Source: Macrostomum hystrix (lineage: Eukaryota > Animalia > Platyhelminthes). Taken from it: a stretch of 64,000 nt of DNA. Shown here in pieces: positions 1 through 64,000 of this stretch. A model generated the notes under the pieces. The model saw only the letters and a list, made by a program, of their open reading frames with translations, did not search any database and was not told where the DNA came from. The stretch covers positions 124,001 to 188,000 of the forward strand of contig CATNEN010000002.1 in NCBI GenBank assembly GCA_950097015.1, written 5' to 3'. Each line of letters starts with the position of its first letter. Within the stretch, counting starts at the first letter, position 1. Made by a program: the position numbers and the translations under genes.

Positions 1-3000
1 CCTCCAGCCTAGGCTGGCAACCTCTCGTCCAGTCCTGGCTGCGTCCAGTTCGACAAGCTGCAGGTGGCGGGCAGACCGACACCGACCTCGACGATTCCAT
101 CGCAATCGGTGGTCAGAAAAGTGCAACCCGGTGCCTCGCCAAGGAGCACTGTGACCTAATCGAACGAATGTTTCATCGGTTTGTGGACGCAGGCATTGCA
201 ATGGTGCGCAAAGGTGGCGGCAGGGAGCTGTCAAAAACATCCGACATCAATCTGGTCAAGTCGCTGATGAATCTAATCGACTGTCAGTTAGACGAGTTTC
301 AAGAGGAAGCCAAAGTCGCAGCCATGGATGCCAAGCAGGCCAGGAGTTGGCTTGAGGTTAGTGTAGCAGAAAATACTTTACCACTTAAATCAGGCAGCTC
401 GACTAGTGGAGCCAATAAATAGGCCATTTTAACTCAATGCATGTGCATTTCGTTCACAGGGAATCTTTCTATTCGCCTTTGTCTGGTCAGTGGGAGCCAC
501 TATGGATGAAGCCGGGCGTCGAGGGTTTGATCGTCTTGCTAGAGAGCTCGCCGTTGGTGGCATGACCGATGATTTTCGCAACCAGCTAGCTCTGAATGAG
601 GCAGTCGATCCACCTGCAGAAGCCTACCTGTGCCAATTTCCGATGACAGAAACGGTGTACGATTATCGCTTTGTCAAGGAGGGCCTTGGCCGATGGGAGC
701 CGTGGTCGGCGTCGCTGCAAGACTTGCCGCCAATCGCCAAAGACGCTGAGTTCAACGAGATCATCGTGCCAACTGTAGACACGGTACGGTACACGCACCT
801 TATGAGGCTGCTGGTGCTGCACGAGAAGCCGTGCCTGTTTGTCGGTCCTACGGGCACTGGAAAATCTTGTTACATTTCCCAGTTTCTCTACAGCACTTTG
901 GACAAAGATGTGTACAAGCCAAACACGCTGAACTTCTCGGCGCAGACATCTGCCAACCAGACGCAGAACATAATCATGTCAAAGTTGGACCGTCGCCGAA
1001 AAGGTGTCTTTGGCCCGCCCATGGGCAAGAAGGTTGTTATCTTTGTTGACGACCTCAATATGCCAATAAGAGAGACTTACGGTGCACAGCCCCCTATAGA
1101 GCTGCTGCGCCAGTGGCTCGATCACTGGAACTGGTACGACCTCAAGGACACGTCCACCATCAATCTGGTCGATTTACTGTTTATTGGAGCTATGGGACCG
1201 CCTGGAGGCGGGCGAAGCATTATCACACCCAGGTTCTTGCGTCACCTCAACACAGTGACGATCAACGAATTCGATGATCTGACCATGTCAACCATATTTA
1301 GCAGCATTGTTCGCTGGCACATTGAAGCTCGAGGCTTCGGGCAGGATTTTCACCCGTGCATTGACCAGATTGTCCGAGGCACACTTGCCGTGTACAAGAG
1401 CGCCGCTGACAACTTGCTGCCAACTCCAGCCAAGTCGCACTACCTGTTCAATCTGAGAGACTTCAGCCGAGTTGTTCAAGGAGTATTGTTGTCCTCGACA
1501 GACACCACCGAAGATCCAGCTGGTCTCAAGCGACTCTGGCTACACGAAGTTCTACGCGTCTACTACGACCGTCTGGTTGATGACGTCGATCGAAAGTGGC
1601 TCTTTGAATACCTAAAGGAGGTGCTCCGAAAGGAGTTCCACGAAAACTTTCACCAGCTTCTTGGTCGACTGGACTTTGACGCCGACGGCGAGGTGACTGA
1701 GGATGACCTCCGATCCCTCATATATTGCGACTTCTCCAACCCGAAGACAAGCAAAGGCCGCTATGTTGAAGTGGACGACATGGAACGTCTAAGAGTTGTC
1801 TCCGAAGGCCACCTTGAAGAGTTCAACAATATGAGTAAGAAGCCCATGAATCTCGTGATGTTTCGCTTTGCTATTGAGCACGTATCGAGAATTTCTCGCA
1901 TCCTGAAGCACCCCAGAAGTCACGCCTTGCTAGTTGGCGTCGGAGGCTCAGGTAGACAGTCGCTCACTCGACTGGCGGCTCACATGGCCGACTATGACCT
2001 GTTCCAGGTTGAGATCAGTAAGTCGTACACAAGCAACGAGTGGCGAGAAGATCTGAAACGAATTCTTCGAAAGGCCACTGAGACTGAAAATCACGGCGTG
2101 TTTCTGTTCTCAGATACGCAGATGAAGCAAGAGTCATTCCTGGAGGATATAAACAACTTGCTGAATGCGGGCGAGGTGCCAAATCTCTACGCCACTGACG
2201 AGAAGGCGGAGATCACTGAGAAGATGCGTCAGATTGATCGACAGAAAGACAAAAACAAGCAGACGGACGGCAGTTTGGTGTCTCTGTTCAATATGTTTAT
2301 CCAGCGTTGTCAGGAGCAACTGCACGTTGTGCTTGCCATGAGTCCGATCGGCAGCGCGTTCCGGAATCGGCTACGCAAGTTCCCCTCGCTAGTTAACTGC
2401 TGCACTATCGACTGGTTTCAGGCCTGGCCCGATGACGCTCTCACCGCTGTCGCATCGCGCTTCCTCGAGGATGTTGAAATGAGCGACGAGCTGCGGGACG
2501 GCTGCATCAAGTACTGCAAGCACTTTCACCAGTCTGCCAAGGCTCTGTCAAAGCGATTCGGCTCAGAGCTTGGTAGGCACAACTACGTCACACCAACAAG
2601 CTACCTGGAGCTTATCAACACCTATAAACAGCTGCTGGACGCAAAGCGCTCAGAGATTCATCAGCAGAAGCGACGCTACGAGGTCGGCTTAGAGAAGCTG
2701 CAGCTGGCCGCAGTTGAGATCGGGGTGATGCAACAGAACCTGACAGCTCTGCAGCCCCAGCTGGTCCAGGCCAGCAAGGAGGTCGACGAGACCATGCTGG
2801 TTGTAGAGCAGGAGAGCAGAGAGGTTACTAAGCAGGAGAAAGTGGTGAAGGCTGACGAGGCTGTGGCCAATCAGCAGAAGCAAGCAGCTCAGGCAATCAA
2901 AGACGAGTGTGACAGCGACTTAGCCGAGGCGATTCCAATTCTGAACACTGCTCTGGCTGCTCTGAAGACTCTCACTACTCAGGATATCACAATTGTGAAG

Positions 3001-6000
3001 ACAATGAAGTCACCACCAGCCGGTGTGAAGCTGGTTATGGAGTCTGTCTGCGTACTGAAAGGAGTAAAGCCGGATCGGATTCCCGATCCCAGCGGAACAG
3101 GCAAGAAGATCGAGGACTTCTGGGGTCCATCAAAAAAAATCCTTGGTGACATGAAATTTCTCGAGGGCCTGCTGAACTTCGACAAGGACAACATTCCGGC
3201 ACCCATCATGAAAGTGATCAGAGAGAAATACATTGTCAATCCGGAGTTTGAACCGGAAAGAATTGCGGTGGCCTCCACAGCCTGCGAGGGCCTCTGTAAA
3301 TGGGTCCGCGCCATGGACGAATACGACAAAGTAGCCAAGATTGTGGCGCCAAAGAAGGAAGCTTTAAGAAAGGCAGAAGGCGAACTGGCTGTGGCTCAGG
3401 AAGCCCTGGCCAAGAAGCAGGCCGCTTTGAGAGAAGTCCAGGAAAGGCTTTCAAAGCTTCAGGCAGATTTGGATATGAACAAGCGACGCAAGATTGAATT
3501 GGAAAACGAGGTTAACTTGTGCACCAAGAAACTCGATCGAGCCGAACAGCTGATCGGAGGTCTCGGCGGAGAGAAGGACCGCTGGCGCGAGGCCGCTCAC
3601 GAATTGGGATTCGTCTATACAAACCTCACTGGCGACATCCTGATTAGCTCGGGAATCGTTGCCTACCTGGGCGCCTTCACATCGTCATTCAGGCAGGAGC
3701 AAACGCTGAGCTGGGTTGCTGCTGTGCGACAGCACAATATTCCAGTGTCCGAGAAATTCAGTCTGATACAGACCCTCGGCAGTCCAGTGGAGATTAGAAC
3801 CTGGAACATCAACGGCCTGCCAACTGACGAGTTCTCTGTGGAAAACGGCATAGTGATTAAAAACGCTCGCCGCTGGCCCCTGATGATTGATCCTCAGGGC
3901 CAGGCAAACAAGTGGATCAAGAACAACGAGAAAGCCAGCAACCTGAAGGTGTGCAAGTTCAACGATACCGACTTTGCCCGCAGCCTCGAGACGGCTATTC
4001 AGTTTGGCACGCCTGTCCTACTGGAGAACGTTGGCGAGGAGCTTGACCCTCTGCTGGAACCACTGCTGCTCAAGCAGACTTTCAAGCAGGGTGGAGCTGT
4101 TTGCATCAAGCTCGGGGACTCCATTGTTGAATACTCGAACGACTTTCGCTTATTCATGACTACCAAGTTGCGGAATCCGCATTATCTACCTGAGGTTGCC
4201 GTCAAGGTGACTCTGCTGAACTTCATGATCACACCGGAGGGCCTGCAGGATCAGCTGCTGGGAATCGTTGTGGCCCGCGAAAAGCCCGAGCTTGAAGAGG
4301 AGAAGAATCAGCTCATTGTGCAAGGTGCCGAGAACAAACGCCAGCTCAAAGAGATCGAAGACAAAATCCTTTTTGTTCTGTCATCATCGGAGGGAAATAT
4401 TCTGGAAGACGAGTCGGCTATCAAAGTGTTGAACTCTTCAAAAAGTCTGAGCAATGAGATTTCAGAGAAGCAAGAGATCGCCGAGTTTACTGAGAAGAAA
4501 ATCGACGAAGCTCGAGCCGGGTACGTGCCGATTGCAATGCACTCGACAATCCTGTTCTTCACGGTCGCTGATCTGGGGAATATCGACCCAATGTACCAGT
4601 ACTCGCTGACCTGGTTCATCAACCTGTTTTGCATTTCGATTGACAACTCAGAAAAATCCGACGATCTGCCACAACGGCTGGAGAATCTGCGCCTGCACTT
4701 TACGTACGCTCTGTACTGCAATGTCTGTCGATCACTTTTCGAGAAGGACAAGCTTCTCTTCTCGTTTCTTCTGTGCGTCAACCTGTTAAAGCACCAGAAG
4801 CTTGTTAACGAAGATGAATGGCGCTTCCTACTAACAGGCGGTGTCGGACTCGACAATCCGAATCCTAACCCGACAGACTGGCTGCCAGCCAAGGCGTGGG
4901 ACGAAATCTGTCGCCTGGATGATCTGCCGCGGTTTCGCAAGATCCAGAAGAAATTTGCCGCTCAACAGAAGCAATGGCTGGCGATTTACGAGAGCCCGGA
5001 GCCGCATCATGAACCTCCGCCACCAGAGTGGTCGGACAAACTGAGCGATCCGTTTCCGCGCCTGTGCCTTCTACGCTGTCTCCGACCAGACAAAGTAGTT
5101 CCCGCCGTACAGGAATTTGTCGAGGCCAAGCTCGGCAAGAAGTACATCGAGCCACCCTCGTTTGACCTACCGGGCTCGTTCAACGACTCGAACTGCTGCG
5201 CGCCGTTGCTGTTCATTTTATCACCCGGCGCCGACCCGATGGCCAGCCTATTGAAGTTTGCTGACGACATGAGCTTCGGTGGTCCAAAGTTCGATTTTCT
5301 TTCACTCGGCCAGGGCCAGGGCCCGATCGCCATCGCCAAGATGGAGCGGGGTACAAAAGATGGAATGTGGATACTGCTGCAGAACTGCCACCTGGCGCCA
5401 AGTTGGATGCCCACCCTGGAGAAAATCGTTGAGGACCTCGGTCCAGAGAGCACGCATCCAGACTTTCGCCTGTGGCTCACGAGCTACCCTTCAGAGAGTT
5501 TTCCTGTCTCCATCCTGCAGAACGGCGTCAAAATGACCAACGAGCCGCCAAAGGGTTTGCGGTTCAACATCGCCCGGTCGTACCGCACCGATCCGATCAC
5601 CAACCCGGAGTTCTTTGACAAGTGCCGCAACGGTCGCGCCTGGAAGAAGATGCTCTTCGGCTTGTGCTTCTTCCACGCCATCGTTCAGGAGCGAAGAAAG
5701 TTCGGCCCAATCGGTTGGAACATTCCCTACGAATTCAACGAGACTGACCTTCGCATCTCCGTGCAGCAGCTGCACATGTTCCTTGACCAGTACGACGAGG
5801 TACAGTTCGACGCGCTGCGCTACCTCACCGGAGAGTGCAACTATGGCGGTCGCGTCACTGAGGAATGGGACAGGCGCACCCTCAACACCATTCTGGACAA
5901 GTTCTACTGCAAGGAGATCATCAGCAAGGACGACTACATGTTCGATGAGACTGGACTGTACTATGCGCCCGCTGAGGGAGAAGTAAGTTATTATGGTATT

Positions 6001-9000
6001 GTCTTGTATTTGTAAATTTATGTTATGAGCTATGAGAGGCCAGTGGCAGAGTGGTTAAGGCGTTTGCCTCTCGCACCAAGGTCCCTCGATTCCGCGGTGA
6101 GGCCACATTCATTTAGGCTGCAGCCGCGGAGAGAAGGCTTGGGGGCTTGTCGTGCAATTTACGCCCTTGAGGGCCAACCTCCAAGGCACAGTGAAAGTGT
6201 ACACTGACTGACGATGAGAAAACCATAGCAGATGTACACACCTATGTGAGCGTGTGCCTGCGTACTGTATCTATGTGCGTGTGTGCTCAGGAGTCAGCGG
6301 AATTGGTAGAATTGTCTCCTCGCTGGCTGCGGGTCTAGTGTCACCAAATGATGTGCCATTGCCCGCAGCCCTCCTGAAATTTTTTATCTATTATTATGCT
6401 ACGAGCCATCTTTACCTTGGCTTTGTGATGTTGGGTTAGTATAAAGTGCAAATAATGTCATTTTTAACGTCCAAGTTAGCTTTTTTAAACAAATCGGATT
6501 GCTCATTCCAGTACGACACCTACCTGGAGTACATCAGGGGCCTGCCGCTGAATCCGCAGCCCCAGGTGTTTGGCATGCATCCGAATGCTGACATAACCAA
6601 AGATCAACAGGAGACAAGCCAGTTGTTTAACTCGGTTCTGCTAACGCAGGTTTGTACAATATTGGTTTTAACATTTTAACCGCTTATAAGTCATTACTAA
6701 CGACAGTGCAGGTCGCCAGTTGTAAAAATACTAACACTGCTATTTACCAACGATTGTGCAACTATAAAGGAGTTCTGGCAGAACAACATTGATCATTTGG
6801 CTAAGCTGGCGCTGAAGACTCTGATCTCGAGTCGCAAGCGTCGACTAGGCGATGCCGCTGTGGAGGAAGAGGTATAGATTGTACATAGCGCAGTTAGAGC
6901 TTTTGAGTCACGTCAATCTTAACATTCGAGTCGTTCGGTTTAACTTTCACGTTACATATACACTTTTACGTGCACAATACGTCACAGATTAAATTTATTT
7001 TGGAAATATCAATATGTTTGTTCGTTTTTGTACGGTTAATTTTTGCTGATAATCAATCAAGTTTATAAGTTTTCGAGTTTTTAATTTCTATACTTGTAGC
7101 ACGAACAGAAGGAGACTGATGCACAGTGATTAGACGCTTAAGAATTCATACCGAAAGGTTGGGGGTTTTAATTAGCCTAAAAACTGTATTATATTTGAGC
7201 AAATACAATTTATTCCCCAGCGCTTCAGTGCATGGGTACCAGCATTTAACTGGGGCAATATATTTTCTTTTTTTTTCAGGAGTGCTGACCCGCAGCCAGC
7301 GAGGAGGCAATTCTGCCCATTTCGCTGACTCCTGAGCACACACGCACACAGATACTGTACGCAGGCACACGCTCACACAGGTGTGTACATCTGCCCTGAC
7401 TTTCTCATTGTCAGGCAGAGTGCACTCTCACTGTGCCTTGGAGGTGGCCCTTAAGGGCGTAAATTGCACGACAAGCCCTCAAGCCTTCTCTCCGCGGCTG
7501 CGCCCCAAATAAATGTGCCCTCGCCGCGGAATCGAACTTAGGAACCTTGGCGAGAGAGGCAAACGCGTTAATCGCTCTGCCACGACCCGCCTTAACTGGG
7601 GTAGAAATATAATTGGCCTTGGGATGCGTCTCAAAATAGATGCGTTTGTGACACTGTTTACACATGTGTGTTAAGCTTTCAACTCGACCTCCGCCTTGAT
7701 TCAGTCCCGCCAAGATGGCGGTCCGGACGGCGTCGGCGGCGCAAAAGCCACGGACGACATCATTGACGCGGTGGCGGGCGACATTCTCGAGCGCCTGCCG
7801 CCAGATTTTGACATCGAAGCCTCGCTGATCCGTTATCCGACCAGCTACCAGCAGAGCATGAACACCGTGCTAGTTCAGGAGATGGTCCGGTTCAATGTTC
7901 TACTAGGGGTGATTCGCAGCTCGCTTGCTAACATCCGCAAAGCCATCAAAGGTCTCGTGGTGATGTCGACGGATCTGGAGGAGGTAACAATGAGTCTGCT
8001 GAAGTCACGCATACCGGCAATGTGGATAAGAAAGAGCTATCCGTCGTTGAAGCCAGTGGGCTCCTACGTGAACGACTTTCTGGCTAGACTGAAATTTCTG
8101 CAGGTAATAGCTAACTTTGATCGTGGCATGATGAGTCTTCTCGTCAATATAACTTTCGCAGGTAAAAATCGACCACTCTCTTCCGCGAATTCCCCAGGAC
8201 TGGTTTGATTCCGGACCACCCTCGGTATTCTGGCTGTCCGGGTTCTACTTTACCCAGGCCTTCCTAACCGGCGTACAGCAGAACTATGCCAGAAAGTACA
8301 CAATACCCATCGACCTGCTGGGCTTCGATTTTGACATCCTGGACGATCGGCAGTATGATAGCGAGCCGGAGGATGGTGAATAAAAATATATAATTCAATA
8401 ACCTTTATTGTATGGAGAAATGCTAATACACTACTAAAGTAGGTTGAATTGGTACGCATTTTGTTATAATTAATCCAGGAGCCTACATTCACGGCCTGTT
8501 TCTGGTTGGCGCCAGGTGGGACCGCCAGGCCAAGCTGCTGTCGGAGTCGCTGCCGAAGGTTTTGCACGACACAGTGCCCGTGGTGAGCTCTAGTATCTGT
8601 CTAACTGTCCGGTGTGGCATCCACCCAGTCCATGGACATTTAGCTTCTGGGTTGGTCCGTCATTCGACGCGTTGTCTTCCATAGCTGAAGAACGTGGCTC
8701 GTCTTATCACCCAAAGAAACTGGACGAGTCGTTCTGCTCGGTTCGCCCAGCTGTTAAATTTGTACCAGTAATAGCTGGGGTAATTGAGGGTGGGTATGGC
8801 GTCACCCCAGTCCATGGACTGAACATCCAGACAATACTATGCGCTGCGCAATAGCTGCAACTGTTCCCAATATAAAGCACACAGGGCACTTTCACACAGC
8901 ACTTATTACTATAAATAGTATCTATAAAGCACTTGTTTACAAACATTTCGCCCAGGTGTGGATGAAGCCTGCCAAGCGATCGGACCTGCAGCCTGGCAAC

Positions 9001-9162
9001 TGTTACACCTGTCCAATCTACAAGACCTCCGAGCGCCGAGGCGTTCTGTCAACTACTGGCCACTCGACAAACTATGTGATGGCCATGACTTTGCCAACCG
9101 ACAGACCTGAAGCTCACTGGATTATGCGAGGCGTGGCACTGATTTGTCAGCTCGACGAATGA
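1..9162 (+). CDS. DNAH7: Axonemal inner-arm dynein heavy chain, DNAH7-like (5'-partial; AAA2 to C-terminus)
   Basis: Exons <1-356, 460-5982, 6512-6649, 7705-8103, 8198-8375, 8479-8582, 8956-9162, all GT-AG with consistent phases. Walker A GPTGTGKS (AAA3) and GVGGSGRQS (AAA4), stalk/MTBD ([15 protein letters not shown]), AAA5 [20 protein letters not shown]6 LQNCHLA, C-terminus [23 protein letters not shown]...[13 protein letters not shown]. Resembles DNAH7 from memory; DNAH3/12 not formally excluded. Confidence 0.93.
6037..6397 (+). mobile_element. tRNA-derived SINE, copy 1 (dynein intron)
   Basis: A-box-like TGGCAGAGTGG, degenerate B box (CTCGATTCC), body shared with copies 2 and 3, 3' inverted repeat GGCTGCGGG...CCCGCAGCC, AT-rich tail; possible TSD GCTATGAG (6029-6036)/GCTACGAG (6398-6405). 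Confidence 0.8.
7256..7591 (-). mobile_element. tRNA-derived SINE, copy 2 (dynein intron)
   Basis: Minus strand reads TGGCAGAGCGATT...AGTTCGATTCC (A/B boxes), same body, A-rich tail; perfect 10-bp TSD TTAACTGGGG at 7246-7255 and 7592-7601. Confidence 0.88.
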
Positions 9163-10206
9163 AGACTTGTTCACTGCACTTTTATCAGTTCAACTGCTTG
9201 CTTATTTGGAAAACACTGTAGTTTTCTTTCGTGCACCTTTATTTGAATCTATTTTTAGACAACGAAAATTCCTCTCAAGATTATGTTCAAACCAAAATGT
9301 TCCAACTGTCTTAAATGAAACTTATAGAAAATAGAAGCTTTTTTTACCTTTTTGCATTCAAGAATAGCAGCTTTCGGAAAGGATTGTTTACCTAAACCAA
9401 TGTGACGCGCAGCACAGACAAGAGGGAGAAAACGGTAAAAAGTAAAATTTACAATTCTGTGCGAAAACAAGGGACTTAATTGGATGAACGATCTCTACGT
9501 AAATGATCTTGAAATTCACAACACAAGAGCTAGTCAGAACATCAAGTACATGCGTACTTTACCTATCACAATTTGAGGAACCGATCTTTGCACCTATGTT
9601 TCCTAGTCAATCACTTGTGCTTTCCTACACTTTATAACAAAAGTACACTTTTTTTGTTTTTTTCCTCACAAATTTTTTGTGCCTTTTCGGACGAAACTGT
9701 TTTGCCTACTTGTTGGCAACAAAATACACGGAAGAACAAGAACCCAAGTACTTCAAGATTTACCGGCTTGAATTTCAAATTTATAATTAATAAAAATTTC
9801 TTTGCTTCAAATTATTTTATTAAGATCATTGCGACTGCATATTTAAACAAAAGACAAACGAGTTAAATTTCTAACAGATACAGAACAGAACACGACTTGC
9901 TCGAAGATCTCAAAAAACGCCTGTGTGCTGCATGATATGTCGAACAACAAAATGATTTTGTATTCTTAAGGTATCCCTTTTTGGTTTAGACAGTTTTAAA
10001 TTTCCTTCGTCCTGCGTCTGGTTAATCATTTGACTTTCTAGTGACGAGGCACTTCACGATTTCCAACTGCAGATCGATCGATTGAAGAAAACTTGTCTAA
10101 AATGAAAGATAAACAACAAGTAATTGGTTAGATAGTCAGCACATTGCACCTACCTGTACTGTAATGTACGAAAAATGACGATGTCCTGTTTGTGGTTTTA
10201 AAGTGT

Positions 10207-10695
10207 ATGTTGATGGCGTCACAGTGGTGATTTTTGGCGTCACAGAGGTGATTGATGATGTCACAGAGGTGATTGATGGTGTCACAGAGGTGCTAGATGG
10301 CGTCACAGTGGTGATTGTTGACGTCACAGAGGTGATTGATGATGTCACAGTGGTGATTGATGATGTCACAGAGGTGATTGATGATGTCACAGTGGTGATT
10401 GATGGCGTCACAGTGGTGATTGATGGCGTCACAGTGGTGACTGTTGGCGTCACAGAGGTGATTGATGGTGTCACAGAGATGATTGATGGTGTCACAGAGG
10501 TGATTGATGATGTCACAGAGGTGATTGATGATGTCACAGAGGTGATTGATGGCGTCACAGTGGTGATTGATGGCGTCACAGTGGTGACTGTTGGCGTCAC
10601 AGAGGTGATTGATGGTGTCACAGAGGTGATTGATGGTGTCACAGAGGTGATTGATGGTGTCACAGTGGTGATTGATAGTGTCACAGTGGTGATTT
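10207..10695. repeat. 21-bp minisatellite (GTCACAGAGGTGATTGATGGT), ~23 copies
   Basis: Direct tandem periodicity; explains the VTEVIDG/ITSVTPS ORFs. Confidence 0.95.
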
Positions 10696-11054
10696 ATCAT
10701 GCTAAATGTGCTCAATGATTGTTTAAAGCCAGCAGGATGTGACGGACCACTCTCAGGAAGCAAATGAGCACAGCCAGTAGAGAAATTTGCTGTGCAATCA
10801 TGTCAGCCGTCCCAATTTCGGTCAGTTTTATAAATTCTTGAGGCTCAGGCGAAGGCTGTGTTCGGGGCAGCAGTTTTTTAATGTGTTCTTGAAAGTCATC
10901 CGATCGGTTTGCGAGACGCGCCAGAAAAGATGGACTCTGTAGAGAAATCGGGTGCAGTAGAGCTAGCGCGGTAGTCAACAGACAGATTCTTATTACTTGG
11001 AAACATTCTTTCCTAAACTAATGGCGAAATCTTACACTTTAAAGTCTGCCTTAA

Positions 11055-12017
11055 CAGTACCAGCGCCGAAAGACCACACTGGGTATTTCAAATACCTAAA
11101 TTATTTTTTTCTTCCCCTTCTAAAATATTCAACCAATTGACTTGAAAATCCACTCAATTTTTCACTTTTCAGAATCACAGCATCTGCATGGTCGAGTTAT
11201 TCAACAATTCTTGTCGGGATGTCTGGTGAGTGGTGGTAAAAACCACAAAGAAGGCAAACATTTTGTGCTCACAAAATTTCATCGTAAAATCAGGTCGGCT
11301 ATCATTGTAAACTAATTTCGATTGTTCATATTGTAATTTTATAGACTTTTAATCCGATATTGATTCGCCAAAGAGGCTTATACTAGTTGCATAGATGCAA
11401 TATTAGTTGTCAAGCCGCTGCCACAGGGGGTCGGTGGCTGAGCGGTTATCGCTTCTGCCTCTCGCACCACGATCCCTAAGTTCGATTCCACGGCGAGGCC
11501 ATATTTATTTGGGGCGCAGCCGCGGAGAGAAGGCTTGAGGGCTTGTCGTGCAATTTACGCCCTTGAGGGCCAACCTCCAAAACACAGTGAATGTGTACAC
11601 TGCCTGACGATGAGAAAGTCAGGGCAGATGTACACACCTGTGTGAGCGTGTGCCTGCGTACAGTATCTGTGTGCGTGTGTGCTCAGGAATCAGCGAAATG
11701 AGCAGAATTGCCTCCTCGCTGGCTGTGGGTCTAGTGACACTAAATTATGAGCCACTGCCCGCAGCCCTCCTGCAATTATTATTTTATTAAGCCACTACCA
11801 CCACTTGTCACCAGGGTCTTCGACAAGTGTCGCTGAATATCTCGGGGATGCTGACGTTGGACGGTTTTAAAAATGAGTTCATCGTATAAAAGAATGGAAA
11901 TTTTTATTCATATCGTTGGATTTCGCGAAAACCGTTCATTTGGTTTGTGAGGTAGGCAGCGGGTATTTAAAATACCTCCCGTGGTGTTTCCTTGCGGTGA
12001 AGCTGGTCATTCTACTG
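11055..12017. mobile_element. Degenerate long-TIR MITE/foldback element with nested SINE
   Basis: Left end CAGTACC...ACCACACTGGGTATTTCAAATACC mirrors right end GGTATTTAAAATACCTCCCGTGGTG...TACTG; inner arms also inverted (GAGTTATTCAACAATTCTTGTCG vs CGACAAGTGTCGCTGAATATCTC). TSD unclear. Confidence 0.5.
11425..11788 (+). mobile_element. tRNA-derived SINE, copy 3
   Basis: TGGCTGAGCGG A box, AGTTCGATTCC B box, same body and 3' hairpin; 13-bp TSD-like AAGCCGCTGCCAC (11412-11424)/AAGCCACTACCAC (11789-11801), 11/13 match. Confidence 0.85.
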
Positions 12018-12029
12018 CTAAGGCTAGTT

Positions 12030-14175
12030 TTATTCGAAGGAACTCACTCCTTTTGTCAACAGCCGCTGAAACAGTGGACTTGGAATCAGAAGAGCCACGA
12101 TGATGGCTGCAGTGTGAGGCCGGCAGACTTTGGGACAGCCACCTGCTCCTGTTTCTGAGCAGCAAAGCTGCAGCACCGATGGGAATCCGGCTAGCAAATC
12201 CTCCATCGGCGGAAAGCTGACGATACTTCTAGGAAATTGTGGCGTCAATTTGAAATCTAAAACGGCTGCCCGCTCAAGATAGTCCAGAGCCAGTGAGACC
12301 GTCTGTTCCACTGTCCAATCTGTGTCTTCCGACGGACAAGGAATACCGCAGATTACATCAGCTTCGTCAGGCGATTCGTGAAATTTTTTGTACGCCATCG
12401 CTCTCAATAGGCGCTTAAAATTTCTGGCGCAATCCGGAATTCTGTCGATGCTCTCCAGAAGCTTTTCAAGCGTCACTTGCGAATCGGAAAACAAGAGCCG
12501 GTTAACTACTTTGCTCTTTTCGTAGGCCTCGTTGTCCTGATCTTCGATTGAAGAGCTAAGAACTTCAAATTCTCTGATCACTGGAAGCAGCACAAAGAAC
12601 TCAATTGAGCGCACCTCTGTTTCTGGTAGGCTGCTCAAAAATTCACAGATGACTTCTGTTAGATGGTCAGCAACATTAGTTAAGACTACGATGATTTTCT
12701 CCTTTGTATCGTGGCTGGCCTTCAAGTACACATTGGCATCGCGCAGAAAAAAGTGCTTCATGCACACGTTCTCTGACTTCAAGCTCTTCATCATTGCAAT
12801 GAGCATCTGCAGCGACTGCCGCAAGAGTGCCACCAAGTTCTCCGGCTTCCAATCTCCGGCCGGCGTCTCGTCGAGCATGTAGAACAGCAGGTTCTTGGCG
12901 ATGTAGGTCTTGAGACCAGTCACTTGATTGCCGATCACCTTCTTAACGAGGAACTTGACGAGGATGAAGAACTGGCCCTGCACGGAGCTGAGATTGTGCA
13001 TGACGGCTCTCTCCAGGAGGGTTGTGCTCACCCGCATGCAGCTCTGTTGGTCTGGAGGCGAAGCAGCGACCGCGTGACACCTGGGCGAGTCGCCCAGAGC
13101 CTCCTCTCTGAGCAGCTGCATGATGCGCTGGGGCATGTGAGTGCCGTAGCCCGGCTGCAGCAGCTCAATGCGCGGGTAGCTGCAACACGGCAGAACTGTA
13201 ATCAGGTCGATCGCCACAGCGATTTCCGTCTTTGGGATGTTGATGTTTGGCGCTGAGACTGCAAAATGTTTTCATGGTTAAGATTCATGGAAAGGACTAT
13301 TTGAAATCAGTAGAGAGACAACAGGATTATTCAAATGCACACGTGTTTCTTTTTTTCTGTATCTCCTAAAATATTCAACCAATAGACGTGAAAATCCAGA
13401 ATACGGGCTAGAATTTTCTACTCTATCCGATGAGACCAGAGCTCTATCCTATCCAGAATCCCAAAACATCGCCATCGACGAAATATTCAACGGTTCTCGT
13501 CGGGTGTCTGGTGAAAAAACTACCAATAAAGTCAATTTGTTTCTGCTCATAAAATCTCATCATTTAACCATGTCGGATATCATTGTTAACAATTTTGGAT
13601 TGGTTAAATTTTTAATGTTTCATTTTGAACCATTTGAAATTTGAGGTATTTGGGGTATTTGAAATCCCCCTGTGGTATTTTTCCTGGGGGGATACTGCTG
13701 AGCACCTCCGTGACCAGTAGCCACGTGGCCATCAAAGTAGTCGAGTCTGCAGCAGTCTCTGCAGTCTCTGCAGCTCGATTCGCTTTTCACATGCAGCGCC
13801 GGCACAGGCAGGAAGATGCTGATGTCAATGTCGGATTCGTCGTCAATCCTGCCGTCGATTCTTGACAAGCTGCTTCCCCAGCCGTCGCTGAAGCTGCCGA
13901 AGATGAAGGCTTTGTCAGTGCGCAGTCCGATTCGCAGCATTGCTTCCATGGCCAGCGCCAGGCCGCTCTGCACCCGAGCGTTGCTCTGTCTGAACCCGGC
14001 CGTCTCCATGGCGGCAAACAGTTTCCGGCTGTGAGCAGCTTCATCTTCGGTGCCGCTCACCTGTGCGTTGAGTTTGCAAATCAAATGGCGATGACACGGT
14101 CAAAATCGTAAATTGATTTTCTTAGAATATTTAGAAAGTGCCTGAAAATCGAAGAACTACCTGGTTTGGTTCCAT
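12030..14175 (-). CDS. cGAS-like receptor (cGLR)/Mab-21-domain nucleotidyltransferase, ~532 aa
   Basis: Predicted exons 14175-14161, 14060-13706, 13258-12030 (1599 nt, phases consistent). NTase signature FGSFSDG...ESDIDI, third acidic residue in AIDLI, Mab-21 C-lobe motifs MRVSTTLLERAVM, LKTYIAKNLLFY, CMKHFF..ANVY. First mini-exon and exon-2 donor are less certain. Confidence 0.78.
13308..13700. mobile_element. Second degenerate copy of the 11055 TIR family, filling cGLR intron 2
   Basis: Shares TAAAATATTCAACCAAT.GAC.TGAAAATCC, TCGGG.TGTCTGGTGA and GCTCA.AAAAT.TCATC blocks with 11090-11330, and a right TIR GGTATTTGAAATCCCCCTGTGGT...TACTG. Confidence 0.5.
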
Positions 14176-14705
14176 GTTCGCAGATTGTGAATTTCTATAC
14201 AATAAACCAACGCCACTAACACTAAGCTTATAAATTCTGCACTTGGCTGTATAAATAGTTAGACTGACTGATGATAATTGCATGCCCTAGGACTAATATT
14301 TAGGGTGACTGTACATGAGCCCTGTACATTCAATCCAAAAGTGTACATTGTGAATGTCTACCCCAATTCCAAATGTTCAGTACGCTAGATCGTCTAAAAG
14401 TACACTTGTAATAAGATGAAGCTAGCGACTACTCACTATTCACCGGGGTCTGTGTCCTACCAATCGTTTCAATAGCAGCAGGGGAAATCTGAAAATAAAT
14501 AGCGTTAAGAGACTGGGGTAGCGAGCGATGCGGAATAGATAAGCGATGAGACCCGCGTGTCGTCCTCCGGCCCGGCGAAACTCCCAATGAAAAAAGAATA
14601 ACACGGTATGAACACGAAGACTCGAATAACTTGATTGGGAGTGATTTTATCAGTTTTTTGTGACTCGCCGACTCCAGATAAGAATAGGAATTGATTTGAC
14701 TCTAG

Positions 14706-15866
14706 TCTTCTTCTAATATACTAAAAATGAAAATCTTGCTTGTATGTTTGTTTGCAATCGACTAGCTCCCGAACGGCTCAACCGATTTTCAAAATTCCTT
14801 CGCCAAAAGATCACAAATGGGCCGGAATCGGTACACGTAATTTTATTAAGCTTAATTCCATTGGCAAGGGGATTAAATATTCGAAAAACAGTTTTAAATA
14901 GGCTTTTCTAATGCATTCTTGTTTTCAGCTTGTGCACAGTGAGGCCTCCAGTGCCAATTTTAATGATTGCATCAGAGCCAGTTTTGATAACGCACGCGCG
15001 TACTGATAAGAACTCACAGGGAGGCTACCCAGAGGGTAGCGAAGGCAGCTAGTCTAATATACTAAAAATGAAAATCTTGCTTGCTTGTCTTCTATCTAAT
15101 ATACTAAAAATGAAAATCTTGTTTGTATGTTCTAATATACTAAAAATGAAAATCTTGCTTGCTTGTCTTCTAATATACTAAAAATGAAAATCTTGTTTGT
15201 ATGTTTGTATGTTTGTATGTTTGTATGTTTGCAATCGACTAGCTCCCGAACGGCTCAACCGATTTTCGCAATTCCTTCGCCAAAAGATCACAAATGGGCC
15301 GGAATCGGTACACGTATTTTTATTAAGCTTAATTCCATTGCCAAGGGGATTAAATATTCGAAAAACTGTTTTAAATAGGCTTTTCTAATGCATTCTTGTT
15401 TTCAGCTTGTGCACAGTGAGGCCTCCAGTGCCAATTTTAATGATTGCATCAGAGCCAGTTTTGATAACGCACGCGCGTACTGATAAGAACTCACAGGGAG
15501 GCTACCCAGAGGGTAGCGAAGGCAGCTAGTCTAATATACTAAAAATGAAAATCTTGTATGTTTGTTTGCAATCGACTAGCTCCCGAACGGCTCAACCGAT
15601 TTTCAAAATTCCTTCGCCAAAAGATCACAAATGGGCCGGAATCGGTACACGTAATTTTATTAAGCTTAATTCCATTGGCAAAGGGATTAAATATTCGAAA
15701 AACAGTTTTAAATAGGCTTTTCTAATGCATTCTTGTTTTCAGCTTGTGCACAGTGAGGCCTCCAGTGCCAATTTTAATGATTGCATCAGAGCCAGTTTTG
15801 ATAACGCACGCGCGTACTGATAAGAACTCACAGGGAGGCTACCCGGAGGGTAGCGAAGGCAGCTAG
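14706..15866 (+). mobile_element. Tandem array of 3 non-autonomous mini-Helitrons (~340-480 bp)
   Basis: Units 14706-15052, 15053-15529, 15530-15866. Each begins TC(T)AATATACTAAAAATG and ends with hairpin GCTACCC-RGA-GGGTAGC plus GAAGGCAG-CTAG; junctions CTAG|TC. Confidence 0.9.
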
Positions 15867-16469
15867 TCTATCTAATATACTAAAAATGAAAATCTTGCTT
15901 GCTTGTTTGCAATCGACTAGCTCCCGAACGGCTCAACCGATTTTCACAATTCCTTCACCAAAAGATCACAAATGGGCCGGAATCGGTACACGTATTTTTA
16001 TTAAGCTTAATTCCATTGCCAAGGGGATTAAATATTCGAAAAACTGTTTTAAATAGGCTTTTCTAATGCATTCTTGTTTTCAGCTTGTGCACAGTGAGGC
16101 TCCAGTGCCAATTTTAATGATTGCATCAGGGCCAGTTTTGTTAGGCGAGCGTACTGATAAGGAATTTCTCACCCAAATGTGCATAGCTGTGTCAACCCCA
16201 CTGGCGAGATAATTATGCCCAATGTGCACAGGCTGAGCTGGCTTCTGTTAACTGCTGGCAGTGTGATATTTTATTATTTTATTTATTTATTTATTGAGTT
16301 TTTGCAATCAAATAGCATATTCACATCATACACCAAAAGGCTACAGCTGAGAACTGAATTGATCCAAGTGATCGGCCTTTTTCTAGCAGAGCGAAGCGAA
16401 GCGAACCGAATCCCAGGCACAACAATGACACAGCCAAATAGCATAAATACAAATCCAGGCTCAGAATCG

Positions 16470-17760
16470 ATAGATATCTAGGCTGAGCATTGATAGATAT
16501 CTAGGCTGAGCATTGATAGATATCTAGGCTGAGCATTGATAGATATCTAGGCTGAGCATTGATAGATATCTAGGCTGAGCATTGATAGATATCTAGGCTG
16601 AGCATTGATAGATATCTAGGCTCAGCATTGATAGACATCTAGGCTCAACATTTTTATAAATATCTAGGCTCAACATTTTTATAGTTATCTAGGCTCAGCA
16701 TTGACAGATATCTAGGCTCAGCATTGATAGATATCTAAGCTCAAAATTGATAGATATCTAGGCTCAGCATTGATAGATATCTAGGCTCAGCATTGATAGT
16801 TATCTAGGCTCAGCATAGATAGATATCTAGGCTCAACATTTTTATGGATATCTAGGCTCAGCATAGATAGAAGATAGATATCTAGGCTCAACATTTTTAT
16901 GGATATCTAGGCTCAGCATTGAAAGATATCTAGGCTCAGCATTGATAGATATCTAGGCTCAAAATTGATAGATATCTAGGCTCAGCATTGATAGTTATCT
17001 AGGCTCAACATTTTTTATGGATATCTAGGCTCAGCATTGATAGATATCTAGGCTCAGCATAGATAGAAGATAGATATCTAGGCCCAACATTTTTATGGAT
17101 ATCTAGGCTCAGCATTGAAAGATATCTAGGCTCAGCATTGATAGATATCTAGGCTCAGCATTGATAGATATCTAGGCTCAGCATTGATAGATATCTAGGC
17201 TCAGCATTGATAGATATCTAGGCTCAGCATTGATAGATATCTAGGCTCAGCATTGATAGTTATCTAGGCTCAGCATAGATAGAAGATAGATAGATATCTA
17301 GGCTCAGTATTGAAAGATATCTAGGCTCAACATTTTTATAAATATCTAGGCTCAACATTTTTATAGTTATCTAGGCTCGGCATTGATAGTTATCGAGGCT
17401 CAGAATCGATAGAAATCTAGGCTTAGCATTGATAGTTATCGAGGCTCAGAATCGATAGAAATCTAGGCTTAGCATTGATAGTTATCGAGGCTCAGAATCG
17501 ATAGAAATCTAGGCTTAGCATTGATAGTTATCGAGGCTCAGAATCGATAGAAATCTAGGCTTAGCATTGATAGTTATCGAGGCTCAGAATCGATAGAAAT
17601 CTAGGCTCAGAATCGATACATATCTAAGCTCAGAATCAATTGAAATCAAGGCTCAGAATACACGTATAGATGTCTAAGCTCAGAATTGAAAGATATCTAA
17701 GCCCAGAAGCGATTGAAATCTAGGCTCAGAAATTAGAATTGATAGATACATAGGCTCCGA
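16470..17760. repeat. 23-bp minisatellite (TAGATATCTAGGCTCAGCATTGA), ~55 copies, inside the Helitron
   Basis: Direct tandem periodicity, with variant blocks (GAATCGATAGAAATCTAGG) toward the 3' end. Confidence 0.93.
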
Positions 17761-18357
17761 ATTTGTAAATATACAATGATATTTATTTAAGACAATAATG
17801 ACTGATTCGAAAGCACAGCACTGTCAGATTTCAAGGCACAACAGTGACATACAAGTTTCATCAAGACTCAAGACTATCATCGTGTGGTAATCGGTCAGTG
17901 GACGCATTTTTTCACATCAATTTAGAGTTGAGAGTTTAGAGACGTGAAAGGCCTTTGAGATAACTTAGACGCTATCATATTGAAATTTGGGCGCACTGGC
18001 CTACCCAAGCCAAGTCCTTACCGGCTATTCTAGGCTGGCGCAGGCAATGTACATTATTCCCCCTCTTGCCCCCAAATGTGCACGCACGGGCTGGAGAGCC
18101 CTCACCCCATTCCATCGGTTTTTAAGATTTCAAGCGGTCAGAGGTCCGTTTTATCGATTTTTACCCTAGGTCTTAAGATAATATCCGATTCAGCCCACTG
18201 TGATGATATATAGCTTGCAAATTAGTGTGGTTTATAAAGGCTCCTTATCTGATTCTTCAGACATCGAAATTCAAATCCAAATTCACAACCTATCTCTCTT
18301 TCAAGCCTTTCATTATCTCTCAACTTATCATTTCATTTCACTTTTCAGTTCTCAATC

Positions 18358-21300
18358 ATGGTTCGACGCGGCGCAAGCAGTTTGAAGAAAAGTCGCGATG
18401 CCAAGCGACGGCGACAAGCTGAATCCGAGGCCGATCGCGAGGTCCGTTTGGAAGAACGACGTCAGCGAATGGCTGAGAAGCGAGCCTCTCAAACTGAGGC
18501 AGAGCGAGCTGCCCGACTGGAGGAACAGCGGCAGCGGATCGCTGAGCGCAGAGATGTCGAGACTGAGGCAGAGCGAGCTGCCCGACTGGAGGAACAGCGG
18601 CAGCGGATCGCTGAGCGCAGAGATGTCGAGACTGAGGCAGAGCGAGCTGCCCGACTGGAGGAACAGCGGCAGCGGATCGCTGAGCGCAGAGATGTCGAGA
18701 CTGAGGCAGAGCGAGCTGCCCGACTGGAGGAACAGCGGCAGCGGATCGCTGAGCGCAGAGATGTCGAGACTGAGGCAGAGCGAGCTGCCCGACTGGAGGA
18801 ACAGCGGCAGCGGATCGCTGAGCGCAGAGATGTCGAGACTGAGGCAGAGCGAGCTGCCCGACTGGAGGAACAGCGGCAGCGGATCGCTGAGCGCAGAGAT
18901 GTCGAGACTGAGGCAGAGCGAGCTGCCCGACTGGAGGAACAGCGGCAGCGGGATGCTCAGCGCAGAGATGCTGAGACTGAGGCAGAGCGGGCTGCCCGAC
19001 TGGAAGCCGAGCAGATTCGTCGCCGTGGAGCTTTGGTTTCCAAGTGAGTTTTATGAGGCTCTATAAAATAACGTTACATAACATAATTATGGTTTTATTT
19101 AGTTTTTTTCTAAATCGCCTCAGAAGTGTTGATTTTTTTGCTGTAGATTTGAGTAACTTAACCTGCAGTCCAACAATTGGTTTAAAAATTCTGTAAATGC
19201 AGCTGTGCTTTATTTTCACTGCATTGCCAACTTAGGTCGGACACCCAGCAGCAAGGTATGGAAGCTATTGTACCATTTGAGCAGTTGCAGGTAATCCCTA
19301 TTATTGGTGATGGCAATTGCTTCTTTTATGCTGTGTGTGATCAGCTGCGTGGAACCCCGCTAGAAACTGACGCAGCCTCCTTGCGGCAGGATTTGTCTTG
19401 CCGTGTTGCAGAACTCATGCCACAGTTGGTTGCAGATGGCCTCATCGCACCTGAGAGTGCTGATGACATTGTGAGTTCCTCTTTTCAAACAGGCACTTAT
19501 GTTTCAGACGAAGTTGCCTCTTTGTTGAGCCGCTGCTTTAATGTGGACCTGGTCATTTACCAGGCCAATGGTAATGTGATGCAGTATTTCAGGGCTAATC
19601 TCTATCCTCCTAATGCGATTGTGCGCGTGCTCTTGCGCCATGAGCATTACGAGTCACTGAGACTTCGAGAGCCTTTGCAAGCCCTTTCAGATGCAGAGTT
19701 TCCAAGCTTGGCAGCAAGCAAAACTCCTGCCAAGAGGGCCAAGAAAGCCAAGGGCCCGAGAGCGATGCCAGCTGACAGCCCCAGCTCATGTGCTGACACT
19801 GGAGCACAGGCTGAGCAGATGTGAGTAACTTGCTTTTGTTATTTTGCATTTATTCGTTTAAATCAGTTTAATCTGCTGACACAAATAAATCACTAGCATG
19901 GAAAGCAATGTCAATCAAATCAATGTACCCTCTTAATAAACTCTGCTCAACCCCTACTCAAACCCTGCTCACAGGCATGCCGAGCCGGTGATGCCAGAAG
20001 CCCCGGCTCACCAATGCGGCCCAATGAACCGCGCCTGCAATGACTGCGGCGCCCTGCTGTGGGCCAAGGAGACGAGCAATTTCTGCTGCGCCAAGGGCAA
20101 GGTGAAGCTGCCCACCCGTTCCATGCCGCAGGTCCTGGCAGATCTGTACACGGGGCAGCACCGCCTCAGTGCAGAGTTCCTGGCTAACATCAGGAGCTAC
20201 AACTCTGTGCTGCACCTGACATCTCTGGGTGCGAGGCTCAGACTGGTGCCTGGCTGGAGTCCCAGCTTCATCATCAGCGGCCAGCTGCATCACAACATGG
20301 GGCCGCTGCTTGCCGACACCTCAGCCGTGCCGCATGGCTGGCAGGTGTACTTCACGGACCGCGAGCTGGAGAGCCGCCTGAGCCTCAGCCAGAAGGTGAA
20401 GCCGGAGCTGCTGGAGCTGCTGCAAACTGTGCTGCACGAGTGCAACGGCTATGTGCAGAGCCTGCGAGCTGCTGCTCAGCGGATCAGTGGCGACCCTGAG
20501 CTGGGAGATGCGCGAATTGTGATTCACCCGGACCGACGACCAGCTGGGGAGCACATTCGGTGAGTGAGCTGTGTTATGGAGCTGCTGGTTGGGATCCTAT
20601 TTCGCCTGCACTTATACTGTTCAGTCTGTGCAGTTGATTCTGTGAAGTACCTGCTGTACCAATTCCATTCCTGTTCATTCCCAGGCGTTACAATCTCCCT
20701 ACTGCCAATGAGGTTGGCATCCTGGTTGTCGGTGGTTCCGAGGACGCACCGACAAGCCGTGACGTTGTGATTCGACTGCGCGGAGGCGAAGTCCAGCGCA
20801 TATCCGAGACCCACCGGTCCTACGACCCTCTGGAGTACGTGCTGCTGTTCCCGAATGGCGAGGACGGCTGGCACCCAGAGCTGCAGATGGCGAATGGGCG
20901 GAAGCTGACGCCCATGAAGTACTACGCCAGCGAAATCATGGTGCGAGCTGGCCAGTTCAACGTGCTGCACCACGGCAGGCGCCTCTTCCAGCAGTACCTG
21001 GTTGACATGGCTGCCAAGATCGAGTCCGAGAGGCTGCTGTACCTGCGCACTCATCAGAACGACCTGCGCAGCGAGACCTACAGCGGCCTGCGAGACGCTC
21101 TGTTCGCTGCTGATGGCAGGAGCACCGAGAGAGACCCCAATGAGATTGGTAAGCCTGCCCATGTGTACCTGTCTTCCAGCTTTGTAGGTGGACCCAGGTA
21201 CCTGATGGAGCGGCTGCAAGATGCAATGGCCTACGTGCACAAGTTCGGCAAGCCGGACCTGTTTGTCACAGCCACGTGCAACCCGAAGTGGCCGGAAATC

Positions 21301-24300
21301 AGCGTGCAGCTGCTGCCCGGTCAGCGGGCAGAGGACCGCCCGGACATTGTGACTCGAGTCTTTGAACTGAAGAAAAAGGCTCTGCTTGAAGTGCTCAGGA
21401 AGCGTTTTGGCAAGGAGGCTGCGCATGTGTGCTCCTTGGAGTACCAGAAGCGCGGTGAGTAAAATCAGATTTTCATGCAGACATTGGCAATATTAACAGC
21501 CTGGAATAACGAGTCCGCATGCTTTTATCAACTCGCCTCAGGCCTTCCCCATGTGCACTTCCTGCTCTGGCTGGCGAACGGGAGTCGAGTCACCCCGGAT
21601 CGCTACGATGCCATCGTGTCTGCGGAGATCCCAGACCCACAGCGGCAGCCAGTGCTGCACGAGCTGGTCAAGACCCACATGATCCACGGGCCGTGTGGCG
21701 AGCTGAACCCGGCCTGCCCTTGCATGGAGAACGGCAAGTGCAGCAAGAGCTTCCCGAAGGACTTCCAGCCGGTGACGCTGACGAGCGACAGCGGCTATCC
21801 GTTCTACAGGAGGCGCTCCCCTGAGATGGGAGGCTTCACGGTGGACAAACTGTTCAAGGGTCGCAGCATCCAAATGGACAACAGGTGAGTCAGTAGCTGC
21901 GTGGCCATAGCATTTCTGTGCTCTGCAAGCCGCTGCTTCCCTCCAATCACCAGGTGGGTGGTGCCATACAACCCTGACCTGCTGCTACAGTTCGCGTGCC
22001 ATTTGAACGTAGAGGTTTGTGCCACTGTCAAGTCTGTCAAGTACGTGATCAAGTACTTGATGAAGAATGGCGACATGGCGGTTTTCAAAGTCGCCGCCGC
22101 CGCAGGAGCTGCTGAAGCTCAGCCGAGTGCTCAATCTGAGCAGCCGGAGAAGCCCCGTGATGAAATCTCCGAGTACCTGTCTGCACGCTACATTGGTCCG
22201 ATGGAAGCTGTTAACACCATCTTGGCCTTTGAGGTAATTGCTCTGCTCTGCTTTCATTGCCTGTGCTTTTAGTACTGCATTACGTTTTTTTCAGCAGCTC
22301 TGATGCTCAAAAAATATCCTCACCTTTGCCCAGGTGCACAACAGGTTCCCAGCGGTCATCCGACTCTGTGTGCACAAGTCGGAAGAGCAGCTCGTGTACT
22401 TCAACGAGCAGACCGCGGGCGCCAGAGCAAAGGCGCCACGAGACTCGACACTGACGGCCTTCTTCAAGCTGTGCCGCACTGACGAGTTCGCCCGCCTGCT
22501 ACTCTACACAGAGGTGCCCACCTTCTTCGTGTGGCACCCGAGTGCGAGAGAGTGGCGTCGAGCCAAGCAGGGCGTCGATGTCGAAGGACATCCCGGCGTG
22601 AAGCGCAACACCAACATTGCGCGGATGTACACGGTCAGTCCTAGAGCTGGTGACCTGTTCTACCTGCGGCTGTTGCTGCTGCACGTGCGAGGACCGACCA
22701 GCTTCGAGTCGCTGCAGACCGTGGCCGGCGTGCATTGTGCCAGCGCCAAGGCCGCCTGCATGGCTCTCGGCCTGCTGCAGCGTGATGATCACTGGCATCG
22801 CTGCATGACTGAGGCTGTCCAGAGCCGAATGCCGCGAGCTCTGAGGCACCTGCTGGCTGTCGTTCTCATCTGGGGCGAGCCAGACGACGGCGCTGATCTG
22901 TGGAGCAGGTTTGCAGAGGATCTCTGCGAAGACCTGCGCTTCCACCAACCGGACTTAAGCGCCGAGGAAGTCAGCGACCTGGCTCTGCGGGAGCTGCAGA
23001 GCATGCTGACGTCAATGGGCGGCCGCAGTCTGCAAGAGTACGGACTGCCTGCTGCCTCTGCAATGCCGCAAGTCGGGCCGCTGCAGTTTGACACGGTCGA
23101 ACAGGCGGAGATCACCGAGATGCGGCTGCCAATGCTCACGGCCGAGCAGATGGCCATCTACGAGGCTGTGACTGTGGATCTTGTCGCTGGCTCGGGCGGC
23201 CTGCATTTCATTGACGCTCCGGCAGGCACTGGCAAGACCTTCCTGCTGGAGGTTTTGCTGGCGTTTGTGCGGAGTCGAGGGGAAGTCGCCCTGGCTGTTG
23301 CGTCGTCGGGAATCGCAGCCACCCTGCTGCCAGGCGGGCAGACGGCGCATTCAACGTGCGTTTTTTAATGGAAATCAAATTCACACTTAATGTTCTCCTG
23401 CTCATTCAGTCTCAATCTACATTTTTCGCCAGATTCAAGATCCCAGTGCGGCTGGTTCGCTCTGACAAGGACGTGTGTTCTGTCCGAGCGCAGTCTAAGC
23501 TGGCCGCAGTCTTTCGCACTGTACGGCTGATCGTCTGGGACGAGATCTCCATGACAAACCGGAAGGACCTGGAGGCTGTCGACCGCAGTCTGCGAGACCT
23601 GCGGAAGCAGGACTGCCCGTTCGGCGGAATCGTCGTGGTCTGCGCTGGAGACTTTCGCCAGCTGCTGCCGGTGGTGAAAAATGGCACGCGCGCTAACAAC
23701 ATCCTGGCGTGTGTTAGCAAGTCCCCGCTGTGGTCTTTGTTCCGGAGGCACCGCCTATCCAAGAACATCCGGCTGCAGAGCTGTGCTGATGCTGAGCTGT
23801 ACCATCGCTATATGCAGCTGCTTATGCAGGTAAGCTTTGTTCTTGCTGTTTTTAGATAACCTCACAGGCTGCAGTTCTCGTGCATTTACCTGCCAACCCC
23901 ACACAGATCGGCTCTGGGGTAGCCGATCAGTCAGACGACACGGTCTGCCTTCCTGCCAAGATCATCATTCCGACGGAGGCACCGCTGTCCGAGCTGATCC
24001 AGTTCGTGTACCCTTCGTTCGAGGCGTCAGCGGAGCGCGACGGCTACTTTGCCAGCCGAGCCATTCTGGCGCCCTACAACGATGCGGTTGACGCGATCAA
24101 CAACGAGTGCCTGGCGATGTTCCCAGGCCAACTGCGCGAGTATCGCTCAGTGGACAGCGTGGCTGACGAGGAAGCGGCCACGCACTTTCCTCCGGAGCTG
24201 CTGAATCAGCTGGATGCTCCGAACTTCCCTGCTCACCTGCTGAAGCTCAAGGTGGGCATGCCGCTGGTTCTGCTGCGGAATCTGAATCCGCCACGGCTGT

Positions 24301-24665
24301 GCAACGGCACCCGGCTGATCATCCTGGAGCTGGGCGAGAATGTGCTGCGCTGCAAAGTCGCTGCCGGCCAGTTCACTGGAGATGAGATCCTGCTGCCGCG
24401 GATTCCACTGGAGCCCAACAATGCTGACCTGCCAGTCTGCTTCAAGCGGCTGCAGTTCCCAGTCAAGCCGAGCTTCTGCCTGACGATCCACAAGTCGCAG
24501 GGCCAGTCGCTCGACACCGTGGGCATCGACCTAGCTGTCGGCTGCTTCGCCCACGGCCAGCTGTACACGGCGCTGTCCCGGGCCAAGAATGTCGACAGCG
24601 TGCGCGTCCGGATCTCCGGTGAGCGGACGAGAAATGTCGTGTACCCTGAGGTGCTGAGTGACTGA
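18358..24665 (+). CDS. Helitron Rep/helicase transposase, 9 exons, 1808 aa: STPR repeats + OTU protease + Zn finger + HUH Rep + PIF1 helicase
   Basis: Exons 18358-19043, 19236-19820, 19975-20559, 20685-21454, 21542-21884, 21954-22233, 22334-23355, 23433-23829, 23907-24665 (5427 nt, all GT-AG, open frame). Motifs: GDGNC...HYES (OTU), CNDC...CC..GKV (ZnF), FVTATCNPKW, EYQKRGLPHVH (HUH), YVIKYLMK, DAPAGTGKT, DEISM, GDFRQLLPV, TIHKSQGQS, HGQLYTALSR. Confidence 0.92.
18490..19010 (+). repeat. 69-bp coding tandem repeat (23-aa ETEAERAARLEEQRQRIAERRDV; STPR-like)
   Basis: 7 full units (6 identical) plus 1 partial, preceded by 1 diverged unit, all in RepHel exon 1. Confidence 0.9.
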
Positions 24666-24910
24666 ACCTCGGTATCACAAGTTGAGCCACCTGATATGTA
24701 AATGGTGTTTAACACCATGGGCCCATGGAAGGCATATCAGTTCAAATCCTGTTACAGTGGCACTAAAAACCTTAAAAACAAGTGCACCACCATAGTTAAA
24801 GCCATTTAGTCAGATTATTACCAGCCAAAATCTGAAGCATATAAAAACTAGCACCTAAAATATAACAATTTTCGTTAAAGACAATTCAGTGCAGATATAT
24901 TATGGCTAAA

Positions 24911-25285
24911 AATAATTGAGCGTTTTATGTGCGAAAATTGCAAGCAAAAGCTTGAAAAAAATTAGACAAATATAGATTAGCTAGAAATAATTGAGCACTT
25001 CATGTGCGAAAATTGCAAGCAAAAGCTTGAAAAAAATTAGACAAATATAGATTAGCTAGAAATAATTGAGCACTTCATGTGCGAAAATTGCAAGCAAAAG
25101 CTTGAAAAAAATTAGACAAATATAGATTAGCTAGAAATAATTGAGCACTTCATGTGCGAAAATTGCAAGCAAAAGCTTGAAAAAAATTAGACAAATATAG
25201 ATTAGCTAGAAATAATTGAGCACTTCATGTGCGAAAATTGCAAGCAAAAGCTTGAAAATAAAATGTAGACAAATATAGATTAGCA
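24911..25285. repeat. 75-bp tandem repeat, ~5 copies
   Basis: AATAATTGAG recurs at 24911, 24986, 25061, 25136, 25211. Confidence 0.92.
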
Positions 25286-25544
25286 TTGTAAGGTTTCGTG
25301 CCACTGTAGTGAGAGCAGGTTGGCTGCATAGTGTGGGCCCTGAGAAGCAGTTGAAAAGTACATGTTCGCTACTTTCATGATCCATACTTTCTTCTGCTTA
25401 AACTGGAGAGACTATGCAGCCATGGTCTGAAGTAGCCTTAGCAGACCTGTAGGCTCCTTGTGATGCTTAATTCGAGAGTAAACAGCTGTTCCCAGCTGCT
25501 GAGTGTGCTGAGTGCATTGCTTAGCCCCCATGCATGTCTCCCAC

Positions 25545-27400
25545 GATGCGGAGTTGAAGCCAGCAAGCAGAAAGACTGACACCTGAGAATAGATCCATTT
25601 GATCAAACTGTGCAGGGTTTCTGGTCTTGCTGGTAGCAAACTCTGCAGAAGCATCTGCCCAACCCCCACCTCACTACTAATTTTATTGTCACTGAAATAT
25701 GTGAGAATGAGTTTGCAGTTATTAACTGGCCTAAAGTGGATTGATTGCTACATTTCTTATTTTACTATTATTGACTTCTCAAATTCAATCTTCCATGCGG
25801 AGTTGAAGCCAGCAAGCAGAAAGACTGACACCTGAGAATAGATCCATTTGATCAAACTGTGCAGGGTTTCTGGTCTTGCTGGTAGCAAACTCTGCAGAAG
25901 CATCTGCCCAACCCCCCACCTCACTACTGATTTGAATGTCACTGAAATATGAGAATGAGTTTGCTGTTATTAACTGGCATAAAGTGGATTGATTGCTACA
26001 TTTCTTATTTTATTATTATTGACTTCTCAAATTCAATCTTCCATGCGGAGTTGAAGCCAGCAAGCAGAAAGACTGACACCTGAGAATAGATCCATTTGAT
26101 CAAACTGTGCAGGGTTTCTGGTCTTGCTGGTGGCAAACTCTGCAGAAGCATCTGCCCAACCCCCCACCTCACTACTGATTTGAATGTCACTGAAATATGA
26201 GAATGAGTTTGCTGTTATTAACTGGCATAAAGTGGATTGATTGCTACATTTCTTATTTTACTATTATTGACTTCTCAAATTCAATCTTCCATGCGGAGTT
26301 GAAGCCAGCAAGCAGAAAGACTGACACCTGAGAATAGATCCATTTGATCAAACTGTGCAGGGTTTCTGGTCTTGCTGGTGGCAAACTCTGCAGAAACATC
26401 TGCCCAACCCCCCACCTCACTACTGATTTGAATGTCACTGAAATATGAGAATGAGTTTGCTGTTATTAACTGGCATAAAGTGGATTGATTGCTACATTTC
26501 TTATTTTACTATTATTGACTTCTCAAATTCAATCTTCCATGCGGAGTTGAAGCCAGCAAGCAGAAAGACTGACACCTGAGAATAGATCCATTTTATCAAA
26601 CTGTGCAGGGTTTCTGGTCTTGCTGGTGTCAAACTCTGCAGAAGCATCTGCCCAACCCCCCACCTCACTACTGATTTGAATGTCACTGAAATATGTGAGA
26701 ATGAGTTTGCTGTTATTAACTGGCATAAAGTGGATTGATTGCTACATTTCTTATTTTACTATTATTGACTTCTCAAATTCAATCTTCCATGCGGAGTTGA
26801 AGCCAGCAAGCAGAAAGACTGACACCTGAGAATAGATCCATTTGATCAAACTGTGCAGGGTTTCTGGTCTTGCTGGTGTCAAACTCTGCAGAAGCATCTG
26901 CCCAACCCCCCACCTCACTACTGATTTGAATGTCACTGAAATATGTGAGAATGAGTTTGCTGTTATTAACTGGCATAAAGTGGATTGATTGCTACATTTC
27001 TTATTTTACTATTATTGACTTCTCAAATTCAATCTTCCATGCGGAGTTGAAGCCAGCAAGCAGAAAGACTGACACCTGAGAATAGATCCATTTGATCAAA
27101 CTGTGCAGGGTTTCTGGTCTTGCTGGTGTCAAACTCTGCAGAAGCATCTGCCCAACCCCCCACCTCACTACTGATTTGAATGTCACTGAAATATGAGAAT
27201 GAGTTTGCTGTTATTAACTGGCATAAAGTGGATTGATTGCTACATTTCTTATTTTACTATTATTGACTTCTCAAATTCAATCTTCCACTTGCGGAGTTGA
27301 AGCCAGCAAGCAGAAAGACTGACACCTGAGAATAGATCCATTTGATCAAACTGTGCAGGGTTTCTGGTCTTGCTGGTAGCAAACTCTGCAGAAGCATCTG
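25545..27400. repeat. 248-250-bp tandem repeat, ~7.5 copies, in the Helitron 3' region
   Basis: Near-identical 61-aa pseudo-ORFs recur at 25757, 26005, 26253, 26501, 26751, 27001. Confidence 0.93.
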
Positions 27401-27808
27401 ACTCAGCACCAAATAAGTATATATTTAGACAAAGAACTGTCTAGCTTTGTATTGTAAAAGACAAAAGAGAATAAATTAAAACATTGTTGCAAGTTATTAA
27501 AGATAAAAAAGATTAAACGCAGGATTCATTCTATATTTTCCTAAAGTTTTGTAGAAGCAATTCAAACAAGATAAACTTTTTTGAGTTGATCAGGTGTATT
27601 TATTTACTATTTGTTTAAAGTAAATAATTTAACACAAAATTTCTTGAATTGAAGAATGAAAATGGGAGGCTATTGCCATTTAAAAGTGAAATTTAATAAA
27701 TGACAGTGCTTTTTGGGTGCTTGGAAAGATTTAGGTACTGAATACTGGCTGAGATGAAGAAGAGTAATCAGTTTTAGTATGTTATATAATATTATATGAT
27801 TTGATATA

Positions 27809-28193
27809 GGTAGTTGTTATTTGTCCGGTTAACCGGACAAATAATCAAACGGCTATTTGTCCGGTTAACGTCCTTCACTGGTGACCCAGTTGACTTTGTA
27901 GAAGTATTCATTTTACCGGACAAATAGCTGTTTGATTATTTGTCCGGTTAAATTAAAACCAAAACTTTTCAGTGTTGACTATATCTCCTGCATCTTGTTC
28001 CAAATTATGCATGTCGGAAGAGATCTTCCCTTTAAGCCAAATTGTTTATATCTAACTAATGTCTGTTTGATTTGTATTTTTATCCAACTAAAGAGTAGGG
28101 CCAAAGCTAAGTTCCTTTGAAGCGTGAAGTTGTAGCGACTCATTTGAATACTTTACATCCGGAAGGACATTAACCGGACAAATAACAACTGCC
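27809..28193. mobile_element. MITE with 9-bp TSD (Mutator/MULE-like), nested in the Helitron
   Basis: TIR GGTAGTTGTTATTTGTCCGGTTAA / TTAACCGGACAAATAACAACTGCC; perfect TSD TTTGATATA at 27800-27808 and 28194-28202. Confidence 0.82.
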
Positions 28194-29270
28194 TTTGATA
28201 TATATAATTTATGATACGTTTTATTTCAGAAATAATGAATATCAACATTTGTTGCGAATGAAATGGAATAGTTAATATATATAACTTTATAGCCTGACAA
28301 AACAAAATAGCTGTTAAAGTAAATAATATATTTTTAGCATTGTTAGGACATTTTTATCTGTGAAATAATTAAAAAAGGCAATTAATGATTACAAGTTACA
28401 CATGCGATGCTCATTGAGTTTAAGAACAGGAAAACATGTACCATGATGGTCAGATTATTGTTAGCATAGAGGGACAGCCGCTGATCAAGCAAATAGCTTT
28501 AACAATGATAGAGCAATATTTGCTTTAACTTTGACAATTTTACTTGTCAATCAGGCATAAGAGCCAACGTAGCAAATTCGTGCACTTCATTGCTTGGCTA
28601 TTGCACACAGACAAAATTATAATACCTATTAAGCAATCAAATTAAAAAAATAACTAGAGTTACACACCGAAATGAAGTGCAGCTGCATATGGTATTACAG
28701 TGTATATGTAAATACAGGAACGCGTAAGAGAGATTTCATCGCAAATTATAGAATGTCTTCAGAATTTCAACTACCATTTAAAAATAAATTAAATACCAGA
28801 TTTCTAAGAAAGAATTATTATTTAAATGCATATACCTAACAGTTTTAGAAATAATATTGCAATCATGAAACAACTGATAACAAATCTTTATCTCTAACAA
28901 TGAATCTTTATCTCTAGCAATGAATTGAAATATTTTATATAGTCGTCAGAAAAAATTAAAAATTTTCTTGTTTGTTTAAATACTTAAAATCGTTAGCTGC
29001 TAAAAATACTTTTGACTCATTAAAAACAGTTTCTAAAAAAATTGCTGGAATCGATACATATTAAGGCTTAACTTTTTTAATAGAAATTTAGGCTCAGCAA
29101 TAACAGACCTAGGATATTTAGGCTCAAAATCGACAGAACTCTAAGCTGAGAATCGATATACACAGATATCTAAGTTTAGAATTTAATTATAGTTATCTAT
29201 TGTCCAATTGTCCAACAAAATACTGTTGGCCTTCAAATAGAGGTCCCCAACGGGGGGCATAAATTGCTAG

Positions 29271-32200
29271 TCTATTATACTAAAAATGAAAATCTTGTAT
29301 GTTTGTATGTTTGCAATCGACTAGCTCCCGAACGGCTCAACCGATTTTAGCAATTCCTTCGCCAAAAGATCACAAATGGGCCGGAATCGGTACACGTAAT
29401 TTTATTAAGCTTAATTCCATTGCCAAGGGGATTAAATATTCGAAAAACAGTTTTAAATAGTCTTTTGTAATGCATTCTTGTTTTCAGCTTGTGCACAGTG
29501 AGGCTCCAGTGCCAATTTTTATGATTGCATCAGAGCCAGTTTTGATAACGAACTGATAAGAACTCCAGTGAGGCTACCCAGAGGGTAGCGAAGGCAGCTA
29601 GTCTTCTATCTAATATACTAAAAATGAAAATCTTGCTTGCTTGCTTGCTTGCTTGCTTGTTTGCAATCGACTAGCTCCCGAACGGCTCAACCGATTTTCA
29701 AAATTCCTTCGCCAAAAGATCACAAATGGGCCGGAATCGGTACACGTAATTTTATTAAGCTTAATTCCATTGGCAAGGGGATTAAATATTCGAAAAACAG
29801 TTTTAAATAGGCTTTTCTAATGCATTCTTGTTTTCAGCTTGTGCACAGTGAGGCCTCCAGTGCCAATTTTAATGATTGCATCAGAGCCAGTTTTGATAAC
29901 GCACGCGCGTACTGATAAGAACTCACAGGGAGGCTACCCAGAGGGTAGCGAAGGCAGCTAGTCTAATATACTAAAAATGAAAATCTTGCTTGTATGTTTG
30001 CAATCGACTAGCTCCCGAACGGCTCAACCGATTTTCGCAATTCCTTCGCCAAAAGATCACAAATGGGCCGGAATCGGTACACGTATTTTTATTAAGCTTA
30101 ATTTCATTGCCAAGGGGATTAAATATTCGAAAAACAGTTTTAAATAGGCTTTTCTAATGCATTCTTGTTTTCAGCTTGTGCACAGTGAGGCCTCCAGTGC
30201 CAATTTTAATGATTGCATCAGAGCCAGTTTTGATAACGCACGCGTACTGATAAGAACTCACAGGGAGGCTACCCAGAGGGTAGCGAAGGCAGCTAGTCTA
30301 ATATACTAAAAATGAAAATCTTGCTTGCTTGCTTGCTTGCTTGTATGTTTGCAATCGACTAGCTCCCGAACGGCTCAACCGATTTTCGCAATTCCTTCGC
30401 CAAAAGATCACAAATGGGCCGGAATCGGTACACGTATTTTTATTAAGCTTAATTCCATTGCCAAGGGGATTAAATATTCGAAAAACAGTTTTAAATAGGC
30501 TTTTCTAATGCATTCTTGTTTTCAGCTTGTGCACAGTGAGGCCTCCAGTGCCAATTTTAATGATTGCATCGGAGCCAATTTTGATAACGCACTGATAAGA
30601 ACTCCAGTGAGGCTACCCAGAGGGTAGCGAAGGCAGCTAGTCTTTTCTAATATACTAAAAATGAAAATCTTGCTTGCTTGCTTGCTTGCTTGCTTGTTTG
30701 CAATCGACTAGCTCCCGAACGGCTCAACCGATTTTCACAATTCCTTCGCCAAAAGATCACAAATGGGCCCGAATCGGTACACGTCTTTTTTCTAAGCTTA
30801 ATTTCATTGCTAAGGGGATTAAATATTCGAAAAACAGTTTTAAATAGGCTTTTCTAATGCATTCTTGTTTCCAGCTTGTGCACAGTGAGGCTCCAGTGCC
30901 AATTTTTATGATTGCATCAGAGCCAGTTTTGATAACGAACTGATAAGAACTCACAGGGAGGCTACCCAGAGGGTAGCGAAGGCAGCTAGTAATATACTAA
31001 AAATGAAAATCTTGTATGTTTGTATGTTTGCAATCGACTAGCTCCCGAACGGCTCAACCGATTTTTGCAATTCCTTCGCCAAAAGATCACAAATGGGCCC
31101 GAATCGGTACACGTATTTTTATTAAGCTTAATTCCATTGCCAAGGGGATTAAATATTCGAAAAACTGTTTTAAATAGGCTTTTCTAATGCATTCTTGTTT
31201 TCAGCTTGTGCACAGTGAGGCCTCCAGTGCCAAATTTAATGATTGCATCAGAGCCTGCAGTTTTGATAACGCACTGATAAGAACTCACAGGGAGGCTACC
31301 CAGAGGGTAGCGAAGGCAGCTAGTCTATCTAATATACTAAAAATGAAAATCTTGTATGTTTGTTTGCAATCGACTAGCTCCCGAACGGCTCAACCGATTT
31401 TCAAAATTCCTTCGCCAAAAGATCACAAATGGGCCGGAATCGGTACACGTAATTTTATTAAGCTTAATTCCATTGGCAAAGGGATTAAATATTCGAAAAA
31501 CAGTTTTAAATAGGCTTTTCTAATGCATTCTTGTTTTCAGCTTGTGCACAGTGAGGCCTCCAGTGCCAATTTTAATGATTGCATCAGAGCCAGTTTTGAT
31601 AACGCACGCGCGTACTGATAAGAACTCACAGGGAGGCTACCCGGAGGGTAGCGAAGGCAGCTAGTAATATACTAAAAATGAAAATCTTGTTTGTATGTTT
31701 GTATGTTTGTATGTTTGCAATCGACTAGCTCCCGAACGGCTCAACCGATTTTCACAATTCCTTCGCCAAAAGATCACAATTGGGCCGGAATCGGTACACG
31801 TAATTTTATTAAGCTTAATTTCATTGCCAAGGGGATTAAATATTCGAAAAACAGTTTTAAATAGGCTTTTCTAATGCATTCTTGTTTTCAGCTTGTGCAC
31901 AGTGAGGCTCCAGTGCCAATTTTAATGATTGCATCAGAGCCAATTTTGATAAGGCACTGATAAGAACTCAAGGGAGGCTACCCAGAGGGTAGCGAAGGCA
32001 GCTAGTCTAATATACTAAAAATGAAAATCTTCTTCTTATATACTAAAAATGAAAATCTTGCTTGCTTGTATGTTTGCAATCGACTAGCTCCCGAACGGCT
32101 CAACCGATTTTCGCAATTCCTTCGCCAAAAGATCACAAATGGGCCGGAATCGGTACACGTAATTTTATTAAGCTTAATTCCATTTGCAAGGGGATTAAAT

Positions 32201-32374
32201 ATTCGAAAAACAGTTTTAAATAGGCTTTTCTAATGCATTCTTGTTTTCAGCTTGTGCACAGTGAGGCCTCCAGTGCCAAATTTAATGATTGCATCAGAGC
32301 CAGTTTTGATAACGCACGCGCGTACTGATAAGAACTCACAGGGAGGCTACCCAGAGGGTAGCGAAGGCAGCTAG
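29271..32374 (+). mobile_element. Tandem array of 9 non-autonomous mini-Helitrons (~330-370 bp)
   Basis: Units end in CTAG at 29601, 29961, 30296, 30640, 30989, 31323, 31664, 32005, 32374, each preceded by the GCTACCC...GGGTAGC hairpin; same family as 14706-15866. Confidence 0.92.
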
Positions 32375-33004
32375 TCTAATATACTAATCCACTATACTAA
32401 AAATGAAATGCTTGCTTGCTTGGTTGGTTGGTTGGTTGTAATTGATTTTCTCCCGAACAGCTCAACCGATTTTCACAATTTCTTCACCAAAAGATGCCAA
32501 ATATGGGGACAATTATACACGTATTTTTTTAAGCTTAACTTTATTGCTAAGGCGATTAAATATTCGAAAAACATGATTTTTTCAAAGGTCAAACCATCTT
32601 GGCCTATTGAGAATTCACTCACTGCCACTGAATTAGAATTGCATCGTCAAATTGCGCAACAACCCCTAGCTGATTGAATTTGAAGCCTGCACTCTGGAGA
32701 CAAATTGGAAATAAATGTACACAACCAACCGCGAGACTGAGTGTACTCTATTTTCTTACTTCATTGTACAAAGCCAGAACTTTGAGAATTCATTTTATAT
32801 AAGGCTGATTTTTGCACCCACTAACCAACAGTCGGAATAGCCGATGTGTAGGCACTAGGAATAGGTTAGGCTAGGCTAGAGTTCGATTCTGCACTGCGTC
32901 AAATCATTTAGACTAATTTTCAGCCAGTAGTGATTAAAGACAATTTTAATTTATTTTTTTCATTTCGTAAATAAAATATCATAAATCATAGCACACCGGC
33001 TAAA

Positions 33005-36000
33005 ACAGAGTTTGAATCATGGCTAAACCAGAGTCTGAATCATGGCTAAACCAGAGTTTGAATAATGGCTACACCAGAGTTTGAATCATGGCTAAACCAG
33101 ATCTTGAATCATGGCTAAACTAGAGTTTGAATCATGGCTAAACCAGAGTCTGAATCATGGCTAAACCAGCGTCTGAATCATGGCTAAAGCAGAGTTTGAA
33201 TCATGGCTAAACCAGAGTCTGAATCATGGCTTAACCAGAGTTTGAATCATGGCTAAACCAGAGTTTGAATCATGGCTAAACCAGAGTTTGAATCATGGCT
33301 AAACCAGATCTTGAATCATGGCTAAACTAGAGTTTGAATCATGGCTAAACCAGAGTCTGAATCATGGCTAAACAAGCGTCTGAATCATGGCTAAAGCAGA
33401 GTTTGAATCATGGCTAAACCAGAGTCTGAATCATGGCTTAACCAGAGTTTGAATCATGGCTAAACCAGAGTTTGAATCATGGCTAAACCAGAGTTTGAAT
33501 CATGGCTAAACCAGAGTTTGAATCATGGCTAAACCAGAGTTTGAATCATGGCTAAACCAGAGTCTGAATCATGGCTAAACCAGAGTTTGAATCATGGCTA
33601 AACCAGAGTCTGAATCATGGCTTAACCAGAGTTTGAATCATGGCTAAACCAGAGTTTGAATCATGGCTAAACCAGAGTCTGAATCATGGCTAAACCAGCG
33701 TCTGAATCATGGCTAAACCAGAGTTTGAATCATGGCTAAACCAGAGTCTGAATCATGGCTTAACTAGAGTTTGAATCATGGCTAAACCAGAGTCTGAATC
33801 ATGGCTAAACCAGCGTCTGAATCATGGCTAAAGCAGAGTTTGAATCATGGCTAAACCAGAGTCTGAATCATGGCTTAACCAGAGTTTGAATCATGGCTAA
33901 ACCAGAGTTTGAATCATGGCTAAACCAGAGTTTGAATCATGGCTAAACCAGAGTTTGAATCATGGCTAAACCAGAGTTTGAATCATGGCTAAACCAGAGT
34001 TTGAATCATGGCTAAACCAGAGTTTGAATCATGGCTAAACCAGAGTTTGAATCATGGCTAAACCAGAGTCTGAATCATGGCTAAACCAGAGTTTGAATCA
34101 TGGCTAAACCAGAGTCTGAATCATGGCTTAACCAGAGTTTGAATCATGGCTAAACCAGAGTTTGAATCATGGCTAAACCAGAGTCTGAATCATGGCTAAA
34201 CCAGCGTCTGAATCATGGCTAAACCAGAGTCTGAATCATGGCTAAACCATAGTCTGAATCATTGCTAAAATAGAGTCTGAATCATGGCTAAACCAGAGTC
34301 TGAATCATGGCTAAACCAGAGTCTGAATCATGGCTAAACTAGAGTCTGAATCATGGCTAAACCATAGTCTGAATCATTGCTAAAATAGAGTCTGAATCAT
34401 GGCTAAACCAGAGTCTGAATCATGGCTAAACCAGAGTCTGAATCATGGCTAAACCAGAGTCTGAATCATGGCTAAACCAGAGTCTGAATCATGGCTAAAC
34501 TAGAGTCTGAATCATGGCTAAACCAGAGTTTGAACCATGGCTAAACCAGAGTTTGAATCATGGCTAAACCAGCGTCTGAATCATGGCTAAACCAGCGTCT
34601 GAATCATGGCTAAACCAGAGTTTGAATCATGGCTAAACCAGAGTTTGAATATTGGCAACACCAGAGTTTGAATCATGGCTAAACCAGCGTCTGAATCATG
34701 GCTAAACCAGAGTTTGAATCATGGCTAAACCAGAGACTAAATCATGGCTAAACCATCATCATCAGCATGGCTAAACTAGAGTTTGAATCATGGCTAAACC
34801 ATCATCATCAGCATGGCTAAACTAGAGTTTGAATCATGGCTAAACCAGAGTTTGAATAATGGCTACACCAGAGTTTGAATCATGGCTAAACCAGATCTTG
34901 AATCATGGCTAAACTAGAGTTTGAATCATGGCTAAACCAGAGTCTGAATCATGGCTAAACCAGCGTCTGAATCATGGCTAAAGCAGAGTTTGAATCATGG
35001 CTAAACCAGAGTCTGAATCATGGCTTAACCAGAGTTTGAATCATGGCTAAACCAGAGTTTGAATCATGGCTAAACCAGAGTTTGAATCATGGCTAAACCA
35101 GATCTTGAATCATGGCTAAACTAGAGTTTGAATCATGGCTAAACCAGAGTCTGAATCATGGCTAAACCAGCGTCTGAATCATGGCTAAAGCAGAGCTTGA
35201 ATCATGGCTAAACCAGAGTCTGAATCATGGCTTAACCAGAGTTTGAATCATGGCTAAACCAGAGTTTGAATCATGGCTAAACCAGAGTTTGAATCATGGC
35301 TAAACCAGATCTTGAATCATGGCTAAACTAGAGTTTGAATCATGGCTAAACCAGAGTCTGAATCATGGCTAAACCAGCGTCTGAATCATGGCTAAAGCAG
35401 AGTTTGAATCATGGCTAAACCAGAGTCTGAATCATGGCTTAACCAGAGTTTGAATCATGGCTAAACCAGAGTTTGAATCATGGCTAAACCAGAGTTTGAA
35501 TCATGGCTAAACCAGAGTTTGAATCATGGCTAAACTAGAGTTTGAATCTTGGCTAAACCAGAGTCTGAATCATGGCTAAACCAGCGTCTGAATCATGGCT
35601 AAAGCAGAGTTTGAATCATGGCTAAACCAGAGTCTGAATCATGGCTAAACCAGAGTCTGAATCATGGCTAAACCAGAGTTTGAATCATGGCTAAACCAGA
35701 GTTTGAATCATGGCTTAACCAGAGTTTGTATCATGGCTAAACCAGAGTTTGAATCATGGCTAAACCAGAGTTTGAATCATGGCTAAACCAGAGTTTGAAT
35801 CATGGCTAAACCAGAGTTTGAGTCATGGCTAAACCAGAGTCTGAATCATGGCTAAACCAACGTTTGAATCATGGCTAACCTAGAGTCTGAATCATGGCTA
35901 AACCATAGTCTGAATCATTGCTAAAATAGAGTTTGAACCATGGCTAAACCAGAGTTTGAATCATGGCTAAACCAGCGTCTGAATCATGGCTAAACCAGCG

Positions 36001-36715
36001 TCTGAATCATGGCTAAACCAGAGTTTGAATCATGGCTAAACCAGAGTTTGAATATTGGCAACACCAGAGTTTGAATCATGGCTAAACCAGCGTCTGAATC
36101 ATGGCTAAACCAGAGTTTGAATCATGGCTAAACCAGAGACTAAATCATGGCTAAACCATCATCATCAGCATGGCTAAACTAGAGTTTGAATCATGGCTAA
36201 ACCATCATCATCAGCATGGCTAAACTAGAGTTTGAATCATGGCTAAACCAGAGTTTGAATAATGGCTACACCAGAGTTTGAATCATGGCTAAACCAGAGT
36301 CTGAATCATGGCTAAACTAGAGTTTGAATCATGGCTAAACCAGAGTTTGAATAATGGCTACACCAGAGTTTGAATCATGGCTAAACCAGAGTCTGAATCA
36401 TGGCTAAACCAGAGTTTGAATCTTGGCTAAACCAGAGTTTCAATCATGGCTAACCCAGCGTTTGAATCATGGCTAAACCAGAGTTTGAATCATGGCAAAA
36501 ACCGAGTTTCAATCATGGCTAACCCAGCGTTTGAATCATGGCTAAACCAGAGTTTGAATCATAGCCAACCAGAGTTTGAATCTTGGCTAAACCAGAGTTT
36601 GAATCATAGCCAACCAGAGTCTGAATCATGGCAAAACGAGAGTTTGAATCATAGCCCACCAGGGTTTAAAACATGGCGAAACCTGAGTTTGAATCTTGGC
36701 TAACCCAGCGTTTGA
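33005..36715. repeat. 23-bp satellite (AATCATGGCTAAACCAGAGTTTG), ~160 copies
   Basis: Direct tandem periodicity with recurring higher-order variant blocks. Confidence 0.96.
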
Positions 36716-36729
36716 AAAATCAACGTCAA

Positions 36730-37890
36730 CTGGGGAGTCATCATAAAAATGGGGATCATGGTGAACTGGGGGATCATGGTAAACTGGGGGATAATTGTCG
36801 ACTGGGGGATCATTGTCAACTGGGGGATCATTGTCAACTGGGGGATCATTGTCAACTGGGGGATCATTGTCAACTGGGGGATCATTGTCAAATGGGGGAT
36901 CATTGTCAACTGGGGGATCTTTGTCAACTGGGGGGTAATGGTCAACTGGGGGATAATTGTCAACTGGGGAATCATCATCAACTGGGGATCATCATCAACT
37001 GGGGGATCATTGAGAACTGGGGGATCTTTGTCAACTGGGGGATCATTGTGAACTGGGGGATCTTTGTCAACTGGGGGATCATTGTATACTGTGGGATCAT
37101 TGTCAACTGGGGGATCATTGTCAACTGGGGGATCATTGTCAACTGGGGGATCGTTGTCAACTGGGGGATCATTGTCAACTGGGGGAACATTGTCAACTGG
37201 AGGAACATTGTTAACTAGGGATCATCATCAATGGGGAGACTTCATCAACTGGGGGACCATTGTGAACTGGGGGATCTTTGTTAACTGGGGGATCATTGTC
37301 AACTGGGGGATCATTCTCAACTGGGGGATCATTGTCAACTGGGGGATCATTTTCAACTGGGGGATCATCATCAACTGGAGGATCATTGTCAACTGGGGGA
37401 TCATTGTCAACTGGGGGATCATTGTCAACTGGGGGATCATTGTCAACTGGGTGATCATCATCAACTGGGGGATCATTGTCAACTGGGGGAACATTGTCAA
37501 ATGGAGGAACATTGTTAACTGGGGATCATCATCAATGGGGAGACTTCATCAACTGGGGGATCATTGTGAACTGGGGGATCTTTGTTAACTGGGGGATCAT
37601 TGTCAACTGGGGGATCATTGTCAACTGGGGGATCATTTTCAACTGGGGGATCATCATCAACTGGGGGATCATCATCAACTGGGTGATCATTGTGAACTGG
37701 GGGATCTTTGTCAACTGGGGGATCATTGTCAACTGTGGGATCATTGTCAACTGGGGGATCATTGTCAAATGGGGGATCATTGTCAACTGGGGGATCGTTG
37801 TCAACTGGGGGTTCATTGTCAACTGGGGGTTCATTGTCAACTGGGGGATCATTGTCAACTGGGGGATCATTGTCAACTGGGGGTTCATTG
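36730..37890. repeat. 18-bp minisatellite (TCATTGTCAACTGGGGGA), ~64 copies
   Basis: Direct tandem periodicity; explains the IIVNWG/PQLTMI ORFs. Confidence 0.95.
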
Positions 37891-39059
37891 TAGCTTTAAA
37901 AAGCTGTAAATTCAGCTGCTAAAAAGTATATACTAGACGAATTAAAAGTATTTCTGCTCTCCGAAGGGGGGCAAAACTTGCTAGTTTACTTGCTCAAATT
38001 GATTCAAAAGTTACACCGACAGAATAAGGATATTCGCACAGAAAGCAATTATAGCGCGCTCACAGTGAAAAGCACAATTTGGTCTAACAAATTGGGTATA
38101 ACAATTTTACTTAAACTGGCCTAATCTGCGCCCTACTCTTCCCGAGAGGCTCCGGTTGTCTCTGCTTTCAGCGCTGCCCCGACAGATCCTATCGGTTGGC
38201 ACTCCTTCTGACTGACGGCGGAGTCTCCGAAGAGAGCACGTACTGACTTCGACAACAAGCGCCTATCTAGACCACCCTTGTCAGCGACGCACTCTCAAGA
38301 CGCGTAGCGCCGAAAGCTACCTAACTGAACAAGCGGAGCGTGGTCGGGCGGGGAGAGACAAAACAAAGTGGACTGGTTTGCACGTGCTTCTCACAGTGTG
38401 AGGCGAATTGCGGAGAACGATAAAAAGTCACTGCAATAAAACACGCTTCCTTTCATAGAGTCATTTTAACCCCAAATTAGGTCGATCGGCGAGGTGGATG
38501 CCTGGCTGTAGCTTGAGCCAAGGCGAAAAATCACAGTAGACTCGCGACTGCCGTTCTGAGCCCCGGGGTCGCTTCTTGCCGAGGGTCGACAGGTAGTGAG
38601 GCCGGGTCGCTCGCTGATTGGTCGGGACTGTAGCCCAGGGGTAGCGCTCGCGGGGTGGTGGGCGTCCGCTCCCCCCGGCTGGTCCGGCCCGGCTTGGCGT
38701 GGGTGACTTTTAGCTAAAAAAATTGAAAATTTTCATCAGTGAATCCAGGCTAGCCCAATTTGCAAATTGACAAATGCTAAATTTAACAGCCCATCTGCCT
38801 ACAGTCCGCCAAGTAAGTGTACTCTTCTATTCATCAATCAATCAGACACTCCTGGGTAGTAGACGGCACTGTACTCTGTACTCTCATTTGAAAACAGAAA
38901 ACAAATTGAACAAACTTTCTGAGCAAGTCAGATCCCGGAGTAGCAGTTGACTCGCGGCAACCTGCCTCCGCCAGTACAAAGAGGCAGTTGCTATAGTTAC
39001 TATGTGCGAACGGCCTTCTCTCTGCTCAAACCGACAGCCAATCCTCCACTGTCAAAATG

Positions 39060-39185
39060 CAGTAAAATTCCCGATTTTCCCATATCTCAACGTTGTTTCC
39101 AGAACTCTATGAGGAGATCTAGAAATGACAGACAGAAACACACACACACACAGACAAACAGCACCTGAAAATAACTATATTTAGA
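39060..39185 (-). mobile_element. Possible 5' end of a different Helitron-like element
   Basis: Minus strand reads A|TCTAAATATAGTTATTTT followed by a TGTC/TG microsatellite, the layout of Helitron 5' ends; no matching 3' end identified. Confidence 0.3.
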
Positions 39186-39204
39186 TAGAATTACTAGAAG
39201 GATC

Positions 39205-40995
39205 AATGAGACCCGGGAGAGTTAAGACACGGGAGAGATGAGACACGGGAGAGATGAGACACGGGAGAGATGAGACCCGGGAGAGATGAGACACGGGAGA
39301 GATGAGACACGGGAGAGATTAGGCACGGGAGAGATGAGGCACGGGAGAGATGAGACACGGGTGAGATGAGATACGGGAGAGATGAGACATAGGAGAGATG
39401 AGGCACGGGAGAGATGAGACACGGGAGAAATGAGACACGGGAGAGATGAGACACGGGTGAGATGAGATACGGGAGAGATGAGACATAGGAGAGATGAGGC
39501 ACGGGAGAGATGAGACACGGGAGAGATGAGACACGGGAGAGATGAAATACGGGTGAGATGAGATACGGGAGAGATGAGACATAGGAGAGATGAGACACGG
39601 GAGAGATGAGACACGGGAGAGATGAGACACGGGAGAGATGAGATACGGGAGAGATGAGATACGGGTGAGATGAGATACGGGAGAGATGAGACACGGGAGA
39701 GATGAGACACGGGAGAGATGAGACACGGGAGAGATGAAATACGGGTGAGATGAGACACGGGAGAGATGAGGCACGGGAGAGATGAGACACGGGAGTGATG
39801 AAATACGGGTGAGATGAGATACGGGAGAGATGAGACATAGGAGAGATGAGGCACGGGAGAGATGAGACACGGGAGAGATGAGACACGGGAGAGATGAAAT
39901 ACGGGTGAGATGAGATACGGGAGAGATGAGACATAGGAGAGATGAGGCACGGGAGAGATGAGGCACGGGAGAGATGAGACACGGGAGAGATGAGATACGG
40001 GAAAGATGAGTCATAGGAGAGACGAGATACGGGAGAGATGAGACACGGGAGAGATGAGATACGGGAAAGATGAGTCATAGGAGAGACGAGATACGGGAGA
40101 GATGAGACAGGGGAGAGATGAGGCACGGGAGAGATGAGGCACGGGAGAAATGAGACACGGGAGAGTTAAGACACGGGAGAGATGAAATACGGGTGAGATG
40201 AGATACGGGAGAGATGAGGCACGGGAGAGATGAGACACGGGAGAGATGAAATACGGGTGAGATGAGATACGGGAGAGATGAGACATAGGAGAGATGAGGC
40301 ACGGGAGAGATGAGACACGGGAGAGATGAGACACGGGAGAGATGAGACACGGGAGAGATGAGATACGGGAGAGATGAGATACGGGTGAGATGAGATACGG
40401 GAGAGATGAGACACAGGAGAGATGAGACACGGGAGAGATGAGACACGGGAGAGATGAGACACGGGAGAGATGAGGCACGGGAGAGATGAGACACGGGAGA
40501 GATGAGACACAGGAGAGATGACACACGGGAGAGATGAGACACGGGAGAGATGAGACACGGGAGAGATGAGACACGGGAGAGATGAGACACGGGAGAGATG
40601 AGACACGGGAGAGATGAGACACGGGAGAGATGAGACACGGGTGAGATGAGATACGGGAGAGATGAGACATAGGAGAGATGAGGCACGGGAGAGATGAGAC
40701 ACGGGAGAGATGAGACACGGGAGAGATGAAATGCGGGTGAGATGAGATACGGGAGAGATGAGACATAGGAGAGATGAGACACGGGAGAGATGAGACACGG
40801 GAGAGATGAGACACGGGAGAGATGAAATACGGGTGAGATGAGATACGGGAGAGATGAGACATAGGAGAGATGAGGCACGGGAGAGATGAGACACGGGAGA
40901 GATGAGACACGGGAGAGATGAGACAGGGGAGAGATGAGACACGGGTTTTGATGAGATACGGGTGAGATGATATACGGGAGAGATGAGACATAGAT
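39205..40995. repeat. 16-bp minisatellite (GAGATGAGACACGGGA), ~110 copies
   Basis: Direct periodicity; the 16-aa repeat ORFs equal 3 x 16 bp. Confidence 0.96.
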
Positions 40996-41837
40996 TAGAT
41001 GAGGCATTTAAAAGTGACGAAAAAAGTTAAGGGGCATTGGATATTTAGTCCATTCGAGCGATATTAGGCCATGAAGCTGTAAGTTCTACTCACAAGTAGT
41101 AAGATATCGTATTTAAGCTTGGCTTCAATTCAGTTTTTCTAGTTTTAATTTTTTAGTTTTGTTGCATTTCTATGAGCAAGCTCAAGCTTATAGCATTAAA
41201 AAAGTGAAAATGTCCTTTGTAATAAATTTTAGCAATATTTCCATGCAGAAACTTATCGTTAAATGTGAAATTCAGCGTGATGGCTTTCTGAATCTTGTGG
41301 TAATGAGTGTTCAGTGACCACAAATAGTCCTTTGAGTGCTACTCAGAGCTACACAAGCCGACTAGTCAACCCGAAAGCGACCAGCCAACCGAAAATCAAT
41401 GCAGCTGCAATCGATACTTCTGAAAATTTGAATTCTTCTGTTAAAATATTAGGCTTTTTTCAGTGACAGTCGAATGTTGCACATCTTTCCACAACTAGTC
41501 AGTGATATGCTTGTCTGTGAGTTTTAAGCTGTGGCTTACTGTGGTCCAACATTGAAGAGAACCATTTCCTTAACAACGGACCTCCTTATTAGGCAGGAAG
41601 CCATTAATAAAATATTTATCACCGGCCAGTTAGTATTTGTCCTAAAACTGTAAGGCCACTCACATGGCTCGCACTTTTATTAATTTTTTACAGAGGTTTA
41701 GTCACTTTCTGAGCAGACAATAAGTGGAGTGGAGTACTTCTCTGAGTGCTTCGTTCGGCTTTGCATTTTAAACTACTTCAACTTAGACTCAACTGACGAG
41801 TTCCCACGGACTGATGGGAAAGATCAGGAATGAGAGT

Positions 41838-42800
41838 TGCAATCCATCAGACTGGGTGAGTTTCAATCCATCAGACTGGGTGAGTTTCAATCCATCAGAC
41901 TGGGTGAGTTTCAATCCATCAGACTGGGTGAGTTTCAATCCATTAGACTCGGTGAGTTTCAATCCATCAGACTGGGTGAGTTATAATCCATCAGACTGGG
42001 TGAGTTTCAATCCATCAGACTGGGTGAGTTTCAATCCGTTAGACTGGGTGAGTTTCAATCCATCAGACTGGGTGAGTTATAATCCATCAGACTGGGTGAG
42101 TTATAATCCAATAGACTGGGTGAGTTTCAATCCATCAGACTGGGTGAGTTTCAATCCATCAGACTGGGTGAGTTATAATCCATCAGACTGGGTGAGTTAT
42201 AATCCATCAGACTGGGTGAGTTATAATCCATCAGACTGGGTGAGTTATAATCCATCAGACTGGGTGAGTTTCAATCCATCAGACTGGGTGAGTTTCAATC
42301 CATTAGACTGGGTGAGTTTCAATCCATCAGACTGGGTGAGTTATAATCCATCAGACTGGGTGAGTTATAATCCAATAGACTGGGTGAGTTTCAATCCATC
42401 AGACTGGGTGAGTTTCAATCCATCAGACTGGGTGAGTTTCAATCCATCAGACTGGGTGAGTTTCAATCCATCAGACTGGGTGAGTTTCAATCCATCAGAC
42501 TGGGTGAGTTTCAATCCATCAGACTGGGTGGGTTTCAATCCATCAGACTGGGTGAGGTTCAATCCATTAGACTGGGTGAGTTTCAATCCATCAGACTGGG
42601 TGAGTTATAATCCAATAGACTGGGTGAGTTTCAATCCATCAGACTGGGTGAGTTATAATCCAATAGACTGGGTGAGTTTCAATCCATCAGACTGGGTGAG
42701 TTTCAATCCATCAGACTGGGTGAGTTTCAATCCATCAGACTGGGTGAGTTTCAATCCATCAGACTGGGTGAGTTTCAATCCATCAGACTGGGTGAGTTTC
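41838..42800. repeat. 24-bp minisatellite (AATCCATCAGACTGGGTGAGTTTC), ~40 copies
   Basis: Direct periodicity (FNPSDWVS pseudo-ORF). Confidence 0.95.
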
Positions 42801-43499
42801 ATTATTCATAATTTCCCCTGCAGAATGATGGATTCACATTGCGGGGCAGGTGTTGTTAGCAAATACTTTGTCTTCCTTACATTGCCAATGTCAAATCTTT
42901 CTTTGACGCGATTCAGTACCTTAGTTTCCAAGCTTTGAGAACACTCAAGACATGCCTATTGTTCTCAACGCATCCCTATAAATGGCATTTTTATTCGTGT
43001 TGCAACTAGAGAATATTTCTTTTCCCATTGTGGCGAATGGTTGGGAGTGAAGCTCACGGGAGACAAAATTGTCCTATTGACAAGCAAATGCAGTTTTTTC
43101 AGACCCGACTAAAAGCAGTTTTTGTCTCTTCTGTCCGTGCACTGTTGGCTTTTTGCAGGATTTTCCTAGATTCCGTTACTTTCGTCGAAACGTCTTCATC
43201 TTCTGTTCATTTTTGGCTGAGTAAGAAAAAAAATATAACTGCCGACGATAGACAATAGCCTGTTTTTGTTTAACTGAGTATTTTAAGATTAAAAAAAATA
43301 CCTTTTGGAGCTTATTCTAGGGCTTAATTTGATTTTTAATTGTCTAGCTTAAGCTTATATTTACCTTGCTTTTGTGTTTTGGTTGTGCCATGACATTTAT
43401 ACATTTATACGCTGCAATGAATCAGAAATAGACTCAAACCATTCGTGATTGGGCGCAAAAGTCGAGATTGTAGTTCATTGTGAAACTATAGTTTGAGAT

Positions 43500-44085
43500 T
43501 AAGTGAGATTTTGTGAGCTTGAATGAGAGGTTGAGATTGATTAAGTTTTTGTGAGACTGAATGAGAGTTAGGTTGAGATTGGGTGAGATTTTGTGAGACT
43601 GAATGAAAGTTAGGTTGAGATTTAGTGAGATTTTGTGAGACTGAATGAGAGTCAGTTTGAGATTGGGTGAGATTTTGTGAGACTGAATGAGATTTAGGTT
43701 GAGATTGATCGGGAGATTTTGTGAGACTGAATGAGAGTTTGTTTGAGATTGAGTGAGATTTTGTGAGACTGAATGAGATTTAGGTTGAGATTGAGTGAGA
43801 GTTTGTGAGACTGAATGAGAGTTAGGTTGAGATTGGGTGAGATTTTGTGAGACTGAATGAAAGTTAGGTTGAGATTTAGTGAGATTTTGTGAGACTGAAT
43901 GAGAGTCAGTTTGAGATTGGGTGAGATTTTGTGAGACTGAATGAAAGTTAGGTTGAGATTTAGTGAGATTTTGTGAGACTGAATTAGAGTCAGTTTGAGA
44001 TTGGGTGAGATTTTGTGAGACTGAATTAGAGTCAGTTTGAGATTGGGTGAGATTTTGTGAGACTGAATCAGAGTTAGTGTGTGAT
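43500..44085. repeat. ~42-bp minisatellite (GAGATTTTGTGAGACTGAATGAGAGTTAGGTTGAGATTGGGT), ~14 copies
   Basis: Direct periodicity with internal TGAGA sub-repeats. Confidence 0.9.
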
Positions 44086-44841
44086 TAAGTGATTATAGAA
44101 TTATTAGAATGATTGGCAGATAAAAACATTGACATAAACATCTAGCATTAACTATGAGTTACTAAGAATAGATATACTCAAGCAAAAAACACAATCAGCT
44201 TCAGATTTTCGAGTTTTCCTACAGACTGACATAGAGGCAAGGCAGGTACTCAAGAATACTGTAATTTAGATTTAAGATCTTCAGGACTCGGAAGGAATAA
44301 ATCGTGAATAATGACTTTCAAAGAATCCGAAATGACGTGGATAATTTTCCGTATTCTAACTCAAGCGATGCCTCACACACACTGAAGCCTCATTATTTTT
44401 GCTCAGGCTTTCGATACTTTTTTTTGCTCGAAATGAGGATCTGAGTTGTCAAGCAGTATAGATTTTTGCTTTACTTTTCCCACAAAGAAAGGGTCTCATC
44501 ATTAGGCTGCAGACGGGCAAGCTGGATTTTGACTTTGACAACAAGAATTGGCGCATAGAAAGACACTTATTGCATATAGAGAAGCATCAACTTCAGAGTT
44601 GATGTCGCGCAGACTAAATAAGTGCAAGGTGCGTGTGAGCTGGCAGACACAGCTGTCAGTTCAGACAATTAGTAAGCGGAACGGTAGGAGACAGGTAAAA
44701 ATACTGGATTGTTTCATCGATTGTCTTCAAATCAAGTGGCTTCAGCTCTTAGTTGCTCATTCTTCTGCTTCTAGGAGGCAACCAAGGGGCTGGCATCAGA
44801 AAGAGGTGAAAGTTTCTGCTTAGTGGCTAAAACCAGGTCTC

Positions 44842-44910
44842 ATTGGTTAGGACGAGGCTGATTGGACGCTGACGAAAGCGGATTGGATAAGCCAGCTGAA
44901 GGCTATATAT
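44842..44910 (+). promoter_or_regulatory. Putative Pol II promoter of the prohormone gene
   Basis: Three inverted CCAAT boxes (ATTGG at 44842, 44861, 44882), a TGACG CRE half-site near 44870, and TATATAT at 44904-44910, 74 nt before GCCATG at 44984. Confidence 0.6.
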
Positions 44911-44983
44911 CAGATTGCATCAGGTGGTGCCTCTGGTCGCTTCACCAAACACTGAATTATTAGTAGATCAACAGACTGTCGCC

Positions 44984-47900
44984 ATGCCCATGGAGCTAGC
45001 TTCTGGCCAGTCGCCGTTGATGCTGCTGACGCTGCTGATGTCCCTGATGCTATCGGCGTCGGTCAACTCGAGTGTCAGGGCTGCCCCGGCAATGACTGCT
45101 GACGTTGAGCACGAATTGGATGAAGATGGTGAGAATTTTGGGCTTATCCCGAGTGCCTTTCGTCCGAAGAACGAGTTCCAAAAATCATGGAAAACAATCA
45201 AGTTGTCACACATTGTGTCTGCTACAGCAATAAAGTACTTCTATTCTATGGCCAAACTCCTTCATTCGAACAGATTTTGCCAAAAAAAACTATTTCCGGC
45301 TTGGCGCGAACAGATGGCAGCTTCACCTGTCATTGACTTCTTCCTATATTGACTTTTCTCTCTTTTAAATAGTTTTTTTCTAAGCCTAGATAGGGATCTG
45401 CGAAGGTTGGTTGAGACCTGACCATCTGGCTAGCTGATGGTCACTGAACTGACACTGGAATACAGAGTATGAAGCGGCTAGCAGAACTAATTTACTCAAT
45501 CCTTCACCTGTCTAAAAGGTGAAGAGGCTTGTGAGGCCTAAGTGGCTGCATCTGCGATCCCGGCCGTGCCTCTAGGGGAAGATACTTTTCTCAGGTGAAG
45601 CTCCTTCTGTGATTGATGTAATTATTCTCTAGTGACTGGGGAGCATTTGACACTGAATCATTCCGATCCGTGCTATCCTGCGCATATGAGTTACTGGAGA
45701 GCAGCCTGAGTAATTAGCACCTCGATTTTTTGCACTTTAATTTAAACTTTTGTAGCTAAAATTATTTTACGACACGAAGAAGTGGCATGTCTACATGTCA
45801 ATCTGTCTTCATGTCAACCTGTCTTCAAGTCAATCTGTCTTCATGTCAATCTGTCTTCATGTCAACCTGTCTTCAAGTCAATCTGTCTTCATGTCAATCT
45901 GTCTTCATGTCAACCTGTCTTCAAGTCAATCTGTCTTCAAGTCAATCTGTCTTCATGTCAATCTGTCTTCATGTCAACCTGTCTTCATGTCAATCTGTCT
46001 TCAAGTCAATCTGTCTTCATGTCAATCTGTCTTCATGTCAACCTGTCTTCAAGTCAATCTGTCTTCAAGTCAATCTGTCTTCATGTCAATCTGTCTTCAT
46101 GTCAATCTGTCTTCATGTCAACCTGTCTTCAAGTCAATCTGTCTTCATGTCAATCTGTCTTCATGTCAACCTGTCTTCAAGTCAATCTGTCTTCAAGTCA
46201 ATCTGTCTTCATGTCAATCTGTCTTCATGTCAACCTGTCTTCAAGTCAATCTGTCTTCAAGTCAATCTGTCTTCATGTCAATCTGTCTTCAAGTCAACCT
46301 GTCTTCAAGTCAATCTGTCTTCATGTCAATCTGTCAACCTGTCAAATCTGTCTACCTGTCAAATCTGTCTTCATGTCAATCTGTGCTCATGTCAATCTGT
46401 GCTCATGTCAATCTGTGCTCATGTCAATCTGTGCTCATGTCAATCTGTGCTCATGTCAATCTGTGCTCATGTCAATCTGTGCTCATGTCAATCTGTGCTC
46501 ATGTCAATCTGTGCTCATGTCAATCTGTGCTCATGTCAATTTGTGCTCATGTCAATCTGTGCTCATGTCAATCTGTGCTCATGTCAATCTGTGCTCATGT
46601 CAATCTGTGCTCATGTCAATCTGTGCTCATGTCAATCTGTGCTCATGTCAATCTGTGCTCATGTCAATCTGTGCTCATGTCAATTTGTGCTCATGTCAAT
46701 CTGTGCTCATGTCAATCTGTGCTCATGTCAATCTGTGCTCATGTCAATCTGTGCTCATGTCAATCTGTGCTCATGTCAATCTGTGCTCATGTCAATCTGT
46801 GCTCATGTCAATCTGTGCTCATGTCAATCTGTGCTCATGTCAATTCCAAAGCTTCGATACAGATCGATCCCATCCGACAGAAAATGTGTCAAACTCTTTC
46901 GGCTGAAAAAAGAATTTCTCTAAAAAACTGCCAATGATTCAGTGTCAGTTTGATGTTCGATTTCAGATCCGCTGAACGAGGCACTCCTGGAATCGGAGCC
47001 AGAACCTGCCGATGACAAACGCAGCCTCGGTGTGAAATCAATAATACCTTTTTCGTGTTCCCTTTTGATGTGGCAAAATCAAAAGACTCTTTGTTATTGC
47101 GCATTGCCAAACTGGTTGAATAAGAAAGCAAAGCCAACAAACTGATTTAGAACCGTCTTTTTAAGATACCTAATACAGCACCTACTACAGCCACCATTCA
47201 ATTTACAACTGCCTGCTGCAAACACCGAGAAGTACTGTAGATTACAATACTTCAGATATACAATTCATAAGTTTAGAAGAGACACACACAAGTCTCCTAC
47301 AGACAGTCATAAGTTTCCTACAGACAGTCATAAGTCTCCTACAGACACACAAAAGTCTCCTACAGACACACAAAAGTCTCCTACAGACACACAAAAGTCT
47401 CATACAGACACACAAAAGTCTCCTACAGACACACAAAAGTCTCCTACAGACACACAAAAGTCTCCTACAGACACACACAAGTCTCCTACAGACACACAAA
47501 AGTCTCCTACAGACACACAAAAGTCTCATACAGACACACACAAGTCTCCTACAGACAGTCATAAGTCTCCTACAGACACACACAAGTCTCCTACAGACAG
47601 TCATAAGTCTCCTACAGACACACAAAAGTCTCCTACAGACACACATAAGTCTCCTACAGTCAGTCATAAGTCTCCTACAGTCAGTCATAAGTCTCCTACA
47701 GACAGTCATAATTCTCCTACAGACACACAAAAGTCTCCTACAGACACACATAAGTCTCCTACAGTCAGTCATAAGTCCCCTACAGACAGTCATAAGTCTC
47801 CTACAGACACACAAAAGTCTCCTACAGACAGTCATAATTCTCCTACAGACACACAAAAGTCTCCTACAGACACACATAAGTCTCCTACAGTCAGTCATAA

Positions 47901-48744
47901 GTCTCCTACAGTCAGTCATAAGTCTCCTACAGACAGTCATAAGTCTCCTACAGACACACAAAAGTCTCCTACAGACACACAAAAGTCTCCTACAGACACA
48001 CACAAGTCTCCTACAGACAGTCATAAGTCCCCTACAGACAGTCATAAGTCTCCTACAGACAGTCATAAGTCTCCTACAGACAGTCATAAGTCTCCTACAG
48101 ACAGTCATAAGTCTCCTACAGACAGTCATAAGTCTCCTACAGACAGTCATAAGTCTCCTACAGTCAGTCATAAGTCTCCTACAGACAGTCATAAGTCTCC
48201 TACAGACACACAAAAGTCTCCTACAGACACACAAAAGTCTCCTACAGACACACACAAGTCTCCTACAGACAGTCATAAGTCCCCTACAGACAGTCATAAG
48301 TCTCCTACAGACAGTCATAAGTCTCCTACAGACAGTCATAAGTCTCCTACAGACAGTCATAAGTCTCCTACAGACAGTCATAAGTCTCCTACAGACAGTC
48401 ATAAGTCTCCTACAGACAGTCATAAGTCTCCTACAGACAGTCATAAGTCTCCTACAGACAGTCATAAGTCTCCTACAGACAGACGTAAGTCTCCTACAGA
48501 CAGACGTAAGTCTCCTACAGACAGACGTAATTCTCTTACAGACAAATCGTAAACCAATATCGTAAACATTATCGCCCACCGGGCACAATAAACAAGGATG
48601 CTCTCTCCCTATGCACTTTTCGTTTGCTTTTCAGAGGCTGTTTACCAGTTCGGTGGCCAGTTGTCGGAGAACGCGATTCCGTTTCGTCGACCCCCGCAGC
48701 CGCCGCCTCCACCGGGACCGCGATTGATTGGTCGGCGCCGTTAA
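44984..48744 (+). CDS. Secreted neuropeptide-type prohormone, 3 exons, 105 aa
   Basis: Exons 44984-45128, 46967-47029, 48635-48744 (318 nt, both introns phase 1, GT-AG). Protein: hydrophobic signal (LMLLTLLMSLMLSAS...VRA|AP), acidic spacer, KR, SLEAVYQFGGQLSENAIPFRRPPQPPPPPGPRLI, G-RRR-stop. Confidence 0.72.
45785..46845. repeat. 16-bp minisatellite, two domains (GTCAATCTGTCTTCAT then GTCAATCTGTGCTCAT), ~66 copies
   Basis: Direct periodicity; lies in prohormone intron 1. Confidence 0.95.
47275..48545. repeat. 21-bp minisatellite (AGTCTCCTACAGACAGTCATA), ~60 copies
   Basis: Direct periodicity; lies in prohormone intron 2. Confidence 0.95.
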
Positions 48745-49189
48745 AACTAAACTTCATAGCAACCAGAAACTTGGCCATAGAAACCGGGTGGTTGTCATTG
48801 GATACGCGGCGAAAAAAATTATTGATGTGACATAAAACGATTGAGTCTGTTTAAAATACGCTTTAGTTTGTGAGCAGGTTAAACTTGAAGCAAAAAACAA
48901 AACGACCGGCAAACTCATATTGAAACTGATGCTAGTATCTGAAATTGAAACTACCCGAATGCTAATAAATATTATGGATCACAATGAATACGCAACTGCT
49001 TCTTCTAGAATATGATTTAACTTGACATTTAATAATGGGATTCATTGACTCCTGATCGACTACATACTACTGATACTGCAGTAGTATGTAGCAGTTTGGT
49101 GTGTGTTTTTGCGTAAAAATAGCTGTGACTCGAGTACGTGCACATCAGACTCTGACACCAAAATCTCCAGAGATCATACGGGTTGCTGG

Positions 49190-49560
49190 CTGACAGTGGG
49201 GTTGTAGTCTGACAGTGGGGTTGTAGTCTGACAGTGGGGTTGTAGTCTGATAGTGGGGTTGTAGTCTGATAGTGGGGTTGTAGGCTGACAGTGGGGTTGT
49301 AGTCTGACAGTGGGGTTGTAGTCTGACAGTGGGGTTGTAGTCTGATAGTGGGGTTGTAGTCTGATAGTGGGGTTGTAGGCTGACAGTGGGGTTGTAGTCT
49401 GACAGTGGGGTTGTAGTCTGACAGTGGGGTTGTAGTCTGATAGTGGGGTTGTAGTCTGACAGTGGGGTTGTAGTCTGATAGTGGGGTTGTAGTCTGATAG
49501 TGGGGTTGTAGTCTGATAGTGGGGTTGTAGTCTGACAGTGGGGTTGTAGTCTGACAGTGG
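49190..49560. repeat. 19-bp minisatellite (TGACAGTGGGGTTGTAGTC), ~19 copies
   Basis: Direct periodicity; same unit as 52505-53275. Confidence 0.94.
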
Positions 49561-49644
49561 GATTGCAGGCTGATTGTACAGGTTGACAGGCTGATCAGCC
49601 TTAGAATGACACTATCTAGGAACATCTCCTGCTACGATTGTAGC

Positions 49645-50027
49645 TGTCAGTGTCAGTCAGTGTCAGTCAGTGTCAGTCAGTCAGTTTCAGTCAATCAGTT
49701 TCAGTTATTCAGTCAGTGTCAGTCAGTGTCAGTCAGTGTCAGTCAGTGTCAGTAAATGTCAGTCAGTGTCAGTCAGTGTCAAGTCAGTGTCAGTCAGTGT
49801 CAAGTCAGTGTCAGTCAGTGTCAGTCAGTGTCAGTAAATGTCAGTCAGTGTCAGTCAGTGTCAGTCAGTGTCAGTCAGTGTCAGTCAGTGTCAGTCAGTG
49901 TCAGTCAGTGTCAGTCAGTGTCAGTCAGTGTCAGTCAATGTCAGTCAGTGTCTGTCAGTGTCAATCAGTGTGTGTCAGTCAGTGTCAGTCAGTGTCAGTC
50001 AGTGTCAGTCAGTGTCAGTCAGTGTCA
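49645..50027. repeat. 10-bp repeat (TCAGTCAGTG), ~38 copies
   Basis: Direct periodicity. Confidence 0.94.
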
Positions 50028-50449
50028 GAGCACATTGTGCTAGAAATTTAAAATGCATCTATTGACTGTAGCTTAAATTGTGAATGGTGTCACATTATAA
50101 ATTCAAGAATTTCCCAGTGCAACTCAACTCACTCAACCCGCGCTTGAGAACACAAAGAGAGAGACGGAATAGAGACGGTGAGAAGTTGTAGAAGAGCTAA
50201 GAGAAATTCTTTGCAATGAGTCCTCTTTTTTAAGGACCACTCATTGTCATTTCCAACTATGCGTCGGAGAAGCACTATGAAAATGCACAATGAGTGCACA
50301 ATCAGAATTGAGTACAGAAGAATAGCTTAGAGGAGCGGGAGTTGTGGCAGCTGGCTCTAATGACTCACGGCCAAGCTGAAAGTCCCACAAAATTGATTAT
50401 AGCAGCACTTCTGACAGTCTAAGCCCTGAGCACTCACAGAGCTCTCCGC

Positions 50450-50640
50450 TTGAGCATTCCTGACAGCGTGAGCACTCCTGACAGCTTGAGCATTCCTGAA
50501 AGCTTGAGCACTCCTGACAGCTTGAGCACTCCTGACAGCTTGAGCACTCCTGACAGCTTGAGCACTCCTGACAGCTTGAGCACTCCTGACAGCTTGAGCA
50601 CTCCTGTCAGCTTGAGCATTCCTGCCAGCTTGAGCAATCC
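50450..50640. repeat. 18-bp minisatellite (CTCCTGACAGCTTGAGCA), ~10 copies
   Basis: Direct periodicity. Confidence 0.92.
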
Positions 50641-51012
50641 TTGCGACTGCGAGCTCCGTGTCCGTGAGCTGCTGGTGAGCACAAAGTTGCTCTTTAATTA
50701 TTCCACTGTTTCAATTTTTGGCCCCACAACGCACATTTTAGAGTTTTCTTTAACTTCTGACTACAGATTACTCAACCCGAGCTATCTGTAAAATACACCA
50801 CAGGTTAAAGGCCCCATCTGCACCCACCCCACTGAAACTCCACAGGTGTACATCAACACACAATCTTTGCAAAAGATTATAGTGTTGGTTTAAGGGAATG
50901 AGTATTCTCAGTGAGTGCGCAAATGCCCACTAATGAGTTTTAGCTTAAAGAACATTCCCATTTGCTCAACAGCATTTGCACCTGGTTTTTATACATTGCA
51001 CTGATTCCTCTC

Positions 51013-51157
51013 TATAAAAACAGCTTTTTTTCTTTGAAACCCCGTCAAGCTCGTTCACAGACAATTTTGTCATTCAAAGCATTCTGCTTCAGGCAAAAAT
51101 AACAAAAAGTAAGTAAAGCTTCATCACTCCGATCCTAACTAACTTTCATTACTGCAG
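51013..51157 (+). promoter_or_regulatory. TATA box and short 5'-UTR intron of the DNase II gene
   Basis: TATAAAAA at 51013-51020; GTAAGT donor at 51109, CTAAC branch point, TGCAG acceptor ending 51157, ATG at 51166. Confidence 0.6.
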
Positions 51158-51165
51158 GTCACAGC

Positions 51166-52404
51166 ATGCACTGTCAGTGTCTGATACTAGTTGCATTGCT
51201 GCTGCTTGGCACTTCAGCAGTGGCGCCCAGTGCATCGCCAGCCAACGCGAGCTTCTGTCAGGTCGTCAGCGCTATCGATGGCTGCTCTGAACTGGGGTGT
51301 GGTAGCTGCACGCCTCACACGTTGCCATTAAAGGCGCGCTCTGACAAATTTAAAGGCGTTGCTAGTGCCCAACAATCGAAAACCTCAAGTTCCAGCGATG
51401 CTGTAGCAGACAAACAGCAAGTATCGGGTCTGCAGGATTCTTCCCAAGTGACTGCAGCCAGCAGTCAGAGTGTCACCGACAGCAATCATGCTTCACAAAA
51501 CTTCAGCTGCAAAGTTAATGAGAGAGAAGAAATAGACTGGTTCATAGCCATCAAGAGGCCTGGATCACATGAGCATGCTTACATTTCTACGAACAATAAG
51601 AACAATTGGATACATGCTGGTGACATCACAAGCAAAGGACCTGTGTTCGAAACTCTGAACCAGGCACTCCGGTCTCCAGATTTCGCAGACGCCTACAGTG
51701 ATAAACCCCCTAATGAAACACACAAACGAAAATACGGCCATCTGAAGGGTCTGTTCATGTTCGGCCAGTCCTCCGGCTTCTGGATGATGTACTCGGCGAG
51801 GAACTATCCAAAGTTTGAAAATGGAGGTCTTCATCAGGATGCAACACATGCGCAGTCGTTTATTTGTATCTCAGCTTCGAATACAGAGCTAACTAATCTA
51901 GCTCAAAGCTTAAGCCTCGCAAAGCCGCGATACTATCGTGGTGATGTACCAGCTGCAAATTCGAATCGAAATATTTCTGTCCATCAGTTGAAATCAAAAT
52001 CTGATAAATTATTTAAAGTCTTCATCAAACCCAAGAACAGCCCTAGAGAATGTATCTATCAGAGAATTCGACAGGAGTATAACAATGGCTTCCGCGTGCA
52101 GTCCTGGCTTAGAACGAATCCAACAGAACGATCTGCTGACGAGAATGACGTCACTAATATCGAGAGTATCAGAATGAATGTTAAAAGATCAACCGACCAG
52201 TCTAGACCCGACTTATGGCAGTGGAACACCAATAACGACCATTCCAAGTGGTGTGTTTCTAACAACATAAATCAAGCGCCCATGATAGTCTGCCTCTCCG
52301 ACCTCAACCGTAACAAAGAGCATCTCAAACAGGGCGGGGCAGCGGTCTGTCTGTCTATTCCCGATGTGTGGAGAGCATTCAATGCACTGCCACCTTTAAA
52401 CTAA
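51166..52404 (+). CDS. Deoxyribonuclease II family protein (secreted/lysosomal), divergent, 412 aa
   Basis: Signal peptide; DNase II motifs SCK...IDWFIAIKRP, YSDKPP, GHLKG (HxK 1), GFWMMYS, QSFIC, FRVQSW, DHSKW (HxK 2), CLSDLNR...GGAAVC. Intronless CDS. Confidence 0.85.
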   Translation: MHCQCLILVALLLLGTSAVAPSASPANASFCQVVSAIDGCSELGCGSCTPHTLPLKARSDKFKGVASAQQSKTSSSSDAVADKQQVSGLQDSSQVTAASSQSVTDSNHASQNFSCKVNEREEIDWFIAIKRPGSHEHAYISTNNKNNWIHAGDITSKGPVFETLNQALRSPDFADAYSDKPPNETHKRKYGHLKGLFMFGQSSGFWMMYSARNYPKFENGGLHQDATHAQSFICISASNTELTNLAQSLSLAKPRYYRGDVPAANSNRNISVHQLKSKSDKLFKVFIKPKNSPRECIYQRIRQEYNNGFRVQSWLRTNPTERSADENDVTNIESIRMNVKRSTDQSRPDLWQWNTNNDHSKWCVSNNINQAPMIVCLSDLNRNKEHLKQGGAAVCLSIPDVWRAFNALPPLN

Positions 52405-52504
52405 AAGCCCAACCGAAAATTTTGATTTCAGCTCGGTTGTTTAATTAAAGATTAAAAACATAATCAATACAATATGCTATTTGGCAAAACTGAAGTTTAG
52501 TTGA

Positions 52505-53275
52505 AGGCTGATTGTGGAGTTGTAGTCTGACAGTGGTGTTGTAGACTGACAGTGGGGTTGTAGTCTGACAGTGGTGTTGTAGACTGACAGTGGGGTTGTA
52601 GTCTGACAGTGGGGTTGTAGTCTGACAGTGGGGTTGTAGTCTGACAGTGGGGTTGTAGTCTGACAGTGGTGTTGTAGACTGAGAGTGGGGTTGTAGTCTG
52701 ACAGTGGGGTTGTAGTCTGACAGTGGGGTTGTAGTCTGACAGTGGTGTTGTAGACTGACAGTGGGGTTGTAGTCTGAGAGTCGGGTTGTAGTCTGACAGT
52801 GGGGTTGTAGTCTGACAGTGGGGTTGTAGTCTGACAGTGGTGTTGTAGACTGACAGTGGGGTTGTAGTCTGAGAGTCGGGTTGTAGTCTGACAGTGGGGT
52901 TGTAGTCTGAGAGTGGGGTTGTAGTCTGACAGTGGGGTTGTAGGCTGACAGTGGGGTTGTAGTCTGACAGTGGGGTTGTAGGCTGACAGTGGGGTTGTAG
53001 TCTGACAGTGGGGTTGTAGTCTGACAGTGGGGTTGTAGTCTGACAGTGGTGTTGTAGACTGACAGTGGGGTTGTAGTCTGACAGTGGGGTTGTAGTCTGA
53101 CAGTGGGGTTGTAGTCTGACAGTGGTGTTGTAGACTGACAGTGGGGTTGTAGTCTGAGAGTGGGGTTGTAGTCTGACAGTGGGGTTGTAGTCTGACAGTG
53201 GGGTTGTAGTCTGACAGTGGGGTTGTAGGCTGACAGTGGGGTTGTAGGCTGACAGTGGGGTTGTAAGCTGATTGT
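52505..53275. repeat. 19-bp minisatellite (TGACAGTGGGGTTGTAGTC), ~40 copies
   Basis: Direct periodicity; same family and orientation as 49190-49560. Confidence 0.95.
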
Positions 53276-53629
53276 GGGATTTGATTTGATTTTCTAACAG
53301 ATGGATATTTCATGATTTTTCATAACATTGTTACTTTTTTAAGCAATGATTACTAGTCTTCAGTAAGTCATTAAGTGTGGTAAAGGAATCAATTGTTTTA
53401 TTATGCTCTCTATTTCTTTCTTGTTAATTTTAATGGCTAAAGAATAGCATACTAATTAATTGTATACAGGGCTCACTGAGTTATTATTGTTATTGTTTAT
53501 TATTGTTATTATTGCTTTTATTCAATATAGTTCTGCTTTCAAAAATTCTGTTTTCAGCTCTTATTTCTTTACATAATCAGTGCAGAATTGGATCAGAATT
53601 GGAACCAAATTGGAACACCATTGGAAGAG

Positions 53630-54260
53630 TGCCTGGTAGAGTGGCAGTGTCTGGTAGAGGGGCGGTATCTGGTAGAGGGGCGGTATCTGGTAGAGTGGCA
53701 GTATCTGGTAGAGGGGCGGTATCTGGTAGAGTGGCAGTATCTGGTAGTGGCAGTGTCTGGTAGAGTGGCAGTATCTGATAGAGTGGCAGAATCTGGTAGA
53801 GTGGCAGTATCTGGTAGAGTGGCAGTATCTGGTAGAGGGGCGGTATCTGGTAGAGTGGCAGTATCTGGTAGTGGCAGTGTCTGGTAGAGGGGCAGTATCT
53901 GATAGAGGGGCGGTATCTGGTAGAGTGGCAGTATCTGATAGAGGGGCGGTATCTGGTAGAGTGGCAGTATCTGGCAGAGTGGCAGTATCTGGTAGAGTGG
54001 CAGTGCCGGGTAGAGTGGCAGTGCCTGGTAGAGTGGCAGTATCTGGTAGAGTGGCAGTATCTGGTAGAGTGGCAGTATCTGATAGAGGGGCGGTATCTGG
54101 TAGAGTGGCAGTATCTGGTAGAGTGGCAGTGCCTGGTAGAGTGGCAGTGCCTGGTAGAGTGGCAGTATCTGGTAGAGTGACAGTATCTGGTAGAGTGGCA
54201 GTGCCTGGTGGCAGTATCTGGTAGAGGGGCAATGCCTGGTAGAATGGCAGTATCTGGCAG
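53630..54260. repeat. 18-bp minisatellite (GGTAGAGTGGCAGTATCT), ~35 copies
   Basis: Direct periodicity. Confidence 0.94.
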
Positions 54261-54869
54261 TGTCTGTAGTCAGCAAATAACTAAGACAAGAAGCCATTAA
54301 GCCAGACCCAATTCGAACTTTTGAGCTGTGAACAATGGTCATTATGCGCACAAAAAACTTCAACACCCGAATAATGCAAAACAGTTGCAGAATAAACTTG
54401 AACACGCGCAGAAAAAATATTTATTGCTGTCTTTCGAACCAATAATATATGTGAAACTGAAATAACACAGACAACCGCAGCTACGAGTAGAAAGCAACTA
54501 TTACACAATACAATCGGACAATTGTTTAAGCAGCATTTCTCTAGCTACGCTCGTTGCAGACACCGTGCTATAATTAACTCGTTACCGCATTCGGAATTCG
54601 TAAATTTCTGTAGCTAGCATGAAACATTAGCTACAATGTGCAAGCAAGTACTTATTTTATTCACTAATTAATAATAAGCATCATGTAAAAGAGCTAATAA
54701 GGAAACAGGACAATACAAGGTCTGTAAACTTATTGAAATTGTCAAATCTTTGTGATACATCTCGGAAGGTGAGCAGTACAGAAAACTGGGGCTGTTATAT
54801 GCCAATTCAATCAGGACAAAATGACCGAAAAATAATCAAGAAATATGCTTTGCAATAACACAATTTGCT

Positions 54870-55615
54870 AGCTGTAAATTCTGCTGCGGATCCTGCTGCG
54901 ATTCTAGCTGCGGATCCTGCTGCGATTCTAGCTGCGGATCCTGCTGCGATTCTATCTGCGGATCCTGCTGCGATTCTATCTGCGGATCCTGCTGCGATTC
55001 TAGCTATGTATTCTGCAACGATTCTAGCTGCGGATCCTGCTGCGATTCTAGCTACAGATCCTGCTACGATTCTATCTGCGGATCCTTCTGCGATTCTAGC
55101 TGCGGATCCTGCTGCTATTCTAGCTGCAGATCCTGCAACGATTCTAGCTGCGGATACTGCTGCGATTCTAGCTGCGGATTCTGCTGCGATTCTAGCTGCG
55201 GATCCTTCTACGATTCTAGCTGCGGATCCTGCTGCGATTCTAGCTGCGGATCCTTCTACGATTCTAGCTGCAGATCCTGCTGCGATTCTAGCTGCAGATC
55301 CTGCAACGATTCTAGCTGCGGATACTGCTGCGATTCTAGCTGCGGATTCTGCTGCGATTCTAGCTGCGGATCCTTCTACGATTCTAGCTGCGGATCCTTC
55401 TACGATTCTAGCTGCAGATCCTGCTGCGATTCTAGCTGCGGATCCTGCTGCGATTCTAGCTGCAGATCCTGCAACGATTCTAGCTGCGGATACTGCTGCG
55501 ATTCTAGCTGCGGATTCTGCTGCGATTCTAGCTGCGGATCCTTCTGCAATTCTAGCTGCGGATCCTGCTGCGATTCTAGCTGCGGATCCTGTTACGATTC
55601 TAGCTGCAGATCCCG
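54870..55615. repeat. 24-bp minisatellite (GATTCTAGCTGCGGATCCTGCTGC), ~31 copies
   Basis: Direct periodicity (AAILAADP pseudo-ORF). Confidence 0.94.
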
Positions 55616-55843
55616 CTAAATTCTGGCAGTCAGCTTTGGTACTTTTGTGAAAGTAGCTAATATATTATAGCAAGTAAAATTAAATTTCTTAAGCGTCCTC
55701 GAACAGTAAAATTTATAAGAAATTCAAATTCCATTGCTATTTTAATTCTCTCTATTAGACAGAAAATCAAAACAGATGTCTATATGCACAGATAAGTTGT
55801 AATGGGCTAAGAGTCTTTCATTTGTTCAAATATTCGGCACGCA

Positions 55844-58800
55844 CTACTTAGTATAGTAGACGCGATAGTACAGCCACTTTGAGCGCCATAGCGAGTATGA
55901 GTTGTCGAACTTGAGCAGGTACACACCCCGGCCAGGGTACTGGTGACTGCCGCAGTACACCTCCTCGTGACAGTCGCGCCGAAACACCGGAATGATTTCG
56001 TCGACGGCTTTGTCGTCTTCGTTTCGGCGACGTTTGGACGAACCGTTTGGGCCGTCTAAGTCGGAAAGGGTCGGGTGGTAGATAGAGTGGTCAACTAGCC
56101 CCTAAAAACAAAATACTAAAGGGGGTCACTAACCTATCAACCAACCAAAGGGGTCATTGACCCACCATAATTGAAAAGGAGGTCGTCCTACTATCATCCT
56201 ACTAACGGGAGGTCATTGACCTATCATCCTACTAAAGGGAGGTCATTGAACTATCATCCTACTAAAGGGAGGTCATTGAACTATCATCCTACTAAAGGGA
56301 GGTCATTGAACTATCATCCTACTAAAGGGAGGTCATTGACCTATCATCCTACTAACGGGAGGTCATTGACCTATAATCCTACTAAAGGGAGGTCATTGAC
56401 CTATCATCCTACTGAAGGGAGGTCATTGACCTATCATCCTACTAAAGGGGTCATTGGCCAATCATGTTAATAAAGTGGTCATATGAGCTACCATATGAAG
56501 GTCAATTGACCCCCCAAAAAGCAGATCATGGAGTGCTCACCTCCAGCAGTCACCTGCTCGCCTTCCTCAGCGGCGGCGTCGGCTCCGCCGCTATCCTCGT
56601 GATTGTCTTCGTCGTCTTCCTCGTCGGAGCTCTCGCTGATGTGCACGGTAACGCGATCCGACGGCGAGATGGTCCACTCGAAGTACACACCGAAGCCAAT
56701 GTCGTAGTGGTCTGTGGCGAACTCCCAAACTATACAGGAGCCCTCCTCGTGAGTTGGCACCCGGACCTAAAATTAATAGCAGAATAAAGAAGAAAGTAGC
56801 ATTTGATTTTTAACTACTTACAATTCTCAGTAGTAAGTATGGAATTTTATAACTTTTTTTCAGATTAAAAATCTCAATTGCCAAGCATTTTGCCACTGCC
56901 TCATTATGCTCTTAAGAAGCGAAACTAGATTAAAAAGCAATCACTACAGTTTAAAAGCAGAAACGGTATCGAAAAGTAAAAAATTGATTAGAAAAGCGAC
57001 CGATAAATAAATTTCGGAATTGTGCAAAAATATTATGTTTCACCTCAGTGTTCGAAAAATGTTAGTTTAATCAGAACAAATTTAAAAGACAAACGAATCT
57101 GATTTTGAGTCTAAACAAATCACCTTATATTACTGGTCAGTAGTATTATGGAGCTTAAAGAAAACATCGTCAACTCGAGCATGAAATTTTTTTAATTCAC
57201 TTTTTTGTTTTCTAATTATTATTAGAAAAAAGAAAGCACAAGGTGTGTCTTCTGGTCTCGATTATTGGTGTAAAGGGGACCGATCTCACGGATCTCACCC
57301 TAAATCTCACGGATCTCACCCTAAATCTCACGGATCTCACCCTAAATCTCAGGGATCTCACACAAAATCTCAGGGATCTTAACCTGAATCTCACGGATCT
57401 CAACCTTAATCTCACGGATCTCACTTGAAATCTCACGGATCTCACTTGAAATCTTACGGATCTCACTTGAAATCTGACGGATCTCACTTGAAATCTCAGG
57501 GATCTCACTTGAAATCTCACGGATCTCACTTGAAATCTTACGGATCTCACTTGAAATCTCACGGATCTCACACAAAATCTCACGGATCTCACACTAAATC
57601 TCACGGATCCGACCCTAAATATCACGGATCTCACCATAAATCTCACGGATTCACACTAAATTTTAAAGATCCCACACAAAATCTCACGGATCTCAAAAAA
57701 AATCTCACAGATCTCAACTTAGATCTCATCGTGAAACATATGTCAGTCTGTAATAAAAACTAAAACTTTTGATCTGAATAAAAACAATCAACAAAATAAA
57801 AAACTTGACAATGCCACCGTTGCCACACGGAAGTGAGGCTACTGCCGCAAATAGTGTTCATGTTCTTACTGTCACAACCTCCCCTGGCCCGATTTTAAGC
57901 TTGGCATCAGAATCGGCGGACAGTCGGGCTTTGAACTGAGCGGCGCTCAGCTCTTTGTCGCACCACATGCTTGGCGCGGCCATTAGTGTACTGGAGGAGC
58001 CAATCGCTGGGCCAGTCGATGCCAAACTGCCATTGCTTCCAGCGATATTGGCGGCCGCAGCCCCTGTTAACGCTGCAAATGGCGGGCAGTCGTCCGGAAT
58101 AATTAATTTAATAGCTATTTTTGCATACACTACTTATACATATCACTCTACTATTAGTAGCGAATTTGGGACATCGGACATATGCAACTACTATTAAAAC
58201 AACGAAGTGCAAAGAAAATGAAAGTTTCTTAGAGCACACGCGTTTAAGAAAATGCCAGATAAAATATTTCAACGGTTCAAGTAAAAAGATCTTGCATAGC
58301 AATGGCAGAATTTCTAGCAGATGCCGAGAAACTTTGATACAAAGCATAAATAAACAAATATAAACGGAAGAAAATGCAAAATTATTAGTAGCAACCATTT
58401 TTCTGCGACATGCGGTCACTATAACAACGAGAAAATGGAAAATGCTTGGCAATGAAAGTTTTACTGTATTTCGTTTGATAAGTTAATTTTTTAGAAAATT
58501 GATTTCCCTGTCTGGGCAGCATCTCTGAGTATAATAATGGGATCTTGAGAAATTTGAATTCTTAGAAAATCATGATTCTAGGAATGAGGAAATTCAGGTA
58601 TCTAAGTAATTTCGTAATTTCGGGAGTTACCGTGGCGGTTGCCAGGGAGCCAATTTTGATGCAGCAGTGCCGGCTGTCGCGCAGAATGTCCTTTTTGAAG
58701 TCGGCCAAGTTGCCTCGAGTCCACATGCTGGCTGGAATGAGTTCAGCCTGCTGCTGCTGCTGTTGCTGCTCGAGCGAATTCGGATCTGGGAAGATTCGAC

Positions 58801-61800
58801 AGCGGAGTCCAACAACATTTGGAGGCTGGTGTGATGACAAACTGAATGACTTGATTAGGCTGGTGTGATGACAAACTGAATGACTTGATTAGGCTGGTGT
58901 GATGACAAACTGAATGACTTGATGAGGCTGGTGTGATGACAAACTGAATGACTTGATGAGGCTGGTGTGATGACAAACTGAATGACTTGATGAGGCTGGT
59001 GTGATGACGGACTGAATGACTTGATGAGGCTGGTGTGATGACAAACTGAATGACTTGATGAGGCTGGTGTGATGACAAACTGAATGACTTGATGAGGCTG
59101 GTGTGATGACAAACTGAATGACTTGATGAGGCTGGTGTGATGACAAACTGAATGACTTGATGAGGCTGGTGTGATGACAAACTGAATGACTTGATGAGGC
59201 TGGTGTGATGACAAACTGAATGACTTGATTAGGCTGGTGTGATGACAAACTGAATGACTTGATGAGGCTGGTGTGATGACAAACTGAATGACTTGATGAG
59301 GCTGGTGTGATGACAAACTGAATGACTTGATTAGGCCAGTCTGATGATAAACTGAATGACTAACGAAGTTAATGCAGAACAAGTGAAAAAAAACTTAAGT
59401 ATCAGCAAAAGCAAAAAAACAATAAAAGGCTAAAAGATAACCAGAAAAATACTAAACCAACACGAAAGTTCATTCATATGATCATCATTTCGCAGTACAT
59501 TACAGACTCAAAAATATTGTTTTCGAAAAAATAGCAACCACCTAATGTTGTGTCGAATCAAAAATTTAAATGATTTCGGCAGAGAAACCTGATTATTGTG
59601 ATACTTGCTTACCTTCTGCAGCTGATTCATTGGATGCAGCTCGTTCATCTGTCAAAGAATTACTGAGATCAGCACCATGGATTTGTTGTTGAGTTTGATG
59701 ATTTTGCTGCTGCTGCTGCTGTTGCTTCGCCTGCTCCTCCTGATGCCGCAGCTGCTGCTGGTACACCTGGCTAATGTACTGCTGATAGTGCTGCTCTTGA
59801 AGCTGGGCTATCAGCTCAGCCTGTTTGCCAGCATCGGTTGGATGCTGCTCTGCCGCGTACTGGCGAAACTGCACAGCCGTCTGCTGGTTGAGGGCTGCTC
59901 GGATCTGAGCTCTGAAAGAAGGGGTTGGGGGACAGGCCGCTTCTGTTGAATTGAGAATGCAGTTCATATAAGAGACTAGGAAGTGGGAATGAGTGAAGGA
60001 AGAGGAATTGGAGTGACAGAACGAGAAATAGAGTGGCAGAAGGGAAATTGGAGTGACAGAAAGAGAAATGGAGTGACAGAAAGAGAAATGGAGTGACAGA
60101 AGGGGAATTGGAGTGACAGAAAGAGAAATGGAGTGACAAAAATGGGATTTGGAGTGACAGAAAGAGAAATGGAGTGACAGAAGGGGAATTGGAGTGACAG
60201 AAAGAGAAATGGAGTGACAGAAGGGGAATTGGAGTGACAGAAAGAGAAATGGAGTGACAGAAGGGGAATTGGAGTGACAGAAAGAGAAATAGAGTGACAG
60301 AAGGGGAATTGGAGTGACAGAAAGAGAAATGGAGTGACAGAAGGGGAATTGGAGTGACAGAAAGAGAAATAGAGTGACAGAAGGGGAATTGGAGTGACAG
60401 AAAGAGATGACAGAAGGGATAGTGGAGTGACAGAAGGGGTAGTGGAGTGACAGAAAGGGTAGTGGAATGACAGAAAAGGTAGTGGAGTGACAGAAGGGGT
60501 AGTGGAGTGACAGAAGGGGAAGTGGAGTGACAGAAAAGGTAGTGGAGTGACAGAAGGGGTAGTGGAGTGACAGAAGGGGTAGTGGAGTGACAGAAGGGGA
60601 AGTGGAGTGACAGATGGGGAAGTGGCGTGACAGATGGTGAAGCGGAGTGACGGAAGGTAAAGCGGAGTGACAGACGGGGAAGTGGCGTGACAGATGGTGA
60701 AGCGGAGTGACAGATGGTGAAGCGGAGTGACAGAATTTAAAGTGCAATGGCAGCACTCACTCCTGCTGATGCCTACGAGAATCGTCTCGGCTGTTATTCG
60801 CAGGCGCGGGTCCGCCAGTTGGACTAGCTGGCGAGTTGCCGGACGCATTGCTGGCTGATTTTAGTTTGGCCTCTGCTGCAGCCATCTCCTCCGCTTGCTT
60901 CTGCAGCTGCTGCTGCTTCTGCAACTCCAGTTCAAGCTGTTTCTGTCGTTCAGCTTCGCGTCTGCTTATTGGTGATCAATTTTTAAGCAAATTATAAAGT
61001 TAATTTTATAAAAAAATCCCGACTCCCATCTTACAATTTTTCTTCCGCTTCCTCCTTGAGTTTCTGCTCCCTGGCTCGCTTCTCGTTCAGATGCGCCTCG
61101 AGGTAGGGGGCGAGCAGGGGACAGGCGCGGTCCAGGATCTCCACGAACTTCTCCTGGGCTCGCTCGCGACTCAAATCTCCGAGAGCCTGCCAGGTTGCTC
61201 TGCAAGTGGAGGCGAATAAAATGGGATCTGACTGGTGTGTCTGACACAATGGGATCTGACTGGTGTGTGTCTGACACAATGGGATCTGACTGGTGTGTGT
61301 CTGACACAATGGGATCTGACTGGTGTGTGTCTGACACAATGAGGTCTGACTAGTGTGTGTCTGACACAATGGGATCTGACTGGTGTGTGTCTGACACAAT
61401 GAGGTCTGACTGGTGTGTGTCTGACACAATGGGATCTGACTGGTGTGTGTCTGACACAATGGGATCTGACTGGTGTGTGTCTGACACAATGGGATCTGAC
61501 TGGTGTGTCTGACACAATGGGGTCTGACTGGTGTCGTGTGTCTGACACAGTGGGATCATATTGGTAAGGCAGTACTGAGATTTGACTTAAAACTCACTTT
61601 CGATCACTGCCAACCACATCAAGCCAGCCAACACCAGGCGAAGCGTCAGCTTTATATGGGCCATGTGCCACCTGTTTGCAGTGGGCCGCCAACTGCAGAC
61701 GATCCTGATAGCTCAGATGAAATGCTTTGCCTTCTTTTTCTAAAAGAAGGATGGAATATTGACAAAGCATTTAAACGAACTTTTAAACTAATATCATTTA

Positions 61801-63504
61801 TTTTCATTTTTTAGAAACAAAAATATGCTACATGAGTTAAATAAAAAAAAATTCATTGCCCAAAAATATAACTTTTTTGTTTTTTTACTTAATCTATATA
61901 ATTTTTCTTTAACTGAAACCAATAATAAAATTATTTGATTGCTTAGATCTAATGTTAGTCTTATCACTGTCTTCAAACACTTGTTAAATATTCTATGAAA
62001 TCTTGTCTATCTTTAGCATCCCCCCAAATAGGCTGGTACTATGGAAACCCTACAGTAGACTAAAAATTTGTCATTTAGCTAGCAGTGAAACGAAATTTTG
62101 GGATTTCAAAAGCAAATGACCCAAAACCTAAGTTCAGAAAATTTCTGGATCCATATCATCACTACACTATACCACAATGACACAATATATATCATGGCAT
62201 TATTTATATATATAGTCTGTCAAAAATCAAAATAGGGGAATCTTCTTGTTTTGCATGTTTTAATTACTTTACAAAAGATAAAAAATTCTTAGCAACCAAA
62301 ATGTATACCCTGTACAGGTGTATAAGCATACATGCGCAACACCCGGCTCACCCAGCCGAACCGGCCAGGTGAAACAAGGGCCAAGCAAGTCCTAAGTCGC
62401 AAAAACCAATCAACCAAGCGCAAATAATTCAAAGGGGGACCAAGGGACAAAAAAAGGCATGAAGAAGAGGAAAAAGGGGAGAGAAAAAGAGAGCAAATGA
62501 CAGCAAACTAAGTCGTAAATAGAGCAATGAAACGAACTAAGTCGCAAATGAGAGCAAACTAAGTCGTAAATAGAGCAAAAACTAAGTCGCATGGCCGGCT
62601 AAGATTTGGGAGGTTGCGCATGTATGATGTGGTTTATAGTCTTCATCTGCCCCCATCTTGTCTGCTATTAATTTGTCTTAGCAGACAAGAAATAATATAA
62701 TATTAATACAAACTTGAACCAACAATTAAACAAATGCATATGCTACAGCTTTAATTGTCACAGTAAAACATCATATTAATAAAATGCATATGCAATGCAC
62801 AAGTTCATATTGAGATTTTATGTTTGTGTCACTTTAGTCTACAGCACATCTAAACAAGATTTGGTTCATTTTAAAGGCTCATTCTCATAGCCATCAAATG
62901 AAATGGTATATGCAAATTATTTATCTACTCATGAAAATCATTTGTTCACAAAAATGTTAACTTATCTATTAACAGACAAAGATATGAGAATATGCCAGCT
63001 ATGACATCTGAGTGGCTTGCTTGTTGGTTGTTAGTTACTGTTTAAAATTTTTACTAAAAAGTAAATTTTACTTAATGTTATAAATCATTTTAAATAAAAT
63101 GTGCAAAACTAGAGTATGGCCATATTTAGATTGTTAAGTAAAGCAAAAGGACATACAAAAGAAAACTGAAAAAAACTAAAATGTAACTGAATCATTTAAA
63201 ACTGTGTTCACTCAGCTAAAGAGGGCTAAATTAAAACAAAAAATAACTTATTTGCTTTAAATTGTTTAGGCTAAATTGAGAGGGATTAGCAGCCAAATTT
63301 TTAGCTTACAAATAGCTATAGGAAATAGATATATTAAAATACACGAAATGTAGACGCACATTGACAGGTTGATTTGCATGATACAGTTACAAAGAAATCG
63401 CCAGCTGAAAAGCTTAAATGCTGTTCTAATTATAAAATTAAACTCACCTTTTATAAATCGAACACACAGAAAGTACAATTCCTCAAGACTGAAAGAACTG
63501 TCTC
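55844..63504 (-). CDS. ACBD3: Golgi resident protein GCP60 (ACB domain + coiled coil + Q domain + GOLD), 5'-partial
   Basis: Exons 63504-63448 ([15 protein letters not shown]), 61739-61598 ([11 protein letters not shown]...[10 protein letters not shown]), 61199-61035 (WQALGDLS), 60961-60761, 59911-59613 ([18 protein letters not shown]...LQEQHYQQY), [58785-58631 or 58072-57870], 56766-56541 (VRVPTHEEG...[18 protein letters not shown]), 56055-55844 ([34 protein letters not shown]...VYYTK*). Phases consistent; start exon not found. Confidence 0.92.
56165..56455. repeat. 30-bp minisatellite (AAAGGGAGGTCATTGAACTATCATCCTACT), ~9 copies
   Basis: Direct periodicity; ACBD3 last intron. Confidence 0.92.
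57280..57730. repeat. 21-bp minisatellite (GATCTCACTTGAAATCTCACG), ~21 copies
   Basis: Direct periodicity; ACBD3 intron. Confidence 0.9.
58825..59345. repeat. 34-bp minisatellite (GAGGCTGGTGTGATGACAAACTGAATGACTTGAT), ~15 copies
   Basis: Direct periodicity; ends ~40 nt from the acceptor of alternative exon A. Confidence 0.94.
59990..60735. repeat. 20-bp minisatellite (GGAGTGACAGAAGGGGAATT variants), ~37 copies
   Basis: Direct periodicity with alternating 40-bp dimers; ACBD3 intron. Confidence 0.93.
61222..61555. repeat. 30-bp minisatellite (ATGGGATCTGACTGGTGTGTGTCTGACACA), ~11 copies
   Basis: Direct periodicity; fills most of an ACBD3 intron. Confidence 0.93.
62327..62626. mobile_element. 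Small MITE-like element (~300 bp)
   Basis: Terminal inverted repeat CATACATGCGCAAC / GTTGCGCATGTATG; could also be read as TA TSD + CATGCGCAAC TIR. Internal AACTAAGTCG repeats. Confidence 0.55.
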
Positions 63505-64000
63505 CTATAAAATGCATCGTGTCTATTACTGTATTTAAACCAATAAAATATATAAAGCTAGTTATCCTTAACAGGCTTCACACAAACTGATAAACTAGTT
63601 ATTTTACTTTATATAGTGTTAGATGTGCCCATTAGTGGATTACCGGATAAGTTTGAACACCAGGTCCACGCACGCAACTGACCATACTTCTTATAAAAAT
63701 ATGTTTTTTTGCATTATTGGGTACTGAAATATTTTTCTCTGTTTTTACTAATTGTCGATTATATTTTGTTTGTTTGAGATATTCTTTGTAACTAATTGCT
63801 GCAACTTGTTGTAATGAAGCAAAGTTGTCGATTTAAAAAAGTTTGCTTGTAGGCAGTGGCCCGTAGCTAGGAATTTTCGATGGGGGGGGATAAATGAAAA
63901 AAGGTGAACGAACAATTAAAAAAATTAACAGCAAACTTACGTATGTTATACTTTTACCATGTGTACAGCACAGCAAGAAAGCATTTTGTAACTATATACC

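What the first reader, a model, noticed from the sequence alone, without database searches (positions are those of the whole stretch)
44984..48744. Cryptic three-exon neuropeptide prohormone predicted to yield a 34-aa amidated, proline-rich peptide
Seen: three small exons separated by satellite-filled introns splice in phase into signal peptide - acidic spacer - KR - SLEAVYQFGGQLSENAIPFRRPPQPPPPPGPRLI - G-RRR-stop, behind a CCAAT x3/CRE-half/TATA promoter. Established: dibasic convertase cleavage plus C-terminal Gly-basic amidation (PC/CPE/PAM). Inference: the mature peptide is SLEAVY...PGPRLI-NH2; the internal RR is followed by Pro, so it is probably not cut. I do not recognise the family (not NPY/F RPRFamide, not FxPRLamide), and ORF-based annotation would miss exons 2-3.
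Basis: partly seen in the sequence, partly recalled or inferred. Interest (0 to 1): 0.8.

Follow-up and report, generated by a model that had tools for sequence, protein, structure and literature searches.

The report
Conserved flatworm amidated-peptide precursor gene
This is a real, spliced and transcribed three-exon gene of a Macrostomum flatworm for a small secreted precursor. It should release one 34-residue amidated, proline-rich signalling peptide that is strongly conserved in M. lignano but belongs to no described family; it is a solid but ordinary kind of discovery.

Summary
Exons 44984-45128, 46967-47029 and 48635-48744 have GT-AG borders and join in frame (318 nt, 105 codons plus stop).

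- **RNA evidence.** A 569-nt contig of public run X1 covers exon 2 exactly. It continues on one side into the end of exon 1 and on the other into the start of exon 3, so both predicted junctions are confirmed.
- **Species and copy number.** The genome's size and contig count match the published Macrostomum hystrix assembly. The gene is single-copy there.
- **Relatives.** An exhaustive search with exon 3 found only Macrostomum lignano proteins (Mlig016995 g1-g3, named "hypothetical"/"Secreted protein"). They have the same three exons and intron phases.
- **Conservation.** Synonymous sites between the two species are saturated (pS about 0.7-0.8). The KR site, the first 24 residues of the peptide and the closing R-L-I-G-RR(R)-stop are kept (exon 3 pN 0.12). 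The signal peptide and spacer have diverged. This is the signature of a processed bioactive peptide.
- **Family.** It has no Pfam family. It fails the defining features of NPY/NPF, PRXamide, calcitonin/DH31 and flatworm I/L-amides.
- **Not shown.** The peptide itself, its amidation, neuronal expression and a receptor.
- **Earlier scan notes.** The scan had not noted this on other DNA.

Verdict: a new member of a known kind, of moderate interest.

The parts
44842..44909 (+). Putative core promoter: three inverted CCAAT boxes (ATTGG at 44842, 44861, 44882), a TGACG half-CRE at 44870 and TATATA at 44904
   Evidence: Motif positions. An ATTGG-21/22 nt-TATA pair is also present in M. lignano (L003 2939/2960), where annotated transcripts start about 30-40 nt after the TATA. 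Function was not tested; the other motifs are not evidently conserved.
44984..45128 (+). Exon 1 (coding part). It encodes the start codon, a signal peptide (hydrophobic core at residues 12-23, likely cleavage after VRA at residue 33, i.e. 45082) and the start of the acidic spacer. The 5' UTR start is unknown; the RNA contig reaches about 44977.
   Evidence: Translation. Hydrophobicity and the -3/-1 rule. VRA|AP is conserved in M. lignano. The X1 contig overhang equals the end of exon 1.
45129..46966 (+). Intron 1 (GT..AG, phase 1), holding a 16-mer minisatellite at 45788-46844
   Evidence: It is skipped in the X1 contig.
46967..47029 (+). Exon 2: the rest of the acidic spacer, the dibasic KR site (47017-47022) and the first two residues (S, L) of the predicted peptide
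   Evidence: Translation. It is the only open frame. The X1 contig covers it exactly with 0 mismatches. KR-SL is conserved in M. lignano.
47030..48634 (+). Intron 2 (GT..AG, phase 1), holding a 21-mer minisatellite at 47290-48544
   Evidence: It is skipped in the X1 contig.
48635..48744 (+). Exon 3, coding part: residues 3-34 of the predicted peptide (to Ile at 48727-48729), the amidation-donor Gly (48730-48732), RRR (48733-48741) and TAA (48742-48744)
   Evidence: Translation. The X1 overhang equals the start of exon 3. It is 85% identical to M. lignano, with pN 0.12 against pS 0.74.
48745..48988 (+). 3' UTR, with the only AATAAA at 48964-48969. The end is estimated from the length of the contig.
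   Evidence: The contig has 354 nt beyond exon 2, which is 110 nt of exon 3 plus about 244 nt. AATAAA position. The 3' end is estimated, not observed.

Best explanation
This is a single-copy, TATA-driven, three-exon gene of a Macrostomum flatworm (most likely M. hystrix). It encodes a 105-residue preprohormone. The predicted steps, all inferred from established knowledge of the regulated secretory pathway, are as follows.
1. The signal peptide takes the protein into the ER and is removed, probably after VRA (residue 33).
2. In secretory granules a PC2/PC1-type convertase cuts after the KR that ends the acidic spacer.
3. A carboxypeptidase E-type enzyme removes the C-terminal RRR.
4. PHM and PAL turn the exposed Gly into an amide.

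The product is one 34-residue peptide, encoded by 47023-47029 plus 48635-48729. It has a conserved N-terminal half and a polyproline C-terminal half that ends in R-L-I-amide. The internal RR is followed by Pro-Pro and probably stays uncut. The peptide most likely acts as a neuropeptide or peptide hormone through an unknown receptor.

Shown here: the exons, the splicing, transcription, and the orthology and pattern of selection. Inferred: every processing step, amidation, the cell type and the receptor.
For: - Splicing and transcription. The X1 contig joins exon 1, exon 2 and exon 3 exactly as predicted. No retrocopy exists in the genome that could mimic this, since exon 1 and exon 3 each match one place only.
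- Orthologues. M. lignano Mlig016995 g1-g3 have the same three exons, both introns in phase 1 and the same architecture, and end in RLIG-RR-TGA.
- Selection. Exon 3 has pN 0.12 against pS 0.74 (Fisher p about 3e-9). Its first 21 codons have pN 0.07 against pS 0.84. Exon 1 has pN 0.42 and exon 2 pN 0.27. The loci do not align at the DNA level at all. The three M. lignano copies differ in signal peptide and spacer but not in the peptide.
- Secretion. A 12-residue hydrophobic core is followed by a conserved VRA|AP. UniRef names the M. lignano protein 'Secreted protein'.
- Processing enzymes. The genome holds convertase P-domains and copper type II monooxygenase domains. PC2 is neuronal and essential in M. 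lignano (PMC4490696).
- Language-model neighbours. The nearest clusters of the M. lignano protein are almost all peptide-hormone precursors: DH31, PDH, NPFF, gastrin/CCK, UTS2B and NMU. This is a lead only.
Against: - No peptide, amide, cell type or receptor was observed.
- The RNA support is one contig (word depth about 6) in one run, and that run's RNA label is the tool's guess.
- Only two species are available, so the conservation test has one pairwise comparison.
- The n-region of the signal peptide carries no positive charge in this species.
- PF01082 is shared with dopamine/tyramine beta-hydroxylases, so PHM itself was not singled out.
- The joined 105-residue product was not sent to any predictor or search, so no SignalP- or NeuroPred-type score exists.
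Confidence: 0.72

Rival explanations
1. The precursor is processed as described, but the peptide is not neuronal. It would be a secreted product of gland, gut, epidermal or reproductive cells, for example a proline-rich host-defence peptide or a mating-related peptide.
For: The C-terminal half is Pro/Arg-rich and follows an acidic E-P-E-P-type spacer. From my own knowledge, this recalls apidaecin-type and PR-39-type proline-rich antimicrobial peptides. No expression site is known (no tool result).
Against: The net charge is only about +2. The peptide core is nearly invariant although synonymous sites are saturated. Reproduction-related genes of Macrostomum are reported to evolve fast (title and abstract of PMC7336406), and host-defence peptides generally do so too (my knowledge). 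The language-model neighbours are hormone precursors.
Confidence: 0.17
2. The mature products differ from the prediction: the internal RR is also cut. This would give a 19-residue N-terminal peptide and a 13-residue polyproline peptide ending in R-L-I-amide.
For: RR is a formal dibasic site, and it is conserved in both species.
Against: Pro at P1' (here Pro-Pro) blocks or strongly disfavours convertase cleavage. This is established knowledge; for example, the RRP in neurotensin stays intact. Conservation of F-R-R-P-P-Q fits equally well with a receptor-contact motif.
Confidence: 0.12
3. It is a very diverged member of a known bilaterian family, most plausibly a calcitonin/DH31-type or other family-B-receptor ligand.
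For: The three nearest language-model clusters are arthropod DH31 precursors (0.92-0.93). The architecture is the same: signal peptide, spacer, KR, one peptide of about 31-35 residues, then Gly-basic.
Against: The shared features number 155-164, below the 170 typical of true family members. Only 3 of the 10 best hits share that family. The peptide ends in Ile-amide, not Pro-amide. No Pfam hit was found, although the DH31 model PF27927 is not in the local library, so no profile test was possible.
Confidence: 0.07
4. It is a small secreted protein that is not proteolytically processed; the KR site and the G-RRR end are coincidental.
For: No direct evidence of cleavage exists.
Against: KR and Gly-basic-stop are both kept across a divergence that has saturated synonymous sites. 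Conservation is concentrated exactly between them, while the spacer diverges.
Confidence: 0.04

Closest known systems
Macrostomum lignano hypothetical proteins BOX15_Mlig016995g1/g2/g3 (NCBI) and UniProt A0A1I8HP56 'Secreted protein'
   Same: These are orthologues. They have three exons with introns at the same positions and phases, the VRA|AP site, the LNExLLESE spacer motif, KR, an identical 18-residue core (Q-F-G-G-Q-L-S-E-N-A-I-P-F-R-R-P-P-Q) and R-L-I-G-RR-stop.
   Different: They are present in three copies rather than one. The signal peptide and spacer have diverged. The proline tract differs (Q-L-P-P-P-G-P-S-A against Q-P-P-P-P-P-G-P), giving 35 residues against 34, and the tail is RR rather than RRR. 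The UniProt entry carries a frameshifted tail. None is annotated as a neuropeptide.
Arthropod diuretic hormone 31 (calcitonin-like) precursors
   Same: The precursor architecture is the same, with a single amidated peptide of about 31-35 residues. They are the nearest clusters by language-model features.
   Different: DH31 ends in Pro-amide and has its own conserved core. No sequence alignment was obtained here, and the Pfam model was not available.
PRXamide peptides (pyrokinin/CAPA/ETH/neuromedin U; planarian ppl-1, PMC2953531)
   Same: The M. hystrix peptide contains P-R-L near its amidated end.
   Different: The amide sits on an extra Ile (P-R-L-I-amide). The Pro is not kept in M. lignano (S-A-R-L-I). 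The peptide is long and present in one copy.
NPY/NPF family
   Same: The length is about 34-39 residues, with a proline-rich segment and C-terminal amidation.
   Different: Here the proline tract is at the C-terminal end, not the N-terminal end. There is no RxRF/Y-amide. An acidic spacer and a KR site separate the peptide from the signal peptide.
Flatworm I/L-amides (NPP-1 type; McVeigh et al. 2011, cited in PMC11196405)
   Same: Both are flatworm peptides ending in an amidated Ile or Leu close to an Arg.
   Different: From my own knowledge, those are short F-V-R-I/L-amide peptides in several copies per precursor. This one is a single 34-residue peptide ending in R-L-I-amide. The paper itself is not held.

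Membership tests
Amidated peptide prohormone (generic class) | N-terminal signal peptide | tested here: met
   The 12-residue hydrophobic core has a mean Kyte-Doolittle value of 2.57. VRA|AP fits the -3/-1 rule and is conserved. UniRef names the orthologue 'Secreted protein'. No SignalP run was made.
Amidated peptide prohormone (generic class) | Dibasic convertase site and C-terminal Gly followed by basic residues, both conserved in orthologues | tested here: met
   KR is kept in both species. The ends are G-RRR-stop here and G-RR-stop in M. lignano.
Amidated peptide prohormone (generic class) | Purifying selection concentrated on the mature peptide, with the spacer free to vary | tested here: met
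   pN is 0.12 for exon 3 (0.07 for its first 21 codons), against 0.27 for exon 2 and 0.42 for exon 1. pS is 0.68-0.84 throughout.
Amidated peptide prohormone (generic class) | Mature amidated peptide detectable; expression in neurons or endocrine cells | not testable with these tools
   This needs mass spectrometry and in situ hybridisation.
NPY/NPF | C-terminal RxRF/Y-amide, with the peptide directly after the signal peptide | tested here: not met
   The peptide ends in R-L-I-Gly. A spacer of about 32 residues and a KR site precede it.
PRXamide (pyrokinin/CAPA/ETH/NMU) | C-terminal P-R-X-amide (FXPRL-amide in pyrokinins) | tested here: not met
   The end is P-R-L-I-Gly here and A-R-L-I-Gly in M. 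lignano. The amidated residue lies one position beyond, and the Pro is not conserved.
Calcitonin/DH31 | C-terminal Pro-amide | tested here: not met
   The C-terminal residue before Gly is Ile in both species.
Calcitonin/DH31 | Match to the family profile (PF27927 DH2-like, PF00214) | tested here: inconclusive
   No Pfam match at E up to 10, but PF27927 is absent from the local library.
Mlig016995-type Macrostomum secreted peptide precursors (unnamed family) | Significant sequence match, the same exon-intron structure and the same processing sites | tested here: met
   E = 4.9e-8 against 1.84 billion representatives with a 35-residue query at 85% identity. Exons and phases are the same.

The most novel reading that the evidence does not exclude
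The peptide founds a neuropeptide family that is either specific to macrostomorphan flatworms or is a very diverged calcitonin/DH31-like ligand of a family-B receptor. In this reading, a rigid polyproline tail of variable length presents a conserved R-L-I-amide to the receptor.
Probability: 0.1. Interest if true: 0.5.

Novelty: new member of a known kind. Interest (0 to 1): 0.35.

Why it matters
Flatworm peptide signalling controls growth, regeneration and reproduction, and much of it runs on lineage-specific peptides that homology searches miss. This gene adds one well-supported candidate: it is spliced, transcribed and under strong purifying selection across the deepest split sampled in Macrostomum. 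M. lignano already offers RNAi, transgenesis and in situ methods, so the candidate can be tested at once. It also gives a functional hypothesis for three M. lignano genes now labelled "hypothetical". It does not change how prohormones are thought to work.

Tried and rejected
- **Reads over the whole locus.** As the tool advised, I laid the repeat-free part around exon 2 instead.
- **Runs X2 and X3.** X2 (sediment metatranscriptome) gave only a spurious 34-nt piece at 88% identity. X3 gave nothing on this part. Neither counts as support.
- **Word search with exon 1.** I scored residues 1-48 of the unspliced 122-residue ORF so that full-length kin fell within the length window. It found nothing.
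- **Pfam.** Scans of the three exon products and of the M. lignano proteins found nothing credible: PilX_N at E 0.13 and PRIMA1 at E 0.65.
- **Solved structures.** The PDB sequence search gave only chance matches to PsaH tails at E 0.06 or worse.
- **Other hits of the big search.** P0001, P0003 and P0005 are long, repetitive proline-rich proteins and were rejected.
- **Paralogues.** None were found in the own genome at E up to 10.
- **DNA-level comparison.** The locus does not align with the M. lignano locus at E up to 1e-3. The MAFFT promoter alignment is not trustworthy.
- **Literature.** No paper holds 'Mlig016995' or 'RLIamide'. The peptide motifs are absent from Collins 2010, from a Schistosoma peptide paper and from the Taenia npp supplements.
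- **Papers not held.** The key surveys by McVeigh 2009 and 2011 and Koziol 2016 are not held. A prior listing of the M. lignano peptide there cannot be excluded.
- **DH31 profile.** The test failed because PF27927 is not in the library.
- **Joined protein.** Searches were made exon by exon, and the full-length M. lignano proteins from the database served as proxies.
Full report
**What is in the sequence**

- Exon 1 (44984-45128) runs from ATG to GATG|gtgag.
- Exon 2 (46967-47029) lies between tttcag| and |gtgtga.
- Exon 3 (48635-48744) follows ttttcag| and ends in TAA.

Their lengths (145 + 63 + 110 = 318 nt) keep one frame. The split codons read GAT (Asp) and GAG (Glu). Exon 2 and exon 3 are each open in only the predicted frame. 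The exon translations give these elements in order:
- a hydrophobic N-terminus;
- an acidic spacer that ends in KR;
- a 34-residue stretch, encoded by 47023-47029 plus 48635-48729;
- Gly, RRR and the stop codon.

Each intron carries a large minisatellite. One is a 16-mer of 66 copies at 45788-46844, the other a 21-mer of 60 copies at 47290-48544. Such arrays are common across this part of the window, and the M. lignano orthologue's introns also hold tandem repeats, of unrelated sequence. They look like a trait of these genomes, not of this gene.

**Is it transcribed and spliced as predicted?**

Yes.
- The run search listed three runs that hold 5-8% of the sampled words of the locus.
I laid the repeat-free 436 bases around exon 2 instead.
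- One 569-nt contig of run X1 lies on 46966-47029 without a mismatch.
- Its overhang on one side is the last 30 letters of exon 1 before the G that exon 1 and the intron end share.
- Its overhang on the other side is the first 30 letters of exon 3. I checked both.
- Exon 1 and exon 3 each occur once in the 220-Mb assembly. No genomic retrocopy could therefore have produced the joined form, and the contig is an mRNA.
- The contig has 151 letters before exon 2, so it starts about 7 nt upstream of the ATG.
- It has 354 letters after exon 2, which puts its end near 48988, about 20 nt past the only AATAAA at 48964.
- The other two runs gave nothing usable.

**Whose genome**

Earlier scan notes call it a Macrostomum. 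I tested this in two ways.
- The only relatives of exon 3 are M. lignano proteins.
- The assembly's 220,453,370 bases in 42 contigs match the figures published for M. hystrix, about 220 Mb in 42 contigs (PMC10468722).

That paper describes an RNA-Seq-based annotation, which I could not inspect.

**Relatives**

- The word search with exon 1 found nothing, and Pfam found nothing.
- I then ran the exhaustive search of 1.84 billion representatives with the 35 residues of exon 3. It gave two true hits, both M. lignano. The other three hits are long, repetitive proline-rich proteins.
- A word search with the better hit added two more copies.
- The hits are NCBI BOX15_Mlig016995g1/g2/g3 ("hypothetical protein, partial") and UniProt A0A1I8HP56 ("Secreted protein").
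- The genomic locus of one copy (L003) has three exons at L003 3064-3199, 6158-6217 and 10868-10977. Both introns are in phase 1 and lie at the same places in the protein. The reading frame ends R-L-I-G-R-R-TGA.

**Pattern of selection**

- Per-exon codon alignments show saturated synonymous change in all three exons (pS 0.68, 0.83 and 0.74).
- The loci do not align at all as DNA.
- Amino-acid change is graded: pN is 0.42 in exon 1, 0.27 in exon 2 and 0.12 in exon 3. It is 0.07 over the first 21 codons of exon 3.
- The excess of synonymous over non-synonymous change in exon 3 gives Fisher p of about 3e-9.
- These elements are kept:
  - VRA|AP at the end of the signal peptide;
  - a short LNExLLESE motif in the spacer;
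  - the KR site;
  - S-L-E-A followed by an identical 18-residue core that includes R-R-P-P;
  - R-L-I-G-basic-stop at the end.
- These elements vary: the signal peptide, most of the spacer, and the exact make-up of the proline tract.
- The three M. lignano copies differ from one another only outside the peptide.
- This is the pattern expected for a precursor whose only constrained product is the peptide between KR and Gly.

**How it most likely works**

The steps below are inferred from the well-established regulated secretory pathway.
1. Signal-peptide cleavage.
2. Convertase cleavage after KR.
3. Removal of the C-terminal Arg residues by a carboxypeptidase.
4. Conversion of the terminal Gly to an amide.

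The genome carries convertase P-domains and copper monooxygenase domains of the PHM/DBH type. A neuronal PC2 is essential in M. lignano (PMC4490696). The internal RR is followed by Pro-Pro in both species, which should protect it from cleavage.

Strong conservation argues for a ligand of an endogenous receptor. It argues against a host-defence or mating peptide, since those classes evolve fast. Language-model neighbours of the M. lignano protein are nearly all peptide-hormone precursors; I treat this as a lead only.

**Promoter**

In M. lignano an ATTGG lies 21 nt before a TATAAA, and the annotated transcripts start 30-40 nt after it. In this window the matching pair is ATTGG at 44882 and TATATA at 44904. 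The half-CRE and the two distal boxes are not evidently conserved.

**Comparison with known families**

The peptide fails the defining C-termini of three families:
- NPY/NPF (RxRF/Y-amide);
- PRXamides (here the amide sits one residue further on, and the Pro is not conserved);
- calcitonin/DH31 (Pro-amide).

It shares only a terminal amidated Ile with the short flatworm I/L-amides. A profile test against DH31 was impossible because PF27927 is not in the library.

I found no paper that names the gene or an R-L-I-amide peptide. However, the main flatworm neuropeptide surveys are not held.

**Limits**

- All searches were made exon by exon, by reference.
- Peptide, amidation, cell type and receptor remain untested.

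**Verdict**

It is a new, so far genus-restricted member of the familiar class of amidated peptide precursors, and is of moderate interest.

Noticed in passing
window 490-6012 (+): A single uninterrupted 1841-residue ORF encodes the C-terminal motor part of a dynein heavy chain (AAA_7, AAA_8, MT stalk, AAA_9, D6). That is an unusually long intron-free stretch for this genome.
   Followed up: no
window 12030-13214 (-): A 394-residue ORF has a weak Mab-21_C (cGAS/Mab21-like) domain match at E 2e-6.
   Followed up: no
window 20000-24700: A GC-rich block (58-59% against about 42% around it) carries PIF1-helicase ORFs at 22334-23365 and 23880-24662. It may be a Helitron-like mobile element.
   Followed up: no
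window 51166-52401 (+): A 412-residue single-exon ORF has a full DNase II domain (E 2e-50). It is the next gene downstream of the peptide gene.
   Followed up: no
window 36000-54000: Minisatellite arrays are very dense here, with at least 12 arrays in 14 kb and periods of 10-42 nt, together with strong GC skew. The M. lignano orthologous locus is also full of tandem repeats, including a 2-kb CT run in intron 1, but of unrelated sequence.
   Followed up: partly
P0004 (UniProt A0A1I8HP56) against L003 10930-10977: The UniProt M. lignano entry departs from the three NCBI copies at the C-run of the proline tract and reads on into the 3' UTR. This fits a 1-nt loss and is probably an assembly error in the older genome.
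   Followed up: partly
window 44850-48900, run X2: A sediment metatranscriptome held 7% of the sampled words of the locus. Only a spurious 34-nt piece lay on the part I could test. Where its words lie is unexplained.
   Followed up: no
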